64,000 nucleotides of DNA from Alphaproteobacteria bacterium (lineage in GTDB: Bacteria > Pseudomonadota > Alphaproteobacteria > Rs-D84 > JAERRO01). A model generated the notes under the pieces. That model was given only the letters and a program-made list of their open reading frames with translations, searched no databases and was not told the DNA's origin. The stretch lies in the NCBI GenBank assembly GCA_016735395.1, contig JAERRO010000001.1, forward strand, positions 2,428 to 66,427. Reading direction: 5' to 3'. Positions within the stretch are counted from its first letter, which is position 1. Every line of letters begins with the position of its first letter. The translations under genes were made by a program, and so were the position numbers. Below, piece after piece: positions 1 through 64,000 of the stretch.

Positions 1-112
1 CTTTGAAAGATAGGGAGCTGTTTAAAAGTTAATTAAAATATGATGTTGATGTTTTCTTTGTTAGTTATATCTAGGTTTAGGAAGTCCCCAAGGTTTAGTG
101 GTGAGTAGGCAT

Positions 113-499
113 CTATGTTGATTTATTAAGGATATTATTTAGGTCTTCGAATTGTTCATAACTATCATCACAGATATATGTAGTATTTGTATTGATTTTC
201 CATATATCCGAATTTTTGACAACTATGCCTACGATATAATTAGAATCTAATTTATTATCTTTCAAATATTTATGTAGTGCTTCAACTTTAGGTTTAGTAT
301 TAGAATCTTTAGCCGTAATCCCACCTTTAGTATCTACTATTAATATCTTCCCATTTTTAAGGCGAATAAACCAGTCTGGATAGAATAGATATCGGTTGTT
401 GTCATAAGGAACAGAAAAGTAGTCTTTTCCACAGTCTCCGTTTTTATACCACCAATCTATATTATTATTTATATAACTACATTGTATAGACAAAATCAA
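113..499 (-). CDS. Stand-alone PD-(D/E)xK nuclease domain homologous to the C-terminal endonuclease domain of the type III Res subunit encoded at 57982..60570; likely a gene remnant or solo nuclease
   Basis: 128-aa ORF. FYPDWFIRLKNGKILIVDTKGG...KYLKDN aligns with the Res C-terminus FEPDFVMFFKKNGSEEFSNLQVFIEPKGG...SINKN, with D...(D/E)xK spacing conserved. No helicase portion upstream; intergenic DNA follows the start codon. Confidence 0.4.
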   Translation of the reverse strand: MILSIQCSYINNNIDWWYKNGDCGKDYFSVPYDNNRYLFYPDWFIRLKNGKILIVDTKGGITAKDSNTKPKVEALHKYLKDNKLDSNYIVGIVVKNSDIWKINTNTTYICDDSYEQFEDLNNILNKST

Positions 500-649
500 G
501 ATAATTTTTATCTTTACTTTAGTTTAACATATTTATATAGTATTTATATTTAACAGTTTGTGAACATAAAAGGTGTTATAATGAATGATTATGAAAGAAG
601 AATTGAGACTATGAAAATAATAACTAAACATTTAAATAAAGGTTAAATT

Positions 650-1372
650 ATGGCAAGATATATTTATATTTTAACAAACCCAGCTTTTCCTGAATGGAAT
701 AAATTTGGAGAATCAAACAATGCTAAAGAAAGAGCAAAACAACTATCAAAGTCAACCGGACTTCCATTTTCATTTAAAGTTTATGCAACTCTTGATTTAG
801 GTGAAAATAATAATATTAATGGTTTTGATAAAAAAATTCACAAGATGATAGAAGCCATTGATGGCGAGCTACGGTCTGTAGAAAAAAAAGATGATGGAAC
901 AATCCGCCACCGTGAATTTTTTAATATAGGAAAAGATAACCTGTTCAATATTCTTGATAGTTTAAAGTCTCTTTTAGGATTGCCAGAAGAATCTTTAGTA
1001 AAAATTCAAACTGACGAGGATAGATTAGAAGAAAAAATAGCAACAGATGCTCGTAATAAATATAGAGATAGAACAGTTTTTGCTAAATTAGGATTAAAAA
1101 TTGGCGATGTACTATCATATATCAAACGACCAGAAATTAAAGTTATAGTCCAAGATCTGGAAAATAAAGTAAAATATGACGGTGATCTTTACGGGAAGGG
1201 GGACGACTATACTTTAACGAATCTAGTCAAAAAGATCGAGGGTAGCACGGGTGGTGTAAATGGATTTGCTTCATTTGGGGTTAATGATTCTGTCACTGGA
1301 AACTTGAAAAGTTTATATGAATTACGTTTGGAAATGGAAGAAGAAGGAACCTACGGTAATTTTGAAAGTTGA
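650..1372 (+). CDS. T5orf172 (GIY-YIG-like) domain protein; the C-terminal half has no motif I recognise
   Basis: N-terminus YIYILTNPAFPEWNKFGESNNAKERAKQLSKSTGLPFSFKVYA...REFFNI matches the T5orf172/MUG113 consensus (YvYiLtnp...KIG.t...eRl.qL......Pf.f.l......E..lH......REFF). A 22-codon uORF (581..646) and an extended -10 (tgttataat) lie just upstream. Confidence 0.55.
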   Translation: MARYIYILTNPAFPEWNKFGESNNAKERAKQLSKSTGLPFSFKVYATLDLGENNNINGFDKKIHKMIEAIDGELRSVEKKDDGTIRHREFFNIGKDNLFNILDSLKSLLGLPEESLVKIQTDEDRLEEKIATDARNKYRDRTVFAKLGLKIGDVLSYIKRPEIKVIVQDLENKVKYDGDLYGKGDDYTLTNLVKKIEGSTGGVNGFASFGVNDSVTGNLKSLYELRLEMEEEGTYGNFES

Positions 1373-1435
1373 AAGTTTGCTTTTTATAAGTAGTTCAGCT
1401 AAATGTTTCTACTATTATCGGTTCGTTTTTCAATA

Positions 1436-3064
1436 CTAGCTATTGTCTTTCTCTTCAATATGTAGTTTATATCTTTCTTCAATAATAGATGTATATTTTT
1501 TAATAATTTTATCAATTTCATCACAGCAACCATATTCGTCTAGAAATTCTTCTATCTCTGCGATCTTTTCTTCTATCTCACGGCCACATCTTTGTAGATT
1601 ATTTTTAAGATTGTTTATCTCCAAGTTAGAAATACTGAAATTTTTTATCTTGTCGACACTCTTTTGTGCTTTTAAAAATTTATCTTTTTTTAGTGTCTTT
1701 AAAATATCTATTAATTTAGAAGACTTCTTATTTTTGTCCGTGTAATTGAAAGCTTCTAAATTTATCAAAAAGGCTTCTAAATTATTTCTAAAATCTATAG
1801 TTTCATTCTTGAAATTATCATCTCGATCATTTATAATAGAATTATTTGATATCCTTATAATGCCATCGCCCAGAGATATTATATTACTACAATCTAGTAG
1901 AACTTTATAACTACTGGTGTGATAGGGATTATCTATGTCTTTGTAAAAAGGATTATAATGATGTAATAATCCTAAATGAACATTTCCTTTTTCTTTATAT
2001 TTCTTCTTGCATAATAATGAAGATAAGTAATTACATCTTACTTTTCCTATTTTATTACTTTTACAAATAATAATTGCATTTCCTATTACCTCTTTAAATT
2101 CTCGACTCGTTAGTTTAGATTTTTTACCATATTCAGCTAGCCACTTTTTTAATTGAAATAGGCTATTATAGCTTTCCCCTTCTAACTTTATATTGCTACA
2201 ATCTCTAAATACTTCTTCTAAAAGTACATCATTACATAGATATTCATATTTAGGAGGTGGTATCTTAAAATCACCTTCATTACTAATAAATTTTTGTAAA
2301 TATGTTTCTTCATTATTTTTATTCGAATTTAAATTATAAAAGCCATTAATGTATTCATTAAGTTTATCTCTATGTACAGGAAATATAACAATAATTCCTT
2401 CAATATCAAAAAAATGTTTAACTGTTTCTAGTGTTTTTACTGCATAATCTGGTCTACATCTATCTAGTTCGTCTACAATTAAGACAAGTTTACTGTTTTT
2501 TAACTTTGTAATAATGTCTTTTAAAGACTTCTGCATATTTAAAATAGGATCATCGCTTTCTTTAGATGTTTTACTCCAATTATTGACTAGAGCTTTCCCA
2601 GAAATTCTTATTTTAGTAACTGTTGGGATTGCAACTTCCATATTTATAGATGAAATAACATTACCTAGCCCCTTAAATACAGCCTTTTTTAATTTGCTTA
2701 AATTTATATCGTCCTCGCATACAAGATTATCTTTTTCTATAAATTGTGTTATCGCCTTTGAAAAAGATAAAAAAGGATCTGGCATATAATCACTTTCCCA
2801 AGCACTAAAATAAATATTATTAATTTCTTCTTTTTTTAAATATTCTGAAAATCTTGTAGAAAAAAAAGTTTTTCCAGTTCCATATCCACCTTCTATACTG
2901 AAAACATATGGTGTCTTCCTCTTAATAATTTCTTGCATTACACCTACCGCGAAAATTTCAATTCCAGGAAATGCATCCGCCCAAATATTCTCTAGGCAAG
3001 TACTTTTATCTTTTGCACTTAAAGTTGCAATATATTTGATAAAATTTGTTTTATCTATATTCAT
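1436..3064 (-). CDS. KAP-family P-loop NTPase
   Basis: Walker A GGYGTGKT; KAP signature LVLIVDELDRCRPDYAVKTLETVKHFF; 542 aa, a typical KAP size. Confidence 0.75.
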   Translation of the reverse strand: MNIDKTNFIKYIATLSAKDKSTCLENIWADAFPGIEIFAVGVMQEIIKRKTPYVFSIEGGYGTGKTFFSTRFSEYLKKEEINNIYFSAWESDYMPDPFLSFSKAITQFIEKDNLVCEDDINLSKLKKAVFKGLGNVISSINMEVAIPTVTKIRISGKALVNNWSKTSKESDDPILNMQKSLKDIITKLKNSKLVLIVDELDRCRPDYAVKTLETVKHFFDIEGIIVIFPVHRDKLNEYINGFYNLNSNKNNEETYLQKFISNEGDFKIPPPKYEYLCNDVLLEEVFRDCSNIKLEGESYNSLFQLKKWLAEYGKKSKLTSREFKEVIGNAIIICKSNKIGKVRCNYLSSLLCKKKYKEKGNVHLGLLHHYNPFYKDIDNPYHTSSYKVLLDCSNIISLGDGIIRISNNSIINDRDDNFKNETIDFRNNLEAFLINLEAFNYTDKNKKSSKLIDILKTLKKDKFLKAQKSVDKIKNFSISNLEINNLKNNLQRCGREIEEKIAEIEEFLDEYGCCDEIDKIIKKYTSIIEERYKLHIEEKDNS

Positions 3065-3132
3065 AGGTGACCTTTATATAATTTATAACCTACAATAGAA
3101 ATAAACAAGTTCTTTAGGGGGAGGGGTATGAT

Positions 3133-3208
3133 TGGTGCGAGTGACGGGATTCGAACCCACAACTTCCACCTTGGCAAGGTGGCGCTCTAGCCATTGAGCT
3201 ACACTCGC
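3133..3208 (-). tRNA. tRNA-Gly (anticodon GCC)
   Basis: The reverse complement folds as a 76-nt cloverleaf: acceptor GCGAGTG/CACTCGC, anticodon loop CTTGCCAAG, TTCGAAT T-loop, 3' CCA encoded. Confidence 0.85.
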
Positions 3209-3212
3209 TAAT

Positions 3213-3287
3213 TGGTGGGCGCAGTAGGATTTGAACCTACGACCAAATGCTTAAAAGGCACTTGCTCTACCACTGAGCTATGCGCCC
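3213..3287 (-). tRNA. tRNA-Lys (anticodon UUU)
   Basis: Reverse complement GGGCGCATAGCTCAGTGGTAGAGCAAGTGCCTTTTAAGCATTTGGTCGTAGGTTCAAATCCTACTGCGCCCACCA; perfect 7-bp acceptor stem, anticodon loop CTTTTAA, CCA encoded. Confidence 0.85.
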
Positions 3288-3361
3288 ACTAAATAATATA
3301 ATACATAAATTTATTATAAAATCAACTATATATGTAAATTTATTCTTATTTTATTATTGCT

Positions 3362-3889
3362 TTATGATTTGTAATTTTTTACAGACTTTAAGATAATTTC
3401 TTTAGCTTTTTCTATTCCTTCCCAGCCTGATAGTTTTACCCATTTGTTCGGTTCTAGATCTTTATAATGCTCGAAGAAGTGTGTGAGTTTTTTTCTAAAT
3501 GCCAAAGGAATATCTTCATAGCTTTGTATGTCGTCATAGAATTTTTCTACTTTGCTATGCGGGACACATAGAATTTTTTCGTCCATACCAGCTTCGTCTT
3601 CCATAATAATTACTCCTACAGGTCTAACTCGTATCATAGATCCAGCCATTAAAGTAGTATCGTTAATTACTAGAACATCTAGCGGGTCTCCGTCGTCGGC
3701 TAGAGTGTATGGAATGTATCCATAGTCTGCAGGGTATGTCATAGGAGTGCTTAAAATTCTATCTACGATTAGAACTCCGCTATCTTTATCTATTTCGTAT
3801 TTTACTCCTCCGTTTTTAGGTATCTCTATCACCGCATTAAAATCGGTCGGAATATCTTTGTGCTTCGGTAATTTTTCTAGTATTGTCAT
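3362..3889 (-). CDS. ppa: Inorganic pyrophosphatase (family I)
   Basis: 175 aa. Conserved blocks NAVIEIPKNGGVKYEID, DVLVI and YGYIPYTLADDGDPLDVLV. Confidence 0.9.
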   Translation of the reverse strand: MTILEKLPKHKDIPTDFNAVIEIPKNGGVKYEIDKDSGVLIVDRILSTPMTYPADYGYIPYTLADDGDPLDVLVINDTTLMAGSMIRVRPVGVIIMEDEAGMDEKILCVPHSKVEKFYDDIQSYEDIPLAFRKKLTHFFEHYKDLEPNKWVKLSGWEGIEKAKEIILKSVKNYKS

Positions 3890-4010
3890 TTATAATCCTT
3901 TCGTATTTACTGTTATTTATATATCTATAGAATATATTTTATTATTTTTCAACTCTAGACTTTCTCGTTAAAAGTGTTATACTATAGGTAGAATTCTACA
4001 GGAGGACTAT

Positions 4011-4601
4011 ATGAAGTTCAAATTATTATTTTACGGAGATTTGAAGACTAATCCTAAACATAGAAACATATATATACATTCATTGCGAACATTTATTCAC
4101 TATCAGCTAGTAGAGTTGATGAAGCAGTCGCCGTGGAGTAGACTAGTCGATCACCAGGGGGCAAATCCCAAAAAGAGCCCTAGTATTTCCAAAACGGTGC
4201 ATGGGATAGAATTTCATTCTTTAATTACAAAGGGTATGAAATTTCTAGCAGAATTAGATATAAATTTACTGCATCCTTCTATAGCAGGGACGAAACACGC
4301 AGATCTAGACAATCGGTTGAAGTCTTTACTAGATGCCCTGAAAGCTCCAACCCTAGACAACGAAGTTCCGGCAGATGCCTTTAAAGATAAAAATAAAATG
4401 TATACTTTGTTAGAAGATGATAGTTTAGTTTCTAGAATAAACATTAACACTAGCCATCTGCTAACCCACGATATTTTTGATCAAAATCCAGCCGTGGTTT
4501 TTGGACACGATAATAACATAAACAATAATATATTTATGATTATAGATGTTAAACTGCGAATAAGAGAAGGTACAGTAGAAAATTTACCTTTTATGGTCTA
4601 A
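4011..4601 (+). CDS. rusA: RusA-family Holliday-junction resolvase-like protein (phage-type). A more likely start is the ATG at 4119.
   Basis: Catalytic-core signature HADLDNRLKSLLDALK (D-x-D-N-x-x-K...DAL) and downstream LLEDDSLV, matching E. coli RusA [27 protein letters not shown]. The N-terminal 36 aa are probably not translated. Confidence 0.55.
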   Translation: MKFKLLFYGDLKTNPKHRNIYIHSLRTFIHYQLVELMKQSPWSRLVDHQGANPKKSPSISKTVHGIEFHSLITKGMKFLAELDINLLHPSIAGTKHADLDNRLKSLLDALKAPTLDNEVPADAFKDKNKMYTLLEDDSLVSRININTSHLLTHDIFDQNPAVVFGHDNNINNNIFMIIDVKLRIREGTVENLPFMV

Positions 4602-4610
4602 GACTATCTA

Positions 4611-7600
4611 TCAAGGTAAACATTGACTCCATTGAGCCGTAGGGTTTAATCTAACTCTAAACTCGTTAGCAGGGCAATTATAGTCAGATTTATTTTCCCA
4701 ACCATTCTCTCCCGTAATAATACTACTAGAGAAAGTATAACTAGAACAAACATCCGTCTGTTTATTAAACTCACTATTCGCAAGATTCGTTTCGCTACAA
4801 TCTATAGCAGATCTGATATCCTTTTCTTCTTCGGTAAGGTCATTTATATCAACGGTACACAGGCTATAAGGAGTCGTAACTTTTATATAACTACACATAT
4901 TATAGGAGGAAGTCGTTACAGAACTTTCAGCAATAGCATTTACTACTGAAAATGATTTAGAACTTTCTTGTCCTGCGAGTTTCATCTCTTCTAGTATCGT
5001 CTCTGCAGTGTTTAATAGATCTTGATAATGGACAGCATGGTCCCTCAAGAGTGTAGGGAAGAAAACGGAACCGTAATTGTTTTTTACAAAATAGGACTCA
5101 CTAGGAATAATAGTAGGCGATTGTCTCGTAAAACCAGCTTCAGTCGCACATAGATCCGCCGTATTAAGACAAGGATTGTCGGGATTATCTCTGATAAAGA
5201 CCAACCGTTCTATGAAGTCTTTAAAGGTATGTTGCGGATATTTCTCTGCAACCCATGCAGGTGCATCCCACAAGTAAAGTCCCTTATCACTGTTAGAAAG
5301 TGAACCAGCTAATGAACCGACTGTATCAGATGTAGGGTTAAGAGGCGACAATATCATAACGATGCGGTGATCGTCTATAGATAAAATGTCCTCACCCGTT
5401 ATATTACCAGCTTTATCTGTATTTTTTCTAGTAATGAACGGGAGATTTTCAAATGGGTTCGTCCTACTAGAGGACGGAGACTCCGCATCTTTAATATCTC
5501 CTCGTATCCAACCTAGAAGTTGTCCTGCCAATACTACCTTTGGAGCGGTGATCCCTATACCAGCTCTACGATTGATAAATGGAATGCCGACAAAGTGATT
5601 AGAGTTGATATCTTCTATAGGAGATTCAGGGTCTATACCAAAATTAATCTCATCGTAAGACTTAGCATCGCCGTTTTCGTCAGAGATAAAATTCAAATAA
5701 CATAGAGTCGTCCACCCACCTAGATTTCCCCACTGTCTGAAAGAACCGTTTGTACAGAACCCTTGATCAAAATCATTATAAGTGTATTGATTTGTAGAAT
5801 AGATAAAGTCGACTTGATCGTATCCTACGAAGTCGCTCTTATCTTGATCTAGAGTACTAGCATTATCCCAATTTAGGTAATATAGTTCTTGACCGTCTAC
5901 ATACTGGAAATTATCGGTGTCTACCTCCTCAAAAGATAGATCTTCTCCGCTACTACCTTTCGCATCGAATCTGTCTACTATATTCGTCATATAATACGAT
6001 AAAATTCTCAAGTTAAAAGTATCTTGCCCGGTATTAACCAATCTAGAAGGATACCTCCAGGCATAAACACATGGAGATGTATGCAGAGATGTAATAAACG
6101 GAGAGATATTTCTGACACCGCTTGTCGGATTCTCGTAGACCCGTATATATATAAAGGCTCTTCTTTCGGCTATTAAATTTGTGTCTTTAACAAGAGAATT
6201 CTTGCAGAATTGAAATTTACAAGCACCCCATTGTTGGACTACATTATTATTTACATCTAACATCTGTTCCCACTGTCTTCTCATACCTTCAGGACAACCT
6301 ACATTAGTAAATTTATCTGTAACCATCTTTCCGCCTACGATATGAGACCCGTGATATGTAGGTATATTATTGCAGGTACCTGTTGAAATGCTGATAGTAT
6401 TGTTATTTATATTTATAAAGTTCCCGTTATATTCTGTAATAGTAGAACTCGTATTTATATTGAAGAAGTCGTAATTATCGAATGTATAAGTCCTAAAATT
6501 TATATCGGCGATTTGACCGTTTACCATAATATCGTTACATATTTCTATATCGTTACAAAGTTCTAATTCGGCATCTGCATCTTCGTCAAAACTACAACCG
6601 TAGAAAGGCCAGTGATTATAATCTATAATGGCATCATCGACCCGTTTCATAATCTGTTTCTGCGGATGATTGGCAGTTTTATCACCTACGGATACAGGAA
6701 TAGGTTTTATACAATATTGTTCTAAATCTAGTTCGGCATTCTTTAAAATAGTTCCTGTAAATAACTTCCGTTCTCCTACTTCACAAACAGTATCATCGTC
6801 TCTGTCTTCGTCATCCCAGATGGTTAAGAGATCGTCGAGATTTTCTAAGATATAATTTCTGTTTATGTTATCATCTATAGGGATAAGATTTAGTTGTCCT
6901 ATAATCGACGATAAAGTAGTATTATGAGTTAATTTTGACTCTAGTTTATCCCTAAAATTTCCGGGAGAAACATTATTGAAGAAAGAAGTGGAGATACAAA
7001 AGTTATTATCGTCACGAATACACTCTATATTTTTGTCGTCGTACATAGGTAAAAGAGCTTGAGAAGTGTATTGCACCCTTTGATGCAGACACTCTAGATC
7101 TTTTGAACCTGTATCACTCTCGTCTACAATAGGTACATTCGTGTTTAAAGCTCCGTATAGATTTTCTCTACCGCTTTCGCTCCGTCGTATAAAAGGAAGT
7201 TTGGTGGTAGTCGTGTTAATAGTGTCTTGAGAATAATCTTGGTATATAGATAGCGGAGGATTTTCTATCAACCCTGAATCACTATTACATGTACTCCAGT
7301 TTCCTATGGCTGTTCTATTAGGTTGAGAGCTGATAATTAGAGTAGGCTTATCGATACCTGGCACCCATTTATAGACACAATTGTCTTCTTCTCTATAAAT
7401 TAAAGCATAATTAGAATTATCTACCATAGGAATATTTTTACAGTAGGGTTTAGCTTTACAAGAATGACTAGGAGAAATTCTTTCATATCCATTCGGACAA
7501 TCAGGTATTAGATAAGATGGCATAGTAATACAACTGTCGGCTCCGATGTGTACATGCCCATTGATTTCACATGTATCATTATGATTGCCTTCGATACTAC

Positions 7601-8894
7601 AAGTATCACTTAACCCAAGATGTGAATTTAGGACTTTCTTATTGCCACAATCTAGACAAATAAATCGCCCGGTTTTATATAGTCCTCCGATACGGATGTC
7701 TATATCGTTCATCTGATATTTTATTTCATCACTTAATAGTCCTATCTGTTCTATATCTCTGAAAGCAAAGAATGTCCCGAAACTACTATCTTTATTAGAA
7801 CTTAGCGGAGTGGATTCACAGTAGTTGCTACTAGCAGGATTACTAGAGATACAGTCTTCATTGTTAGAAGCCTTTTTAGGACTAGGAATACATAACCAAT
7901 GTGTACAGTCTTCCGACAATATAGGGGTCTCACAGGCAGTGCAAGGTGTCTCTTTTCCTATAATTTTTACAGGATTAACGATGGTAACTTTACCACTGTC
8001 ATCTACGACTCTCCGACTACACTGGTCATAAATCTCGTCGGCTTTATCTGTATCTTCAAAATAATAACAGGCACATTCTCCCGTAGTTTTGTCGAAGATG
8101 TAAATTTCGTTTGCTTCACAATTAGCTTCAAATATATTACATTGTCCCGTATTTTCTAAGTCGGCGGAGTCTTCGACATCTATAACACAGAAACCTGTAG
8201 TAGTATCAGGTTTTAGACCCACTGGACACAAATCAAGAGAGTTAACATCTCTACATACCAACCTATTCCCGTATAATGCCTTAATCTGTCCCGTAGGACA
8301 TTCTATATCGTTGGAACTTAACTTTTCAGAAAGTTTAAACTGTGAATTAGAAAAAGAGGTCATCATAACTAAAGAACCTACTTCTATCAATAGACTTTTG
8401 ACGATTTTATCATTGATGTAGACGGACTCTTTAGACATAGAATGATTAACAACTCTCATATCTTTAGAACTCTCAATATCCCATGCAATACCGATATTTG
8501 TGATATTTCTAAATTTATTATATAAAATATTTAATATCTTCCCCCTAGATATCGTATCGACAGGTTTAGATACAGAGATAATAATTTGTTCTACAGCATA
8601 ATCATCTTGAGAACACTCGAAAGTAAGTTTGCTATCTTTAACACAGAATTTATGAGATTCTATCTCGTATCTAATACCGCAGGTAGTTTTTGTAGGGAAT
8701 ATAAAAGAATTTCCGACTAAAGTAGTTTTATCTATATAGATGGCAGTAGAATGTTCTTCACTTAAACAAGTAATAAGAGCCTCTAGAGGTATCTCTTGAA
8801 CTAGTGTATCTTTAAACTCGTCTAAAGAAGGCGATTGACTATAGTAATAATTACTTAAAAAGATAAAACTCAAAAGTAGAAGTATAATATTCAT
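4611..8894 (-). CDS. Giant (1427 aa) secreted cysteine-rich protein; function unknown
   Basis: Long uninterrupted ORF with N-terminal signal peptide MNIILLLLSFIFLSNYYYSQS. Cys-rich modules (e.g. CPVGLKPDTTTGFC, GECACYY) reminiscent of EGF-like or extracellular repeats. No catalytic motif recognised. Confidence 0.6.
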   Translation of the reverse strand: MNIILLLLSFIFLSNYYYSQSPSLDEFKDTLVQEIPLEALITCLSEEHSTAIYIDKTTLVGNSFIFPTKTTCGIRYEIESHKFCVKDSKLTFECSQDDYAVEQIIISVSKPVDTISRGKILNILYNKFRNITNIGIAWDIESSKDMRVVNHSMSKESVYINDKIVKSLLIEVGSLVMMTSFSNSQFKLSEKLSSNDIECPTGQIKALYGNRLVCRDVNSLDLCPVGLKPDTTTGFCVIDVEDSADLENTGQCNIFEANCEANEIYIFDKTTGECACYYFEDTDKADEIYDQCSRRVVDDSGKVTIVNPVKIIGKETPCTACETPILSEDCTHWLCIPSPKKASNNEDCISSNPASSNYCESTPLSSNKDSSFGTFFAFRDIEQIGLLSDEIKYQMNDIDIRIGGLYKTGRFICLDCGNKKVLNSHLGLSDTCSIEGNHNDTCEINGHVHIGADSCITMPSYLIPDCPNGYERISPSHSCKAKPYCKNIPMVDNSNYALIYREEDNCVYKWVPGIDKPTLIISSQPNRTAIGNWSTCNSDSGLIENPPLSIYQDYSQDTINTTTTKLPFIRRSESGRENLYGALNTNVPIVDESDTGSKDLECLHQRVQYTSQALLPMYDDKNIECIRDDNNFCISTSFFNNVSPGNFRDKLESKLTHNTTLSSIIGQLNLIPIDDNINRNYILENLDDLLTIWDDEDRDDDTVCEVGERKLFTGTILKNAELDLEQYCIKPIPVSVGDKTANHPQKQIMKRVDDAIIDYNHWPFYGCSFDEDADAELELCNDIEICNDIMVNGQIADINFRTYTFDNYDFFNINTSSTITEYNGNFININNNTISISTGTCNNIPTYHGSHIVGGKMVTDKFTNVGCPEGMRRQWEQMLDVNNNVVQQWGACKFQFCKNSLVKDTNLIAERRAFIYIRVYENPTSGVRNISPFITSLHTSPCVYAWRYPSRLVNTGQDTFNLRILSYYMTNIVDRFDAKGSSGEDLSFEEVDTDNFQYVDGQELYYLNWDNASTLDQDKSDFVGYDQVDFIYSTNQYTYNDFDQGFCTNGSFRQWGNLGGWTTLCYLNFISDENGDAKSYDEINFGIDPESPIEDINSNHFVGIPFINRRAGIGITAPKVVLAGQLLGWIRGDIKDAESPSSSRTNPFENLPFITRKNTDKAGNITGEDILSIDDHRIVMILSPLNPTSDTVGSLAGSLSNSDKGLYLWDAPAWVAEKYPQHTFKDFIERLVFIRDNPDNPCLNTADLCATEAGFTRQSPTIIPSESYFVKNNYGSVFFPTLLRDHAVHYQDLLNTAETILEEMKLAGQESSKSFSVVNAIAESSVTTSSYNMCSYIKVTTPYSLCTVDINDLTEEEKDIRSAIDCSETNLANSEFNKQTDVCSSYTFSSSIITGENGWENKSDYNCPANEFRVRLNPTAQWSQCLP

Positions 8895-8957
8895 AAACTC
8901 TCCGTAATTTATATATAGAAAGTATGTTAATATAAATCAAGAAATAGTTATAATTAA

Positions 8958-10820
8958 TTATCTATCTTCTGCGACTGCTGTAGCTATATCTAAAGGAATA
9001 GAACTACCCGTAACCTTTTTCATACTAGAATTATTGTCGTTGCCTACCCAAACGATAATATTGAAGTCATCGCCGAAACCTAAAAACCAGGCATCTCGGT
9101 ATCCTTGCGATGTACCAGTTTTTCCACCCCAAAAAGGCCCGTTTCTAGCTTTATAAGCAGTGCCATAAGGACTACTTATAACCCCTGCAAAAAGGGATCT
9201 CATATTTTCTAAAGTAGTCGTCGAAAAAACTTTATGACCGGATTCGTCCTTCTTTTGATAGATAACTTCTCTATCACCGTTCTCTATGAACCTAACACCA
9301 TAAAATTTACCAGTAGTCCCTTCATCATTGTTAAATATAGAGAAAGACTCCGATAAATCAAAAATAGTAGTCTCCGATGTTCCTAGAACTATACTTAAAT
9401 TATGTGTGTTGAGAGGTCCTAATTTTAACTTTCCAACTGTTTTATATATCTCTTGGATAGAAACGATGATACCTAGACGAATAGGTATAGTATTTATAGA
9501 CGACTCGAAAGCCCGTTGAAGAGTAATCTCGCCTTTATATTTATTGTTATAATTTTCAGGTTCCCATCCATCTATAGAGATAGGCTCATCTATCAATAGA
9601 CTATCAGGAGTCCAACCATACTCGAAAGCAGTCGCATAAACTACCGGTTTAAACAAAGACCCTGGTTGCCGTTTAGCAAGTATAGTACGATTAAACTGCG
9701 ACGATGCATAATCTACACCTCCGATCATAATTTGGATACCTCCATACTCATCAGTCATAAGTATCGCACTTTGAGTAGCCTCTTTGCCGTTAGCAATAGC
9801 ATTTTTAATAATCTCTCTGTTTTTTATAGTAGCCCTCTTCTGTAGCTCTTGATCTATAGTAGTATATACATAAAGATCTTGTCCTCTATACATTTGAGGA
9901 ACCAAAAATTCTAACTCGTCTTTTACCCAGTCCGTGAAATACCTTACGGAAGAGTCCTTTATAGGTTTTACATATTTTGTATTTTTTGCTGTGTTAAACT
10001 CTTCATTAGTTATAATATTACGATCTAGCATAATCTTTAATATTAGATCTCTCCTTTGCATCGCGATTTTTTCGTTAATAGAAGGGTTATATCTAGTAGG
10101 GGCTTTAAGCATAGATATGAGTATGGCACTATCAGATATAGAGATATCCGTTAGAGGCTTTTGAAATAGATCTTTACTAGCAGCATGAAACCCATATAGT
10201 CCTTTGACTAGCGAGACCCTAGATAGATAAAGATTTAAAATTTGTTCTTTAGAAAAAGTCCGCTCTATCCAAATAGTCAACATAAGTTCTTGAACTTTTC
10301 TAGTTATAGTCTGTTTGCGAGTGAGGAATAGGTTTTTTGCTAGTTGTTGAGAGATAGTACTCCCACCTTGAAATCTACCTTTACTCGTAAGGTTAAACAA
10401 AACAGCACGGATAATACCTCTAAAATATATCCCATTATGTTCGAAGAATTTTCTGTCCTCTATTGCTATCAACCCTTTCCAAAAATATTCAGGAGTATCC
10501 TTATATAAGACTCCGTCTCCGAATAAATAGTTTATAGCTAATAAAGGCTTATTATGTTTGTCAAAGAAGCTTATCTCTGCCGGTCTAGTCTGTTGCATCA
10601 TCAGATGAAATTTAGGCATAGAAAAAAATGCTATTAAAAGAAAAAATATTAAATATAAAGTCGACAATAATATACTATATAAAATAAAGTTTTTAACAAA
10701 AGTTTTTTTTCTGTTATCTACACCGAGAACTAGTTTCATAGAAAATCTATACTTTCCACCTGTAAACCACTTTGCAGTTTTATCTTTCTTGAGTTTTTGA
10801 AGTTCATTATCTAAATTCAT
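8958..10820 (-). CDS. mrcA: Class A penicillin-binding protein (glycosyltransferase GT51 + transpeptidase)
   Basis: N-terminal membrane anchor. GT51 motifs IAIEDRKFFEHNG, GGSTISQQLAKN and RKVQE. Transpeptidase motifs SLFKP (SxxK), SIN (SxN) and GKTGTS (KTG). Confidence 0.8.
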   Translation of the reverse strand: MNLDNELQKLKKDKTAKWFTGGKYRFSMKLVLGVDNRKKTFVKNFILYSILLSTLYLIFFLLIAFFSMPKFHLMMQQTRPAEISFFDKHNKPLLAINYLFGDGVLYKDTPEYFWKGLIAIEDRKFFEHNGIYFRGIIRAVLFNLTSKGRFQGGSTISQQLAKNLFLTRKQTITRKVQELMLTIWIERTFSKEQILNLYLSRVSLVKGLYGFHAASKDLFQKPLTDISISDSAILISMLKAPTRYNPSINEKIAMQRRDLILKIMLDRNIITNEEFNTAKNTKYVKPIKDSSVRYFTDWVKDELEFLVPQMYRGQDLYVYTTIDQELQKRATIKNREIIKNAIANGKEATQSAILMTDEYGGIQIMIGGVDYASSQFNRTILAKRQPGSLFKPVVYATAFEYGWTPDSLLIDEPISIDGWEPENYNNKYKGEITLQRAFESSINTIPIRLGIIVSIQEIYKTVGKLKLGPLNTHNLSIVLGTSETTIFDLSESFSIFNNDEGTTGKFYGVRFIENGDREVIYQKKDESGHKVFSTTTLENMRSLFAGVISSPYGTAYKARNGPFWGGKTGTSQGYRDAWFLGFGDDFNIIVWVGNDNNSSMKKVTGSSIPLDIATAVAEDR

Positions 10821-10825
10821 AACGG

Positions 10826-12004
10826 CTATTTTTTATGGACAACAGTAGTTTTGCCGTCTATAAAATTCAGAACAAGTTCCTCCGTTTTACTAGCGGTTCC
10901 TACACTTTTTATAACAGTTCCATCACTATCTGTGGCAAAAATAAACCCTCGTTCCATAGTCTTTTTCAACGAATAGCTCTCTAACAGACTTTTTAAATTT
11001 TCAACCCTTATTTTTAGTGTCTCTAGTTTATTTATCTGAGTAGTCTGTATTTTCTGCATAGAGAAATCTAAAAAGAGTTGTCTTTCTCTGACTTTATCTA
11101 GAGGCGACTTTAGCTTCGCCATATCCATTATATTGTATAAATTCTTTACTTTATTATGTAAACTATGTCTAATATATCTCATTCGTTCATCTAACTTATT
11201 AGCTATAAATTCTTGTGTAAATTTAGTAGCTATCTCGGCGGCTCCAGTAGGTGTAGGAGCCCTCTTGTCCGCTACAAAATCTGCTAGAGTAGTATCGGTT
11301 TCATGCCCTATAGCACTGATAACCGGGCAAGGGCATTTATATATAGACCTGACGATTTCTTCATCGTTAAAACAAAACAGATCTTCAAAACTTCCTCCGC
11401 CTCGTGCTAGGATAACCGTGTCGATATCATTTCTACTGCTTATATGTTTAAAAGCGGACACAATAGTTTTTTTCGCATCTTGCCCTTGGACGACTACAGG
11501 GTACAGTTCTACTTTTGTCTTCCACCGTTCATCTAGTCTATGCAGAATATCTTGTAAAACGGATCCAGTTTTAGAGGTTATCACGGCTATAGTAGAAGGA
11601 TACAAAGGTATCTCTTTCTTTTTATCTAAATCGAATAGTCCTTCGTTTTTGAGTCTTAATTTTAACTCCTCTAACTTTTTTAATAGATCTCCCTCGCCAC
11701 TAGTTTCCATAGAGTTAACTATTAGTTGGTAAGAAGATTTTCCTTTCGAATAGCTAGAAACTTTGCCAGAAACGATGACCTCGTTGCCCTCCTTAAAGTC
11801 CACAGCAATATTAGTTCCTCTCCAGATTATCATAGAGATAACACTATCGGAGTCTTTCAAGGATAAATAAGTATGACCGGAGGAATGTCTATGAACATTA
11901 GAGATCTCACCTTTAATACGGACAGAGGTAAAAGTGACCTCAAGTGTATTCTTAATAACTGATGATATTTCCGAAACGGAAAAGATAGTATCTATTTCTT
12001 TCAT
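10826..12004 (-). CDS. xseA: Exodeoxyribonuclease VII large subunit
   Basis: N-terminal OB-fold region IFSVSEISSVIKNTLE...VRIKGEISN..GHTYLSLKD followed by the catalytic domain. 392 aa, lying 5 bp downstream of the PBP gene. Confidence 0.85.
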   Translation of the reverse strand: MKEIDTIFSVSEISSVIKNTLEVTFTSVRIKGEISNVHRHSSGHTYLSLKDSDSVISMIIWRGTNIAVDFKEGNEVIVSGKVSSYSKGKSSYQLIVNSMETSGEGDLLKKLEELKLRLKNEGLFDLDKKKEIPLYPSTIAVITSKTGSVLQDILHRLDERWKTKVELYPVVVQGQDAKKTIVSAFKHISSRNDIDTVILARGGGSFEDLFCFNDEEIVRSIYKCPCPVISAIGHETDTTLADFVADKRAPTPTGAAEIATKFTQEFIANKLDERMRYIRHSLHNKVKNLYNIMDMAKLKSPLDKVRERQLFLDFSMQKIQTTQINKLETLKIRVENLKSLLESYSLKKTMERGFIFATDSDGTVIKSVGTASKTEELVLNFIDGKTTVVHKK

Positions 12005-12045
12005 ATTATACCTTTAGAAGATTTTAACTTCCTTTTCAAGCAAAA

Positions 12046-13080
12046 TTATTCTTCTACACTCCAGTTAGATCGAGAAGTAGCACAAAGTTCGGTATCAAAG
12101 TTATCTACAGAACAGACTTTTTCTATACCTGCGAAAGCTATCATAGCTCCGTTATCTGTACACAGATTCGGCGGAGGGGCAACAATATTATAATTAGGTA
12201 TTTTATTTTTTAGAGATGTTAACAGCAATTTATTTTTGGCGACCCCACCGACGATAGCTATAGTATCGATGCCGTCGAGTTTTACGATAGAGTTGCTAGT
12301 AGTTTCTATAATATGTTTGAACACGGCGACTTGAAAAGTTTTACAAAAGTCAGATTTGAGTTTGTCATCTTTCAAGATATTAGGATGTTGATTTATAAAT
12401 TGTCTAGCTTTAGATTTAAAGCCGGAGAAAGACATAGTATTTTCTATCTTGAATTTGGGTTGTTTGAATAGGTTCTCTAAAAGTTTTTCGTTAGAAGTAG
12501 TAAACTCGTCGGCACATTCTTCTATAGTAGCTCCATTAGGCGGAGACAAGTTTAACATTCTAGCGACCTTGTCTAATACCTCTCCGGCAGAGTCATCCGC
12601 AGTGGCAGAGAGGATAGTCATATCGTTGTACCCATTTACTAGAATTATTTGACAATGTCCGCCACTAGTCAAAATAGCTACATAAGGAAAGTCGATTTTA
12701 TTATTTATCTTGACACTTAAAATATGGGCTTTTATATGATTGACACTGATAAAAGGAATATCATTTGCTAAAGCTAATCCTTTACCAAACTGTGATCCCA
12801 CCGTTAAACATCCTATTAGTCCTGGGCCTGTGGTTGTGGCTATGTGCGAAATATCTTTCATCTTGACCTTTGAATTATCTATAAAGTCTTGAAACATAGC
12901 AGGTAAAATTTGTAGATGACCTCTAGAAGCCACCTCGGGGACTACACCGCCAAATTTTATGTGTTCGTCTTGTGTAAATATTTTATGATATAGAATAATC
13001 GGTAGAGACAAATCTGTCTTTCTCTCTATTACAGCAATAGAGGTTTCATCGCAACTGGTTTCTATACCGAGACATATCAC
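12046..13080 (-). CDS. tsaD: tRNA N6-adenosine threonylcarbamoyltransferase (Kae1/YgjD family)
   Basis: MICLGIETSCDETSIAVI N-terminus, HxxxH metal site (HIKAHI), 344 aa. Confidence 0.9.
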   Translation of the reverse strand: MICLGIETSCDETSIAVIERKTDLSLPIILYHKIFTQDEHIKFGGVVPEVASRGHLQILPAMFQDFIDNSKVKMKDISHIATTTGPGLIGCLTVGSQFGKGLALANDIPFISVNHIKAHILSVKINNKIDFPYVAILTSGGHCQIILVNGYNDMTILSATADDSAGEVLDKVARMLNLSPPNGATIEECADEFTTSNEKLLENLFKQPKFKIENTMSFSGFKSKARQFINQHPNILKDDKLKSDFCKTFQVAVFKHIIETTSNSIVKLDGIDTIAIVGGVAKNKLLLTSLKNKIPNYNIVAPPPNLCTDNGAMIAFAGIEKVCSVDNFDTELCATSRSNWSVEE

Positions 13081-13142
13081 TTTATAATCCTTTATAAGGT
13101 TATAATTTAGTCTATCTATATCATAATATCAAGAAGTATAAA

Positions 13143-14330
13143 CTAAAAAGTGTCTTCTATAAACTCTAAAATAGTCATCTTTATATATGTATCAACCGCG
13201 GAAGTCCTCTTGACTAGTATCTGCGATTTACTATTAGTATAACATCTCATAGTAATATAGCCGTTTTTATGTAGTATAGGCATTTGGTGATCAGTCTCTG
13301 GAGAGACTATAACTAATGTGTCTGTATGTGTAGTTCTGTTAAAGTCAAAATGAACTAAAACCTCTGTATCTTTTTTGAGAGGTATATCTATATCTACAGG
13401 GATAACTTCGTCGGTCTTTGTAGAATTTCTGACTATAATACTTTGTGGAGATGCAAAGATAAATTTATCTCTAACCATTCTAAACTCTAAGATATTATCG
13501 AATTTGTCCATATATATGGAACCTAAAGTTCTAGTATGAATAAAATTATTTAAAACAATGTCTTCATTTTTCAAAAGTTGTTCTTCGTCAAGATCCGTAA
13601 GCACTATATCGCTTGATCCGTCTGCTTTTCCTATGATAACTATATTATACCAGTTTTCTACAGTTAATTTATCTTCTGAATTTTTAATTACACACCCTTG
13701 AAACATACCTGCAGAAAAATCCATTTCAATAGACTTCGTTATATTCTCTGGTAGATATAAATTTGCGGTACCATTTGAATTTCTACATCGTCCTTTAGAA
13801 ATACTAAAAGTCTTTTCAGAAGCACGGCTTATCTTTAGCCCGAAACTAACATTACTGTCATCACCCAAATTTTCTATAAGCCGTTTAACAGAATTTGCAG
13901 TTATAGCTTTAGAATCATCTACCCCGTTGAATACATCGCTAGGTGTAGCTATCTTTATAAGCCCTAATTCTTCCGTTGAAGCCGTTTTAACTACATTTGA
14001 AAGATCATTTTTTGCTACACCTAAAAGTGCTAAAGTATCTATGTCGACATTATCGAGATCTCTAGTGAGAACCCCTCTTCCTTTTAATATGTCGATATCT
14101 AATTTTTTTAAATCAGTAGTAAGTATCCCTCTATCTTGAAGTATATCTATGTCGAGGTTTTCTAAATTTTCTTTCAGTAGAGGAAATCCGGAAAGAGTTT
14201 TACCGTCATGACAGACTATGGTCTTTTTAGTAGCATCATAAGTTATTTCACCTTCTAATCCAGTAAACGATGTATACTCTTTTTCATCTCCCCTGCGAAG
14301 TTGTAAAGCTGTAGTAGTTTTTAAGTTCAT
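13143..14330 (-). CDS. Phage tail-fibre-like protein (tail-fibre N-terminal domain plus internal tandem peptide repeats)
   Basis: N-terminus ALQLRRGDEKEY...GLEGEITYDATKKTIVCHDGKTLSGFPL matches the widespread phage tail-fibre/minor-tail motif LRRGT..W...NPvL..GE.g.etDTg..KiGDG.T.W..Lp. Followed by about four 15-aa repeats (L..LDIDIL..RG.LT.DL). Confidence 0.5.
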   Translation of the reverse strand: MNLKTTTALQLRRGDEKEYTSFTGLEGEITYDATKKTIVCHDGKTLSGFPLLKENLENLDIDILQDRGILTTDLKKLDIDILKGRGVLTRDLDNVDIDTLALLGVAKNDLSNVVKTASTEELGLIKIATPSDVFNGVDDSKAITANSVKRLIENLGDDSNVSFGLKISRASEKTFSISKGRCRNSNGTANLYLPENITKSIEMDFSAGMFQGCVIKNSEDKLTVENWYNIVIIGKADGSSDIVLTDLDEEQLLKNEDIVLNNFIHTRTLGSIYMDKFDNILEFRMVRDKFIFASPQSIIVRNSTKTDEVIPVDIDIPLKKDTEVLVHFDFNRTTHTDTLVIVSPETDHQMPILHKNGYITMRCYTNSKSQILVKRTSAVDTYIKMTILEFIEDTF

Positions 14331-14527
14331 ATAAATTCCTTTTGAAATATGTCTTTTAGTTCTAAACTTACCGTTAAAAGTTCTATCTATTAAAGGACAA
14401 AGTTAGTATATTAAAAAATCGTGAGTTCTTCTAGATCAGTATAATTTTAGAAAATAGAAGGTAGTAAAAAATGTTTTACTTTAAAAGTTATTATACCACA
14501 AAAATGAAGATAAATCAAGAGATAATA

Positions 14528-15046
14528 TTAAAGGGTATCGTAAACCCACTCGAAACATTTCTGTGTCGGTCTAAACTCCATCGTTAACTTCTCATCTTGA
14601 GTATTAACATATTTTTGAATTTTACGGTTGAAAATTCCTCTAGGATCACCGTCGCACATTATCCGTTTGCCGAAACACTGGATACATATGCCATTGATAA
14701 CATTTTGATTCTCACAGTTTTTGTCTATATCACGGGAGTAGCCACTTTTACTAGTCTCGTCCTCCCCCATAAACATAGACCTCTCTAGATCTAAACACCA
14801 GATAGGAGAACATTTATGCATCTCTAGTTTTTGTATATCTTCCTTCCCGAGACCCCCGATTTTATCATAATCGACTGTAATTCGTTGCAAAGCATATGGC
14901 CCTTTACATCTTAAAGTACTATGTTGCTCTACTAACCTTCTAGCACATATATCTCCTCCGAAGACTACTACCAAAATTATAAAAATTAAAAATCGATAAA
15001 AATAAGCAAACATAAAAATCTCTCTATAGTTGATTGCTTTTGTCAT
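14528..15046 (-). CDS. Hypothetical membrane-anchored or secreted Cys-rich protein
   Basis: 172-aa ORF with a hydrophobic N-terminal segment (FAYFYRFLIFIILVVVFGG) and 8 Cys; no recognisable domain. Confidence 0.35.
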   Translation of the reverse strand: MTKAINYREIFMFAYFYRFLIFIILVVVFGGDICARRLVEQHSTLRCKGPYALQRITVDYDKIGGLGKEDIQKLEMHKCSPIWCLDLERSMFMGEDETSKSGYSRDIDKNCENQNVINGICIQCFGKRIMCDGDPRGIFNRKIQKYVNTQDEKLTMEFRPTQKCFEWVYDTL

Positions 15047-15095
15047 TAGTATAATATATAATTAGTTAATATACAACCTATTATAGAATAAATAA

Positions 15096-15494
15096 ATGAA
15101 TAAAACCTCTTTAGCCCGACTGTTAGCAGTTCAATCTACTTTTCCACTATTATACGGAGGCAAATTCTGGATGGAAGATGAAATCTTAAAACAAGAACTA
15201 GAAGTATTCGGCATCTCTACTCGCGATAAAAAATTTGAACTGTCTCTAATAGAAGTGTGGAAGAGTAATTATGAAGATGCAGACACTTTTATATTATCTA
15301 ACTTAAACAAAAAAATCCCGTTAGACCCCGTTTTGAGATTATTATTACAATATGCCTATGTCGAGTTTACACACATCAAGACTAAAAGAAGTATAGTCAT
15401 ATCAGAATATAAAAAGTTGGCACTATTATTCGGAGACAAAGAATACGAGAAGTTTGTGCAAGGTATATTAAACAAATTAGAACAAGAAAAATAA
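15096..15494 (+). CDS. nusB: Transcription antitermination factor NusB
   Basis: 132 aa. SLARLLAVQSTF resembles the NusB ARelAvQaLY N-terminal motif; IPLDPVLRLLLQYAYVEF resembles the central helix. Confidence 0.55.
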   Translation: MNKTSLARLLAVQSTFPLLYGGKFWMEDEILKQELEVFGISTRDKKFELSLIEVWKSNYEDADTFILSNLNKKIPLDPVLRLLLQYAYVEFTHIKTKRSIVISEYKKLALLFGDKEYEKFVQGILNKLEQEK

Positions 15495-15625
15495 GCCGAT
15501 TGATATGACAGAACTCATAAGAAATTTTTTGTATGTTGCAGGGATATTATGTATACTGTTTTTTAGTTTATATGGACTGATAAGTTTAATTTTACAGTTG
15601 TCCTCACATTAACAAATTACGGATA

Positions 15626-16048
15626 TCAATTTAAACACGGTAATACAGTTTTATCTTCACGATAGGTGTGTTTTACTTTACTAAAACTTTTAATATCCCA
15701 TGACGGAAAATCCGTTCTAGTCTTCGCAATATTCTCGTCATTTACTATAATAGTTTTAGATATAATCTTTTTATTTTTATCGAATTCTATTATAAATTCT
15801 GTATTATCTATAATAGAAATAGAAATAGGATTTCTATGTTGTTCTGTAAAACCATAATAGATCCATTTATTACCGACTTTTAAGGAAGGGTCGCCTAAAA
15901 TTTCGTATGTATCTTCGGCCGTTTTTATATTCTGAATTTCGTTCGCATTCTGTTCTTTATCAAAATAATATCCTCTATGAAAATTATTACAACCTACCGT
16001 AGTAAAGATTAAAAGTCCTACGAGAATCTTTATACAGACATTACTCAT
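15626..16048 (-). CDS. bamE: BamE/SmpA-OmlA-like outer-membrane lipoprotein
   Basis: Lipobox TTVGC after a hydrophobic leader. ~120-aa mature domain with a GDPS...W.Y...F motif as in SmpA_OmlA. Overlaps the PFOR gene by 8 bp. Confidence 0.45.
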   Translation of the reverse strand: MSNVCIKILVGLLIFTTVGCNNFHRGYYFDKEQNANEIQNIKTAEDTYEILGDPSLKVGNKWIYYGFTEQHRNPISISIIDNTEFIIEFDKNKKIISKTIIVNDENIAKTRTDFPSWDIKSFSKVKHTYREDKTVLPCLN

Positions 16049-19000
16049 CTTTATTTATAGAAGCATCATCACAGTTAATTTTATTTTCGGCTTTACTAAC
16101 GAGTTCTTCGAATTTGCGAGGATCCGCTTTAGAAGTATTAGAAAATCGTCCTTCGCTAAGTAGAAACTGTTTAAGTTTGTCAGGATTAGATTTAGAGTCG
16201 AGTTGCATAGGGTTTTTATCAGAGCCTTTAAGTCTAGGATCGAATCTAAATAGAGGCCATTCTCCAGAAGAGACGGCATCTATTTGATGTTGAGCCCCTA
16301 ATCCTTCGCTAATTTTATATTTATGTTCTATACAAGGTGCATGAGCCAGAATAACAGAAGGGCCGTTAAAACTTTCAGCTTCTATTATAGCTTTAATAGA
16401 TTGTGCCGGATTCGCTAACATAGCGATTTGTGCTACATAAATTTCTCCGTTTGCTAGTAAAATGTTTCCTAAATTTTTCTTATGTACCTGTTTTCCAGAA
16501 GAAGCAAATTTCATAGTAGCTCCGATAGGTGTAGCTTTAGAAGCCTGTCCCCCTGTATTTGAATATCCTTGAGTATCTAACACTAGAGTATTTATGTTAG
16601 CAGAAGTGTGAATAATGTGATCTAATCCACCGTAGCCGATGTCATATGCCCATCCGTCGCCTCCGACTAACCACATTGATTTTTCTCGAAGGAAATTTAT
16701 AAGATTCTTAATTTCATCGTTGTCTCTAGATCTAGGAAGCTTGTCTATATCGACTTTCAGATCTTTAAACTTCGCATTAAAACTAGTCTTTCCGCTAGGA
16801 GTAGTTTGATCTATCTTCAAAACTTCTTCAACCAAAGAAGAGTTGATATCAGACTTGTTTTTCTCTAGTAAATTTACGATCCTCCTCGAAAACAGAGAAA
16901 TAATACTGGTCATTCCTAACCCATATTCAGCATTATTCTCGAATAAAGAGTTAGACCAAGCAGGACCTTTTCCTTCGTTAGTAGTCGACCAAGGAGTCGT
17001 CGGTAGAGATCCACCAAAAATAGAAGTACACCCAGTAGCATTTGCTACTATCATATGTTCCCCGAATAGTTGAGTTATCAACTTGAGGTAAGGAGTTTCT
17101 CCGCATCCGGCACAGGCACCAGAGAACTCGAATAGAGGTTGCATCAATTGACTATGTTTCATTATAAGCGGGTTCAGATCCTCTTTATTTACATATGGGA
17201 GGCTAATCATAAAGTCGAATTTGTCTTGTTCTTCTTGTACATTTACTGAATTTATGTCTACCATTTCTAGTGCTTTTTTTCCAGTCTCTCTATCGATCGC
17301 AGGACACACCACAGAACATAGATTACAACCTGTACAGTCCATACTGGAAGTTTGAACGGTATATTGATAACCATCTTTTAAGTCTTTCCCCTTGTACTTG
17401 ATACTTTTATAATTTTTAGGAGAATCTTCTAGTTGAGACTCGGTAGCTACAGAGGTTCTAATAGCAGAATGAGGACAGACGAAGGCACATTTTCCGCACT
17501 GAATACAGATGTCGGGATCCCAATCAGGAATTTTAGGTGCGATAGTCCTCTTTTCTAACTTAGTAGTGCCAGTTATATATTCTCCTCTATTTAGAAATGC
17601 GGATACGGGAAGGGTATCTCCGTTTCCTTCTAGAATAAGTCGGACTAAATTGTCTGTATAATCGTCTATGGAGCCGTATATGACAGAAATAGCATCTTTA
17701 GCATCATCGCTTTTTTCGGTAGGAATTTCTATTTTTGTCATTTTGTCTGTAGACCGTTCGATAGCACTAATATTAGATTTTAATATGGCTTCTCCCCTAT
17801 GTGCAAAAGATTTTTTTGCAAAATCCTTTAAAGACTTTTCTGCCAAACTATAATCTATGACTTCAGTTAACTTAAACATACAAGACTGCAAAATAGGACT
17901 AACTATGGCTCCCATTTTCAATTCTTGAGCTAACGAAGTAGCATCTATAGCCCACACAGAAACATTTTTTCGTATAATAGTTTCTTGAACTTCTTTTGTA
18001 AAATTGTTAAAAGTTTTATCTCCATAAGGAGAATTTATTAGAAAAATCCCGTTTTCTTTAATTTTTGTTAAGATGTTCTGTTTCTTAATCAGAGGAAAAT
18101 AACTACAAGAAATAAAATCAGCTTTATCTATAAGATATTCAGACAAAATTTCTCTGTCGCTAAACCGTAGATGGGAAGTAGTAGTATTGCCGGCCTTTTT
18201 AGAATCATAAACGGCATATCCCTGTACAAATTTGTCTGTGTTCTCACCAATAATTTTAATACTATTTTTTCCTGCAGTAACACTACCATCTGAACCTAGT
18301 CCATAGATGAGTATATCTTTAACACCTTCATTTTCTATGTAAAAATCCTCTAGAGGAAGAGATAAATGTGTAATATCGTCGTTGATACCAACTGTAAATT
18401 CGTCTTGTAATTTGTCGCCAGTAAGCATATCGTATATAGCCTTTACACAATTAGGAGTAAACTCTTTACTAGATAGTCCGTATCTACCTCTAACTACTTC
18501 AATATTACTTTTCTTTGCCTTAAATAAAGAAGTGCTGACATTTAGGAAGAACGGTTCTCCGACCATTCCAGGAGATTTGCAATGATCTAGAACTGCTATA
18601 TTTTCCGTAGAATTGGGCAGGGCATTGATAAAGTCTTCAGTAGACCAAGGATTCAAAATTCTAATAGATAGAACACCGTAGTCAGGGTTATCAGTATACT
18701 CTAAAAATTCTCTAATAGTACTTACACCCGCACCCGCTATAACTATAATATTCTTTGCACTCTTACTTCCGTAATATTCCATGACATTATACTTAAATCC
18801 TGTCTCGTCTTCAAACTCTTTAAAAGTATCTTTGATGATCTCGACGGCATTATTATAATTACTGTTTATAGCTTCAAATCCTTGAAAATATATGTCTGGA
18901 TTTTGAGCCGACCCCCGTAATTTAGGGTTTTCTGGTAGATTAGCTTCTGATCTAAATTTGTTTAGAGACTCCCAAGGAAATAATTTTGAAATAGTATCGT

Positions 19001-19574
19001 TAGATAAAGAATAGAATTTTGAGATCTCACTAGAAGTTCTCCAACCGTCCATAGAATTGATAAAAGGTATTCTAGTCTTGAGAGATATAGCATTCGATAA
19101 AAATGCCATGTGATGACTTTCCTGAACAGTATTACTAAAAATTACACCGAATCCAGTCTGTAGAGTAGCCATAATATCGCTTTTGTCTCCAAAGATAGAA
19201 AGAGCATGAGTAGCAATAGTCCTCGAAGCCACATGAATTACACAAGGTAATTGTTCTCCCATAATTTTAAACATCGTCGGTATCATCAAGAGTAGACCTT
19301 GAGAAGCCGTAAAAGTAGTAGCCATACTACCTAGTTGTAAAGCTCCGTGTAATGCACCTATAGCTCCACCTTCAGATTGCATTTGAATAACTTGAGAGGT
19401 ATCGCCGAAGATATTTTCTGTTTTCTTACTGGATAATCCATCGTATGCCTCTGCCATATCTGTAGACGGAGTAATAGGAAAAATATAGGAAAAGTCGCTT
19501 AATAGGTATGCTATTTGTGCTACAGCAAAAGATCCGTCACTAATTTGAAAAGTTTTATTTTGAGTAATCGTCAA
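16041..19574 (-). CDS. nifJ: Pyruvate:ferredoxin (flavodoxin) oxidoreductase, copy 1
   Basis: 1177 aa. Two 4Fe-4S ferredoxin motifs CIQCGKCAFVCP and CTGCNLCSVVCP; TPP-binding GGDGWAYDIGYGGLDH; PFOR-type N-terminus. Confidence 0.9.
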   Translation of the reverse strand: MTITQNKTFQISDGSFAVAQIAYLLSDFSYIFPITPSTDMAEAYDGLSSKKTENIFGDTSQVIQMQSEGGAIGALHGALQLGSMATTFTASQGLLLMIPTMFKIMGEQLPCVIHVASRTIATHALSIFGDKSDIMATLQTGFGVIFSNTVQESHHMAFLSNAISLKTRIPFINSMDGWRTSSEISKFYSLSNDTISKLFPWESLNKFRSEANLPENPKLRGSAQNPDIYFQGFEAINSNYNNAVEIIKDTFKEFEDETGFKYNVMEYYGSKSAKNIIVIAGAGVSTIREFLEYTDNPDYGVLSIRILNPWSTEDFINALPNSTENIAVLDHCKSPGMVGEPFFLNVSTSLFKAKKSNIEVVRGRYGLSSKEFTPNCVKAIYDMLTGDKLQDEFTVGINDDITHLSLPLEDFYIENEGVKDILIYGLGSDGSVTAGKNSIKIIGENTDKFVQGYAVYDSKKAGNTTTSHLRFSDREILSEYLIDKADFISCSYFPLIKKQNILTKIKENGIFLINSPYGDKTFNNFTKEVQETIIRKNVSVWAIDATSLAQELKMGAIVSPILQSCMFKLTEVIDYSLAEKSLKDFAKKSFAHRGEAILKSNISAIERSTDKMTKIEIPTEKSDDAKDAISVIYGSIDDYTDNLVRLILEGNGDTLPVSAFLNRGEYITGTTKLEKRTIAPKIPDWDPDICIQCGKCAFVCPHSAIRTSVATESQLEDSPKNYKSIKYKGKDLKDGYQYTVQTSSMDCTGCNLCSVVCPAIDRETGKKALEMVDINSVNVQEEQDKFDFMISLPYVNKEDLNPLIMKHSQLMQPLFEFSGACAGCGETPYLKLITQLFGEHMIVANATGCTSIFGGSLPTTPWSTTNEGKGPAWSNSLFENNAEYGLGMTSIISLFSRRIVNLLEKNKSDINSSLVEEVLKIDQTTPSGKTSFNAKFKDLKVDIDKLPRSRDNDEIKNLINFLREKSMWLVGGDGWAYDIGYGGLDHIIHTSANINTLVLDTQGYSNTGGQASKATPIGATMKFASSGKQVHKKNLGNILLANGEIYVAQIAMLANPAQSIKAIIEAESFNGPSVILAHAPCIEHKYKISEGLGAQHQIDAVSSGEWPLFRFDPRLKGSDKNPMQLDSKSNPDKLKQFLLSEGRFSNTSKADPRKFEELVSKAENKINCDDASINKDE

Positions 19575-19579
19575 TCCTT

Positions 19580-22500
19580 TTATGTTAATTTAACTGTTTT
19601 ATTTTTTATAATATTATTTAAATTTTCGTTCTGTTTCTTCCCTATGTCTGCTAACCTTTCGTAGTTTTCTCTATCATATTTGGCAGTTTTTATAAATCTA
19701 TTTTGAGATTCATACAGAGCTTCAAGATCTTCAGAAGGATTTTTAGAATCTAACTGCAAAGGTTCATCAAGACTAGGATTAAATCTATATAAAGGCCATT
19801 GCCCAGAATTTACTGCATGTATCTGTTGAGATAAAGTCCCGCCGGTGTCTAAAGGGCCGTTGTGTTCTATACAAGGCGAGTGAGCGATAATTATCGCAGG
19901 ACCATCAAAAGCTTCTGCCTCTAGAATAGCTTTAATCGTTTGAGTAGGGTTAGCAAACATAGCTATTTGAGCGACATAGCAATTATTGTTTTGCATACTT
20001 ATAAAACCTAAATTTTTCTTTGCCGTCTTCTTCCCTGTGATAGAGAATTTGTGGGAAGCCGTTATAGGAGTAGCTTTAGACTGTTGTCCGCCTGTGTTCG
20101 CATAGACCTCGTTATCTAGCACAAGAATTTTTGAAGGAGTCTGAAGATGCAGAATGTGATCGATACCGGCATAACCGATATCATATGCCCATCCGTCTCC
20201 GCCGACTATCCACAATGATTTCTTTCGCAGATTGTCTATGACATTATGAAGCCGGACAGATGCCTCACCTAGAGAGTCTCTTTCCTTTTCCAGTATATCT
20301 TCCAGAGTTTTTATATCTTCTAGAATGATAGCCCTACTGTTTTCATCTTCCTGTTTATTATCTACGATTTTATCAGATATCTCTCCTAGAACATTTTTGT
20401 ATTTATCCCCTAGTTCTTTCAGAAGTCCTATAGCATATTGGTGCATCATATCTTTAGATATTTGCATACCCAAACCAAATTCTGCATTATTTTCATAGAG
20501 AGAATTCATCCAGGCTGGTCCTACTCCATTAGAATTTGAGTTGAAGGGAGTTATATTGTCTCCGGCAAACACAGAAGAACAACCTGAAGCATTCGCCATA
20601 ATTAGATTATCTCCTGTTAACTGTGTTAGAAGTTTTACTAGAGGTGTTTCACCGCATCCTGGACAGGCTCCTGAGAATTCGAATAATGGTTTAGCCAGTT
20701 GTGAATGTTTAGGCAAACTCATATTGAGTCTAGATTTATCTACTTCTTTTAATCCGTACAGAAAGTCGAAGTTATCCTGTTCTACTTTTCTTCTAATTTC
20801 GTCGAGAGGTTCCATTTTGATAGGAGGATTTTTATGATCTTCTAAAGGACAAGCTTTGATGCATAGATCACATCCAGTACAGTCCCCTGGTGAAACTTGA
20901 ATCGTGTAGTGAAGATTGTCTTCCTTACTGTCCGTAATATCGTTAGCCTTATATTCTTGAGAAACGAAATCGTCGGGAGCATCTGACCTTTGTTCTTCTG
21001 TCGTAACAGTAGAACGGATAGCAGAATGTGGACAAACAAAAGCACATTTTCCACATTGAATACAGGTATCGGGATCCCATATAGGCACTTCGTTACTTAA
21101 CCCTCTTTTTTCTAGTTTACTCAATCCCGCTGGAAACATAACATGTTTAGGTATCGCAGAAACAGGAATATCATAACCAGTCTCTGTCCGAATCTTTTCT
21201 ATGATTTGAACGGCAATCTTTTCTTTAGAATCACTAATAGAAGACTTAAAATCTGGTGCTTTACTTATCGTATCGTCTGAGACTTTTATTTCTATAAGTT
21301 CGTCTAAAGCTTTATCGATAGCAGAAAAATTGGCGATGACAATGTCTTCACCTTTGCTAGAATATGTTTTTTTGACGGTATCTTTAATCTTTTGAATAAT
21401 CTTTTTATTATCGACGAGTTCATTGACATAGAAAAAGCAGACCTGCATAATAGTATTTATCCGTCTGTTAAGACCGAATTCTTTTGCTATTTTAGAAGCA
21501 TTTATAACGAAGAGTCTACAGTTCTTGTCTTTAATAGTTCTCTGAATATCTTTCGGTAAAATATTGAGGACATCTTTAGTATCTCCGTCAACATTTATTA
21601 GTATAGTTCCGTTTTGTTTAATGTTTTTAAATATATTAGTAATTTGTACTAACTTAAAGAAATGACAGGCTATAAAGTCAGGTTGTTCTACAAAAAAAGG
21701 TGTATCTATAGGTTTATTCTTATCTATACGAATGTGAGTATGAGTGAGTCCTCCTGCTTTTCTAGCATCGTTGTTCGTCCTTCCGTTGATATAGACATTG
21801 TCGACCTCATTTATAATATTTAGACTATTAACTACAGAACCAGAAGTTCCGTCAGAGGCCAACCCCCAAATGATAGCTTCGAATCTGTCCTTGTGATTTA
21901 TAAGAAAAGAGTTATCTACCTCTAGAGATAAATTAGTAACATCGTCGTTGATACCTACTGTAAACTCTTGAGGAATATTCTCGCCGTTTAACATATCGAA
22001 GATGGCTTTAACATCTTTTGGAGAAAAGTTTTTACCTACAAGTCCATATCGTCCACCTGCTATATTTATATCTTTACGACCTCCTCTCCATAAAGCTGAA
22101 ACTACATCTTCGCATAGAGGTTCATAGACGGCTCCCATCTCTTTCGTCCTATCTAAAACGGCAATATTTTTAACAGATGAAGGTAATTTTTCTATTAAAT
22201 CGTCTATAGGGAAGGGTCTGTATAGTCTTATATTTATAACCGCGATTTTTTCTTCTCTGTTTAGATCTATATATTCCTTAATAGTTTGTATAGAAGATGT
22301 CATAGATATAATAATATTTTCAGCTTCAGGGTTCCCATAAAATTCTACTACTTCGTATTTTCTACCGGTCGCAGAATAGAACTTTTTCATCTCGCTTTTA
22401 ATAGTAGGAATAACATTTTGTACGATAGGATTAAGACTCTCTTTAATTTGAAAAGCCATATCGTGATTTGATATGCTACCTCTGACTTGAGGATTCTCGG

Positions 22501-23131
22501 GTTTTAAAGAATTAGTTTTAAAATTATTCATAGCTTCCCACGGATATAATTCTTTCATAGTTTCTTTTGACAATTCTATATAGGACTTAAATTCTGCTGA
22601 TGTTATATACCCATCGAAGAAGTGAAGCATAGGCATACTAGAAAGTAGTGTAGTAGTATGTGCTATAAAGGCCATATCTTGAGCTTCTTGAGTATCCGAA
22701 GATCCCAAAATAGAAAATCCCGTTTGTCTAGTAGCCATAATATCATTGTGAGAACAGAAGATAGAAGTAACAGGAGATGCAACTTCTCTAGCTGCCGAGT
22801 GTATAACCATAGGAGTAGCTTCACCCGCTATTTTGTACATCGTAGGAGGAAGTAAAATTAAACCTTGAGAAGAAGAGAAGGTAGTAGTAAGGGCTCCCAT
22901 CTGAATAGAACCGTGCATATATCCTGCAACTCCGACTTCAGATTGCATCTGTGTCATCGTAGGGACTATACCTAAAATATTCTTTTGTTTATCGGCTATT
23001 AGTAATTCTATCTTTTCTGGCATAGCAGTACTAGGCGAAATCGGAAAAATTGGGATAACATCGCTTAAAAAATGTGATACACGAGCTACTGCAGAACTGG
23101 TGTCCCCTAAAATATAATTTTTTAAAACCAT
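19580..23131 (-). CDS. nifJ: Pyruvate:ferredoxin (flavodoxin) oxidoreductase, copy 2 (tandem paralog)
   Basis: 1183 aa. CIQCGKCAFVCP, CTGCDLCIKACP and GGDGWAYDIGYAGIDH. Collinear with copy 1 and 5 bp upstream of it. Confidence 0.9.
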   Translation of the reverse strand: MVLKNYILGDTSSAVARVSHFLSDVIPIFPISPSTAMPEKIELLIADKQKNILGIVPTMTQMQSEVGVAGYMHGSIQMGALTTTFSSSQGLILLPPTMYKIAGEATPMVIHSAAREVASPVTSIFCSHNDIMATRQTGFSILGSSDTQEAQDMAFIAHTTTLLSSMPMLHFFDGYITSAEFKSYIELSKETMKELYPWEAMNNFKTNSLKPENPQVRGSISNHDMAFQIKESLNPIVQNVIPTIKSEMKKFYSATGRKYEVVEFYGNPEAENIIISMTSSIQTIKEYIDLNREEKIAVINIRLYRPFPIDDLIEKLPSSVKNIAVLDRTKEMGAVYEPLCEDVVSALWRGGRKDINIAGGRYGLVGKNFSPKDVKAIFDMLNGENIPQEFTVGINDDVTNLSLEVDNSFLINHKDRFEAIIWGLASDGTSGSVVNSLNIINEVDNVYINGRTNNDARKAGGLTHTHIRIDKNKPIDTPFFVEQPDFIACHFFKLVQITNIFKNIKQNGTILINVDGDTKDVLNILPKDIQRTIKDKNCRLFVINASKIAKEFGLNRRINTIMQVCFFYVNELVDNKKIIQKIKDTVKKTYSSKGEDIVIANFSAIDKALDELIEIKVSDDTISKAPDFKSSISDSKEKIAVQIIEKIRTETGYDIPVSAIPKHVMFPAGLSKLEKRGLSNEVPIWDPDTCIQCGKCAFVCPHSAIRSTVTTEEQRSDAPDDFVSQEYKANDITDSKEDNLHYTIQVSPGDCTGCDLCIKACPLEDHKNPPIKMEPLDEIRRKVEQDNFDFLYGLKEVDKSRLNMSLPKHSQLAKPLFEFSGACPGCGETPLVKLLTQLTGDNLIMANASGCSSVFAGDNITPFNSNSNGVGPAWMNSLYENNAEFGLGMQISKDMMHQYAIGLLKELGDKYKNVLGEISDKIVDNKQEDENSRAIILEDIKTLEDILEKERDSLGEASVRLHNVIDNLRKKSLWIVGGDGWAYDIGYAGIDHILHLQTPSKILVLDNEVYANTGGQQSKATPITASHKFSITGKKTAKKNLGFISMQNNNCYVAQIAMFANPTQTIKAILEAEAFDGPAIIIAHSPCIEHNGPLDTGGTLSQQIHAVNSGQWPLYRFNPSLDEPLQLDSKNPSEDLEALYESQNRFIKTAKYDRENYERLADIGKKQNENLNNIIKNKTVKLT

Positions 23132-23189
23132 CTTCTAAACCTTTTTCTATTATCTATTTTAAAACTTTTAAAGTAATTCGTCAACTATT

Positions 23190-24560
23190 TTATTTTTCCT
23201 CCGTATCGTTGGAGATTCTAGATATTTTACCTATGCTTTTAACTATGACGACGGCTTGATTCATTTGAAAGTCTTTCACGACCTTTTTGGAATCGTCCTC
23301 TTCGTCTTCCTCAAATAAGTCGTCTCTAGAAGTTTTATCTACTTCGTTTTTTTTATCTTCATTGTCAAGTGCATTGTTAAAATCAGATTCAGAGAATAAA
23401 CTGTCAAAGTGATCTTGATCATATGTCAATTTTGCCATAGGAATATAGATATCTGGGACTATACCTTTCGCTTGAATAGACTTGCCGGCAGGAGTAAAGT
23501 ATCTAGCGGTAGTAAATTTAACACCGGAACCGTCCTTAAAAGATTTTACCGTTTGAACAGATCCCTTTCCGAAAGATTTAGTACCGATAACTACAGCTCT
23601 ATTATGATGTTGTAAAGCCCCCGCAACAATTTCAGATGCCGATGCACTTCCACCGTTGATCAAAATCACTATTGGTTTATCTTTTAGAAAATCAACAGTT
23701 TCAGAGTATATATAGTCTACCTCCTCTTCGTTTCGACCTCTTATAGAAAGAATCTCAAGATTTCTATCCAAGAATGTATCACTGACTGAAATAGCCTCTT
23801 TAAGTGTTCCACCGGGATTGTCTCTGAGATCTAAAACATATCCTTCTAGTTTCTTCGTATCCCAAACTTTTTCTATATTCTTAATTGCATCTCTCAACTC
23901 TTTTTGAGTAGTATCTGCGAAAACGGATAAACGGATAACTGCGACATTGTCTTGATAAGAAACTTTAACAGATTTTACCTTGATAATTTTTCTAACAATT
24001 TTAATCTTTTGAGGTTTCTCTCCTTTCCGTAGGATAGTAAGGACTATAGAAGTCCCAGGTTTTCCTTTCATCTTTTTAATGGATTCAGTAAGAGTTTCAT
24101 CCCTTACGGAGACTTGATCTAGATGAGATATATAATCTCCTGCTTTAATTCCGGCTTTAAAAGCGGGAGTGTCGTCGATAGGAGAAATAACTTTAATCAT
24201 TTTGTCTTCTCTAGTAATTTGGATACCTAACCCCCCAAATTCTCCTTTAGTCTGTTCCATAATATCTTTAAATTCGTCATAGTTTAAATATCCAGAATGT
24301 GGATCTAGAGACTCTAGCATTCCGTTAATAGCTGATTCTAACATCTTTTTAGCATCGATATCTTCTACATAAGACAACTCTGCTAGTTTAAAGACTTTAG
24401 CTAACTTCGATATCAATTGATAAACTTCTTCCTCCTCGTTTTCACTAGAACTTTTGACTTCGACTTTTTCTGCTATTATTACCCAAGTAAGAGATATCAT
24501 AGACACGACGATAATCATAAATAATATACCGTGTTTTTTTAATAGTTTTATTAGATTCAT
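23190..24560 (-). CDS. ctpA: Carboxy-terminal processing protease (S41)
   Basis: PDZ segment GIQITREDK.IKVISPIDDTPAFKAGIKAGD, S41 catalytic region GGSASASEIVAGALQ...GTKSFGKGSVQ, N-terminal membrane anchor. Confidence 0.85.
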   Translation of the reverse strand: MNLIKLLKKHGILFMIIVVSMISLTWVIIAEKVEVKSSSENEEEEVYQLISKLAKVFKLAELSYVEDIDAKKMLESAINGMLESLDPHSGYLNYDEFKDIMEQTKGEFGGLGIQITREDKMIKVISPIDDTPAFKAGIKAGDYISHLDQVSVRDETLTESIKKMKGKPGTSIVLTILRKGEKPQKIKIVRKIIKVKSVKVSYQDNVAVIRLSVFADTTQKELRDAIKNIEKVWDTKKLEGYVLDLRDNPGGTLKEAISVSDTFLDRNLEILSIRGRNEEEVDYIYSETVDFLKDKPIVILINGGSASASEIVAGALQHHNRAVVIGTKSFGKGSVQTVKSFKDGSGVKFTTARYFTPAGKSIQAKGIVPDIYIPMAKLTYDQDHFDSLFSESDFNNALDNEDKKNEVDKTSRDDLFEEDEEDDSKKVVKDFQMNQAVVIVKSIGKISRISNDTEEK

Positions 24561-24575
24561 AAGAGGTCCTTTAAT

Positions 24576-25661
24576 TTATATAAATTGGTTAGCATCGATA
24601 ATAGTTCTAGAATTGTCTCTCACCTCTACGGTTAAGACCCTCTCGATTCTATTCATAGCACCAACTATTTGTCCTTTGTTTACATCATCATAAATAGATA
24701 CAGCGAATGTATCTAAACCTGAGATAATTACATAGTAGTCATTTTCTGTTTGTAAAATCAACAGTTTTTTATACCCTCTAAAATCTTGAGCGAATATTAC
24801 TTTACCTTTAGTAGGAGAGAACACTATAGCACTAGGATCTGTCCTACTTTCCCATATGAGAGGGGACGATTTATTAGTCCTATCTTTACCTTTAGCGGGA
24901 CTCATCCACTTACGAGACACAGTAGAAGTTTTCTTTGCGACGGTCTTCTTCTTTGCCGTAGCTACAATAAGATCATCTAGATCTTTCGACTTTTTAACTA
25001 GAGTATCTATTTCTCTCTGAAGTTTTCTATTATTTTTTGCTAACCTTGAGGCATCTCGTCGATATATTTTAATAGAATTTATCAAATATTTTTTGTCTAC
25101 ATCGATTTTTTTGATAGTTTTATCTAGACGATTTTTACTATTATTTATCTCTTTCTCGTTCTTTTTTAGTTTATCTTTTTCTACCTTATATTTTTTAATT
25201 ACTTTCAAATATTTATCTTGTCGTAATTTCAGTAATAATCTTTGTTGAATAAATTTCTTATCATAAAATTGCGGATCGAATATATATCTTTCCATCATAT
25301 GGTACGGCACAGCAATATCGAAAGAAATTTTTCTAATAGATTTTTGAGAGTTCTGTATATTATCATCTAGTGTAGTCCTCTGTTTTTTCAACCTCTTTAT
25401 ATTGTCATCTATCTCCTTCTTTTTTGTTGTACTACGATTATATAGAGTTAGTTTATCGTCTAGCCTTTTTTGAGATACCTCAAGGTTCTTTTTATAGTGC
25501 TTTTGTTTAGAAATAACTTTTTTCTTGTCTTCGGTAGTTTTTTTTATCTTCTGAGAGATTTCGACTTTTTTCTGTAATGTAGTTTGGGCACTGGAATTAT
25601 TAGAAATAAGTACTAGATTAAAAGCGATAGAAACTAGGTAAATTATTTTAATAAAAATCAT
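24576..25661 (-). CDS. envC: EnvC-like murein hydrolase activator (coiled coil plus degenerate M23/LytM domain)
   Basis: Signal peptide, long K/E-rich coiled coil, and C-terminal LytM-like fold lacking the HxxxD/HxH zinc ligands. Adjacent to ctpA as in many proteobacteria. Confidence 0.55.
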   Translation of the reverse strand: MIFIKIIYLVSIAFNLVLISNNSSAQTTLQKKVEISQKIKKTTEDKKKVISKQKHYKKNLEVSQKRLDDKLTLYNRSTTKKKEIDDNIKRLKKQRTTLDDNIQNSQKSIRKISFDIAVPYHMMERYIFDPQFYDKKFIQQRLLLKLRQDKYLKVIKKYKVEKDKLKKNEKEINNSKNRLDKTIKKIDVDKKYLINSIKIYRRDASRLAKNNRKLQREIDTLVKKSKDLDDLIVATAKKKTVAKKTSTVSRKWMSPAKGKDRTNKSSPLIWESRTDPSAIVFSPTKGKVIFAQDFRGYKKLLILQTENDYYVIISGLDTFAVSIYDDVNKGQIVGAMNRIERVLTVEVRDNSRTIIDANQFI

Positions 25662-25668
25662 AAGGCTA

Positions 25669-27465
25669 TTATTTTATAATATGAATATTTATATTATAAA
25701 TGAATTTAAAACCTTTAGACAATTTATTCTGAATAAGTTGTCGAACTACAAGTTTTATATTTTCTATAAGATCATTGTCATTGAACTTTTTAATCAGAGG
25801 TTTTATAGCCAGTTCTATGTCTACTTTACTATTCGGGACTAAAGCTAACGGGCCATTATCGGTAACCATAATAGAATCTTTACTACTTCTTGCAATAGAT
25901 ATAAACATTGTCGCAGAGAACTTTTTATCTATAGATACAGAAGCTATGTCCTTTTTAGACATAGTAAAATGTTTAGTCTGTACTATAGTGTCCGTCGGTA
26001 CGGAGGCTATAATTCTAGGAGCCTTGTTATGAGACAAAGCAACAACATCTCCGTTATGAGGTAATATAGTATGTCTAATGCCGGCTTTATCCGCTAACAT
26101 TTTATTGACGATCATATGCATCAGAGTTCCGTGCATAGGAATAAAAGTCGCAGGATTTACGGTCTTATAAAAGTCTATAAGTTCTATATGAGAAATATCG
26201 TGTCCACCTGTGTGTAGGTTATTATCTAGGTGATAAGTTTTAAACTCTATACCTTTGTCGATAAGTTCTTCGTACATAGAGGCTATACGAGTATCATTAC
26301 CGGGGATAACTCTAGAAGAAAAGAGGACTAGATCTCTACCGGCAGATAATTGAATGTCGTTTCTATTAGGTTGAAATATAGTTCTCTGTAGACCAGAAAA
26401 TTGTTCCCCTTGAGTCCCAGATAGACAGTAGACTAACTCGCTATCATGATAATCTTCGGCTTCTTCTCGCGAAATAACTAAATTTTTATATTTTAGATAT
26501 CCGAGTTCATTAGCAATATCATAGTATTGATTTATTGATAACCCTATTAAAACTATTTTACGGTTCGATTTATATGCCGCAATCTCTATAGCATTTATCC
26601 TGTTAACGGCTCTAGCATACCTAGTAAGTACTATTCTCTTTTTTGTAGAGGAGAACAGTTTAGTAAGACATTGTGCTACATCTAATTCTGTTTTACCTCT
26701 CTTCCACTGTGATAAAACATCCGTAGACTCTCCTATAATAGCTAGAAGTTTCTTGCTTTTTAGTGATTTTAGATACTTCGTATTCGTATTTTCTCCAGCT
26801 AAAGAGTTCTTAGAAAATTTGAAGTCTCCCGTATGTAATACCGCTCCTGCTTTAGTCTCAATGTGAAACATAAGTGATTCTGGAATAGAATGACTTATAG
26901 AAACACCCGTCACAGAAAAGTTTTTTGTATTTGTAGTATTTCCTTTAGGAGATATAGTATTAAAATTTATTATTCTTTTAAAATTTAATTTAGCCAACTG
27001 ACATTCATTCTCTAGAGCTTTTTTTACTATAGGGGTCGCAAAAACCGGACACCGTAATGTTTTATGTAGATATATTAAAGCATCAGAATGATCCGCATGA
27101 TTATGAGTGACAAACAGTCCTTCAACCAAATGTTCTTTCCCTTTAAAAAAGGACAGATCTACAAATTCGTTAGTATCAAAGTCAGTATGCATATCTGAAC
27201 CACCGAAACCGCCTATTCCGTAGTCTACAATTATAAATTTGCCGTTATATTCATAGACATAACAACTAAACATAAACGACCGTAATCCACCTAGTCCAAA
27301 AAATCGTAATTCGTTGTTATTTCCTCTTAGCCACTTGTTATTTTGTCTAACAGGTTTCTTCTTTTCTTTATAATTTTTAGGTCTACTCCGCGAGACATTA
27401 TTATAGTTAACTTCATTATTTTTATTAGTTTTTTTATTAAACATATTATTCCTTACAAGATGCAT
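25669..27465 (-). CDS. rnj: RNase J-family ribonuclease (metallo-beta-lactamase/beta-CASP)
   Basis: MBL motif FVTHNHADHSDAL, downstream HTGD and PMHG motifs, ~560-aa core with a basic N-terminal extension. Confidence 0.7.
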   Translation of the reverse strand: MHLVRNNMFNKKTNKNNEVNYNNVSRSRPKNYKEKKKPVRQNNKWLRGNNNELRFFGLGGLRSFMFSCYVYEYNGKFIIVDYGIGGFGGSDMHTDFDTNEFVDLSFFKGKEHLVEGLFVTHNHADHSDALIYLHKTLRCPVFATPIVKKALENECQLAKLNFKRIINFNTISPKGNTTNTKNFSVTGVSISHSIPESLMFHIETKAGAVLHTGDFKFSKNSLAGENTNTKYLKSLKSKKLLAIIGESTDVLSQWKRGKTELDVAQCLTKLFSSTKKRIVLTRYARAVNRINAIEIAAYKSNRKIVLIGLSINQYYDIANELGYLKYKNLVISREEAEDYHDSELVYCLSGTQGEQFSGLQRTIFQPNRNDIQLSAGRDLVLFSSRVIPGNDTRIASMYEELIDKGIEFKTYHLDNNLHTGGHDISHIELIDFYKTVNPATFIPMHGTLMHMIVNKMLADKAGIRHTILPHNGDVVALSHNKAPRIIASVPTDTIVQTKHFTMSKKDIASVSIDKKFSATMFISIARSSKDSIMVTDNGPLALVPNSKVDIELAIKPLIKKFNDNDLIENIKLVVRQLIQNKLSKGFKFIYNINIHIIK

Positions 27466-27578
27466 ATTATAGACATTCTAAACTATATCTATATAGTTTT
27501 TTGTGTATGTATATCAAGTTAGTATAGACTAGTTCTAAAGTCAAGAGACTTTAAAATACCGTATATCTTGCTTTATTA

Positions 27579-29768
27579 TTGTACTATATGTATAATGATG
27601 ATATGCAACCGACGAGTAAATTAGAATTTTTTAGAAAAGACATATCGTTTATAAAGGGGATAGGTCCAAAGGTCAGAGATATCTTAAAACCAGTGTTAGG
27701 CAGTAATATAACGGAGACGGTCAGTGTATGGCATTTTCTAAAACATATACCTAGAAGATACGAGACTTTTCAACTGTTAGACGGTATGACAGACGAGTGG
27801 ATAGATAAATCTATAGAAATACCGATTACCGTGATAGAACACTCAAAACTTAAATTCTCTAACCGTAGGATACCGTTTCAAGTCAAAGTGCAAGACGGTC
27901 TTGGACAGTTCTTGTACCTAAACTTTTTTAGTATGAAGACATATTATATCACTAGTAAATTTCCTATAGGAGCCAAATTAGTACTGATAGGTAAGGGGAA
28001 AAAGATTAAAGGTAGATATGTATTTTATCATCCAGATGCCAGACCTTTTACCGCTATAGAACTTAACGACGAAGATACAACCAAGACACAAAAGATACAG
28101 AGCATATATCCCGCTACTGCTAATATATCTCAGAAGATATTTTTAAAATTACAACAAGGAATATTACCTCATATACCGGACATAGGATCTCCATATGACA
28201 AATTTTTATATACCTCTTTTAAATTTCCTAGTTTTAAGCAGGCGATAACAGAATTACATAATCAAAGTGAAACCGACGAGGACGAAGTTCTAAAAGCTAG
28301 ACAAAAATTAGCATTCGACGAGGTATTCGTCTCACAATTTTCCGTAAAACTTCGTCACTACTTTAAAAGATCGATAAAATCTAAAGAAAATATAATATAC
28401 GACGGTAATCTCTTAAAAAAGGCAAAATCTCTGATACCGTTCGAATTGACAGACGGACAAAAGGTTGCAACAGATGAGATAATAAAAGATATTAGTTCGC
28501 CTTATCAGATGTTTAGATTATTACAGGGAGATGTCGGCTCTGGAAAAACAATAGTAGTTTTTCTAGCAATGATTCAAATTGTTTCACGTGGAACATTTCA
28601 ATCGGTTCTAGTCGCCCCAACAGAACTATTAGCAAAACAGCATTTTGCTACACTAAAACCCTATGCAGATAAGCTAAATATCAATATAGTCCTGTTATCT
28701 GGCTCTCAGACAGTCGCCGAGAAAAAGGCAATTCGACGGCAAATAGCATCGGGATTCGCCCAAATGATAATCGGTACACATACCATATTTCAAGATACAA
28801 CGGAATTTAAAAATCTACGGCTAGCTATAATAGACGAACAGCACAGATTCGGTGTTCGTCAACGGTCTAGTTTACTAGGAAAAAATGACACAGTAGATCT
28901 ACTTTTGATGAGTGCTACTCCCATACCTAGAACACTACAGATGATGATGCAAGGACATATGGATATCTCTATTATGAAAGGAAAACCGGCAAACCGTCTC
29001 CCTGTAAAAACATCTTTAATCTCTAGTAATTCTGTCGATAAGTTAATAGAAAGACTCAAATATCGAATATCGAATAGTGAAAAGATATTTTGGGTTTGCC
29101 CCATTATAGACGAATCAGATACTATAAACTCTACTCCCGCCATAGAAAGATTTGAATATGTCAGAAATATTCTAGGAGATAAAGTAGGACTATTACACGG
29201 TCAAATTAAACCTGTAGAACGGGACAAAATTATGGCAGACTTTATAAAACCTGACGGAAAAGTTAAGATAATTATAGCCACCACAGTCATAGAGGTAGGA
29301 GTAGATGTCTCTGATGCTACAGTTATGATTATAGAATCTCCCGAACGATTCGGACTGGCACAATTACATCAGTTACGGGGACGAGTCGGCAGGGGAGACA
29401 AACAGTCCTATTGCATATTATTGTCTAAAGATATATCACAAAATCGCCTGAAATTAATGACAGAAATTCACGACGGATTTAGACTAGCAGAATATGATTT
29501 GATGCACAGAGGGGAAGGAGATGCTCTAGGGATTAAACAAAGTGGACGGTCCTTTTTTAATTTCGTAAATGTCTTCGAAGATCAAAATATCATAACCGCC
29601 TCGACTCAATATGCTCAAGATCTATTTGACGAATATCGAGATATCCTAAAAGATATCGAAAACTCTAACAAATTCGTAAAGTACCTTATGAAAAATAATC
29701 CCGATTTATACCTTATACTGTCTATCTTTAAAAAAAGCGAAGAAGGTACAGACTCTTTGGGTTGTTAG
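27579..29768 (+). CDS. recG: ATP-dependent DNA helicase RecG
   Basis: TDGQKVATDEI..DISSPYQMFRLLQGDVGSGKT (motif I), DEQHRFGV (motif II), GRVGRG (motif VI), N-terminal wedge domain. Confidence 0.9.
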   Translation: MYYMYNDDMQPTSKLEFFRKDISFIKGIGPKVRDILKPVLGSNITETVSVWHFLKHIPRRYETFQLLDGMTDEWIDKSIEIPITVIEHSKLKFSNRRIPFQVKVQDGLGQFLYLNFFSMKTYYITSKFPIGAKLVLIGKGKKIKGRYVFYHPDARPFTAIELNDEDTTKTQKIQSIYPATANISQKIFLKLQQGILPHIPDIGSPYDKFLYTSFKFPSFKQAITELHNQSETDEDEVLKARQKLAFDEVFVSQFSVKLRHYFKRSIKSKENIIYDGNLLKKAKSLIPFELTDGQKVATDEIIKDISSPYQMFRLLQGDVGSGKTIVVFLAMIQIVSRGTFQSVLVAPTELLAKQHFATLKPYADKLNINIVLLSGSQTVAEKKAIRRQIASGFAQMIIGTHTIFQDTTEFKNLRLAIIDEQHRFGVRQRSSLLGKNDTVDLLLMSATPIPRTLQMMMQGHMDISIMKGKPANRLPVKTSLISSNSVDKLIERLKYRISNSEKIFWVCPIIDESDTINSTPAIERFEYVRNILGDKVGLLHGQIKPVERDKIMADFIKPDGKVKIIIATTVIEVGVDVSDATVMIIESPERFGLAQLHQLRGRVGRGDKQSYCILLSKDISQNRLKLMTEIHDGFRLAEYDLMHRGEGDALGIKQSGRSFFNFVNVFEDQNIITASTQYAQDLFDEYRDILKDIENSNKFVKYLMKNNPDLYLILSIFKKSEEGTDSLGC

Positions 29769-29775
29769 AATAAAT

Positions 29776-29801
29776 CTGTTTGTCAAGTTTTGGTATGGGC
29801 G
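29776..29801. repeat. Copy 1 of a ~26-bp imperfect direct repeat (core TTTGTCAAGTTTTGG) bounding the secreted-paralog pair
   Basis: tgTTTGTCAAGTTTTGGtatgggcgg matches 31806..31831 (taTTTGTCAAGTTTTGGggtaggagg). The reverse complement carries a consensus TTGACA hexamer. Confidence 0.6.
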
Positions 29802-29934
29802 GATATGTTAATTTCGCGGGGTCGCTTCTTCCGTTTATTCTATCTGATTTTGCTATCTGTTGGAGTTATTACGGGGAATTGTCTGTTGATCTAGTTTTGT
29901 TCTTTATTTAATTTATTCGTTGATTTTGGTTCGT

Positions 29935-30807
29935 TTATCTAGACATTCGTCCTAGACATCTATTATATATATTCTTATAATTATCTGCTGTAATATTTTC
30001 TTCGTTTAACTTTTTTATAATCCTGTAAATTATTTCGTCGAGGTACTCGTAGTCGACCGTTAGAGAACTCAATTTGTAGACGGTCGCCTTAAAGAAATCT
30101 AGCTCTTTATTAGTAGGGAAAACCGTATTTATATTAATATCTCGCAATTTTTGATTTTCTTTTATATAATCTATTACTCCAGATATCTCCTTCTCAATTA
30201 TATCTTTACTTATATAATTTTTTAACTGTTTTTCGTCACACTTATAAGAAAGATGACTGTACATAACAGAATGACTGGTAATTGCACTCAGTATTTTGAA
30301 GTATATACTTTTATGGTTAAAACTTGTATCATATAATGTATTTTGTTCTATATACATATGACATAATGCTCTTTCTAGTAATTTTATTATACCTTTAAAG
30401 CTAGATAATTTACTAATATCAATACTTATAGTTTTTCTAGAATATGATACACAGGCACCGTTTTCTAACGATTTTGTCAAATTTATCTGTTTCAAATTGT
30501 TATATAGATCTTTAAGTGTAGGATTCATAGACTTCGAAGAAAACATCTTTTCTAATTCCATTTTAATAATACTCTTATAATAAGACATCGTATTGTATAA
30601 TTCTGCGGTTAACTCTATGTCGGGGTTCCTTTCTATATAAGACACTTCTATGTCTCTCATACCTTTGACAGATAGTAGTCCTATATTATAATTTTTGTCA
30701 GTGTTCTTTTTAGAGACAGAGACTTCATTTTTTAGCAGTATATTTAACAGAGAAACTGATCCTAGACCGAGTTTAACCATCATATTCATTATATTAGTGT
30801 AAAACAT
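29935..30807 (-). CDS. Hypothetical exported protein, paralog A of a tandem pair
   Basis: 290 aa with hydrophobic N-terminus. Conserved blocks shared with 30824..31777: SKSMNPTLKDLYNNL / SSSLNPIFKDLYDNL, LCHMYIEQN / LYHMYIEKN, TVFPTNKELDFFKATVYKLSSLTVD / TVFPTQTELDFFKRTVYELGSLTVD. Confidence 0.55.
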   Translation of the reverse strand: MFYTNIMNMMVKLGLGSVSLLNILLKNEVSVSKKNTDKNYNIGLLSVKGMRDIEVSYIERNPDIELTAELYNTMSYYKSIIKMELEKMFSSKSMNPTLKDLYNNLKQINLTKSLENGACVSYSRKTISIDISKLSSFKGIIKLLERALCHMYIEQNTLYDTSFNHKSIYFKILSAITSHSVMYSHLSYKCDEKQLKNYISKDIIEKEISGVIDYIKENQKLRDININTVFPTNKELDFFKATVYKLSSLTVDYEYLDEIIYRIIKKLNEENITADNYKNIYNRCLGRMSR

Positions 30808-30823
30808 ATTTATCTCCTATATT

Positions 30824-31777
30824 CTATCTAGCTATTTGATCGCGATCGACGGTATTTTGAACTTTAACAAAAGCTCTCTCCCTACTACTTTTACCTAAAG
30901 TTATGTTATTCTCTTGTAGTTTCTCTATCACTAATACCATAACTCTATTGAGATGCTTCTCGTCGACTGTTAAAGAACCCAATTCATAAACGGTTCTTTT
31001 GAAAAAATCTAGTTCTGTTTGAGTTGGGAATACAGTGTCTATGGGTCTGCCAGACAATTTAGATATCTTTTTAGACTCCTCTATGATTCTCTCCATATTG
31101 ATATTCATTATATCGTTCGCTATCAACTTTTTAAAAGTCTCTTCACTGATATACTCAGAATAATGTTCGTACATAATAGAATAACTAGCAAATTCGTTCA
31201 ATGCATTCAAAAATATATTATTAGACTCAAATTTATGACGGTTCGGTATATTCTTCTCTATATACATATGATATAACTTCTGTTCTAAAGATCTCCTTAT
31301 ATATTTACCGTCGTGGCTCATATGTTCTGTATTTATAGTTATCACATTATCGGAGTATGTCATAAACTTCTTGTTATTTTTGTTCGATGTCACTTTTATC
31401 TCGTGCAGATTATCATATAGATCTTTAAATATAGGGTTCAAAGAAGAAGACGATAACATCTTGTCTATTTCTCTCATAACTATTTCTAGAGAGTCTAAAG
31501 TTTTTATGTACTTTTCTAAATGGTTAGTGAAAATCGGACCCGTAGGAGTATAAGAAACCGTTAACGGAGAATGTCCGTCAATAGACAATTTACCTGAAAA
31601 ATAGTTGAAGCTGTATCCCTTTTCGTAACTACTTTTGCTTTTTTCTTTCCCGTAGAATACCTTCTCTAATAGGGTGTCGCTACTTAATAATATCACACAA
31701 GCAGTACTACATAATAAGAAAAGACTTATCCCCATTTTATCCATTATATTTAATTTGACCATAATTATTCTCCACAT
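30824..31777 (-). CDS. Hypothetical exported protein, paralog B of a tandem pair. The likely start is the internal Met at 31762 (MVKLNIMDKM...).
   Basis: 317 aa; signal-peptide-like GISLFLLCSTACVILLS; paralogous to 29935..30807. RBS GGAGA 7 nt upstream of the 31762 ATG. Confidence 0.55.
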   Translation of the reverse strand: MWRIIMVKLNIMDKMGISLFLLCSTACVILLSSDTLLEKVFYGKEKSKSSYEKGYSFNYFSGKLSIDGHSPLTVSYTPTGPIFTNHLEKYIKTLDSLEIVMREIDKMLSSSSLNPIFKDLYDNLHEIKVTSNKNNKKFMTYSDNVITINTEHMSHDGKYIRRSLEQKLYHMYIEKNIPNRHKFESNNIFLNALNEFASYSIMYEHYSEYISEETFKKLIANDIMNINMERIIEESKKISKLSGRPIDTVFPTQTELDFFKRTVYELGSLTVDEKHLNRVMVLVIEKLQENNITLGKSSRERAFVKVQNTVDRDQIAR

Positions 31778-31787
31778 TTATAGATAT

Positions 31788-31815
31788 AATATAGTAGTTT
31801 ATTTTTATTTGTCAA
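31788..31815 (-). promoter_or_regulatory. Predicted sigma70-type promoter for the paralog pair (TTGACA-16-TATATT), lying within repeat copy 2
   Basis: Minus-strand sequence cTTGACAaataaaaataaactacTATATTatatctataaatgtGGAGAataattATG reads directly into the paralog B start. Confidence 0.45.
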
Positions 31816-31835
31816 GTTTTGGGGTAGGAGGAAAA

Positions 31836-33290
31836 TTAGATAGTAATTTTTTGTACCTTTTGTCCACTAGAAGTGTCTGTTATCTTATAACCTAATAGAG
31901 ATAATCTGTTTCTTATAACATCAGCTTCTTTATAATCGCCGTTTTCCTTTGCTACTTTTCTGGAATCTATTAACTTCAATACATCTATCGGAATAGAAGA
32001 CAAATTTAGATCGTTATCGTCTATAATTTTAAAGAGATCTAACTGAAATATTTCTTCTATCCGCGATACAATTATAGATGCAGTTTTCTTGCTATATCTG
32101 TCTAGATTTTTAGATAGCTCTATTAAAAATGAAAGTCCCTTCGCAGTGTTGAGATCCGACAATATAGGTTCTAAAAATCTTTCTTTATATATATCCTCAT
32201 GATCGAGATCCAATTTCAGTTTAGATGGGTAAAATTCTAATTCTGTAGATATTTTGTGTCGCAACTTCTTGTATAATTTGTCAGCGACTTTTAATAGTTC
32301 TATAGAAAATTTCATTTGCTTTCTATAATGAGACTGTAGGGTCAATAGTCTAAACGATAACGGGTGTATCCCCAACTCATCTAAATCGCTAGGACGAATT
32401 ATGTCCCCGCTAGACTTGCTCATCTTTTTTTCTCCCATCATCATATGGGCATTGTGTACCCACATTTTTACTCCCCAATCGCCACCATAACAACCTATGT
32501 TCTGTGCCCGTTCATTCGTGTGATGAACCGCTATATGGTCTTCGCCACCCGTATGAATGCTTATGCCTTCTTTGCAATATTTATGCCCCATCGCAGAACA
32601 TTCTATATGCCAACCTGGAACCCCGTTACCCCACGGAGATGACCAACTCATACTACGATTACTAGTAATCCCTTCGTTAAATCTCCATAGACAAAAGTCG
32701 CTGGCAGTTTTCTTGTCCAACACAGAAACCCGTTTTCCGTCCATCTGTTCCTCTAGTTTTACACCGGATAAAGCCGTATAATCTTCTATCTTACTAGTGT
32801 CGAAATATACACCGCTGGATATAACATAAGTATAACCTTTTTTCTCCAATGTTTTTATCATAGATAACTGCTCCGCAATATTGTCCGTCGCTTTACACAT
32901 AATGTCAGGGCTAGCTATGTTTAATATATCTATGTCTTCTTTAAAGGCCTCAGTATACATCTCTGATACTTCTAATACAGTTCTATTTTCTCTGTTAGCT
33001 CCTACCTCTAATTTGTCTTCTCCGTCATCTCCATCGTCTGTCAAATGACCTACATCCGTTATATTCATTACATAATTTACCTTGTAATCTATTACCCTTA
33101 AAACTCTGACCAGAATGTCATTGAATAGATAGGCTCGCATATTTCCTAGATGTGCATAATGATATACCGTCGGACCACAACTGTAATAGTTGATTATGTC
33201 GCTTCCTCCCCCAAACGAAACTGTGCCTACAGATCGCTTTCTTCTAGTCAATGTATCATATAATAATAAATCTAAATTTGTATTTCTCAT
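31836..33290 (-). CDS. cysS: Cysteinyl-tRNA synthetase
   Basis: Class I HIGH motif (CGPTVYHYAHLGN), KMSKS motif (KMSKSSGD), zinc/Cys-binding residues, 484 aa. Confidence 0.9.
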   Translation of the reverse strand: MRNTNLDLLLYDTLTRRKRSVGTVSFGGGSDIINYYSCGPTVYHYAHLGNMRAYLFNDILVRVLRVIDYKVNYVMNITDVGHLTDDGDDGEDKLEVGANRENRTVLEVSEMYTEAFKEDIDILNIASPDIMCKATDNIAEQLSMIKTLEKKGYTYVISSGVYFDTSKIEDYTALSGVKLEEQMDGKRVSVLDKKTASDFCLWRFNEGITSNRSMSWSSPWGNGVPGWHIECSAMGHKYCKEGISIHTGGEDHIAVHHTNERAQNIGCYGGDWGVKMWVHNAHMMMGEKKMSKSSGDIIRPSDLDELGIHPLSFRLLTLQSHYRKQMKFSIELLKVADKLYKKLRHKISTELEFYPSKLKLDLDHEDIYKERFLEPILSDLNTAKGLSFLIELSKNLDRYSKKTASIIVSRIEEIFQLDLFKIIDDNDLNLSSIPIDVLKLIDSRKVAKENGDYKEADVIRNRLSLLGYKITDTSSGQKVQKITI

Positions 33291-33343
33291 AGTTATATAG
33301 AATACATAGTCCTATAGAATTTGTCAATAAATTATCTAATCGG

Positions 33344-33946
33344 TTGACAAATTATATTTTATTGTATATAAATGTTATTATAAAACTAAAAGGAACTTTT
33401 ATGAATAAAGAATATATAAAAAATATAAATGACTGTGTGTCTATTCTAGTTAAATATAAAATATTATATAGGATGATAAACTATATGGAAGACAAAAATA
33501 TAGAACTAGATCTCGGTAATAATAGTTTCGATAAAGATAATAGAAATAATCTACGGAACTATAGTTATCAATTAACCTATAACAAGTTAGATCGCCTCAT
33601 CATACAGATAAACAAACATAGGTGTAGTATATATAATTATCTGTTCGCAGATATATCTTCAGCAACAAAAAAATGTATTAAGAATATAGCTGGTTCTAAA
33701 AGTATGGAGAAGAAGGATAGTTTTAAAAATTACACCGTAGAGGACTCTATTAGAAATTGCCTAGTAGATGGCTCTATATTGAAACTGATAAAAGACGAGA
33801 AAACTTTAAATTCTTTCATTGAAAAAATTGATATAGAACTGTCCGATATGATCGACAACACAGGGGCTGTTTTTTCAAAATACCTAGAAGAGGCTAGTTA
33901 TAATAACGATAACAATTTACAAGGGCTACTCCAAAAGTCCAGATAG
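33344..33946 (+). CDS. Hypothetical protein (probable start at 33404, MNKEYIKN...)
   Basis: ORF only; N/K-rich, no recognisable motif. Divergent from cysS. Confidence 0.35.
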   Translation: MTNYILLYINVIIKLKGTFMNKEYIKNINDCVSILVKYKILYRMINYMEDKNIELDLGNNSFDKDNRNNLRNYSYQLTYNKLDRLIIQINKHRCSIYNYLFADISSATKKCIKNIAGSKSMEKKDSFKNYTVEDSIRNCLVDGSILKLIKDEKTLNSFIEKIDIELSDMIDNTGAVFSKYLEEASYNNDNNLQGLLQKSR

Positions 33947-34076
33947 ACAAGGCTTATATTATCTTTTGAAATAATAGACAGAGTCCTATTGACTATTGTA
34001 TCTACTTTCATATATAATTATTGTAGAATAATCATTTCTACACAATTTATAATGTAGTATACAATAGGAGATATAG

Positions 34077-34358
34077 ATGTTTAAACCGTTATTTAATAAT
34101 ATTTTAGTTCAAAGAAACGATAAAGAAGAGACTACGACAGGCGGTATAATAATGCCAGACGATAATAAAGAGATCTCTACACTAGGGACAGTAGTCGCAG
34201 TCGGCGATGGTTCTATCAATGAAAAAGGGCAAACGATTCCTACTGTTTTAAAAGTAGATGACAAAATTATTTTTACCCAATATGCCGGGACAGAGATAGA
34301 AATAGAAGATAAAAAATACATCGTCCTCAAAGATTCCGATGTACTCGGTATACTTTAA
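34077..34358 (+). CDS. groES: Co-chaperonin GroES
   Basis: 93 aa. FKPL.N.ILVQR...ETTTGGII.PD...E.....GTVVAVGDG. Immediately upstream of groEL. Confidence 0.9.
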   Translation: MFKPLFNNILVQRNDKEETTTGGIIMPDDNKEISTLGTVVAVGDGSINEKGQTIPTVLKVDDKIIFTQYAGTEIEIEDKKYIVLKDSDVLGIL

Positions 34359-34381
34359 TATAGATAAAAGGGAAAAATCTT

Positions 34382-36022
34382 ATGACAGTCAAAAATATAA
34401 CCTACTCTAGCGATGCTAGACAAAAACTTGCAGAAGGTTGTTCTGCTATCGTCGATGTAGTTAAGACTACTTTAGGTCCTAAAGGTAGATCCGTTGCTCT
34501 AGAAAGATCTTATGGCGGAGCTCATGTCACTAAAGACGGAGTAAGTGTAGCTAAAGAGATAGAACTAAAAGATCCCGTTCAAAATGTAGCTGTACAAATG
34601 ATTAAAGAAGTTGCTAATAAAACTGCAGATGTAGCTGGTGATGGAACTACGACGGCTACTGTTCTTGCAGGAAGTATGATTAGAACAGGTTTCAAATTCG
34701 TAGAAAGTGGTATGAATCCTATGGATCTAAAAAGGGGTATGGAACTTGCGACTAATGCTGTGTTAGAACATCTACAAAATGTATCTCAACCTATTACAGG
34801 GGAAGAAGAGATTAAGCAGATCGCTACTATTTCTGCTAATAATGATATCAACATAGGAACTAAAATAGCAGAGGCAATCCAGACTATAGGTAAAGATGGA
34901 GTAATTTCTGTAGAAGAGGCTAGGTCTTTAGAGACTACCGTAGAAACTGTCTCCGGTATGAAATTTGATAGAGGATATCTGTCTCCTTATTTTGTAACCA
35001 ACTCTGAAAAGATGAAGGTAGAATTTGATAATCCTTTGATACTTATTACCGATAATAAAATTTCACAGATAAAAACTTTATTACCTGTTCTAGAAGGAAT
35101 TATGAAGCAAGGACGATCCCTTTTAATTATCGCTGAAGATATAGATACCGATGCTCTCTCTACTTTAGTAGTCAATAGAATTCGCGGTGGACTGAAAATT
35201 TGTGCCGTCAAAGCCCCTGCTTTTGGAGATAATAGACGAGATATTCTTCAAGATATCGCTATTCTCACAGGCGGAACCGTCATTTCTAATGAGGTAGGGC
35301 TAACACTAGATAAAGTCGAAGACGGTCATCTAGGTAATGCAAAAAAAATTATCGTAGATAAAGATAATACACTAATAGTAGATGCTAACGGAGACGATAG
35401 TGCTGTCAAACACAGAGCCGACGAGATCAAAAATCATATGCTTAACACTTCTTCCGCCTATGACAAAGAAAAACTCAACGAAAGAGTAGCTTCTCTTATC
35501 GGTGGAGCGGCCGTCATTAAAGTCGGAGGTTTCACAGAAGTCGAGATTAAAGAGATTAAAGATAGAGTAGACGATGCCGTTGCAGCTACTAGGTCTGCTA
35601 TCGAGGAAGGAATAGTCTCCGGAGGAGGAACCGCCTTGGTTAGATCTATTAAAGTGGTGAGTAAACTTTCTTCTGATAATCCCGATATTTTAGCAGGTAT
35701 CAAAATTATCGAGACTGCACTCAAGGAACCCTTAATTCAGATTGTAGCTAATTCTGGGGCAAATGGAGAATTTGTAGTACAAAAACTTCTTTCCGACAAC
35801 ATCGAAGATTCTCAAGGATATAATGCACAATCGGCAGAATATACAGATATGATTAAAGCTGGAATTATAGATCCTACTAAAGTAGTTAGAACGGCCCTTC
35901 AAAATGCTAATAGTGTAGCGGGAATAATGATAACTATGGAAGCAGTCGTCGTCGACGATCCAGACGAAAAAGGAGAAACCTCCGCTATGACACCTCCTAT
36001 GGGCGGTGGTATGGGCTTTTAA
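34382..36022 (+). CDS. groEL: Chaperonin GroEL
   Basis: 546 aa. TLGPKGRSV, AGDGTTTATVLA and GGGTALVR motifs; C-terminal GGM-type tail (PPMGGGMGF). Fairly divergent from free-living homologs. Confidence 0.95.
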   Translation: MTVKNITYSSDARQKLAEGCSAIVDVVKTTLGPKGRSVALERSYGGAHVTKDGVSVAKEIELKDPVQNVAVQMIKEVANKTADVAGDGTTTATVLAGSMIRTGFKFVESGMNPMDLKRGMELATNAVLEHLQNVSQPITGEEEIKQIATISANNDINIGTKIAEAIQTIGKDGVISVEEARSLETTVETVSGMKFDRGYLSPYFVTNSEKMKVEFDNPLILITDNKISQIKTLLPVLEGIMKQGRSLLIIAEDIDTDALSTLVVNRIRGGLKICAVKAPAFGDNRRDILQDIAILTGGTVISNEVGLTLDKVEDGHLGNAKKIIVDKDNTLIVDANGDDSAVKHRADEIKNHMLNTSSAYDKEKLNERVASLIGGAAVIKVGGFTEVEIKEIKDRVDDAVAATRSAIEEGIVSGGGTALVRSIKVVSKLSSDNPDILAGIKIIETALKEPLIQIVANSGANGEFVVQKLLSDNIEDSQGYNAQSAEYTDMIKAGIIDPTKVVRTALQNANSVAGIMITMEAVVVDDPDEKGETSAMTPPMGGGMGF

Positions 36023-36079
36023 TTTAAAAGAAAGTAAATAACTATTTGAAAAGTAAACAACTATCGGTTATATATTTAT

Positions 36080-37429
36080 ATGATAAAATTAGATTGGAAA
36101 AACTGCGATTTTTTAAAGCCATATTTAAACGGGATTATAGAACTATTCGAGACTTTTGACAGTGTAGATAAAGAGTTGTTTTTCGTAGGTGGTTTCGTAA
36201 GAGATCTATATAAAAGCTCCTTAATAACTAGTAGTTCTAAAGGGAAATTTAATAAGATCGTAGATCTAGATTTTTCTACGGAAATAAATCACGATGCAGT
36301 GGGAAAAATTTTAAAAACAAAATTCGAAATAAAAACTGTAGGAAAAGGTGAACAGCACGGAACTTGGGGAGTGTTAATTCCAGACGATAGATCTGATAGT
36401 AATTTGTGGGTCGAGATAACTTCATTTAGAAAGGACACTATCACTAACGGCCGTCACTCAAATACAGAACATACTAATTCTATTCATGAAGATGCCAGTC
36501 GGAGAGATTTTACTATGAATGCTCTATATATGAGACAAAATGGAGAAGTCATAGATCCTCTGAAAACGGGAATAGACGATTTGAGTAAAGGTGTAATTAA
36601 GTTTATCGGTTCGCCTCTAGAACGGCTTGAAGAGGACGGCTTGAGACTGCTACGGTTCTTCAGATTCGTCGCAACACACGACTGTAAAATAGGGCAAGAG
36701 GCATATAATTCTCTAGAAAATTTACCGCAAAATTTGTTAGACGATCTAGATACACAAATACACAGCGATAAAGTTAAAAAAGTTATTTCTAACGAGAGAA
36801 TAACTATAGAATGTAATAAACTTTTTAATGCTAATAATATAATCTCTATCGTTCACTCGCTTCGACTCATGAATAAATTTTTAATACTAGAAACACTTTT
36901 TAGTGCTAACTTTAACGATACATTTTTTGATCGATTTCAATCGGCTATGGTGAATGTTAAAAATATATTTGATATTAACGAAGACAATTTCTCTTCTTTT
37001 ATACTTTGCATATACTTTCTACATCCAGATAATTTGACACTACAAACTCTAAAAGTAAATCCTCTGATAAGCAAAAGGATACTAGAACTTTTAAAGCAAT
37101 CTGCGATAATCTTACGAATAGGAGAACAACTAAAAGATAAGAAAAGTCTCGCGATAGACGATATATCGGTGTTAAGACATATGTTGAAGGACGACTTCGA
37201 ATACTTGATAATCGTTTATCTATCTATAAATGATGTGCCTCTGACTGATATTAAAAAAACTTTAAAACTGAAATATAAGGTTTTCCCTATATCTGCAAGA
37301 GACATAATAGACACAGGACGAACAGGGGGAGATATCTCAATAGCAATAAAACGACTGGAAAAGTTGTGGCTAGAAGATACCGATTTATCAAGACAGTCTC
37401 TATTAAAAATATTAAAAGAAGATGCATAA
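36080..37429 (+). CDS. cca: tRNA nucleotidyltransferase (CCA-adding enzyme)/poly(A) polymerase family
   Basis: Head domain FFVGGFVRDLY...DLDFST (GG.VRD...D.D) and RRDFTMNALY motif. Confidence 0.7.
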   Translation: MIKLDWKNCDFLKPYLNGIIELFETFDSVDKELFFVGGFVRDLYKSSLITSSSKGKFNKIVDLDFSTEINHDAVGKILKTKFEIKTVGKGEQHGTWGVLIPDDRSDSNLWVEITSFRKDTITNGRHSNTEHTNSIHEDASRRDFTMNALYMRQNGEVIDPLKTGIDDLSKGVIKFIGSPLERLEEDGLRLLRFFRFVATHDCKIGQEAYNSLENLPQNLLDDLDTQIHSDKVKKVISNERITIECNKLFNANNIISIVHSLRLMNKFLILETLFSANFNDTFFDRFQSAMVNVKNIFDINEDNFSSFILCIYFLHPDNLTLQTLKVNPLISKRILELLKQSAIILRIGEQLKDKKSLAIDDISVLRHMLKDDFEYLIIVYLSINDVPLTDIKKTLKLKYKVFPISARDIIDTGRTGGDISIAIKRLEKLWLEDTDLSRQSLLKILKEDA

Positions 37430-37493
37430 ATTTCTAATAGTATGTATCTCATATAGGCTATTGTAATGCTGAAAATCTGTGATAAGATAAATT

Positions 37494-38411
37494 ATGAAAA
37501 CTAAAGCCGGAATCATAACTTTACTAGGTCCTACTAATGCAGGTAAGTCAACTCTTATAAATAAACTCATAGGAGAAAAGATCTCTATCGTGTCTCATAA
37601 AGTGCAGACTTCTAGATTTCTGATTAGGGCTATACTTAATAAGAAGACAAAAGAGTTTAACTCTCAAATGGTTTTTGTCGATACACCAGGGATATTCTCT
37701 CCGTCAAGTAAATTAGATCAATCGATGGTATCTACAGCTTGGGGAGCAATACAAGAATCTAACATAGTCTTACTAGTAGTCGATGTAAATAAAGGTATCA
37801 CGGATACTATAAAATTGCTGACGAGAAATTTAAACTCGCAAAAAATTGAAGTTCCAATATTCTTGGCTTTAAATAAAGTAGATCGTGTGAAAAAAGATAA
37901 ACTTATTTCTATAGTTCAAGAATTTATGGATCTTTATAAGTTCGACGAAGTCTTTATGATATCTGCTCTTAAAGGGACAAATATAGAGAAGACAGTCAAC
38001 ACCATCGTAGATAATCTACCGGAACAAGATTTTATTTCTACTCAAGAAGATGCCTTTAAAACCCCTCTAAAATTTTACTGTGCCGAAATTACTAGAGAGA
38101 AAGTTTACAAATTCTTCCATCAAGAATTGCCATACTCTACTTCCGTAGTTACAGATCTAATTGAAGATAGCGAAGACAAAAAGAGGTTGATCATTCATCA
38201 GACTATTTTTGTAGAAAAAAATTCTCAAAAAAGAATTATCGTCGGAAAAGCTGGCTCCGGTATCAAAAAAATCGGTATAGACTCAAGACTAGAATTACAA
38301 TCTATTCTTAACAAAAAAATTCAACTGCTATTATTCGTAAAAGTAGATCCAAAATGGGTAGACAAAAATCAGAGTTTAGTCTCTTGGGATAAAAGTTCTT
38401 TCGAGTTTTAG
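37494..38411 (+). CDS. era: GTPase Era
   Basis: G1 GPTNAGKST, G3 DTPG, G4 NKVD, C-terminal KH domain; 305 aa. Confidence 0.9.
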   Translation: MKTKAGIITLLGPTNAGKSTLINKLIGEKISIVSHKVQTSRFLIRAILNKKTKEFNSQMVFVDTPGIFSPSSKLDQSMVSTAWGAIQESNIVLLVVDVNKGITDTIKLLTRNLNSQKIEVPIFLALNKVDRVKKDKLISIVQEFMDLYKFDEVFMISALKGTNIEKTVNTIVDNLPEQDFISTQEDAFKTPLKFYCAEITREKVYKFFHQELPYSTSVVTDLIEDSEDKKRLIIHQTIFVEKNSQKRIIVGKAGSGIKKIGIDSRLELQSILNKKIQLLLFVKVDPKWVDKNQSLVSWDKSSFEF

Positions 38412-38544
38412 CCGAGAATATTTCTGATCTCATAAAATAAATTTAACTTTTTGCTTTACTTTTTACTAAACTTACTTACATCATAACTATCGAAACTGTA
38501 AAATTAATTTTTTACACTTATTATAAATGCTAAAGGAGTTTTAT

Positions 38545-40455
38545 ATGGCAATTATTGGAATAGATCTAGGGACTACAAATTCTTGTATTTCTTTTATGGA
38601 CGGCAAAGAGCCTAAAATTATAGAGAATGCTGAAGGTCAAAGAACAACACCTTCTGTTGTCGCTATCACAGAGAAGGGCGAAAGATTAGTAGGATCTTCG
38701 GCTAAAAATCAAGCTGTAACTAACCCTGAAAAAACTATATCTGAAGTCAAAAGACTAATAGGTAGAAATTTTAATGATGCACAAACTAAAAAAGCAATCG
38801 AGACAGTTTCTTATCATATTAAAAAAGCCAAAAATGGTGATGCCTGGGTAGATATCAACGGTGAATTAAAGTCGCCGGCAGAAATATCTTCTATGATACT
38901 TGTTAAACTTAAAAAAGATGCTGAAGCATTTCTAGGTGAACCTGTTAAAGAAGCCGTAATTACTGTTCCTGCATATTTTAATGATGCTCAAAGACAGGCA
39001 ACTAAAGATGCTGGAAAAATTGCTGGATTAGATGTTTTACGAATAATAAACGAGCCTACAGCGGCAGCTCTTGCTCACGGACTAGATAAAAAGAAAGACG
39101 GGACTATAGTAGTTTATGATCTAGGTGGTGGAACTTTTGATGTTTCTATTCTAGAAATTAGCGACGGAGTTTTCGAGGTAAAATCTACTAACGGAGATAC
39201 ATTTTTAGGTGGAGCCGATTTTGATCAGGTCCTATTAAATCATATCGCAGACGAATTTAAAAAGACTAACTCTTTAGATCTTCGAACAGATAAATTAGCT
39301 CTACAGAGACTTAAAGAAGCGGCAGAGAAAGCAAAGATAGAACTCTCTTCTACAGAGACGACTGAAATAAATTTACCGTTTATTACGGCCGATGCTTCTG
39401 GTCCTAAACATTTGACTATGAATTTGACGAGAGCAAAGTTAGAATCTTTAGTAGATCCACTAATTCAAAGAACTCTTACACCTTGTAAAAAGGCTTTAGA
39501 CGATGCTGGTATTAAATTGAGCGAGATCAATGAAGTACTACTAGTAGGCGGAATGAGTAGAATGCCAAAAGTTCAACAGGTCGTTAAAGATTTCTTTAAA
39601 AAAGAACCGTTCAAAGGACTTAATCCAGACGAAGTTGTAGCTTCGGGAGCTGCTATTCAGGCAGGAGTTCTTAAAGGAGATGTCACAGATGTTTTACTTC
39701 TAGATGTCACTTCTTTATCGCTCGGTATAGAAACTATGGGCGGAGTTTTAACTAATTTGATAGAGAGAAATACCACTATCCCTACAAAAAAATCTCAAGT
39801 ATTTTCTACGGCAGAAAATAATCAATCTGCAGTGACTATTAGAGTTTTTCAAGGTGAAAGACCTATGGCTATAGACAATAAACTTTTAGGTCAATTCAAC
39901 CTCGAAGGTATATTGCCTGCTCCTAGAGGTATCCCTCAAATCGAAGTCACATTCGACATAGATGCCAACGGCATAGTTCATGTCTCTGCGACGGACAAGG
40001 GGACAGGGAAAGAACAGAGTATAAGTATCCAATCTGATGGCGGACTCTCCGACGAAGAAATCAAACAGATGGTTAAAGATGCCGAAGTAAATGCAGATGC
40101 AGATAACGAGAAAAAAGAGAAGATAGCCGTTCTAAATCAAGCCGACTCTACTATTCATCAATCTGAAGAACTTATAAAAGAGCATACAGATAAACTTTCT
40201 GACGAAGATAAATCTAGTATAGAAGGTGCCGTCGAAGAACTAAAAAAAGTTAAAGACGATGATAAATCTTCGGTCGACGACATTAAGTCTAAAGTAGATG
40301 CTTTAACGGAACTTAATATGAAAGTAGGACAAGCTATTTATGCTGAAAAGCAAAAAGAACAAGCAGATAAACCTGCAGATACTACGAGTGCAGACGAAGT
40401 TAAAGATGCAGAAGTCACAGAAGACGACTCTGCTAAAGAAGAAGAGAAGAAATAA
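38545..40455 (+). CDS. dnaK: Molecular chaperone DnaK (Hsp70)
   Basis: [19 protein letters not shown] and VIENAEG.RTTPS motifs. RBS AAAGGAG sits 7 nt upstream of the 38545 ATG. The six-frame ORF starts 18 nt earlier at a less likely ATG. Confidence 0.95.
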
Positions 40456-40473
40456 TCTAACCTTTTTCCTTCA

Positions 40474-40505
40474 TAAAAAAACTCCACCAAGGTGGAGTTT
40501 TTTTC
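40474..40505. terminator. Rho-independent terminator, probably bidirectional (dnaK on +, 40522..42105 on -)
   Basis: aaaaaaACTCCACCaaGGTGGAGTttttttt: an 8-bp GC-rich stem with a 2-nt loop, flanked by an A-run upstream and a T-run downstream. Confidence 0.75.
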
Positions 40506-40521
40506 GTTCAGACTATTTTGT

Positions 40522-42105
40522 CTAGACGATTTTAACTATACATTTTAACATAATATAAAATATACCGTCATTACTTGCCAAAAAATTTGTCCTGTCTTTT
40601 TGTCCCTTCAGACTTTGATAATATAAATCTCCAGCGACGATATATTCTCTTACTTGATCTTGATCTTGTCCACGGGTCAAAATTTTATCTGCAAAGTACT
40701 TTATATCGTCAGGACCCAGATAAGTAGAGACTTTGTCTTTTAGACCTGTTATATCTCGTATTCGATACAGTCTCATAATATCGATTAAAGATACTAAAAA
40801 TGCTTCTCTATGTCTCTCCAATTTATCTTTAAAAGGCGGTGTCAAATCTAGTAGAGTTTTCTTGACTCTAAGTTTATTTTCCTCTTTCTTCCTCTCGACC
40901 TTCGGAGTTAAATCTATTTTAGCTCCTCTCATATCTAAATTAGAGTTAGCCATACTTCTGTTTTTTTCGTGTCTAGATATATATCTTGACATGTTATTTA
41001 GTAGAGGGGTTAGGGTATTGTTTAGATCTTTACCGCTCATTTTTATCTTATATATTAGTGTCTCAAATAATTTACCTTTGTCGTTTATATCGTTCGTTAG
41101 ACTAGCCAATAATTCGCTCAAACTGTTGCCCTTCTTTATAATTTTGTCTTCACTATAGTTAAGTAGTCCTTTAAGATTACTTTCTAGAGTTGAAAATTTG
41201 TCTCCCGCAGTATTAAGGCTCGTAGTCAAACCTGTTGAAGTTTCAAGGATTTTAGAACAAGAATTGTCTAGGCTCCCTATTATAAAGTTGATACTACTTT
41301 CTATAGTATTACTTTTGTTTTTTAAATCGAAAACTGTGCTTTGTAAATTTTCCTTCATATTATTACCGACCGTTACCAATATGTCTCCGCCCTCTTTAAT
41401 TTGCCTATTGTAATCTTCTAAAAACTTTGACCTATCTGTCTCCGTTTTACTTATTAAAGATACATTTTTTTCTATCGTAGTATGCATCTCCTTTAAACCG
41501 TTTATATTACTATCAAGCTGTTTTGTTTGTACCAAATAATTTTCTTGAGACTGTACTGTCCAGACTTTTATATCTCTAGTATATTCTTCTAGCCTTTTAT
41601 GATGTTGAGATAGATAATTCAGTTGATCTTTAGAAATCTCGGCTAAATGTTTCATATTATCGTTAGAACTTTCGAATGATTTTAATATGTCTTGTACAGT
41701 CGAAGAAGTCAAAAGACGGTTATGACGATCTATTTTCTTATAGACTGTCCCTGTTTGACTACTAATAGACTTCTCGATTTGATTTATTCTCTCTATAACT
41801 TTGTTTGCATAATTATTTAGATTTCCTATTATCTGTTTTTCTATGTTCGTGTTTTGTTCTCCTATAGATAACAGATCCCAGCCAGATACTACTCGAAGGA
41901 GCTTATATGTTTTACCAAAATATCTGTCCCACATACGAGTCAACATCAAAATGACTATTAACATTATCCCCACAACCTCAAATATAGTAAAAATACCAGC
42001 AGTGTAGTATGTCGACAATTTGAAAAGTATAATTATACCTATAATAATACAAAATCCTATGCCGATCACAAATGGACGAACATAGTTCTGATAATAATTA
42101 GACAT
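40522..42105 (-). CDS. Hypothetical membrane-anchored coiled-coil protein
   Basis: Two N-terminal TM helices (FVIGIGFCIIIGIIILF; IFTIFEVVGIMLIVILML) followed by ~350 aa of predicted coiled coil; no motif recognised. Confidence 0.45.
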   Translation of the reverse strand: MSNYYQNYVRPFVIGIGFCIIIGIIILFKLSTYYTAGIFTIFEVVGIMLIVILMLTRMWDRYFGKTYKLLRVVSGWDLLSIGEQNTNIEKQIIGNLNNYANKVIERINQIEKSISSQTGTVYKKIDRHNRLLTSSTVQDILKSFESSNDNMKHLAEISKDQLNYLSQHHKRLEEYTRDIKVWTVQSQENYLVQTKQLDSNINGLKEMHTTIEKNVSLISKTETDRSKFLEDYNRQIKEGGDILVTVGNNMKENLQSTVFDLKNKSNTIESSINFIIGSLDNSCSKILETSTGLTTSLNTAGDKFSTLESNLKGLLNYSEDKIIKKGNSLSELLASLTNDINDKGKLFETLIYKIKMSGKDLNNTLTPLLNNMSRYISRHEKNRSMANSNLDMRGAKIDLTPKVERKKEENKLRVKKTLLDLTPPFKDKLERHREAFLVSLIDIMRLYRIRDITGLKDKVSTYLGPDDIKYFADKILTRGQDQDQVREYIVAGDLYYQSLKGQKDRTNFLASNDGIFYIMLKCIVKIV

Positions 42106-42138
42106 ATTTTTCTCCTGTATAATATAGTATAACAGATT

Positions 42139-45100
42139 TTGCTAAAAAGCCAAAAGACCTATTGTAAAAACTTATTTTTAAATTATTATCATAATAATAT
42201 GACTAACAATAATTTGACCGGATCACAAAACTTTCAATGGGTACAAGCTAATGCCGGGACGGGGAAGACCTATTTTCTAGTTCACGAATTTGTAGCTTTG
42301 CTTTTAAAGGGAGCTAGTCCTCTGTCTATTTTGTGTTTGACATTTTCTAATAATGCATCTTTCGAGATACAGAACAGAATAAATGAACTATTTCAAGAAC
42401 TTATCAGGGCAAATACGACAGAGTTAACTGAAAAATGTCGGAGAGATTTTCCCTTTTTATTAGACGGTTCTATCTGTAAAATTTCTAATTTGGAAAGTTA
42501 TATCGATTCTATATATTTCAATTTTTTGATCAACTCAGATAAAACTATGATAATGACTTTTCACACTTTTTGTTCTACCATATTGTCGAGTTTTTCTTTT
42601 GAGTTAAAACGATTTTTTATGTATGGACAACATACGAATGAAAATAATATAGACGAGTTGATCTCTTCTATTCCTATAAAACTAGAGACACTTTTAAGAT
42701 CTTATAGAGCTCAAGAGAAAGTAGATAACCTCTTCAAGTTTAAAGATAATACTATAAAGATAGATGAAATAGATAAAGCATTGAATATAATTTTTGAAGA
42801 AGGGTCAGATGTATTTGAAAAGAAAGTTTTAAGAGGGATAAACTCTGTATTGAATATCTCCGCGATGAGAAATATCTACTCAAACTTTGAATCTTGGGAC
42901 GACATTTTACGACAGTTTGAGATTTTATACTCAGTAAAATTTGAAGATAAAATAATCTTATTTAACGATGATAACGAAGAGAAAAAAATACTAGAAATAT
43001 TAAAAAATATAAAAATATTATACGAACAAAATCTCTCTATAGTATTGTCTGGCGATACAAAAAGTTATAATCTCATTAACTCTATTTTAGATAATCCCAG
43101 AGATATGTCTTTATATGAGAAACTATTTTTGACCGGTGCAGGAACCGTTAGAGCAAAACAATTAAACAAAGGCTTTTCGAATATCGTACCGCAAGATCAA
43201 CTAGATGGTCTAGAAGATTTAAAGGATAAATATATAAATTTTCATACGGTGAAAAATAATCAAAAAAATATGATAGTTTCCAGTTCTATACTTCTTTTGA
43301 AGTTAACTATACTAGAACTATTTCAAATTGAAAAGGAGAGTCTCGGGTGGAACACTTATAACGATATTATTTTTTCTATGCTCGATATTAGTCAAGAACC
43401 CGATATGATAGGCTTTTTGATGGAACAGTTTGATGTAAAAATTAGTCATATGTTAATAGACGAGTCTCAAGATACTTCTAAAGAACAGTGGAACATATTT
43501 AAAGAACTAATAGAAACTCTTATCACGGACGATAAAAAGTCTTTAAAAATAGTCGGGGATCCTAAACAAAGCATCTACAGTTTTCAAGGGGCAGATTCAA
43601 AATCTTTCTCCGATACAAAGACATATCTAAACGATTTTTTCGATACCCATAAGTTAAAGTTGGATCAAAAAGTATTAGATACATCTTTCAGAAGTTCGCC
43701 CGTTATAACCGACTTTACTACACACTATACAGAAAAATTTATTCCAGATTATAAAGGTATTCATAAAACTACTAGATACGACCTTGACGGAGAAATTAAA
43801 ATTCATCCTGTCAAAGAAAAAGACAAATTTATAGAATATACTGTAGAACAGATAAAAGATACTATTAAAAGTAAAAAGCTAGAACCGTCGGATGTCCTCA
43901 TTTTATATAGAAAAAATATGGGTCTAGAAGTTTCTACGATATTTAAGGGACTCGCAGAAGAGTATCCTATTGTAGGATTTAAAACTGGAGCAATCCAAAA
44001 ATCGCCGATAGTTCAAGAACTTCTAGCTTTAATTCAGATAGCACGATATCAATACGACGATTTTGCACTGGCATATTTTTTGACATCTGTCTGGAATAAG
44101 CTGACATTAGTAGATCTAGAAACCATAACTCAAGAGGACGGTAAATCATTATTCGTAAAATTAAAAAGATATAATGAAAAATATAAAAACATAAATTATA
44201 TATTCGACAATATAAAGACGATTTCTGAAACATTAAATACAGCAAATTCTATATTAGATTTTTTCGTTAAACTAAATTGTAAAATCGATATAAAGGAACA
44301 GCTAATTTTAAAATACGGAGTCGTTGCAGATAACTTATACTCGTCGTTTTTAAATTATGTTATAGAATGGGACAAAACGAAATCTCTAGACTTTGCAGGG
44401 TTCTACGAGTGGATTACTAATACTGACAACAAATTTGGAGAAGATGTCAAAGGTAATAATGCTATCAAAATAATGACGATACACGGTGCTAAAGGACTAG
44501 AAGCTAAAGCCGTCTTTTTAATAGACTCTACTTTTAAAATTAAAGACGAAGATATATTATTTGATGATAAAACTAAAATTATGTTTCCAACTAAATATAA
44601 GCCAGAGACCTTTTGCGATTTATCATCGAAGATAGAGGACGAAGAAAATAGACTTTTATATGTCGCTATGACCAGAGCCAAGTCTATATTTCACGTTTTC
44701 GCAATGAGCAATTTTAAACTTAAAGAAGACTGTTGGTATAATAAACTTATAGACACGATAGAAAAATTAGATCCTATGAGATATGATGACGGAAGTTTTT
44801 CCATTAAATATCAAGGGACTAAGGTAGATAACTTAAAGTGTAATCTACCTAATACAGACGGTCATATATATAAGATAAGTTCAAAATCGACCTATCATAG
44901 TAGAGAGAAAGGACAAGAAGTAGTTTCACGGGATCCTAGTTATGAAGAGAAAAGGGGTACTTTCTTTCACAATTTGATTCCAGTTCTCGTATCTGTAGAT
45001 CGTAGTCGGATCGAAGAAATGATCGATGCAAAGTTAAAAAAGAATTTTATATTTCAGGAGGATAAATTACTGTTTTTAAGATGGACCGATCTACTATATA

Positions 45101-45378
45101 AAAATGATACGGCCTATAAGATAATTTCTAACAAGAAAGCTATATTCGAAGCCGAGATTATAACGGAAAATAATCAAATCCGGAGGATAGACTTTCTATT
45201 GATAGTAGATAATATTATCTATTTAATCGACTTCAAGACGGACACAAAAAAGTCTAATAGATATTATAAACAATTATCGTCTTACCATAAAACTGTCAAA
45301 AGTAGTCGTCCTGATACAGATATAAAAACTTTTATATACTGGGTCAATTTTGGAGAACTAGACGAATTAGACCTCTGA
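42139..45378 (+). CDS. addA: UvrD-family helicase with C-terminal PD-(D/E)xK nuclease (AddA-like). The probable start is 42199 (MTNNNL...).
   Basis: Walker A ANAGTGKT; helicase motif V/VI region IMTIHGAKGLEAKAVFLID; C-terminal nuclease motif RIDFLLIVDNIIYLIDFKTD. Confidence 0.65.
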   Translation: MLKSQKTYCKNLFLNYYHNNMTNNNLTGSQNFQWVQANAGTGKTYFLVHEFVALLLKGASPLSILCLTFSNNASFEIQNRINELFQELIRANTTELTEKCRRDFPFLLDGSICKISNLESYIDSIYFNFLINSDKTMIMTFHTFCSTILSSFSFELKRFFMYGQHTNENNIDELISSIPIKLETLLRSYRAQEKVDNLFKFKDNTIKIDEIDKALNIIFEEGSDVFEKKVLRGINSVLNISAMRNIYSNFESWDDILRQFEILYSVKFEDKIILFNDDNEEKKILEILKNIKILYEQNLSIVLSGDTKSYNLINSILDNPRDMSLYEKLFLTGAGTVRAKQLNKGFSNIVPQDQLDGLEDLKDKYINFHTVKNNQKNMIVSSSILLLKLTILELFQIEKESLGWNTYNDIIFSMLDISQEPDMIGFLMEQFDVKISHMLIDESQDTSKEQWNIFKELIETLITDDKKSLKIVGDPKQSIYSFQGADSKSFSDTKTYLNDFFDTHKLKLDQKVLDTSFRSSPVITDFTTHYTEKFIPDYKGIHKTTRYDLDGEIKIHPVKEKDKFIEYTVEQIKDTIKSKKLEPSDVLILYRKNMGLEVSTIFKGLAEEYPIVGFKTGAIQKSPIVQELLALIQIARYQYDDFALAYFLTSVWNKLTLVDLETITQEDGKSLFVKLKRYNEKYKNINYIFDNIKTISETLNTANSILDFFVKLNCKIDIKEQLILKYGVVADNLYSSFLNYVIEWDKTKSLDFAGFYEWITNTDNKFGEDVKGNNAIKIMTIHGAKGLEAKAVFLIDSTFKIKDEDILFDDKTKIMFPTKYKPETFCDLSSKIEDEENRLLYVAMTRAKSIFHVFAMSNFKLKEDCWYNKLIDTIEKLDPMRYDDGSFSIKYQGTKVDNLKCNLPNTDGHIYKISSKSTYHSREKGQEVVSRDPSYEEKRGTFFHNLIPVLVSVDRSRIEEMIDAKLKKNFIFQEDKLLFLRWTDLLYKNDTAYKIISNKKAIFEAEIITENNQIRRIDFLLIVDNIIYLIDFKTDTKKSNRYYKQLSSYHKTVKSSRPDTDIKTFIYWVNFGELDELDL

Positions 45379-45448
45379 GTACTTTACCTTTGACTTTTAT
45401 CTCTTTTATTTTTAATATATAAATAATAAAATTTATTGAGGATCTTCG

Positions 45449-47140
45449 ATGTTATTATCGCTACATGTAGAAAATATTTTGCTAGCCAAAAAATTGGATA
45501 TTTCTTTCGATGACAAGATGACCGTCTTCACGGGAGAGACAGGATCCGGAAAGTCTATTTTTATAAACTCGTTGTTAATTTCTCTAGGTGAAAAAGTGTC
45601 TGAATCTTTAATAAGGAAGGGATCTAATTCAGCTTCAATTACTTCTATTTTTGAGTTGTACACTGATCATCCAGTATGGAAAATCTTGGACGAAGCAGGG
45701 ATAACTTACGAAGATAATAAGCTTATATTAAAGAGGATCTTAAAATTTGATCAAAATCAAAATTTTAAACATCTAATTTTTATTAACAATCAACCTTCTA
45801 CCATAAAAATAGCGAAGTCTATATCGCCTCTAATCTTAGACATCCATCAACAACTCAATCAACAGTTTCTACTCGATTCTAAAAATCACCTTGATATTCT
45901 AGACGAATTTGCTATCAAAAATTTAGACGACATAGATCTGTCAACTGCAAAAGTAAAATTTAGGACAACATATAACGAATTTATCGCCGTAAAAAAAATA
46001 GAGGAAGAATTTTTAGAACAGGTTAGACGAGATGCCGAGGATAAAGATTTTATCCTAGATAGCCTAGAAAAAATTAAAACCGTGAACCCACTCAAAGGCG
46101 AAGTAGAAGAATTAGCTGTCAAAAGAAAAGAACTTATGATCGCTAAAAGACAAATAGAAAAGATCGCAGAAATTAGTTCTGTTTTTAAAGAGTCAGATCC
46201 AGTAGACAAAATAAATCGTGCACGAAAACTTCTAGCAATGATAGATCCAGTAGAAAAAGAACTGCTAGAAAAGATAAAATCTTTCGACGATGCCGTCGAA
46301 ACTATATTCGTAATGCGAGACATTATAGAAGATAAATTATTTTTAGCCGGAGCTTCGGATAAAGAACTTGATACCATAGAAGAAAGGCTTTTTCTATTGA
46401 AGGCAGAATCTAGACGACACAATATTATAGCCGAAGATTTACATCTGCTATACGGAGAGCTTCAGGAGAAGGAATCTAAATTTGATAACTATGAAACTAT
46501 GATCGTAGAGCATAGATCTAACACGGAGAAAGCCGAAAATTTGATGAAGGTACAATCAAAAAATTTGTCCGAAATGCGGGTATATGCTTCGAAACTTTTG
46601 CAAAAATCTATACAAAGAGAACTCGCCGATGTCCGCCTGGAGAAGGCTAATTTTATAGTGCATCACGAAGATAAACTTATAACCTCGAATGGAGGCGATC
46701 ATATCATTTTTAGGGCTTCTACTAATCCCGGAATGCCGGTAGGAGATCTGAATCTTATCGCCAGTGGAGGAGAGTTAGCAAGATTTATTTTAGCTATGAA
46801 AGTTATTCTCGTGAGTATTAGTCCTGTATCTTTAATGGTCTTCGATGAAATAGATCAAGGTATCTCGGGGGCAGTAGCGAATGCTATTGGAAAAAGACTC
46901 AAGTTGTTAGCCGATACGAAACAAGTATTTGCCATTACTCATTCTCCGTTAGTCGCTAGATGGGGGGATAACCATTTCCAGGTGCATAAAACTCAAGAGG
47001 TAGATATTACTACATTGACGGTCTCTAAATTGTCTATCACGGACAGAGTAGGGGCTATAGCAAAACTTATTTCAGATGATAATGTAACTGAAGAGGCCAC
47101 TGAAACTGCAAAAAAATTATTGCAGATCGATGAACTTTAA
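45449..47140 (+). CDS. recN: DNA repair protein RecN
   Basis: N-terminal Walker A FTGETGSGKS, long coiled coil, C-terminal signature/Walker B (LMVFDEIDQGISG); 563 aa. Confidence 0.9.
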   Translation: MLLSLHVENILLAKKLDISFDDKMTVFTGETGSGKSIFINSLLISLGEKVSESLIRKGSNSASITSIFELYTDHPVWKILDEAGITYEDNKLILKRILKFDQNQNFKHLIFINNQPSTIKIAKSISPLILDIHQQLNQQFLLDSKNHLDILDEFAIKNLDDIDLSTAKVKFRTTYNEFIAVKKIEEEFLEQVRRDAEDKDFILDSLEKIKTVNPLKGEVEELAVKRKELMIAKRQIEKIAEISSVFKESDPVDKINRARKLLAMIDPVEKELLEKIKSFDDAVETIFVMRDIIEDKLFLAGASDKELDTIEERLFLLKAESRRHNIIAEDLHLLYGELQEKESKFDNYETMIVEHRSNTEKAENLMKVQSKNLSEMRVYASKLLQKSIQRELADVRLEKANFIVHHEDKLITSNGGDHIIFRASTNPGMPVGDLNLIASGGELARFILAMKVILVSISPVSLMVFDEIDQGISGAVANAIGKRLKLLADTKQVFAITHSPLVARWGDNHFQVHKTQEVDITTLTVSKLSITDRVGAIAKLISDDNVTEEATETAKKLLQIDEL

Positions 47141-48045
47141 TCCTTTACTATTGCATAAACTTTTTTTAACCACCGCGGATAATATGAAAACTTATATAAC
47201 AATTTGTAAACTTTATACCATCTAGGGTTTCTCATATATCTACCTAAAAAATCTTTAAATCGTTGAAGTTTAATACTATTTTTATCTTCGTATATCCACC
47301 AAGATTTTGGGTAGCCGTGAAAGACTACTATTATACTGCTAGAAATTTCTCTCGGAGGAAGTAGGAGGTTAAACGGAAAACGAGGTTTACAATGACTTTT
47401 AAAACTTACGATTTTATCAAAATCTAACCACCGTAGGTCTCCTTTTTCAAAAATACTATCTATCACATATTCTTGTTCTGCGGTGGTATATTTTTTTAGA
47501 ATGCTTTCATAATTTTCTTCAAATTTTTCTAAAATACTATGATATTTTCCTATAGGCATCAAATATGTACTTGTATTTCCTACATCTCCTAATCTCGGTT
47601 TCTTATTAGAATCTTTATTTATATCTCCTCTGACGAAGTCTTTACGGACATAAAATTTATCTCTATCTGTTCCTTCTAATAGGTCTTTGATATCACCAGT
47701 AATGACTACATCTATGTCTAGAAATAGAAGTCTACCTTTTAATCCGTATAAGTCTTTAGAGAACATCAACAGTTTTTTCCACGGTCCTCTATTTACAGAC
47801 AACTTGTCTAGTATTTTATGAGGTTTTAACGGCAACGGCATTATCCCTTTGTCTAGACCTTCTGCATCTTCCGTTATACAATAAAATTTATACTTTATAG
47901 AGGTATGATGGACAATGCCCCTGTATAGTTTATTTACATCCTCTGACGAAAATAGTTTACCCCACTTCATACATACTATTTTTAGTTCATCAGATTTTTG
48001 GGTTGTTTTAAATTTGTTCATTTTACTACTCCATTTAAATTTCAT
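47137..48045 (-). CDS. Hypothetical protein; possible GT8-like DxD nucleotide-sugar glycosyltransferase
   Basis: Segment RLLFLDIDVVITGDIKDLLEGTDRDKFYVRKDF resembles the GT8 DxD region (yLDaDiiv.gdi.eLw..d...k..aav.D). Weak call. Confidence 0.3.
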   Translation of the reverse strand: MKFKWSSKMNKFKTTQKSDELKIVCMKWGKLFSSEDVNKLYRGIVHHTSIKYKFYCITEDAEGLDKGIMPLPLKPHKILDKLSVNRGPWKKLLMFSKDLYGLKGRLLFLDIDVVITGDIKDLLEGTDRDKFYVRKDFVRGDINKDSNKKPRLGDVGNTSTYLMPIGKYHSILEKFEENYESILKKYTTAEQEYVIDSIFEKGDLRWLDFDKIVSFKSHCKPRFPFNLLLPPREISSSIIVVFHGYPKSWWIYEDKNSIKLQRFKDFLGRYMRNPRWYKVYKLLYKFSYYPRWLKKVYAIVKD

Positions 48046-48164
48046 ACACCTCTAAATAATACCAATTTTATAGAACTTTTCAATAGTTTTCAATTATATT
48101 TTTACCCTTGAAATCGACAACGACTTGACATAGTATATAAACTAGATATAAAAAAAGGTTCTCT

Positions 48165-49610
48165 ATGTTCGACGGTATTACAAGAAAAATAACCGGTGTC
48201 TTTGACAAAATTAGCGGTGGACGGAGACTTTCAGAGTCTGTCCTACAAACGGTTTTGAGAGAACTTAAAGTTGCTCTGCTAGAATCGGATGTCCCTGTAG
48301 GTAGTGTAGACAATATTATAGCGGTAATAGGAGAGAAATTTATAGGTGAAAAAGTTACTAGATCTGTATCTGCGAAAGAAGAGATCATTAAGATAACACA
48401 CGATACATTGTTAAATATCTTAACCGATAAGGATGACAAAGATCCATTTGGAAAGGCACCTAGTATATCTATGCTTATAGGGTTGCAGGGAACTGGAAAA
48501 ACTACTACTACCGTCAAATTAGCAAATTTGCTTAATAAAAAAGGCTCGAAAGTTTTAGTCGTTAGTACCGACATTTATAGACCTCAAGCGAAAGAACAGT
48601 TATCTATTATGTCCGATAAAAATAATGTAGATTCTGTTCGACCTATTAAAGACGAGGCTATTAACAAAACTTTAGAGAGAGCACTGGCAAAGTTTAAAGA
48701 AGAAAAGTTCGATCATCTATTGATAGATACCGCTGGACGATTGTCTCTAGATCCGAAGATGATGCAAGAGTTAAAAGACATCTATGAAACGATAAAACCC
48801 AATAATGTCATTCTAACTTTAAATGCTATGAGTGGTAAAAAGACTATTCAAGATGCACTAACTTTTCACGACAATACGACTATCACACATGCCATATTGT
48901 CTAGTGTCGATGCCGACTCAAACGGTGGTATAGCACTGGCTTTAAGACATATAGTCCGGGTTCCGCTTATATATGTGGGAACAGGCGAAGATATCGAAGA
49001 TATAGACAAATTTCACCCAGAAAGGTTCGTAAAACAGATTTTAGGACACGGAGATGTCGTATCTTTAGTAGAAAAAATTCAAGATAAAGTAGATATCGAG
49101 GATACAGAATCTTTTATCAAAAAAATGACCTCCGGAGGAGAATTTTCGTTAGACGATATGCTTTCACAGATTAGACAAATTAAGAAAATGGGATCTATCA
49201 CTAAAATTGCTAGCTTTATCCCTGGGCTTTCTAAATTTACTAAACAACTAGAAGGCTCGGGAGATGCAATTTCTAAACAGGAAAATCTAATCTTATCTAT
49301 GACAAAAAATGAACGACGAAACCCGCAAATTATCTTCATCTCTAGAAAAGAGAGAATCGCGAAGGGGGCTGGTAGATCTGTCAGTGATGTCGAACAACTA
49401 CTTAAAGCTCATAAGAATATGGCTAATATGTTTAAAAATATGCCGGCCAATAACGGAGATCCGTCCGATATGCTAAAAGGACTACAAGGACAAATGCCAC
49501 AGGGTATCGATATGTCGAAGATGGAGTCTATGGTCGCAGATATGCAACAGAATCCTTCAAAGTTCAACGACTTAATGTCTAAATTTTCAAGCGGTAAGAA
49601 GGACTCATAA
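48165..49610 (+). CDS. ffh: Signal recognition particle protein Ffh
   Basis: N, G and M domains: GLQGTGKTTT, DTAGR, Met-rich C-terminal M domain; 481 aa. Confidence 0.95.
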   Translation: MFDGITRKITGVFDKISGGRRLSESVLQTVLRELKVALLESDVPVGSVDNIIAVIGEKFIGEKVTRSVSAKEEIIKITHDTLLNILTDKDDKDPFGKAPSISMLIGLQGTGKTTTTVKLANLLNKKGSKVLVVSTDIYRPQAKEQLSIMSDKNNVDSVRPIKDEAINKTLERALAKFKEEKFDHLLIDTAGRLSLDPKMMQELKDIYETIKPNNVILTLNAMSGKKTIQDALTFHDNTTITHAILSSVDADSNGGIALALRHIVRVPLIYVGTGEDIEDIDKFHPERFVKQILGHGDVVSLVEKIQDKVDIEDTESFIKKMTSGGEFSLDDMLSQIRQIKKMGSITKIASFIPGLSKFTKQLEGSGDAISKQENLILSMTKNERRNPQIIFISRKERIAKGAGRSVSDVEQLLKAHKNMANMFKNMPANNGDPSDMLKGLQGQMPQGIDMSKMESMVADMQQNPSKFNDLMSKFSSGKKDS

Positions 49611-49614
49611 TACT

Positions 49615-50262
49615 ATGATACAGAGATTGAATTCTAATAAGATTAAAAAATCGAATTCTTCTTCGCAGTGGATGAGACGACATCTTAACGATCATTTTGT
49701 TAAAAAGGCTAATAAACTAAACTACAGATCTAGAGCCGTCTTCAAATTAGAAGAAATTCAAGATAAATTTCACATATTAAAAGACAATCAGACTATTATA
49801 GATCTAGGGGTGTCGCCTGGAGGGTGGTCGCAGTGGATACTGCAAAATCAACAGAACTCGTCCGTTTTGGCGGTAGATCTAATAGACTGTGAGCCTTTCA
49901 GCAATCGTGTAAAGTTTTACAAAGGTGACTTTACAGACAAAAAAACTCAAGAGTGGTTAGTCGATAAGTCTGGGGGAAAAGTAAACATCATTTTATCAGA
50001 CATAGCACCTAATACCACGGGAAATCATAAAGTAGATGCCTTAAAGATGTCTGTGATTTTAGAAGATATCATATCTTTTTCAGACGACTTTTTACTTCCC
50101 GGTGGACACCTAGTTATGAAGTCTTTTATGTCTAACTTCGATGCTCAACTATCTAAATTGTTGAAGGAAAAGTTTAAAATGGTTAAACACTTTAAACCTA
50201 AATCTAGTCGGAAAGAATCACCAGAGATATATATAATTGCTATTAGTAAGAAAAAGTCTTAA
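49615..50262 (+). CDS. rlmE: 23S rRNA (uridine-2'-O)-methyltransferase RlmE/FtsJ
   Basis: SSSQWMRRHLNDHFVKKANK..YRSRAVFKLEEI...DLGVSPGGWSQ is collinear with E. coli RlmE. Confidence 0.85.
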   Translation: MIQRLNSNKIKKSNSSSQWMRRHLNDHFVKKANKLNYRSRAVFKLEEIQDKFHILKDNQTIIDLGVSPGGWSQWILQNQQNSSVLAVDLIDCEPFSNRVKFYKGDFTDKKTQEWLVDKSGGKVNIILSDIAPNTTGNHKVDALKMSVILEDIISFSDDFLLPGGHLVMKSFMSNFDAQLSKLLKEKFKMVKHFKPKSSRKESPEIYIIAISKKKS

Positions 50263-50331
50263 TCGGTATTTTTTACTTGATTTTTTTATTTTTTTGTGCT
50301 ATACTAAAAATAGTAGCGAAAGGGTCATATC

Positions 50332-50655
50332 ATGAATTATAAGTCTTATCTATTTATCTTTTTAATTGTAATATTTGTGTCTCCTATCACATATGCTTAT
50401 AAAAGTGTTTCTACTAGAACTCTCGGAAAAATAGAATCCGAAAATCAAAACATAACTGTCAATTGTACTACTAATACTGGGACACTTTCAAATCAGTTGT
50501 GCTATTTGCGACGATATGCAAAGTGTAATAAAAAGTCAAACGGAAAATACAACTGTAACGGTTGGAACGAATGGACTATCGTAGGAGAAATAAATAGCTT
50601 CGACACTTGGCAACAAGGGGCTAGATATTGCTGTGGAATACTAGGTCTCCAATAA
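50332..50655 (+). CDS. Small secreted Cys-rich protein
   Basis: 107 aa; signal peptide MNYKSYLFIFLIVIFVSPITYA; 8 Cys in the mature part. Confidence 0.4.
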   Translation: MNYKSYLFIFLIVIFVSPITYAYKSVSTRTLGKIESENQNITVNCTTNTGTLSNQLCYLRRYAKCNKKSNGKYNCNGWNEWTIVGEINSFDTWQQGARYCCGILGLQ

Positions 50656-50754
50656 AGTACTTTGCCGTAGATACGATCCAGTCCGTATAACGGATTACTC
50701 TTCAAAATTTCAAGTTTCATAGGTCAATCTATACCTAGTTGAACGATTGTTTAT

Positions 50755-51615
50755 GTGTCGTCTATTTCTATCATATTTTCTAAAATAACTCGTGAATACT
50801 CTCAAAAAGGACACAATATGGCTTCTCCGTCAATAATAATTACTGCTTTTTCTATTATAAAGGGGGTCTTCGAAGTTGTCACTTCGTGGAAGCAGACGAA
50901 TTCTACTACTACAAATTCTATCATAAAAAGGACCGAGATAATCGAAAATGATGCTTCTATTACTCCTAAATTTTTTCTAGGATATATTAGCGAAAATTAC
51001 GAATCGGGGAAGGCGAAGACTAAAGCCATCAATCTTGTACGAGACAAAATTACAAGAAAAATTGTCTGTAATCCTATGGATCCCGGCGGATGTAGCTACG
51101 GGAGATGGCAAATTTCTACTAGGCGAAAGACTATGCTAAAATTTCTAAAATATTTGGAGAAACATAATATTAGGTTCTTCGACAAGTTAAATAAAGCAGG
51201 CGGAGAGACTGGTGCGACTAACGGGTGTAATAAATTTATTTCCGCCTGGAGATCTATCGCTACGGATCTGGAGTTTCAAAAGTTAGAATACTTCTTCATC
51301 AAAACATCGCACTATGATGTCCTGCTGTCTCCTATATCTAAAATTTGCCCCGACTATTTTGAAAGACATTATATATTAAAGAATGTACTTTGGTCTTGCG
51401 GAATACAACACGGAAAACGGGGAACTACGATGATCTATAACAGAGCCTTTAAACAGTTAGACGACGATCCTAGCGATCTAGAAATTATCGAGGCCATCTA
51501 TTTTGAAAGAAAGAAACTCGGTACATATTTTTCCGATTGTGTAGATCTGCATAAATCGCTTAAAAGAAGATTCAACGGTGAAGAAAGAAAAGTAATATAT
51601 TTTTTAAATAGTTAG
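50755..51615 (+). CDS. Hypothetical protein (probable start 50818, MASPSII...)
   Basis: AAAGGA RBS 7 nt before the 50818 ATG; hydrophobic N-terminus. A weak lysozyme/transglycosylase-like E-S-G...G.SYG.WQ pattern is not convincing. Confidence 0.4.
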   Translation: MSSISIIFSKITREYSQKGHNMASPSIIITAFSIIKGVFEVVTSWKQTNSTTTNSIIKRTEIIENDASITPKFFLGYISENYESGKAKTKAINLVRDKITRKIVCNPMDPGGCSYGRWQISTRRKTMLKFLKYLEKHNIRFFDKLNKAGGETGATNGCNKFISAWRSIATDLEFQKLEYFFIKTSHYDVLLSPISKICPDYFERHYILKNVLWSCGIQHGKRGTTMIYNRAFKQLDDDPSDLEIIEAIYFERKKLGTYFSDCVDLHKSLKRRFNGEERKVIYFLNS

Positions 51616-51617
51616 AG

Positions 51618-52190
51618 TTGACAACTATAATTTATGTTATATATATCTATAATATAAAGGATAATATCGTGCAAGAAAATATTTGTCTAACTCTTAAAAA
51701 ATATAAGCAAAAGAAGATACTGACGGAGGTCGTAAACAGTTTAGGGGTAGATGATAAATATGTCGCTAATATAGATCTATTTCATCTGACTCTTATAAAT
51801 GCATACTGTAGGTATAGAAAAGAGAAAAAGAAGCAGAAACATAAAAAGATTCAGGTTAGCCATAAAATAGATAGTTGTATACAAAAATATGAGGCCGATG
51901 TAGTTCCAAAGTCGTTAACCTTTATGAAAAATAATAGATATATATTTATAGTTTTACTAGTTAAATATAATCAACAGATAATAGATAGAAATACCCGTCT
52001 GTCTAAAAAATTCTACGGGAATAAGATTCTAAAATTTATACCTCATATTACTCTTGCGAAGATTCCTAAAGTCGATAAAATTTCTTTACCTGATTTGTCA
52101 AGATTTAATGTTAAAAGATTGCCTAAAATCACGATGGTGGGTGAAAATTTATATAGCCGTTTGAATAAAGGCCTTAATTTATCTAGATAG
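51618..52190 (+). CDS. 2H phosphoesterase superfamily protein (LigT/cyclic phosphodiesterase-like)
   Basis: Two H-x-T-x motifs about 90 aa apart (FHLTLI and PHITLA), each in a hydrophobic context typical of 2H enzymes; 190 aa. Confidence 0.45.
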   Translation: MTTIIYVIYIYNIKDNIVQENICLTLKKYKQKKILTEVVNSLGVDDKYVANIDLFHLTLINAYCRYRKEKKKQKHKKIQVSHKIDSCIQKYEADVVPKSLTFMKNNRYIFIVLLVKYNQQIIDRNTRLSKKFYGNKILKFIPHITLAKIPKVDKISLPDLSRFNVKRLPKITMVGENLYSRLNKGLNLSR

Positions 52191-52220
52191 AGGTCGACAT
52201 AAGTTGTAAACAGATTCTTA

Positions 52221-52832
52221 TTAGAAAATATCTTTTTCTGCAGTCGAGTCTAGTCTAGAAATAATCAAATTCCAGTCAATTAAATTATCTAAAGTAGATC
52301 GAACAAAATCTGCCCGCAAATTTTTGTAGTCTAAATAATAGGCATGTTCCCATACATCTATGACTAGTAAAACTACTCCGCCATACAATAGTGGGGTTTC
52401 GCCATTAAGTGTATTTTTTATTTCTAAAACATTTTCTTTATTGAGTACTAACCATACCCATCCGGAGCCAAAAAGTCCTAAAGAAGATTTTACGAACTCT
52501 TCTTTAAAGTTGTCTACGGAGCCGAAGTCTTTTACGATTAGAGATTTTAATTTACCGTCTTGAAAATCAACTGATTTCTTTAACTGTTTAAAAAACATTG
52601 TGTGATTGTAGTGTTGTCCTGCATTATTAAAAATGCCGACATTCTTATCGCTACTAGACTTCTTTATAACCTGCTCGATATCTAGCCCGACATAGTCCGT
52701 ACCTTCAATCAACTTATTTAGATTATTCACATATGTTTGGTGGTGTTTGCTATAGTGTATCTCTACAGTTTCCGCGGACATATACGGCGATAAATCGTCA
52801 TAGCCATAATCTAGTTTTGGTATCTCAAACAT
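52221..52832 (-). CDS. sodB: Fe/Mn superoxide dismutase
   Basis: FEIPKLDYGYDDLSPYMSAETVEIHYSKHHQTYVNNLN and DVWEHAYYLDY. Start taken at the Met with AAGGAG RBS (52832); the upstream in-frame ATG at 52856 is unlikely. Confidence 0.9.
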   Translation of the reverse strand: MFEIPKLDYGYDDLSPYMSAETVEIHYSKHHQTYVNNLNKLIEGTDYVGLDIEQVIKKSSSDKNVGIFNNAGQHYNHTMFFKQLKKSVDFQDGKLKSLIVKDFGSVDNFKEEFVKSSLGLFGSGWVWLVLNKENVLEIKNTLNGETPLLYGGVVLLVIDVWEHAYYLDYKNLRADFVRSTLDNLIDWNLIISRLDSTAEKDIF

Positions 52833-52901
52833 AATATCTCCTTTTCTACAAGTCATTTATTCTAAAATATAAAATTTTAGAAAAAATGTCAACCCACGAT
52901 T

Positions 52902-52984
52902 TATTCTAGAATTTCATACTTGATTGTTAAACTATAAGTTGATATAGTAGGAATAAATAAAACTACGATCGCAGGGAGGTAAAA
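52902..52984 (+). repeat. Copy 1 of a duplicated promoter/5'-UTR segment. It lies upstream of the 2TM-A gene and contains a TTGATT-17-TATAGT promoter at 52920..52948.
   Basis: 52908..52966 recurs at 54030..54088 with 2 mismatches. In copy 2 it is fused to a 29-bp piece of the sodB 5' coding region. Confidence 0.7.
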
Positions 52985-54001
52985 ATGGATAGAAAAAAGT
53001 TTGAAAATATAATATCACAAATTAATGATACATGTGATAAAATTCAAGAATTTGAAGATGTCACTAAACCTGAATTAATTAAAAAAAATAGATTTGGTGG
53101 AGGGTTTGGGGAGTATCTTTCAAGACATAGTTTTGATGTAAGCAATATTAAAAAGAAAATAAATAAACTATTAGATATAGACTTTAGTATCTTTTATGAT
53201 AATGCTGAGATATTAGCTATTCAAAACTTAATACAAATACTTTTAGATCACTGTAACAGATATAATAATGGTAATTCTGGTTATCTCTTTACAGAAGAAC
53301 ATTATAATAATACCTTTAAAAACAACAGATATGAAATAAATGAACTAATAGATAATTTACAGACAAAAAATTACGAGTTTGAAACCATTATCTCTATAGT
53401 TACTAATAATGAGATAAAAAAATTTTCTGATATAAACAAGATATACGAAAATATAGAGCAGAGTAAAACTGCATTAGAATCTATTAAAACAAATGAAAAT
53501 GCCTCGCAGATCGCTATGGAAAATATTAAGGTGGCTACGAATACCATTGGTGTAATAAAAAAAGCAGAGGGATTTGCAACTATAGCAGAAAAAAGTCATA
53601 AAAAGGCTCAAAAATATGAGTGGGTTATTTTTATATTTGCATTATTGTTGATGGGGCTAGTAGTACTAGCTTTTATAAAAATTGATAGCATATTTTTTTC
53701 TCGTTTAATCTTTTTAGTTCCTCTATTTACAGTTTCACTTATTTATCTCATTATATTAGAAAAAAGATACAGAATCAGGGCTTTTAAATACAAGGATCTG
53801 GAGGTTTCTATTTTATCTTTGTCGGCATATCTAGGAGATATTAGCGATAAACCTATGGAAGAATTGTCTGCTAAAGATACTTTTAAATTAAAGATGGCAG
53901 AATTTTATTATAAGCAGGTTTACGACGAGACTAAAATAAAGGAAAAAAATATTACGGAGCTTGTGACGAGTACCATAAAGAGTGCTAAAGGGACGACCTA
54001 G
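52985..54001 (+). CDS. Two-TM membrane protein A (soluble N-domain + 2 TM helices + C-terminal helix); candidate defense effector
   Basis: 338 aa. GGAGG RBS. TM helices WVIFIFALLLMGLVVLAFI and LIFLVPLFTVSLIYLIIL. Same architecture as 56034..57017. Confidence 0.5.
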   Translation: MDRKKFENIISQINDTCDKIQEFEDVTKPELIKKNRFGGGFGEYLSRHSFDVSNIKKKINKLLDIDFSIFYDNAEILAIQNLIQILLDHCNRYNNGNSGYLFTEEHYNNTFKNNRYEINELIDNLQTKNYEFETIISIVTNNEIKKFSDINKIYENIEQSKTALESIKTNENASQIAMENIKVATNTIGVIKKAEGFATIAEKSHKKAQKYEWVIFIFALLLMGLVVLAFIKIDSIFFSRLIFLVPLFTVSLIYLIILEKRYRIRAFKYKDLEVSILSLSAYLGDISDKPMEELSAKDTFKLKMAEFYYKQVYDETKIKEKNITELVTSTIKSAKGTT

Positions 54002-54103
54002 GCGATAAATCGTCATAGCCATAATCTAGAATTTCATACTTGATTGTTAAACTATAAGTTGATACAGTAGAAATAAATAAAACTAAATTTTGGGAGTTTC
54101 GTT
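54001..54103 (+). repeat. Copy 2 of the duplicated segment: a sodB 5' fragment (= 52787..52815) fused to the promoter region (= 52908..52966), lying upstream of mod. Promoter TTGATT-17-TACAGT at 54040..54068.
   Basis: The 29 bp ggcgataaatcgtcatagccataatctag is identical to sodB codons ~6-15. It is followed directly by aatttcatacttgattgttaaactataagttgata. Confidence 0.7.
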
Positions 54104-56032
54104 ATGGAAGATAATCTATTAAACAGTATTCTGGAGCTTTTCAAAAGTAAAAAACTAGAACAATATTACAACGGGGAAGGTCTTCTAACTAATAAGATAG
54201 AAGAGGATGCCCTTAAACTAGATTCTACATTACTAGAAGTTCTACTAGAAGACGAGGACACACAGAAGGCATTTTTTGCTACGGTAGGAGATATTAAAGT
54301 TTTCGATAAAATAAAATTTCAGTTATACATAAACAGTAAAGAATTTTTAAAAGATAGTTTTACTAAATACAAACAAAACATAGGATTAACAGACGAATAT
54401 GGTAAGGGGCTGAAACAAAATAATAATGTAGTTCTAAACTGGCCGTACAAAGATTGTATTTTGGAAGGCGGGCAAGATAAGGAAGACAAAAGCAGGAAAG
54501 AAGTTTTCTATAATGAAGTGTTGGCTCCCGAATATATAAATATACTTACAGACAAAAAGGCCTTTCATAATGCCGTTAGAGTTAAAGGCGAGGGCGACAA
54601 AGAAGAGCCTGTTACAGACTTTAATAGAAATGAGGACGGAACTATTACAGATAATTTAATGCTAAAGGGAAATAATCTACTAGTTCTACATAGCCTCAAA
54701 TCTCAATTTGCCGGCAAGATAAAACTAATTTATATTGATCCCCCTTATAATACTGGAAACGACGGCTTCAAATATAACGATAGATTTAATCATTCTAGCT
54801 GGCTTACCTTTATGAAAAATAGACTTGAAGTTGCTAGAGAACTTCTAGCCGACGACGGTGTTATCTTCGTTCAATGCGACGACAACGAACAGGCCTATCT
54901 AAAAGTCCTTATGGACGAAGTCTTTGGAAGGGCGAATTTTGTTATTAATTTAGTCTGGGAAAATAAGGAAGGCGGTGGGAAGTCCGATAGTATAACTTTT
55001 AGAAGAAAGCACGAATATATAATTACATATGCAAAAATAATAGATAACATAGAAATATATGGAAGAGATGTTGAGGACGTCGAAAGGTATAGATTATCTG
55101 ATATACATGAAGAGTATCGTGGAAAATATCAATTAATTAAACTAGATAGTGCGAGTCTAGGATATATAAAATCATTGGACTACTATATATTATCTCCAGA
55201 GAATACTCGTATATTTCCTAACAAAGATGACAACAAAATTAGTCGTTGGAGGTGGAATAAAAAGAAATTCGAATGGGGGGTAAAAAATGACTTTGTCGTA
55301 ATAAAAAAAGATAGAGACGATAATTGGGCTGTCTACACTAAACAATATCTAAATTGTGATAACAATGCAAATATTAAGAGAAGGACACTACAGCCAATAG
55401 GTGTAATTTCTAAATTTTCAAACACTCAATCTAATATACATATGAAATCTTTGTTCGGAACTGCTAAGTTTTCTTATTCAAAGCCAGAGCAATTAATTGA
55501 ATTTTATTTACAAATATCAACAAAGCCGGGGGATATAGTTCTAGATTTTTTCGCAGGGAGTGGGACTACGGCGGGGGTAGCTCACAAGATGGAGCGACAA
55601 TGGATCACTATAGAACAGATGGACTATATTCAGGACATCACAAAAGCTAGGCTGAAAAAAGTCGTAGATGGCGAACAGGGAGGTATCTCTAAAGCTATAG
55701 ACTGGAAAGGGGGCGGAGAATTCGTCTATATGGAAATGATAGAGAAAAATAATCGTTATTTTAATGAAATTATACAGTCGGAATCAGACGAAACTTTAAA
55801 AATACTATACAAACAAATTAAAGAAGAAACTTTCTTTAGATATGATATAGACCTAAAGGGACTAGATGCTCTAATGGACGACTCCATTTCCTTAAAACAT
55901 AAAAAGGAAGCCCTCACTCAATGCCTAGATAAAAATCACCTCTATTTGAACTACTCTAGCATCGACGACCGAAACTTTAATAAAGACGAAACCGTCTCTA
56001 ACCTCAATAAAAAATTCTACAAGGAGGTGTAG
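54104..56032 (+). CDS. mod: Type III restriction-modification methyltransferase (Mod), N6-adenine, beta class
   Basis: Motif IV IYIDPPYNTG precedes motif I DFFAGSGTTAGVA (permuted beta-class order); 642 aa. No simple-sequence repeat inside. Confidence 0.9.
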   Translation: MEDNLLNSILELFKSKKLEQYYNGEGLLTNKIEEDALKLDSTLLEVLLEDEDTQKAFFATVGDIKVFDKIKFQLYINSKEFLKDSFTKYKQNIGLTDEYGKGLKQNNNVVLNWPYKDCILEGGQDKEDKSRKEVFYNEVLAPEYINILTDKKAFHNAVRVKGEGDKEEPVTDFNRNEDGTITDNLMLKGNNLLVLHSLKSQFAGKIKLIYIDPPYNTGNDGFKYNDRFNHSSWLTFMKNRLEVARELLADDGVIFVQCDDNEQAYLKVLMDEVFGRANFVINLVWENKEGGGKSDSITFRRKHEYIITYAKIIDNIEIYGRDVEDVERYRLSDIHEEYRGKYQLIKLDSASLGYIKSLDYYILSPENTRIFPNKDDNKISRWRWNKKKFEWGVKNDFVVIKKDRDDNWAVYTKQYLNCDNNANIKRRTLQPIGVISKFSNTQSNIHMKSLFGTAKFSYSKPEQLIEFYLQISTKPGDIVLDFFAGSGTTAGVAHKMERQWITIEQMDYIQDITKARLKKVVDGEQGGISKAIDWKGGGEFVYMEMIEKNNRYFNEIIQSESDETLKILYKQIKEETFFRYDIDLKGLDALMDDSISLKHKKEALTQCLDKNHLYLNYSSIDDRNFNKDETVSNLNKKFYKEV

Positions 56033-56033
56033 G

Positions 56034-57017
56034 GTGGATAACAGAGAAAGACTTATAAAGACTATACAGAAAAAATTTTTTAGTAGGTTTGATATTTTTT
56101 ACGACCTAAACGACAGTGTATGGTTCGAGTTTGTAGATAAAGTTAGTGGTTATAGTCCTATATATGATTTTACGGATTACATTACACCGTATCTTATAAA
56201 GGGTATAGTAGATAAAATTGATACCACTACTCTCAAAGGCATAGTTAAACACATAGCTAACATTTGGGCTATAATAGACACATCTAGGTATAAAAACAAA
56301 GATTCATATTCAGGTAAAGATCAGATAATTTTTTATAAAGAAAATCTAAACGAACAAGACGACATAATAACAGAATTTAAAAAAATAAAAAGTTTATTGG
56401 AAAAATATAAATCTATTCTCGGAGAAAAGGATGAAGATCTGAAAGAAGAACATATGATAGAAACGAAATCATTCGCAGAATCATTCCTCGAGTCTAAAAA
56501 CAGTTATAATAGAAATATATGGATTATGTACATAGTACTACTTTTAACCTTAATAGCTATTGTGGGATTATATTTAATTGGGACTAAAACTTTCAACAAT
56601 TTAGATTTTATTAGTACAATAATATCACGGTTATTATTTTCTGCTCCGCTTATTTTCTTTGCATTTATTATAACGAAAAATCTATTTAACTTTCAATCTA
56701 TGTATGAAGCATACAACCATAAACAAAGGGTCGCAGAAGCTTTTTTAATTTTAGATCTAAAAATGGATAAAGAAAAAGAATGGCTTCTTAAAAAAACATT
56801 TCACGGGGGAAGCATCGAGCAAGGTCGCCTAGAACAAATTAACAAAGAGAAAGATCTATTATCTGGGACTCTTATGTCGGTAGTTCAAGAAAATCCTACA
56901 CATTTTTTAACAAAAGATAAATCTATGAAGAAATACCTAAAAGAACTAAAAGAAATTAAAGACCTGTTTATGGCTCCTAATATTATAGAAAGCAATCGAG
57001 TAGATAAAGGTAAATAA
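56034..57017 (+). CDS. Two-TM membrane protein B, embedded between mod and res; GTG start coupled to the mod stop
   Basis: GTG at 56034 lies 1 nt after the mod TAG, with AAGGAGG at 56021..56027. TM helices IWIMYIVLLLTLIAIVGLYLI and LLFSAPLIFFAFIIT. The stop overlaps the next ATG (TAATG). Confidence 0.55.
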   Translation: MDNRERLIKTIQKKFFSRFDIFYDLNDSVWFEFVDKVSGYSPIYDFTDYITPYLIKGIVDKIDTTTLKGIVKHIANIWAIIDTSRYKNKDSYSGKDQIIFYKENLNEQDDIITEFKKIKSLLEKYKSILGEKDEDLKEEHMIETKSFAESFLESKNSYNRNIWIMYIVLLLTLIAIVGLYLIGTKTFNNLDFISTIISRLLFSAPLIFFAFIITKNLFNFQSMYEAYNHKQRVAEAFLILDLKMDKEKEWLLKKTFHGGSIEQGRLEQINKEKDLLSGTLMSVVQENPTHFLTKDKSMKKYLKELKEIKDLFMAPNIIESNRVDKGK

Positions 57018-57030
57018 TGAATGATAATTT
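57001..57030 (+). repeat. 30-bp direct repeat, copy 1 (RBS + ATG + first 4 codons MNDN); copy 2 is at 57966..57995, the res start
   Basis: tagATAAAGGTAAATAATGAATGATAATTT vs taaATAAAGGTAAATAATGAATGATAATTT: 29/30 identical; the two flank the DUF3800 gene. Confidence 0.75.
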
Positions 57031-57856
57031 TATTATCTTTGTAGATGAATCAGGAGATCATAGCCTGTCTAAAATAAATCCTGAATTCCCTATATTCAAT
57101 CTAGTTTTTGTAGTATTCGAACAGAATCATTACTGTAATGTCGTTCTGCCAAAATTTAATCTACTTAAGTTAAAATACTTTAATAGTACTAATGTAATAT
57201 TTCACGAAAGAGAAATTAGAAAATCACTAAATAACTTTACAATACTAAAAAATTCCGTAGTAAGAAATAATTTTATAAATGATGTAGATACATTTTTAAA
57301 AAATATATCTTTCGAAATCATTACAATTAATTTTTTAAAAGAAAAAAATGCTAGGGAAGAAGTTAATATATACTCAAAATGTATGGAGGTAGCTCTTCCT
57401 ATTATTCAAAAATTTTTAGAAAAAAACTCTAGTTTAGAAAACAAAACTTTAATTACTTTTGAAGGGAGGGGGAAACAAGAAGATAGATCTCTAGAATTAG
57501 AATTCTTGAGGGAAACAAAGGACTATCAATATAACAACCTAAATATAGACATCATAACTAAACAGTCAAATTCTACCGGGCTACAGATCGCAGACTTAAT
57601 AGCTAGACCTATCGCAAATGAAATATTAAACTCGAAAAAAATAAACGATATTAAAGACTCTAATTGTGTAGGTTTCGGAATCGACAAAATAACAATAAAT
57701 GAAATGTTTCCTAAACCTTGCCACAATAGAGCTTTTGGATGTATAAAACCTAATATATATACTTTGCAAGTAATAATAAAACATGAAGTAATAAATAATA
57801 TGAAGGAAGATCTAAATTTTAATATAAAGCGAAAAAGGGCGGTTACACCACCCTAA
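57017..57856 (+). CDS. DUF3800-like protein
   Basis: N-terminal FIIFVDESGD motif and later GLQIADLIARPIA motif, as in the DUF3800 family; 279 aa. Start overlaps the stop of the 2TM-B gene. Confidence 0.45.
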   Translation: MNDNFIIFVDESGDHSLSKINPEFPIFNLVFVVFEQNHYCNVVLPKFNLLKLKYFNSTNVIFHEREIRKSLNNFTILKNSVVRNNFINDVDTFLKNISFEIITINFLKEKNAREEVNIYSKCMEVALPIIQKFLEKNSSLENKTLITFEGRGKQEDRSLELEFLRETKDYQYNNLNIDIITKQSNSTGLQIADLIARPIANEILNSKKINDIKDSNCVGFGIDKITINEMFPKPCHNRAFGCIKPNIYTLQVIIKHEVINNMKEDLNFNIKRKRAVTPP

Positions 57857-57981
57857 AGACGCCGATTGAGCATTCCCAATCCATTTATAATATATTATAT
57901 ACTATAAAAATTAAGAATGCAAGAAAAATAAAAAAAAGGGGACTTGACAAAGTCTAAAGATTAAATAAATAAAGGTAAATA

Positions 57982-60570
57982 ATGAATGATAATTTAGTAT
58001 ATTCTTTAAATGTCCTAGCAGGAGAAGATATTTTTAACCCTAGTGAAATTCCTGACTATATTACAAATAATGTCGCTCATAAACTGCGGGACTATCAAAC
58101 CGAAGCCCTAGCTAGATTTCGTTTCTATATCGACGATGATGGATACAAGAACAAAAAGAAGCCGATACATCTGCTGTTTCATATGGCTACGGGGTCAGGG
58201 AAGACTATCGTTATGGCTGGCTGTATTCTAGAACTATATAAAAAGGGGCATAGAAATTTCCTGTTCTTTGTTAACTCCGACAATATAATTGACAAAACTA
58301 AACATAATCTTCTATATCAAAATTCTAATAAATATCTGTTCAATAAAGATAAAATTATTATAGATAATAAGGCCGTTGCCGTAAAAGTCGTAGAAAATTT
58401 TAACGAAGCCGATGACGATTCTATCAATATATGTTTCAATACTATTCAAAAACTGCACGGAAACCTTATCAACACAGGCGAAAATGGAATTTCTACCGAA
58501 ACTTTTAAGGATACGAAAGTTGCTATAATATCCGACGAAGCCCATCACATCAATAGTATGACTAAAAAAGAATCCAAGGATGAACAAAACTGGGAGAACT
58601 CCGTTCTAGGTATTCTAAATGCGAATAATGACAATGTTATGCTAGAGTTTACCGCGACTATGGGTATGAAAAACGAGGCTATAGCAAAAAAATACAACGA
58701 TAAAGTTATATACGACTACACTTTCTTGAAATTTAATATAGACAAATATTCTAAAAATGTTTTTACTCTCGCCTCAACTTTCGATAATAACTATAAAATT
58801 TTACAGGCGATCGTTCTATCTCAATATAGACTAAAACTAGCAGTGCATCATAAGGTAAACCCGCTGGTTAAACCTGTCATTCTTGTGAAATCTAAATTTA
58901 TTAAAGATAGCACAAATGACTACAAAGAATTTTACGAGTTCTTGGAAAGACTAAAAGAAACAGATCTAGATAAAATTGAAAATGGCTCCGAGTCTAAAGA
59001 AATAAAATCTGCCTTTGAATTCTTCAAAAAAAATAAAATCACTAATGAAAATCTAGTCCTAGAGCTAAAGCAAGCCTTTAAAGTCGAAAATAGTGTTATC
59101 ACGGACTCAACAAAATCTACTCTTAATGCAAAGGTTCTACTCAATACACTAGAAGATGAAAAGAACAAAATTAGAATCATATTCGTCGTTAATCAACTTA
59201 ATGAAGGATGGGATGCTATCAATCTATATGACATCGTAAGGCTATATAATACTAAAGATAAAGGTAATGATGCTACTGTATCCGAGGCTCAACTAATAGG
59301 AAGGGGGGCTAGATACTGCCCCTTTACTACCAAAGACTCAGACGAAGATAAGTATAAACGAAAATTTGATGCCGATGCTAATAACGAACTTTCTATCCTT
59401 GAAGAATTCTACTTTCACTGCGATGATAATAGCAAATATATATCAGAGCTAAAGGCAGAACTAAAAACGCAAGGTATCATAGAAGAAGAAGTCCCCAACC
59501 TAGTTAGTATTGAGCTGAAAGAGAGTTTTAAAGAATCTGACTTCTATGAAAAAGGTTGTATTTTTCTAAATAAACAAGAACCTACTGATAAAGCAAAAAA
59601 CTTTAAAGAAGTCAAAAAACTTATAAAAAGTCAAGCATTTAAATACAATTCTACTATAGAAGATGGTAGGTCTAATAGTAAAAATAATCTATTAAAGGGT
59701 GATATTCTAAATGAAAACTCCAGTACAAAAAGAACAGAAACTTTAGATAAAGATGATTTTAGTAAACAGATTATTCAAACTGCTTTTGATAGAAATCCAT
59801 ACTTTAATTTTGATAAAATGAAAAAATACTGTGGGGGAAAAGTTGAGTCTATGAAGGACTTTATAGATCAAGTTATGGAGAATGTAAAAGTTGAGGTTAG
59901 ATATCAAGGAAACAAAGATACATTATTAACCCCGCGAGTGAAACTAGATATATTTTCTAATGTCCTAGGGGAAATCTCGAAAATTATGGAGAAGAATAAC
60001 ATAGAAAAGAGGGGGACGAGGGAATTCTCACATAAGAAAATATTAGAAATATTTATAGATAAAAAATTCAAGAGTAGTGGTACTGAAAAAGATATGAGGG
60101 GGCATAAGTGGTTCGCCTATGACAAAAATTACGGTACGAGTTTAGAAAATGATTTTATAAAATATATTATAGAAAAAAAAGAAGAGATAGAAGACAAATA
60201 TGCAGAGTTTTATCTATTAAGAAGTGAACGGTTTTTTAGGCTGTACGACTTCGAACAAGGTCGAGGATTTGAGCCTGACTTTGTTATGTTTTTTAAGAAA
60301 AATGGAAGTGAAGAATTTTCTAACCTACAAGTGTTTATAGAGCCTAAAGGTGGTCATCTATTAGAACATGATAAATGGAAATCTAAATTTTTAGAGAGCA
60401 TAAATAAAAATGTAGAATTTGGTGACGATCTATTTAATGATTCTAAAGATTTTAAAATAATAGGTCTCCCATTTTATGTTGACAATAAAGAACTACTGAT
60501 CGACGAAAAGAAGTTTACAGAACGAAAATTTAAAGAGGCTTTTAAAGAACAAATATTTAACAACGACTAA
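57982..60570 (+). CDS. res: Type III restriction enzyme Res subunit (SF2 helicase + C-terminal PD-(D/E)xK endonuclease)
   Basis: LRDYQTEAL; motif I MATGSGKT; motif II IISDEAHH; C-terminal nuclease FEPDFVMFF...VFIEPKG; 862 aa. Confidence 0.9.
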   Translation: MNDNLVYSLNVLAGEDIFNPSEIPDYITNNVAHKLRDYQTEALARFRFYIDDDGYKNKKKPIHLLFHMATGSGKTIVMAGCILELYKKGHRNFLFFVNSDNIIDKTKHNLLYQNSNKYLFNKDKIIIDNKAVAVKVVENFNEADDDSINICFNTIQKLHGNLINTGENGISTETFKDTKVAIISDEAHHINSMTKKESKDEQNWENSVLGILNANNDNVMLEFTATMGMKNEAIAKKYNDKVIYDYTFLKFNIDKYSKNVFTLASTFDNNYKILQAIVLSQYRLKLAVHHKVNPLVKPVILVKSKFIKDSTNDYKEFYEFLERLKETDLDKIENGSESKEIKSAFEFFKKNKITNENLVLELKQAFKVENSVITDSTKSTLNAKVLLNTLEDEKNKIRIIFVVNQLNEGWDAINLYDIVRLYNTKDKGNDATVSEAQLIGRGARYCPFTTKDSDEDKYKRKFDADANNELSILEEFYFHCDDNSKYISELKAELKTQGIIEEEVPNLVSIELKESFKESDFYEKGCIFLNKQEPTDKAKNFKEVKKLIKSQAFKYNSTIEDGRSNSKNNLLKGDILNENSSTKRTETLDKDDFSKQIIQTAFDRNPYFNFDKMKKYCGGKVESMKDFIDQVMENVKVEVRYQGNKDTLLTPRVKLDIFSNVLGEISKIMEKNNIEKRGTREFSHKKILEIFIDKKFKSSGTEKDMRGHKWFAYDKNYGTSLENDFIKYIIEKKEEIEDKYAEFYLLRSERFFRLYDFEQGRGFEPDFVMFFKKNGSEEFSNLQVFIEPKGGHLLEHDKWKSKFLESINKNVEFGDDLFNDSKDFKIIGLPFYVDNKELLIDEKKFTERKFKEAFKEQIFNND

Positions 60571-60653
60571 TCTTCTACTTTATTATCTCCTTGAAAAAAT
60601 TAAAGAATAATCTACTATTTATAAATCTTCTTATCTTCTACTAAAGGATTCTA

Positions 60654-61715
60654 ATGACAAATGTGAAAAATAACAGTTTAAATCTTTTTGATTATGCGAC
60701 AAGTGAACTTTCTCAAGATGCTTTTTTGTGCTGGCTACTAGCCCATCATCCTATATGTCAAAACGAAGATAGTGAAATAAAAGATAAAGATATTTCTCAA
60801 TGTGCAGAAAATTTATTAAATGAACTACTAGGAAAACATTCAACAGAACTAGGAAAAATAACAGAACTAGAAATAAAAAGGCAATATAAAAAGATTGATA
60901 TATTAGTGATAATCAATAAAAAATATGGACTAATCATAGAAGATAAAACCGATACATCTGAACACGGAAACCAATTGGGTAAATACTTTAAGGTTGTAGA
61001 GGAAAAGGGATTAATCCCTCTAGGAATATATTTTAAAACTGGTGATGAACTAAAAAGAGATGAAATAAAAAGAGATAAAATAAAAAGAGATGAAATAAAA
61101 AGAGATGAAATAAAAAATAAGAGTGATGAAGATATAGAATATACATATAAAACATTTTATAGAGATGAGTTATTAGAGGTATTAAAAAAACACAAAACAA
61201 AAAATGATATCTTTACTTCATTCTATAATAGGCTAGACAAATTTGAAGAAGATTATAAATCATACGAAAACAACAAAGTTGCCGATTGGTCTAGTAGAGC
61301 ATGGTCAGGATTTTTTCATAATAAACTATATAAAAATGATAGACAAAATTTTGATAAATTCTGGTATGGATATGTTCCAAATCGAAGTGGCGGTTTTCTA
61401 TGCTTCGCATGGGAGTTTAGATACATAGACAAAATAAAAGTATATTTTCAATTTGAAATAAGAAAAGTAGGTAATACGATGAATCCTATTTTAGTAGTTA
61501 AAACATCTTGTGAAAATAAACCGCTACCAGATGTAGCCCTCAATAAAATAGATGAATATATAGGTAAAGACTTGTGGAAGAAATTTAAGAGGCGGAGAAG
61601 TGATGGAAAAACATCTTCTAGGCTAATCTATATTTTAGAAGATCTTAATAATATGGAATATGGCGAGCTTATAGAATCTATTGAGAAAGCAACAAAATCT
61701 TTTGATTTAAAATAG
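60654..61715 (+). CDS. Hypothetical PD-(D/E)xK nuclease-like protein with an internal KRDEI tandem peptide repeat
   Basis: N-terminal SELSQDAFLCWLLAHHP and KKIDILVIINKKYGLIIEDKTDTSEH (D...E-D-K arrangement). Central LKRDEIKRDKIKRDEIKRDEIK encoded by 4 x 15-bp repeats. Confidence 0.4.
   Translation: MTNVKNNSLNLFDYATSELSQDAFLCWLLAHHPICQNEDSEIKDKDISQCAENLLNELLGKHSTELGKITELEIKRQYKKIDILVIINKKYGLIIEDKTDTSEHGNQLGKYFKVVEEKGLIPLGIYFKTGDELKRDEIKRDKIKRDEIKRDEIKNKSDEDIEYTYKTFYRDELLEVLKKHKTKNDIFTSFYNRLDKFEEDYKSYENNKVADWSSRAWSGFFHNKLYKNDRQNFDKFWYGYVPNRSGGFLCFAWEFRYIDKIKVYFQFEIRKVGNTMNPILVVKTSCENKPLPDVALNKIDEYIGKDLWKKFKRRRSDGKTSSRLIYILEDLNNMEYGELIESIEKATKSFDLK
61053..61112 (+). repeat. 4 tandem copies of a 15-bp unit AAAAGAGATGAAATA (one copy with G->A), in-frame within 60654..61715
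   Basis: Read directly: aaaagagatgaaata / aaaagagataaaata / aaaagagatgaaata / aaaagagatgaaata. Confidence 0.85.
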
Positions 61716-61773
61716 AAAGTATTTTGTTCTGTGTTTTTAGGATTTTTACTCTAGTATTACTATTGTTTTATAT

Positions 61774-62724
61774 TTAAGATTGAGAAGGATATTCACATAA
61801 TATAAAAAATCCATTTCTTTCAACTGGTTCTCCCAAATTTTTGCCTTCTCTATATTTTTCTGCAAAAGGTTTATGGGAACATGAAATAGTTATCTTATCG
61901 TTATCGATCTCGAACATAAAATTTCCTCCTTGATTGTTCGTAAACATATCTACTCTAGAGGAGTCTCTATATTTATTGTAATTGATACAAGCGGAGGGGG
62001 CGTTTCCTATCATCGTTATTCCAGGGTTTACTATCTCTAGAAATGAAAAGCCTCTACCAGAATCCCTCCCATGATGAGGAGCTATAAATAAATCTATATT
62101 TGAAATATCATTCTTATGTTTTTTAATTAAATGTTCCCAAGTCTTATCATCACTATCACCACAAAATAATATCTTAAAATTACCTGTCTTATATAAGATA
62201 ACTCCAGAACAATCATTCCAGTCTCCAATTATATCAGCCTTTTGTATTAAATCTTTGGTTGGAGACAAAATCTTTAATCCGTCTTCTATTATAAAGCTTT
62301 TTTTAACGTCATCTTGTAAAGAGTGAGCTTTTTTTAATAGTTCTTTATAACAGTCCCAATCTTTTTTGTCTGTGTCAGAAATTTTTTCATCTGTTTTCTT
62401 TGTTTTATATCCCCAAAAATTATCAATCCCGATACATTCTTTTAATGCCTTTATTCCTTTTAAATGGTCCATATCTGGATGAGTTAAAAAAAATCTAAAT
62501 ATGGCTTCGTCTTTATAATACTTTTTTAAAAAATCGATAGGATTTATAGGATGTTTTTTCTCTCCGAAGTTTCCTCTCGTAGATGCTGTGACTGTTTCCG
62601 ATAACTGGATAGAATCTTTTAAAGACTTCCCGTTGTTAATATCAATCATCGTTAGTCTACCAGAATAATGTTGTATTATTGAGCTATCTCCATTACCTAC
62701 ATTTAGAAAATATATTTTTGACAT
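61774..62724 (-). CDS. Metallo-beta-lactamase-fold hydrolase (ComEC C-terminal/Rec2-like family)
   Basis: LNVGNGDSSII, HxHxDH-type LTHPDMDHLKG, FCGD, APHHGR; 316 aa. 11 bp downstream of the membrane-protein gene. Confidence 0.55.
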   Translation of the reverse strand: MSKIYFLNVGNGDSSIIQHYSGRLTMIDINNGKSLKDSIQLSETVTASTRGNFGEKKHPINPIDFLKKYYKDEAIFRFFLTHPDMDHLKGIKALKECIGIDNFWGYKTKKTDEKISDTDKKDWDCYKELLKKAHSLQDDVKKSFIIEDGLKILSPTKDLIQKADIIGDWNDCSGVILYKTGNFKILFCGDSDDKTWEHLIKKHKNDISNIDLFIAPHHGRDSGRGFSFLEIVNPGITMIGNAPSACINYNKYRDSSRVDMFTNNQGGNFMFEIDNDKITISCSHKPFAEKYREGKNLGEPVERNGFFILCEYPSQS

Positions 62725-62735
62725 TTTTTATCCTT

Positions 62736-63218
62736 TTAGTTTATATCTATTATTTTTACTATTTTAATAGCATGTTTTCTTATAGAAAAAGTAAACAAGA
62801 TTATAAATGCTAAGAATATCAGTGACATTGAAAACATTCCTTTAAACATTGTTACTAAAAACAGAATGATAAACAGAGTATTTATATTTCTTGAAAAACC
62901 ATATTCCCTTGAGAGAAGTTCTAATCTTGGATTTGTATTTAAAGCTTTGTTAAATAGAGTATGATCTCTCCACGGAATTATTTTAATAGATTTGAAACAA
63001 TTTTCTAGAACTAGAGAACCTAATCTACTAATAACAGTACCGATAAAATAAGAGAAAGAGAGATAAATGATATTTAAATTTACTCCAGAAAATTGGTCTA
63101 ATCGGTTCAAATCTACTTTTATATTTATAAGACTAAGACCTATTATAAATAATATTCCTATGAAAATTTTATTTACTACTTCATAAAACGGTATTCCTGT
63201 TTTCATATAGTCCTCCAC
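62736..63218 (-). CDS. Hypothetical polytopic membrane protein (3-4 TM), co-oriented with the MBL hydrolase
   Basis: 160 aa. Hydrophobic segments IFIGILFIIGLSLI, IIYLSFSYFIGTVI, LFIILFLVTMF and LIFLAFIILFTF. Confidence 0.4.
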   Translation of the reverse strand: MEDYMKTGIPFYEVVNKIFIGILFIIGLSLINIKVDLNRLDQFSGVNLNIIYLSFSYFIGTVISRLGSLVLENCFKSIKIIPWRDHTLFNKALNTNPRLELLSREYGFSRNINTLFIILFLVTMFKGMFSMSLIFLAFIILFTFSIRKHAIKIVKIIDIN

Positions 63219-63242
63219 TTTCCTTTATTTACTGCAACAACT

Positions 63243-63317
63243 TATAGTGTCGTTACTATGATTGGTGGGGGCAGGGGGATTCGAACCCTCGACCTGCTGA
63301 TTAAGAGTCAGTTGCTC
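63243..63317 (-). tRNA. tRNA-Lys (anticodon CUU)
   Basis: Reverse complement GGGGGCATAGCTCAGTGGTAGAGCAACTGACTCTTAATCAGCAGGTCGAGGGTTCGAATCCCCCTGCCCCCACCA; perfect acceptor stem, loop CTCTTAA with U33/A37, CCA encoded; 75 nt. Confidence 0.8.
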
Positions 63318-63433
63318 TACCACTGAGCTATGCCCCCATAATTTACTTACCTATATATAGACCGTTTATAAATAATTTTCAATACTAGACGACTACTTAT
63401 TTTGATCTTCTATTTCAATAGATCTATTCTACT

Positions 63434-64000
63434 TTAAAATTTATATATGATTCGAATTCCTATCTCTGACATCTTCCGATCGGACTCTAATAGTTTGTTT
63501 CCGCCGACTACAGTCGAAATATTACTGTTAGCAATGTCGAAGACATAACAAATTTCACTTCCGCTCAACGTTCCGTCTTGATTCGTACCTGTGACCGTAT
63601 CACATATTATAGTAGCACCAGCATCTTGATACCATGTGCCTTTATCAAGTGTAGGATTAAGTGTACCCGGCCCTCCTATGTCCGTCTGTATGGTAGTAGC
63701 ATATCCAGATGTTTGTGCCATACCTAGGTACGAGTATTTCATAAAGAAGGATAACTCTACTCTATCGTTTATATTAGTTCTCAAACCGAACTCACCCATA
63801 TAAGCTAAATTAATATTACTATCTCCTCCGTATATTGTATGAAAATCTATTATATTATGAGCCCCCGTTTGATCTATAGCAGTTGGGTCTTTAATAATAT
63901 TATTCCAACCTATTTCATCTAAATATTTTATCTCGCTAATCTCGTTTCGTGCAAAACCTAATCCTGCTCCTATATACGGAGCGAATGCTCCTATTTTTCC
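63434..64000 (-). CDS. Outer-membrane beta-barrel protein (Omp25/OmpW/Opa-like), 5' end beyond the window
   Basis: The reading frame continues without stop to the window edge (GKIGAFAPYIGAGLGFARNEISEIKYLDEIGW...). C-terminus IGIRIIYKF ends in aromatic F, with alternating hydrophobic beta-strand patterning. Confidence 0.5.
   Translation of the reverse strand, partial: GKIGAFAPYIGAGLGFARNEISEIKYLDEIGWNNIIKDPTAIDQTGAHNIIDFHTIYGGDSNINLAYMGEFGLRTNINDRVELSFFMKYSYLGMAQTSGYATTIQTDIGGPGTLNPTLDKGTWYQDAGATIICDTVTGTNQDGTLSGSEICYVFDIANSNISTVVGGNKLLESDRKMSEIGIRIIYKF

What the first reader, a model, noticed from the sequence alone, without database searches (positions are those of the whole stretch)
56021..57030. 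Tight translational coupling mod -> 2TM-B (GTG start) -> DUF3800 (TAATG overlap)
The 2TM-B ORF starts with GTG one nucleotide after the mod TAG. A strong AAGGAGG sequence sits inside the end of mod. The 2TM-B stop overlaps the DUF3800 ATG (TAATG). This strongly implies stoichiometric co-expression of Mod, the membrane protein and DUF3800 from one transcript. The two inserted genes would then be functional parts of the system rather than passengers.
Basis: seen in the sequence. Interest (0 to 1): 0.6.

Follow-up and report, generated by a model that had tools for sequence, protein, structure and literature searches.

The report
Cargo genes inside a restriction operon
Two foreign genes sit tightly packed between the two genes of a type III restriction-modification operon, but the tight packing is inherited from the insertion site and does not show that they belong to the enzyme; one of them brings its own conserved small RNA partner.

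Summary
AAGGAGG (56021-56027) lies 6 nt before the GTG at 56034, the only possible start of a 327-codon ORF. That ORF's TAA overlaps the DUF3800 ATG (TAATG, 57015-57019).

The inference that the inserted genes are integral parts of the system is only partly supported:
- In 51 of 52 uninterrupted relatives of this type III family, res starts within 8 nt of the mod stop, so tight coupling after mod is ancestral.
- 15 of 67 relatives carry unrelated cargo in the same slot (Bro-N, Abi_2, PD-(D/E)XK, AAA_13, RhuM-Fic, DUF4917 and others), mostly equally tight.
- The TAATG junction is a 30-nt duplicate of the res initiation region (57001-57030 = 57966-57995).
- 2TM-B is a near-orphan whose few relatives lie in prophage or mobile-element contexts.
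- Relatives of this DUF3800 are solitary and common in viral contigs.
- DUF3800 carries its own convergent structured sRNA (57813-57896, minus strand), found at all 83 homologous loci examined.

Best reading: separately acquired accessory modules riding on the mod transcript, like other toxin or abortive-infection genes embedded in R-M operons.

The parts
52786..52965 (.). Copy 1 of the duplicated sod-5' / intergenic segment that flanks 2TM-A (52786-52814 and 52902-52965, with 87 nt between them that are absent from copy 2)
   Evidence: the repeat finder D3 and D7; pairwise alignment
52985..54001 (+). 2TM-A: 338-aa cargo ORF with two hydrophobic helices and a strong SD (GGAGGT); no family assignment
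   Evidence: absent from all 80 related type III loci
54001..54085 (.). Copy 2 of the duplicated segment: a 29-nt sod fragment fused to the 64-nt promoter-proximal region, directly upstream of mod
   Evidence: 29/29 and 61/64 identical
54104..56032 (+). mod: type III methyltransferase, 642 aa
   Evidence: Pfam N6_N4_Mtase 5.6e-47 and TypeIII_RM_meth 3.2e-16; PADLOC MTase_III 1.4e-170
56021..56027 (+). AAGGAGG Shine-Dalgarno inside the last mod codons, 6 nt before the GTG
56034..57017 (+). 2TM-B: 327-aa cargo ORF with a GTG start. Hydrophobic helices at about residues 163-185 and 194-216, then a YEAYNHKQRVAEAF motif shared with a tiny family linked to prophages and mobile elements
57001..57030 (.). 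Copy 1 of the 30-nt junction repeat: the last 5 sense codons and stop of 2TM-B, the TAATG, and the first 4.7 codons of DUF3800
   Evidence: the repeat finder D6, 29/30 identical with 27 nt exact
57017..57856 (+). DUF3800: 279-aa protein with an RNase H2-like fold. The conserved acidic residues are intact. The C-terminal tail runs into the sRNA terminator
   Evidence: Pfam 1.8e-12; alignment of 36 sequences; AF2 pLDDT 83.9; Foldseek best hit 1EKE RNase HII, E 3e-5
57813..57896 (-). Conserved structured sRNA convergent with DUF3800: P1 hairpin, GGCG, a long terminator stem and a U-run; the transcribed core is about 57887-57827
   Evidence: Covariance model built without the window scores 44.9 bits, E 4e-12, the only hit in the window; covariation statistics
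57894..57922 (-). Putative promoter of the sRNA: TTGCAT, 17 nt, TATAAT
   Evidence: Read from the sequence; a -10-like hexamer at the same distance in 27 of 39 relatives by a strict TAnnnT test, often preceded by TTGAC-like boxes
57966..57995 (.). Copy 2 of the 30-nt junction repeat: the res ribosome-binding region, ATG and first codons
57982..60570 (+). res: type III restriction subunit, 862 aa, separated from DUF3800 by 125 nt
   Evidence: Pfam ResIII 4.7e-31; PADLOC REase_III 7.4e-124

Best explanation
The locus is an intact type III restriction-modification operon (mod, res). Its ancestrally coupled mod-res junction has been used as an insertion slot.

Three foreign units were added in separate events:
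1. 2TM-A, upstream of mod, flanked by a duplicated promoter / sod-5' segment.
2. 2TM-B, directly behind mod.
3. A DUF3800 gene together with its own convergent small RNA, inserted at what was then the 2TM-B/res junction. This insertion duplicated 30 nt of the res translation-initiation region, so DUF3800 now uses a copy of the res ribosome-binding site, start codon and first four codons (MNDN).

Shown by sequence and comparison: the junction anatomy, the duplications, the variable cargo in relatives, and the independence of the two cargo families.

Inferred: mod, 2TM-B and DUF3800 are transcribed from the mod promoter. 2TM-B is translated from its strong SD and GTG, and DUF3800 by termination-reinitiation at TAATG. 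res is read through 125 nt further on.

Inferred function: 2TM-B is a membrane-acting exclusion or abortive-infection effector of phage origin. DUF3800 is an RNase H-like nuclease kept in check, or guided, by its antisense sRNA. Both are autonomous accessory defence or addiction modules that ride on the R-M transcript, as other toxin and Abi genes embedded in R-M operons do. They are not subunits of the enzyme.
For: Junction anatomy and the single possible start.

Ancestral coupling: in 51 of 52 uninterrupted relatives res starts -47 to +8 nt from the mod stop; the other is at +95.

Variable cargo: 15 of 67 relatives have 0.6-2.2 kb between the mod stop and the res start. The inserts encode Bro-N (5 loci), Abi_2, PDDEXK_2, PDDEXK_3, AAA_13, RhuM+Fic, DUF4917, Peptidase_M78 and unknowns. 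None encodes 2TM-B or DUF3800.

Junction duplications flank the cargo in several places:
- window 57001-57030 and 57966-57995;
- window 52786-52965 and 54001-54085;
- L069, where 30 nt of the mod 3' end are repeated after a Bro-N cargo;
- L014, 16 nt.

The closest DUF3800 relatives are solitary genes in unrelated neighbourhoods, and 131 occur in viral contigs.

The sRNA is present at all 83 DUF3800 loci examined: 78 by pattern and the other 5 by covariance model. 16 of 19 pairs show compensatory changes, and 92.3% of cells are paired against 77.8% in shuffles and 41-58% when partners are slid. A model built without the window hits 57813-57896 on the minus strand at E 4e-12.

The 2TM-B family has only four other members. 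One sits beside a CI-like repressor in a prophage, another beside KilA-N and an ISL3 transposase.

DUF3800 is intact: the invariant D10, E11, D14, H15, E149, R151, D156, Q190 and D193 are kept, and the fold is RNase HII-like.

Literature: toxin and Abi genes embedded in R-M operons (PMC3710099, PMC12707154); DUF3800 as a defence-associated RNase H-like domain linked to ncRNAs (PMC5737381, PMC7736814, PMC10910872, PMC13594972).
Against: No expression data exist, so co-transcription and coupling are inferred from sequence only.

The order of the insertions rests on parsimony from the repeats. The 30-nt repeat could also have arisen with DUF3800 already present.

The closest DUF3800 relative also begins with MND, which leaves some doubt about which copy of the repeat is the original.

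The defence role of 2TM-B rests on the context of four distant relatives and on having two hydrophobic helices. Its AlphaFold model was unusable (pLDDT 42.7).

Embedding in an R-M operon is compatible with a functional link to the R-M enzyme, as with PrrC. Lack of conservation does not exclude such a link in this strain.
Confidence: 0.6

Rival explanations
1. Mod, 2TM-B and DUF3800 (and Res) form one integrated system. Tight coupling sets their stoichiometry, and the membrane protein and nuclease act as effector or guard subunits of the R-M complex.
For: The junctions are as tight as they can be, and the SD is the strongest in the window. Embedded accessory proteins can bind their R-M enzyme, as PrrC does with EcoprrI (PMC3710099, PMC12707154). 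Both cargo ORFs are intact and have native-like codon usage.
Against: Tightness is a property of the slot, whatever fills it. The TAATG is a duplicated res start. There is no co-occurrence of these genes with type III systems, or with each other, in 80 + 83 loci. DUF3800 has its own conserved RNA partner and is mostly solitary or viral. res, the true partner of Mod (Mod2Res1 in EcoP15I, PMC4490356), is the one gene not coupled here.
Confidence: 0.15
2. 2TM-B and DUF3800 are a two-gene system of their own (nuclease sensor plus membrane effector) that landed as one cassette between mod and res.
For: They are adjacent with overlapping stop and start. Pairs of a membrane effector and a nuclease are common in defence systems (general knowledge).
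Against: The 30-nt repeat brackets DUF3800 plus its sRNA only, not 2TM-B. DUF3800 relatives have no 2TM neighbour. 2TM-B relatives have no DUF3800 neighbour.
Confidence: 0.1
3. The inserted genes are inert passengers or decaying remnants, and the tight junctions have no functional consequence.
For: 2TM-B is a near-orphan. The DUF3800 C-terminus is atypical, with an internal insertion and a tail that reads into the sRNA terminator. The host appears to be an AT-rich, uncultured alphaproteobacterium known only from metagenome assemblies.
Against: All the ORFs are long and intact in DNA where about 9% of random codons would be stops. The DUF3800 catalytic residues are conserved. The sRNA keeps its structure and its promoter. 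The junction repeats are nearly perfect, which points to recent events.
Confidence: 0.1

Closest known systems
Toxin and abortive-infection genes embedded in R-M operons (PrrC in EcoprrI, RloC, Abi2/AbiD/F, RhuM-Doc; Anantharaman et al. 2013, PMC3710099; review PMC12707154)
   Same: Foreign accessory genes sit inside an R-M operon and are co-oriented with it. The cargo families found in relatives of this locus (Abi_2, AAA_13, RhuM+Fic) are the ones described for such embedding.
   Different: The described cases are mostly type I loci. Here the slot is the mod-res junction of a type III system. The cargo (2TM-B, DUF3800 + sRNA) is not HEPN or ABC. No interaction with the R-M enzyme is shown.
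Type III R-M systems such as EcoP15I (Mod2Res1, PMC4490356) and the HI_1054-like Res subfamily
   Same: Mod has the N6_N4_Mtase and TypeIII_RM_meth domains and Res has the ResIII helicase domain. The gene order is mod then res.
   Different: 1.95 kb of cargo separates mod from res, and res has lost the tight junction seen in 51 of 52 uninterrupted relatives.
DUF3800-associated RNA motifs DUF3800-I to -XI (Weinberg et al. 2017, PMC5737381) and the Bradyrhizobiaceae sRNA BjrC68 (Rfam RF02353)
   Same: A structured RNA with a Rho-independent terminator lies next to a DUF3800 gene on the opposite strand. BjrC68 has the same two-hairpin architecture and aligns to one member of the family (L128, 31.8 bits).
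   Different: No Rfam 15 family reaches its threshold on the window or on the 21 related loci (3 + 18) scanned. BjrC68 is defined only for Bradyrhizobiaceae and has no stated link to DUF3800. I could not check whether the element equals one of Weinberg's motifs II-XI, because the supplement is not held.
DUF3800 in other defence contexts: retron type VII (PMC7736814), TPR-DUF3800 with Cas12a2/a3 (PMC10910872, PMC13594972), Csx32 (bioRxiv 10.64898/2026.08.25.746378)
   Same: The same Pfam domain, the same RNase H2-like fold, and the same N-terminal DE motif.
   Different: Here it is a stand-alone protein of 240-280 aa without an RT, TPR or Cas partner, paired instead with an sRNA. The biochemical function is unknown in all these contexts.
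Type I toxin-antitoxin pairs with convergent 3'-overlapping antisense RNA (for example txpA/RatA and bsrG/SR4; from my own knowledge)
   Same: A small RNA is transcribed convergently and ends at, or overlaps, the 3' end of the protein gene. In the window the overlap is 44 nt.
   Different: The protein is a 279-aa RNase H-like enzyme, not a small hydrophobic peptide. Neither toxicity nor antisense control has been tested.

Membership tests
Type III restriction-modification system | Mod subunit with an N6/N4 methyltransferase domain and the type III Mod N-terminal domain | tested here: met
   PF01555 5.6e-47, PF12564 3.2e-16; PADLOC MTase_III 1.4e-170
Type III restriction-modification system | Res subunit with an SF2 helicase (ResIII) domain, full length, co-oriented downstream of mod | tested here: met
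   PF04851 4.7e-31; PADLOC REase_III 7.4e-124 over residues 18-836
Type III restriction-modification system | mod and res adjacent and tightly coupled (the family norm) | tested here: not met
   1,949 nt separate the mod stop from the res start, against 8 nt or less in 51 of 52 uninterrupted relatives
Translationally coupled gene pair | Stop and start within a few nucleotides, with the ribosome-binding site inside the upstream ORF | tested here: met
   mod/2TM-B: 1-nt gap with AAGGAGG inside mod. 2TM-B/DUF3800: TAATG with AAGG 6 nt upstream
Translationally coupled gene pair | Translation of the downstream gene depends on translation of the upstream gene | not testable with these tools
   Needs fusions, stop-codon shifts or ribosome profiling
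DUF3800 (PF12686) | Pfam match above the gathering score | tested here: met
   48.6 bits against a cut-off of 21
DUF3800 (PF12686) | Conserved N-terminal DE(S)GD motif and C-terminal QxxD motif | tested here: met
   D10, E11, G13, D14, H15, Q190 and D193 are invariant in the 36-sequence alignment
DUF3800 (PF12686) | RNase H2-like fold | tested here: met
   AF2 pLDDT 83.9; best PDB match 1EKE RNase HII, E 3e-5, TM 0.44/0.53
Rfam DUF3800-I / DUF3800-IX and other curated DUF3800 RNA motifs | Covariance-model match | tested here: not met
   No such family at E <= 10 on 57780-58000, nor on the 21 related loci that carry the element
BjrC68 sRNA (RF02353) | Covariance-model match at the gathering score (39 bits) | tested here: not met
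   No hit in the window. The relative L128 scores 31.8 bits with the same architecture
R-M-embedded guard or abortive-infection effector (PrrC paradigm) | Gene located inside an R-M operon | tested here: met
R-M-embedded guard or abortive-infection effector (PrrC paradigm) | Held inactive by the R-M complex and released when the complex is inhibited | not testable with these tools
   Needs biochemistry or phage assays
Known 2TM defence effectors or any curated family (Pfam including SLATT families, PADLOC, NCBIfam, PHROGs) | Profile match for 2TM-A or 2TM-B | tested here: not met
   No significant hit. The relatives P0123 and P0125 hit only the unknown-function PHROGs 30912 and 34659
2TM-A and 2TM-B as paralogues | Detectable sequence or profile homology | tested here: not met
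   BLASTP E 0.011, confined to the hydrophobic region; hhalign probability 11%

The most novel reading that the evidence does not exclude
Two linked claims.

1. The mod-res junction of this type III family is a general, recombination-accessible cargo slot. Accessory modules enter it by duplicating the junction, so both flanking genes stay intact and the newcomer inherits a ready-made initiation region.

2. One such module is a widespread, largely phage-borne two-part element that has not been recognised as a unit: a DUF3800 RNase H-like nuclease plus a convergent sRNA of about 60-75 nt (BjrC68-like). It would work as an RNA-controlled or RNA-guided toxin or defence nuclease.
Probability: 0.3. 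Interest if true: 0.7.

Novelty: new variant of a known kind. Interest (0 to 1): 0.45.

Why it matters
For the finding as written, the lesson is methodological. Tight stop/start junctions inside an R-M operon do not show that an inserted gene is a subunit, because the slot imposes them on whatever lands there.

The locus also offers two testable leads:
- It is a clear example, with junction duplications still visible, of how accessory genes enter a type III mod-res junction without breaking either gene.
- In every locus examined, a large DUF3800 subfamily is tied to one specific structured sRNA with its own promoter and terminator. This gives a concrete handle on DUF3800, whose function is still unknown although it recurs in retron, Cas12 and Cas13 contexts. 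It also gives a possible gene partner to the orphan sRNA BjrC68.

Tried and rejected
2TM-B homologues. A word-indexed search found only the protein itself. Exhaustive HMMER found two marginal hits. A profile search added three more. A scan of viral contigs with the profile found none. One weak tblastn hit fell in a temperate Providencia phage.

2TM-B structure. The AlphaFold model was unusable (pLDDT 42.7), so no fold search was run on it.

2TM-A and 2TM-B as paralogues. Not supported.

Curated families. Pfam, PADLOC, NCBIfam and PHROGs gave nothing for either 2TM protein.

Promoter and terminator scan. Uninformative in this AT-rich DNA: 49 promoter-like sites against 40 expected, 4 terminator-like sites against 3.2 expected.

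Rfam. No DUF3800 motif was found. The supplement of Weinberg et al. is not held, so I could not compare the element with motifs II-XI.

Strict DNA pattern for the element in public collections. Only 2 + 1 matches; the pattern was too rigid. The protein-anchored route worked instead.

A prfB-like +1 frameshift fusing Mod to 2TM-B (an SD-like sequence next to a stop, with 2TM-B in the +1 frame). Considered and rejected from the sequence: the P-site codon GUG cannot re-pair on UGU, and the SD directly abuts the codon instead of lying 3 nt upstream.

A downstream start for 2TM-B. Rejected: no alternative start exists for 121 codons, and the N-terminal part has coding-type codon usage.
Full report
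1. THE OBSERVATION

- mod (54104-56032, 642 aa) ends ...TAC AAG GAG GTG TAG.
- AAGGAGG occupies 56021-56027.
- One base after the TAG, a GTG at 56034 opens a 327-codon ORF that ends with TAA at 57015-57017.
- The last A of that TAA is the first base of the DUF3800 ATG (57017), giving TAATG.

The GTG is the only usable start. The frame is closed upstream at 55949, there is no ATG, GTG or TTG before 56034, and the next ones are at codons 122 and 141. Codons 1-140 have the codon usage of the window's other genes in this frame only: +0.25 bits per codon against 0.24 +/- 0.07, with every other frame negative. An open frame of this length has a chance probability of about 4e-14 at this base composition.

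The heptamer count is not unusual: 3 in the window against 6.6 expected. Its position makes it the strongest SD among 46 putative genes, which normally use AAGG(A) about 6 nt upstream. Two other public assemblies match the window with no mismatch over their whole overlap, which includes the mod/2TM-B junction.

2. THE LOCUS

mod and res (57982-60570) are a full-length type III pair. Three genes do not belong to that pair.

2TM-A (52985-54001) and 2TM-B (56034-57017) each have a long helical N-terminal part, two hydrophobic helices and a C-terminal tail. Neither matches any Pfam, PADLOC, NCBIfam or PHROG family. They are not detectably related to each other.

DUF3800 (57017-57856) is a clear family member. 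It keeps all the invariant acidic and Q/D positions. Its model is confident (pLDDT 83.9) and resembles RNase HII most closely among solved structures (1EKE, E 3e-5). This agrees with published views of the domain (PMC7736814, PMC10910872).

The region lies in a small defence island: a PDDEXK_4 / PDC-S26-like gene, a PDC-M48A/B-like pair, and a tRNA gene.

3. COMPARISON WITH RELATED TYPE III LOCI

Eighty loci encoding Mod relatives at 35-60% identity were retrieved. In 67 of them both mod and res could be placed.

In 52 of these, res follows mod directly. In 51 of the 52 the distance from the mod stop to the res start is -47 to +8 nt, typically ATGA or TAATG overlaps or gaps of 1-5 nt; the remaining locus has 95 nt. 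A tight junction after mod is therefore the ancestral state of the family.

In the other 15 loci (22%), 0.6-2.2 kb lie between the mod stop and the res start. The inserts encode unrelated proteins:
- Bro-N domain proteins in five loci;
- one occurrence each of Abi_2, PDDEXK_2, PDDEXK_3, AAA_13, RhuM+Fic, DUF4917 and Peptidase_M78 (the last with two small ORFs; Abi_2 shares L013 with one of the Bro-N proteins);
- four unknowns, one of which looks membrane-bound.

None encodes 2TM-A, 2TM-B or DUF3800.

In 14 of the 15 loci the first cargo gene starts -26 to +16 nt from the mod stop. The slot is tight whatever fills it. Several of these families are the ones already described as embedded in R-M operons, with PrrC/EcoprrI as the studied paradigm (PMC3710099, PMC12707154).

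4. TRACES OF HOW THE CARGO ARRIVED

A 30-nt direct repeat (29/30 identical, 27 nt exact) brackets DUF3800: 57001-57030 and 57966-57995. Each copy holds ATAAAGGTAAATA-ATG-AATGATAATTT. This is a weak SD, the ATG and four codons, which is why DUF3800 and Res both begin with MNDN.

In the upstream copy the same bases encode the last residues and the stop of 2TM-B. The TAATG overlap is thus a copy of the res initiation region.

The simplest history is that 2TM-B once abutted res with this overlap, and that the DUF3800 unit was then inserted with a duplication of the junction. This order is an inference. The closest DUF3800 relative also starts with MND, so the direction of copying is not certain.

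2TM-A is likewise bracketed. A 64-nt promoter-proximal segment (95% identical), joined to a 29-nt fragment of the sod 5' end, recurs immediately after the 2TM-A stop and in front of mod.

The same signature exists elsewhere. In L069, 30 nt of the mod 3' end (within a diverged copy of about 57 nt) are repeated after a Bro-N cargo, just before res. L014 has a 16-nt flanking repeat.

Insertion with junction duplication keeps both flanking genes intact and hands the newcomer a working initiation site. Such repeats would also allow precise loss by recombination.

5. THE CARGO FAMILIES ARE INDEPENDENT OF EACH OTHER AND OF TYPE III SYSTEMS

2TM-B is a near-orphan. Exhaustive HMMER over 1.84 billion representatives, followed by a profile search, gave four relatives. 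They share the TM1-TM2 region and an (E/A)YxHK..(V/I)AE motif.
- One sits next to a CI-like repressor (HTH_3 + Peptidase_S24) in a prophage.
- Another sits beside a KilA-N protein and an ISL3 transposase.
- Two match unknown-function PHROGs.
None has a DUF3800 neighbour.

DUF3800 has 645 relatives in the word-indexed search. The three closest on long contigs are solitary genes among housekeeping genes. 131 relatives occur in IMG/VR viral contigs.

6. DUF3800 BRINGS ITS OWN RNA PARTNER

Reading the DNA after the stop codons of the closest relatives showed a shared element.

It is present at 78 of 83 DUF3800 loci by a simple pattern. A covariance model found it at the remaining five.

On the strand opposite to DUF3800 it reads 5'-AAAUGG-[P1 hairpin]-GGCG-[long stem]-UUUCGCUUUU. 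RNAalifold gives 19 pairs, and 16 of them show compensatory changes. Of the pair cells, 92.3% form standard pairs, against 77.8% in shuffles (0 of 500 shuffles reach the observed value) and 41-58% when partners are slid.

Frequent G-U pairs fix the strand; pair 38-79 is G-U in 38 of 39 sequences.

A model built without the window sequence hits the window once, at 57813-57896 on the minus strand (44.9 bits, E 4e-12). In about 780 kb of Mod loci it hits only once.

A -10-like hexamer lies at a constant distance upstream, often preceded by a TTGAC-like box. In the window these are TTGCAT, 17 nt, TATAAT at 57922-57894. The element therefore looks like an independently transcribed sRNA of about 60-75 nt that converges on DUF3800.

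In the window the DUF3800 ORF has lost the usual stop and runs 44 nt into the sRNA terminator.

No Rfam 15 family reaches threshold. The nearest is BjrC68, a Bradyrhizobium sRNA of unknown function with the same architecture. It aligns to one member at 31.8 bits, below its 39-bit threshold.

Weinberg et al. reported eleven unrelated RNA motifs next to DUF3800 genes (PMC5737381). I could not check whether this element is one of them.

The 30-nt repeat encloses both the DUF3800 gene and the sRNA with its promoter, so they arrived together as one module.

7. HOW IT MOST LIKELY WORKS

Shown: the anatomy of the junctions, the duplications, the variability of the slot, the independence of the two cargo families, and the conserved sRNA.

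Inferred:
- mod, 2TM-B and DUF3800 are read from one transcript that starts at the duplicated promoter region before mod.
- 2TM-B initiates at its strong SD and GTG, either de novo or by ribosomes finishing mod.
- DUF3800 initiates by reinitiation at TAATG on a weak SD.
- res is reached by read-through across 125 nt that contain the antisense sRNA gene, which may lower res expression.

Functionally, I take 2TM-B to be a membrane-acting exclusion or abortive-infection protein of phage origin. I take DUF3800 + sRNA to be an RNA-controlled RNase H-like nuclease module. Both would act as accessory lines of defence, or as addiction modules, that benefit from the R-M promoter.

A PrrC-like dependence on the R-M enzyme remains possible but has no support here.

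8. VERDICT

The coupling itself is ordinary. The lasting points of interest are the mod-res slot with its junction duplications and the DUF3800-sRNA module.

Noticed in passing
window 57813-57896 (minus strand); also L003, L005, L007, L095-L174: A conserved structured sRNA converges on DUF3800 and has its own promoter and terminator. It is present at all 83 DUF3800 loci examined. No Rfam family reaches threshold; BjrC68 (RF02353) is the nearest.
   Followed up: yes
window 52786-52965 and 54001-54085: 2TM-A is bracketed by a duplicated segment made of a 29-nt fragment of the sod 5' end plus 64 nt of the region upstream of mod. Copy 2 lacks the 87 nt between the two blocks; both blocks are followed by TCTAG. 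The same promoter-proximal sequence therefore precedes both 2TM-A and mod.
   Followed up: partly
L069 9816-9845 and 10745-10774; L014 9810 and 10322: Cargo genes in other type III loci are also flanked by direct repeats of the original junction. In L069 the last 30 nt of mod are repeated just before res.
   Followed up: partly
L030 7905-9818 and 9984-11867: Two tandem full-length mod genes precede a Bro-N cargo and res in a Spongiihabitans MAG. L029 has a second, fragmented mod-like stretch.
   Followed up: no
window 57927-57949 (minus strand) and 57866-57917: A second terminator-like hairpin (GACUUUGUCAAGUC, then CCCC and a U8 run) lies upstream of the sRNA promoter on the minus strand, together with a long AT-rich hairpin. 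The 166-nt region folds with z = -6.2 on the minus strand against -2.8 on the plus strand.
   Followed up: partly
window 52974-52980 and 56021-56029: The two membrane cargo genes carry the two strongest SD sequences of the window (GGAGGT and AAGGAGG), while native genes use AAGG(A). This may reflect a foreign origin. The 2TM-B SD forms the last three mod codons (K-E-V) after the family-conserved FY.
   Followed up: partly
window 60654-63337: Downstream of res lie a PDDEXK_4 / PDC-S26-like gene, a divergent PDC-M48B (MBL-fold) and PDC-M48A (membrane) pair on the minus strand, and a tRNA gene at 63266-63337. Together with the R-M locus they form a small defence island next to a tRNA.
   Followed up: partly
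window 61044-61118: Four to five tandem 15-nt repeats inside the PDDEXK_4-like ORF encode (K/E)RDEI repeats.
   Followed up: no
window 50755-51615: An ORF with a T6SS VgrG3-like C-terminal domain (4e-27) lies just upstream of the sod gene and the R-M locus.
   Followed up: no
L007 9060-9100 and 9398-9822: A second, partial copy of the sRNA 5' half (CCTAATCCATTT...) lies about 300 nt downstream of the DUF3800 module, next to a cluster of five tRNA genes.
   Followed up: no
L050 19-104: The only sRNA-model hit among the Mod loci lies about 7.9 kb upstream of a Gardnerella type III mod gene, at the edge of the fetched DNA. I did not check whether a DUF3800 gene is adjacent.
   Followed up: no

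Follow-up and report, generated by a model that had tools for sequence, protein, structure and literature searches.

A 30-base direct repeat flanks a DUF3800 gene and a small RNA gene within a Type III restriction-modification operon

Results

The window analysed here, a 64-kb stretch of alphaproteobacterial DNA, carries a Type III restriction-modification operon in which further genes lie ahead of and between the modification and restriction genes. The features discussed below are:

52786..54085, plus strand: duplicated upstream region around the orphan gene 2TM-A (52985-54001), from repeat analysis
54104..56032, plus strand: Type III mod gene, with N6_N4_Mtase and TypeIII_RM_meth domains
56034..57017, plus strand: 2TM-B, encoding an orphan two-transmembrane protein; GTG start 1 nt past the mod stop
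57001..57030, plus strand: left repeat copy (R1), TAGATAAAGGTAAATAATGAATGATAATTT
57017..57856, plus strand: DUF3800 gene, 279 aa, Pfam PF12686
57825..57888, minus strand: small RNA gene of about 64 nt, convergent with DUF3800, from covariance model R1 (a name shared with the left repeat copy)
57894..57922, minus strand: promoter-like region of the small RNA, TTGCAT (57922-57917), 17-nt spacer, TATAAT (57899-57894)
57926..57959, no strand assigned: 34-nt spacer from the RNA promoter to R2, absent from the phage-like contig L004
57966..57995, plus strand: right repeat copy (R2), TAAATAAAGGTAAATAATGAATGATAATTT
57982..60570, plus strand: Type III res gene, HI_1054 type, with a ResIII helicase and a C-terminal nuclease region

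Both subunits of a Type III system are encoded in the window. Mod matches PF01555 (5.6e-47), PF12564 (3.2e-16) and the PADLOC family MTase_III (1.4e-170); Res matches PF04851 (4.7e-31) and PADLOC REase_III (7.4e-124, residues 18-836), with HI_1054_N/HI_1054 domains on record. The canonical adjacency of mod and res is not seen in the window, as two genes and an RNA gene stand between them. A search of 5.8 billion proteins gave no homologue of the first of these, 2TM-B, which also matches no Pfam, PHROG, NCBIfam or PADLOC family. The GC content of DUF3800, 2TM-A and 2TM-B is 24-29%, against 31-37% for mod and res.

The two repeat copies are in direct orientation, 965 bp apart, and are identical at 29 of 30 bases, 27 of them contiguous, with a sole mismatch at 57003/57968. 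Each consists of AAAGG, a 7-nt spacer, ATG and the codons AAT GAT AAT, and the DUF3800 and Res proteins therefore start MNDNF and MNDNL, respectively. Direct reading thus bears out the first-pass annotation, which had reported the repeat, its degree of identity and the shared MNDN. R1 comprises the last five codons and TAA stop of 2TM-B, overlapped by the ATG of DUF3800 (TAATG) and its first four codons. R2 supplies res with its Shine-Dalgarno AAAGG, ATG and opening four codons; it also retains a vestigial in-frame K-G-K-TAA ahead of the ATG, though no gene terminates there.

At up to three mismatches, the 30-mer occurs at two sites in the 64 kb (expected 0.00 from 100 dinucleotide shuffles) and its 17-mer core matches just the same two sites. 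We also compared positions -16 to +14 of all 51 ORF starts in the window (ORFs of at least 100 aa): the mean pairwise identity was 11.5 +/- 2.6 of 30, and the runner-up to the R1/R2 pair reached 21/30. A 30-mer present at many gene starts, which would have made it a common initiation context, is not what the window holds. The repeat is real and far beyond chance. Nor is it an artefact of a single assembly run, because two other public assemblies agree with the window: Logan SRR13427716 is 100% identical over the whole locus and GCA_022702835.1 is 100% identical as far as 57120. An exact 25-mer of the repeat gave 0 matches in metagenome and viral contigs, and none of the genome, metagenome or viral collections searched contains the organism itself. 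Taken alone, the repeat is an ordinary rearrangement scar.

The protein encoded between the copies scores 48.6 bits against PF12686 (gathering 21) over residues 6-201 and has 645 homologues at E<=1e-3. Its RNase H-like core spans residues 1-208, and the C-terminal ~70 aa are atypical. The family is marked by an N-terminal DE motif and a C-terminal QxxD motif (PMC7736814); the corresponding D10, E11, Q190 and D193 are intact in the window and invariant in the family alignment, and the protein has the RNase H-like fold. The family N-termini read M-x-x-S-D-[YFW]-IVYVDESG and are preceded by their own ribosome-binding site. In the window the N-terminus reads MNDN-F-IIFVDESG, identity with Res stops at codon 5, and the gene's own ribosome-binding site and first codons (about five) are directly seen to be absent, with the res start region in their place. 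The protein is just one residue shorter at this end than usual, its nearest homologue (48% identity, another organism) likewise starts MND, and the Res N-terminus is of typical length; the protein N-termini do not decide whether R1 or R2 is the original copy. Members of the DUF3800 family also occur as retron and CRISPR accessories.

The first-pass annotation had taken the insert to be a lone DUF3800 gene. DUF3800 is indeed there, but a small RNA gene with promoter and terminator also lies between the repeats. From 5' to 3', the RNA consists of AAAUGG, a P1 hairpin (GAUUGGG/CUCAAUC), GGCG, a terminator hairpin (AGGGUGGU/ACCGCCCU) and UUUUUCGCUUU-3'. The covariance model, trained on 29 other loci with the window excluded, finds it at 40.7 bits (E=5.5e-11), its sole match in the window at E<=1. 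In the family, both sides have changed in 13 of 19 pairs, and 93.5% of alignment cells are paired, versus 81% in shuffles. Folding of 57786-57925 gives z=-5.6 on the minus strand and z=-1.9 on the plus strand. By our reading of the sequence, some 7-9 nt separate TATAAT from AUGG. Of 41 distinct family members, 30 have a TAnnnT hexamer 6-13 nt ahead of P1, and GC-rich members are among them. An AT-rich hairpin at 57870-57921 was considered as part of the RNA and rejected, since the family alignment places that stretch in the promoter, outside the transcript. The strong inverted repeats at the insert are RNA hairpins only.

The apparent intergenic gap between DUF3800 and res, 125 nt long, thus holds a portion of the RNA gene with its promoter. 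The DUF3800 ORF extends 32 nt into the 3' end of the RNA gene, because the family-typical stop before the terminator is out of frame here. Within the 34-nt spacer, TTGACA at 57944-57949 is a possible -35 element for res.

Searches of Rfam 15, which includes DUF3800-I and DUF3800-IX among its families, returned no family at E<=10 in window positions 56900-58100 or in locus L012, nothing at E<=1 in L005 and nothing at gathering score in 12 viral loci. The small RNA appears to represent a family absent from Rfam 15, and may equal one of the motifs II-XI that Rfam lacks.

Elsewhere, the model places this RNA directly 3' of DUF3800, on the opposite strand, in 79 of 82 phage or prophage loci, with one match each. 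The orientation is always convergent and in the family the terminator abuts the DUF3800 stop codon. The element at 57786-57923 could have been taken for a res-upstream element, as it lies beside res' in L004; this was rejected, as the same element follows straight after the stop of the nearest DUF3800 homologue. The pair is also found in Pseudomonas phage JBD68, at gp43, downstream of the repressor-like gp44. Its upstream neighbours at other loci are CI/LexA repressors, hsdS, a ResIII helicase and an integrase, all unrelated to 2TM-B, which is therefore not part of the module and is ruled out as a conserved DUF3800 partner. These observations support DUF3800 and its small RNA as a self-contained, horizontally mobile two-part unit. 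Two further scans returned nothing: E. coli genomes hold no copy of the module from L037 (a viral locus, 55% GC), and an exact-pattern scan for the RNA core gave 0 matches in viral, genome and metagenome contigs.

At these other sites, after prophage repressors or within restriction-modification operons, the module stands without flanking repeats. Such repeats were therefore discarded as a general mark of its insertion (none in L036, L031, L015 or L020), and the other restriction-modification insertions imply no general insertion mechanism.

The most informative relative is L004, whose Res is 68% identical to that of the window, with differing codons at 27% of conserved residues. Of DUF3800 the final ~38 nt persist in this contig, which also retains the RNA and a sequence resembling the res start; its RNA promoter region is ~98% identical to ours. 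Left of the 38-nt tail, a candidate relic of the DUF3800 body was dismissed as non-significant (local score 17 versus 13.8 +/- 1.9; 31 of 300 shuffles reach that score). The start of its res' matches the first 22 bases of R2, the Shine-Dalgarno half, at 20/22 and departs from the repeat after codon 2. Over 30 bases, R2 differs from the L004 copy at 6 or more positions and from R1 at 1. The DUF3800-small RNA-res arrangement is not recent and predates the split of the window and L004 res genes. Because it is old, the near-identity of R1 and R2 needs later homogenisation, gene conversion, selection or a second event.

Other comparison loci show how such operons are joined. L089 has the canonical overlap at its mod/res junction (TAATG), and L090, ordered mod-YhcG-res, starts res at ATGA. 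Res thus begins on the preceding stop in related Type III loci, a directly observed trait of the family that agrees with the earlier proposal of an ancestral res overlapping the upstream stop. In L090 and in L036 (RhuM-hsdS-DUF3800-sRNA-hsdR), accessory genes are nested between restriction-modification genes and translationally coupled by stop/start overlap. A relative with an empty site was not found, the exact proteins being confined to contigs identical to the window, and a res-based scan of genome contigs returned no relative.

Discussion

On balance, we favour the reading in which both 30-mers are a duplicated 2TM-B/res junction, created together with the insertion of the DUF3800-small RNA module, because the TAATG geometry of related loci survives at R1. 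The ancestral state would have been a 2TM-B stop overlapping the res start, as is usual for this Type III family. A rearrangement would then have set the module immediately after the fourth res codon while rebuilding the res start on the far side. The module would have arrived without a native ribosome-binding site or its initial ~5 codons, but with its RNA promoter and terminator. R1 would now equip DUF3800 with a Shine-Dalgarno sequence, its ATG and the residues MNDN, and couple its translation to that of 2TM-B, while R2 would keep res translatable at its new place, 125 nt further on and preceded by an RNA gene that is transcribed away from it. The likely route would involve a donor carrying DUF3800 and the small RNA, by way of a template switch or of illegitimate or homology-facilitated recombination; we infer both this mechanism and the order of events. 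The first-pass interpretation of the repeat is partly supported: its cassette-insertion scar re-using the res start agrees with a discrete mobile unit whose native 5' end has been replaced by the res start region.

Mobile elements of the usual kinds do not account for the insertion. No transposase or integrase families were found among the ORFs of 52.2-63.2 kb, and the duplication is 30 bp, versus the 2-15 bp expected of a transposon or insertion sequence. Likewise, the hairpin at the 3' end, which might suggest an integron cassette, is the RNA terminator, and the locus holds no integrase. In duplicative illegitimate or homology-facilitated recombination, or in a template switch, the target sequence is directly duplicated around the insert. 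The product seen at this locus resembles such insertions, as tens of target bases are repeated directly on either side and transposase and integrase are lacking.

A point against duplication upon insertion is that R1 and R2 are closer to each other than R2 is to the L004 copy. A less probable account, yet one to be taken seriously, makes R1 secondary: the module would already have stood upstream of res with a start of its own, and a copy of the res start would later have overwritten the 5' end of DUF3800 and the 3' end of 2TM-B, either through tandem duplication of a DUF3800-sRNA-res-start unit followed by deletion or through a short gene-conversion patch. The old DUF3800-sRNA-res adjacency in L004, set against almost identical repeats, speaks for it, as does the Shine-Dalgarno half of the repeat being common to the L004 res'. 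The 20 nt immediately left of R1 also bear a weak collinear likeness to the RNA promoter region at its right end, though at an empirical p of about 0.12 this likeness is not significant alone, and we rejected it as a leftward extension of the repeat. Moreover, this account requires two events, leaves unexplained the vestigial stop/start overlap at R2, which is typical of a gene junction, and must reckon with an L004 res start that may have diverged fast in phage. Could selection instead have held the two starts alike, both genes needing the same initiation region as a target of the small RNA or of a regulator? The identity does cover the Shine-Dalgarno sequence, spacer, ATG and four codons, and, given how old the arrangement is, the copies resemble each other more closely than expected. 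Nonetheless, we consider this very unlikely. Neither R1 nor R2 shows special complementarity to the small RNA (RNAduplex -11.4 and -12.3 kcal/mol, weaker than ~95% of background windows), and the repeat was rejected as its target; the L004 res' start differs past codon 2; the window holds no third copy; and selection alone cannot make 27 identical bases from unrelated sequence.

The first-pass annotation had further proposed that the repeats allow precise excision, restoring 2TM-B-res and giving populations with the gene on or off. Direct repeats that share 27 identical bases at a distance of 965 bp would permit a rare precise deletion, and that length is close to the minimum that RecA-dependent recombination requires in E. 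coli. As a switch, however, this is highly improbable: the insert is present in all three assemblies over the site and no contig shows a variant; the arrangement has outlasted a long divergence of res; no recombinase or invertase genes occur in 52-63 kb; and the sole DUF3800 loss seen, in L004, broke within the gene, away from the repeats.

Returning to insertion with duplication of the junction, the window has parallels in L090 and L036, where the insert likewise sits between the modification or specificity gene and the restriction gene with stop/start coupling; a duplicated start region flanks the insert in the window only. The repeat would be a worked example of an accessory gene slotted into a coupled restriction operon with both genes probably still expressed. 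The more useful result is an RNA family, missing from Rfam 15, that accompanies this DUF3800 subfamily in nearly every case.

Structured RNA motifs associated with DUF3800, named DUF3800-I to -XI, have been described (Weinberg et al., 2017; PMC5737381). Our RNA resembles them in being a structured RNA beside DUF3800, on the opposite strand, with a Rho-independent terminator at its end, and in its spread across phyla, with loci of 35-67% GC; it differs in its fixed linkage, in which the orientation is always convergent and the terminator directly adjoins the stop codon. What DUF3800 does, and what its many RNA partners mean, have been questions of the field since 2017.

The module also recalls RNA-partnered toxin-antitoxin pairs, since a small RNA gene and a nuclease-fold gene sit in close linkage in a prophage or defence-island setting, and since the ORF in the window overlaps the 3' end of the RNA by 32 nt. 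Type I toxin-antitoxin systems combine a convergent antisense RNA with a small membrane peptide, which DUF3800 is not. The type III system ToxIN has tandem RNA repeats upstream of the toxin, unlike the single-copy, convergent, downstream RNA of the window, where 56.9-58.1 kb holds no tandem repeats. The antitoxin RNA of ToxIN can be captured by phage, and L004 keeps the RNA without the DUF3800 protein. The conserved P1 sequence points to possible protein recognition rather than simple antisense pairing. We infer that the module may act as a nuclease-plus-RNA defence or addiction unit within the restriction operon.

A bolder extension, which we hold to be doubtful, is that DUF3800 and the small RNA depend on each other, the RNA checking or directing a nuclease of RNase H/PIWI fold, and that this obligate pair spreads via restriction-modification operons and prophage immunity regions; L004 would then have captured the RNA with its promoter and a nuclease-less Res, disarming both host systems. 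If so, the duplicated res start would be the footprint of a module plugging into an operon without silencing the restriction gene. The cultured Pseudomonas phage JBD68, whose host is tractable, carries the gene-RNA pair.

A second gene of the locus speaks for the favoured reading: ahead of mod, the orphan 2TM-A is likewise flanked by the duplicated upstream region of its downstream gene; 52786-52814 and 52902-52965 (the sod 5' end and the sod/mod intergenic stretch) reappear at 54001-54085, the second copy having an internal deletion joined at the microhomology TCTAG. 2TM-A and 2TM-B were considered as paralogues from a recent tandem duplication and rejected, their membrane-segment match being weak (E=0.011) and the proteins too diverged against repeats that are 95-100% identical. 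The window thus stacks two inserts between mod and res, 2TM-B and DUF3800-sRNA, with 2TM-A as a third ahead of mod.

Organization of the locus and its direct repeat

The region from sod to tRNA-Lys is a small defence island. A minus-strand sod gene is followed by 2TM-A (an orphan two-transmembrane protein gene), the Type III modification gene mod, a second two-transmembrane gene (2TM-B), a DUF3800 gene, 125 nt of apparently intergenic sequence and the Type III restriction gene res; a PDC-S26-like gene, PDC-M48B, PDC-M48A and tRNA-Lys come after res. Three of these genes form a chain: mod ends 1 nt ahead of the GTG of 2TM-B, whose stop codon in turn overlaps the ATG of DUF3800. AT content is higher in 2TM-A, 2TM-B and DUF3800 than in mod and res. 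The features around the repeat are:

56034-57017, 2TM-B
57001-57030, left repeat copy (R1)
57017-57856, DUF3800
57825-57888, minus strand, small RNA (sRNA) gene matched by the covariance model
57922-57894, minus strand, promoter-like sequence of the sRNA, TTGCAT-17-TATAAT
57966-57995, right repeat copy (R2)
57982-60570, res

R1 reads TAGATAAAGGTAAATAATGAATGATAATTT, and R2 is the same except for its third base, which is A instead of G. Each copy comprises AAAGG, a 7-nt spacer, ATG and the codons AAT GAT AAT; the proteins begin MNDNF (DUF3800) and MNDNL (res), the identity ending in codon 5. The first-pass annotation had reported this 30-bp direct repeat with 29/30 identity, and it is borne out: it is the sole pair at up to three mismatches in 64 kb (0 expected in shuffles), and two further public assemblies are identical over the repeat region. 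A common translation-initiation context does not account for it within the window, where the 30-mer occurs at no further gene start. When the start regions of the 51 ORFs of 100 aa or more are compared pairwise, identity averages 11.5 +/- 2.6 of 30; R1/R2 reach 29 and the next best pair 21.

A small RNA gene between the copies

The 125-nt gap between DUF3800 and res has content of its own. On the minus strand, at 57836-57854, a T-run comes after a GC-rich hairpin, and on this strand the stretch 57786-57925 folds far more stably than its shuffles (z=-5.6), which it does not on the plus strand (z=-1.9). In another organism, the locus with the closest DUF3800 homologue (L005, 48% identity) carries clearly homologous sequence directly after the stop codon, in which the hairpin differs in sequence from that of the window and pairs well on the minus strand only. 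We gathered 80 viral-contig loci encoding DUF3800 relatives; nearly all carry this element immediately past the DUF3800 stop, on the opposite strand.

From 5' to 3', the sRNA consists of (A)AUGG, a conserved P1 hairpin (GAUUGGG/~4 nt/CCCGGUC), a GGCG linker, a variable terminator hairpin whose basal CGCU pairs with that linker, and a U-run. In an alignment of 29 distinct sequences, window excluded, 13 of the 19 consensus pairs are changed on both sides, and 93.5% of paired cells can pair, against 81% in shuffles (0/500 as high) and 41-61% with the partners slid. A covariance model built without the window has its sole match at E<=1 in the window at the sRNA gene (40.7 bits, E=5.5e-11). It also matches L005 and ten held-out loci, and gives one match each, at a constant relative position, in 79 of 82 viral or phage loci, including Pseudomonas phage JBD68. 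Additionally, a TAnnnT hexamer stands 6-13 nt upstream of P1 in 30/41 distinct members, GC-rich ones too.

No Rfam 15 family matches the window sRNA or the sequences tested from L005 and the viral loci, and DUF3800-I and DUF3800-IX are present in that release (PMC11701678). Weinberg et al. (PMC5737381) described eleven different RNA motifs adjoining DUF3800 genes, several with terminators and of unknown function. Our sRNA behaves as a further member of this kind and may already be described there under another name.

In the window DUF3800 protein the C-terminal ~70 residues are atypical, and the structure model has low confidence there. The family stop codon just ahead of the terminator is out of frame here, so that the ORF extends 32 nt into the sRNA gene, as it likewise does in L063 and L076. 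The family usually starts M-x-x-S-D-[YFW]-IVYVDESG with its own ribosome-binding site, compared with MNDN-F-IIFVDESG in the window.

Nesting of the DUF3800-sRNA module

Published associations of DUF3800 include retron type VII, Cas12 and Cas13 accessory genes and mobile elements (PMC7736814, PMC10910872, PMC13594972, 10.64898/2026.08.25.746378). Elsewhere, the genes upstream of the DUF3800-sRNA module are unrelated to 2TM-B. Many are CI/LexA-type repressors with HTH and Peptidase_S24 domains (L008, L020, L055 and JBD68 gp44), and in Paracoccus phage Pkon1 a CI-like repressor and one short gene precede DUF3800. In JBD68 (L087 800-2272; KY707339.1 gp44-gp43) the DUF3800 gene directly follows the Peptidase_S24 repressor-like gene and has the sRNA at its 3' side (69.4 bits). 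JBD68 is a cultured temperate phage whose host is P. aeruginosa PAO1, and gp44 and gp43 are annotated as hypothetical proteins only. Restriction-modification genes make up another group of upstream neighbours, each with a stop codon that overlaps the start of DUF3800:

L036 1282-5663, RhuM-hsdS-DUF3800-sRNA-hsdR, with the module between hsdS and hsdR
L031 202-3292, hsdM-hsdS-DUF3800-sRNA
L015 27-3292, ResIII helicase, then DUF3800-sRNA

The module is thus found repeatedly nested ahead of a restriction subunit. The start-region repeat is absent from these three insertions. As a scar, the repeat is ordinary. What the analysis adds is the DUF3800-linked sRNA and the recurrent nesting of gene and sRNA in restriction operons, and phage JBD68 allows a direct test of both.

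Origin of the duplication

The first-pass annotation had read the repeat as a likely scar of an insertion or recombination that re-used the res start, res having probably once overlapped the 2TM-B stop. In relatives of the HI_1054 type, res does begin at the stop codon of the gene before it (TAATG between mod and res in L089; ATGA in the mod-YhcG-res order of L090). R1, whose ATG overlaps the TAA of 2TM-B, retains exactly this geometry, and in R2 the ATG comes after a vestigial K-G-K-TAA that closes no gene. Together, overlap and vestigial stop favour the repeat being the old 2TM-B/res junction. The two proteins by themselves are compatible with copying in either direction. The N-terminal difference of DUF3800 from its family is small: it is shorter there by one residue, and its closest homologue also starts MND. 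The N-terminus of res is of typical length.

The age of the arrangement bears on the same question. The sole close res relative (P0123, 68% identity, truncated ahead of its nuclease region) is encoded on L004, a 13-kb phage-like contig with T4-type capsid and head protease genes (GCA_022702835.1 JAKGBL010052413.1; feature 2595-4743), from a metagenome assembly in which the window sequence is also present. Upstream of this res', the sequence runs from the last ~38 nt of the DUF3800 coding sequence (~88%) through the sRNA with its promoter (~98%) to a match with the first 22 nt of R2 (20/22). The 34-nt spacer, the DUF3800 body, mod and the 2TM genes are absent, and the sequence further left shows no recognizable remnant of the DUF3800 body. 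The order DUF3800-sRNA-(res start)-res is hence older than a split in which 27% of the codons for conserved residues have changed between res and res'. Were the duplication that old, R1 and R2 should differ more than they do. Three readings fit: the copies may have been homogenised or kept under selection, the left copy may have arisen later, as in the less likely secondary-copy model, or the L004 res start may have evolved unusually fast.

Duplicative insertion of the module at the 2TM-B/res junction is the account we favour over a secondary copy, at slightly better than an even chance. The scar proposal stands in part, with an insert that comprises DUF3800 and an sRNA gene and an arrangement that is old. 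The insertion could have proceeded by illegitimate or homology-facilitated recombination or by a template switch. R1 would give DUF3800 its Shine-Dalgarno sequence, start codon and coupling to 2TM-B, R2 would keep res translatable behind the sRNA gene, and TTGACA in the 34-nt spacer may supply a promoter for res. Pairing of the sRNA with the repeat was not found. A local history of such recombination events is supported by a second duplication, which flanks 2TM-A (52985-54001): parts of 52786-52965 recur at 54001-54085 in front of mod, namely 29 nt of the sod coding 5' end (29/29) and 64 nt of the sod/mod intergenic region (61/64). This second copy lacks the sod start, ribosome-binding site and promoter, and has an internal deletion between TCTAG microhomologies.

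Precise excision between R1 and R2, suggested earlier as an on/off switch for DUF3800, would leave the junction ...GAAAGCAATCGAGTAGATAAAGGTAAATAATGAATGATAATTTAGTATATTCTTTAAATG. The switch finds no support: the insert is in all three assemblies, the arrangement is old and the sole visible loss (L004) is not at the repeats. The sRNA region is ~10x better conserved than silent sites in res, an argument for sRNA function that extends to L004 despite the absence of the protein partner there. L004 may represent an anti-defence capture of the sRNA plus a decoy Res.

Further observations on the locus

In L090 (1235-4917) a YhcG/DUF1016 nuclease-like gene lies directly upstream of res, its stop overlapping the res start by 4 nt, and an incomplete unannotated upstream gene, presumably mod, overlaps the start of the YhcG/DUF1016 gene by 23 nt. 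This is further evidence that HI_1054-type Type III loci tolerate nested accessory genes.

2TM-A and 2TM-B match no family in Pfam, PHROGs, NCBIfam or PADLOC. The two proteins are built alike, with ~160-210 soluble residues, a pair of membrane helices and a tail of ~90 residues. Their membrane segments also resemble each other weakly (E=0.011), and the two may be paralogues of very distant origin. Direct repeat pairs of ~75% identity at 16321-16711/19860-20250 (3.5 kb apart) and 30475-30558/31388-31471 (0.9 kb apart) are probably paralogous genes. Between res and tRNA-Lys(ctt) (63263-63337), three defence-candidate genes (60654-63218) encode a PDC-S26-like PD-(D/E)XK protein, the metallo-beta-lactamase-like PDC-M48B and the membrane protein PDC-M48A. 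Inside the PDC-S26-like ORF, a 15-nt unit stands five times in tandem (61044-61118) and encodes (K/R)RDEIK repeats; the length of this array could vary through slippage.
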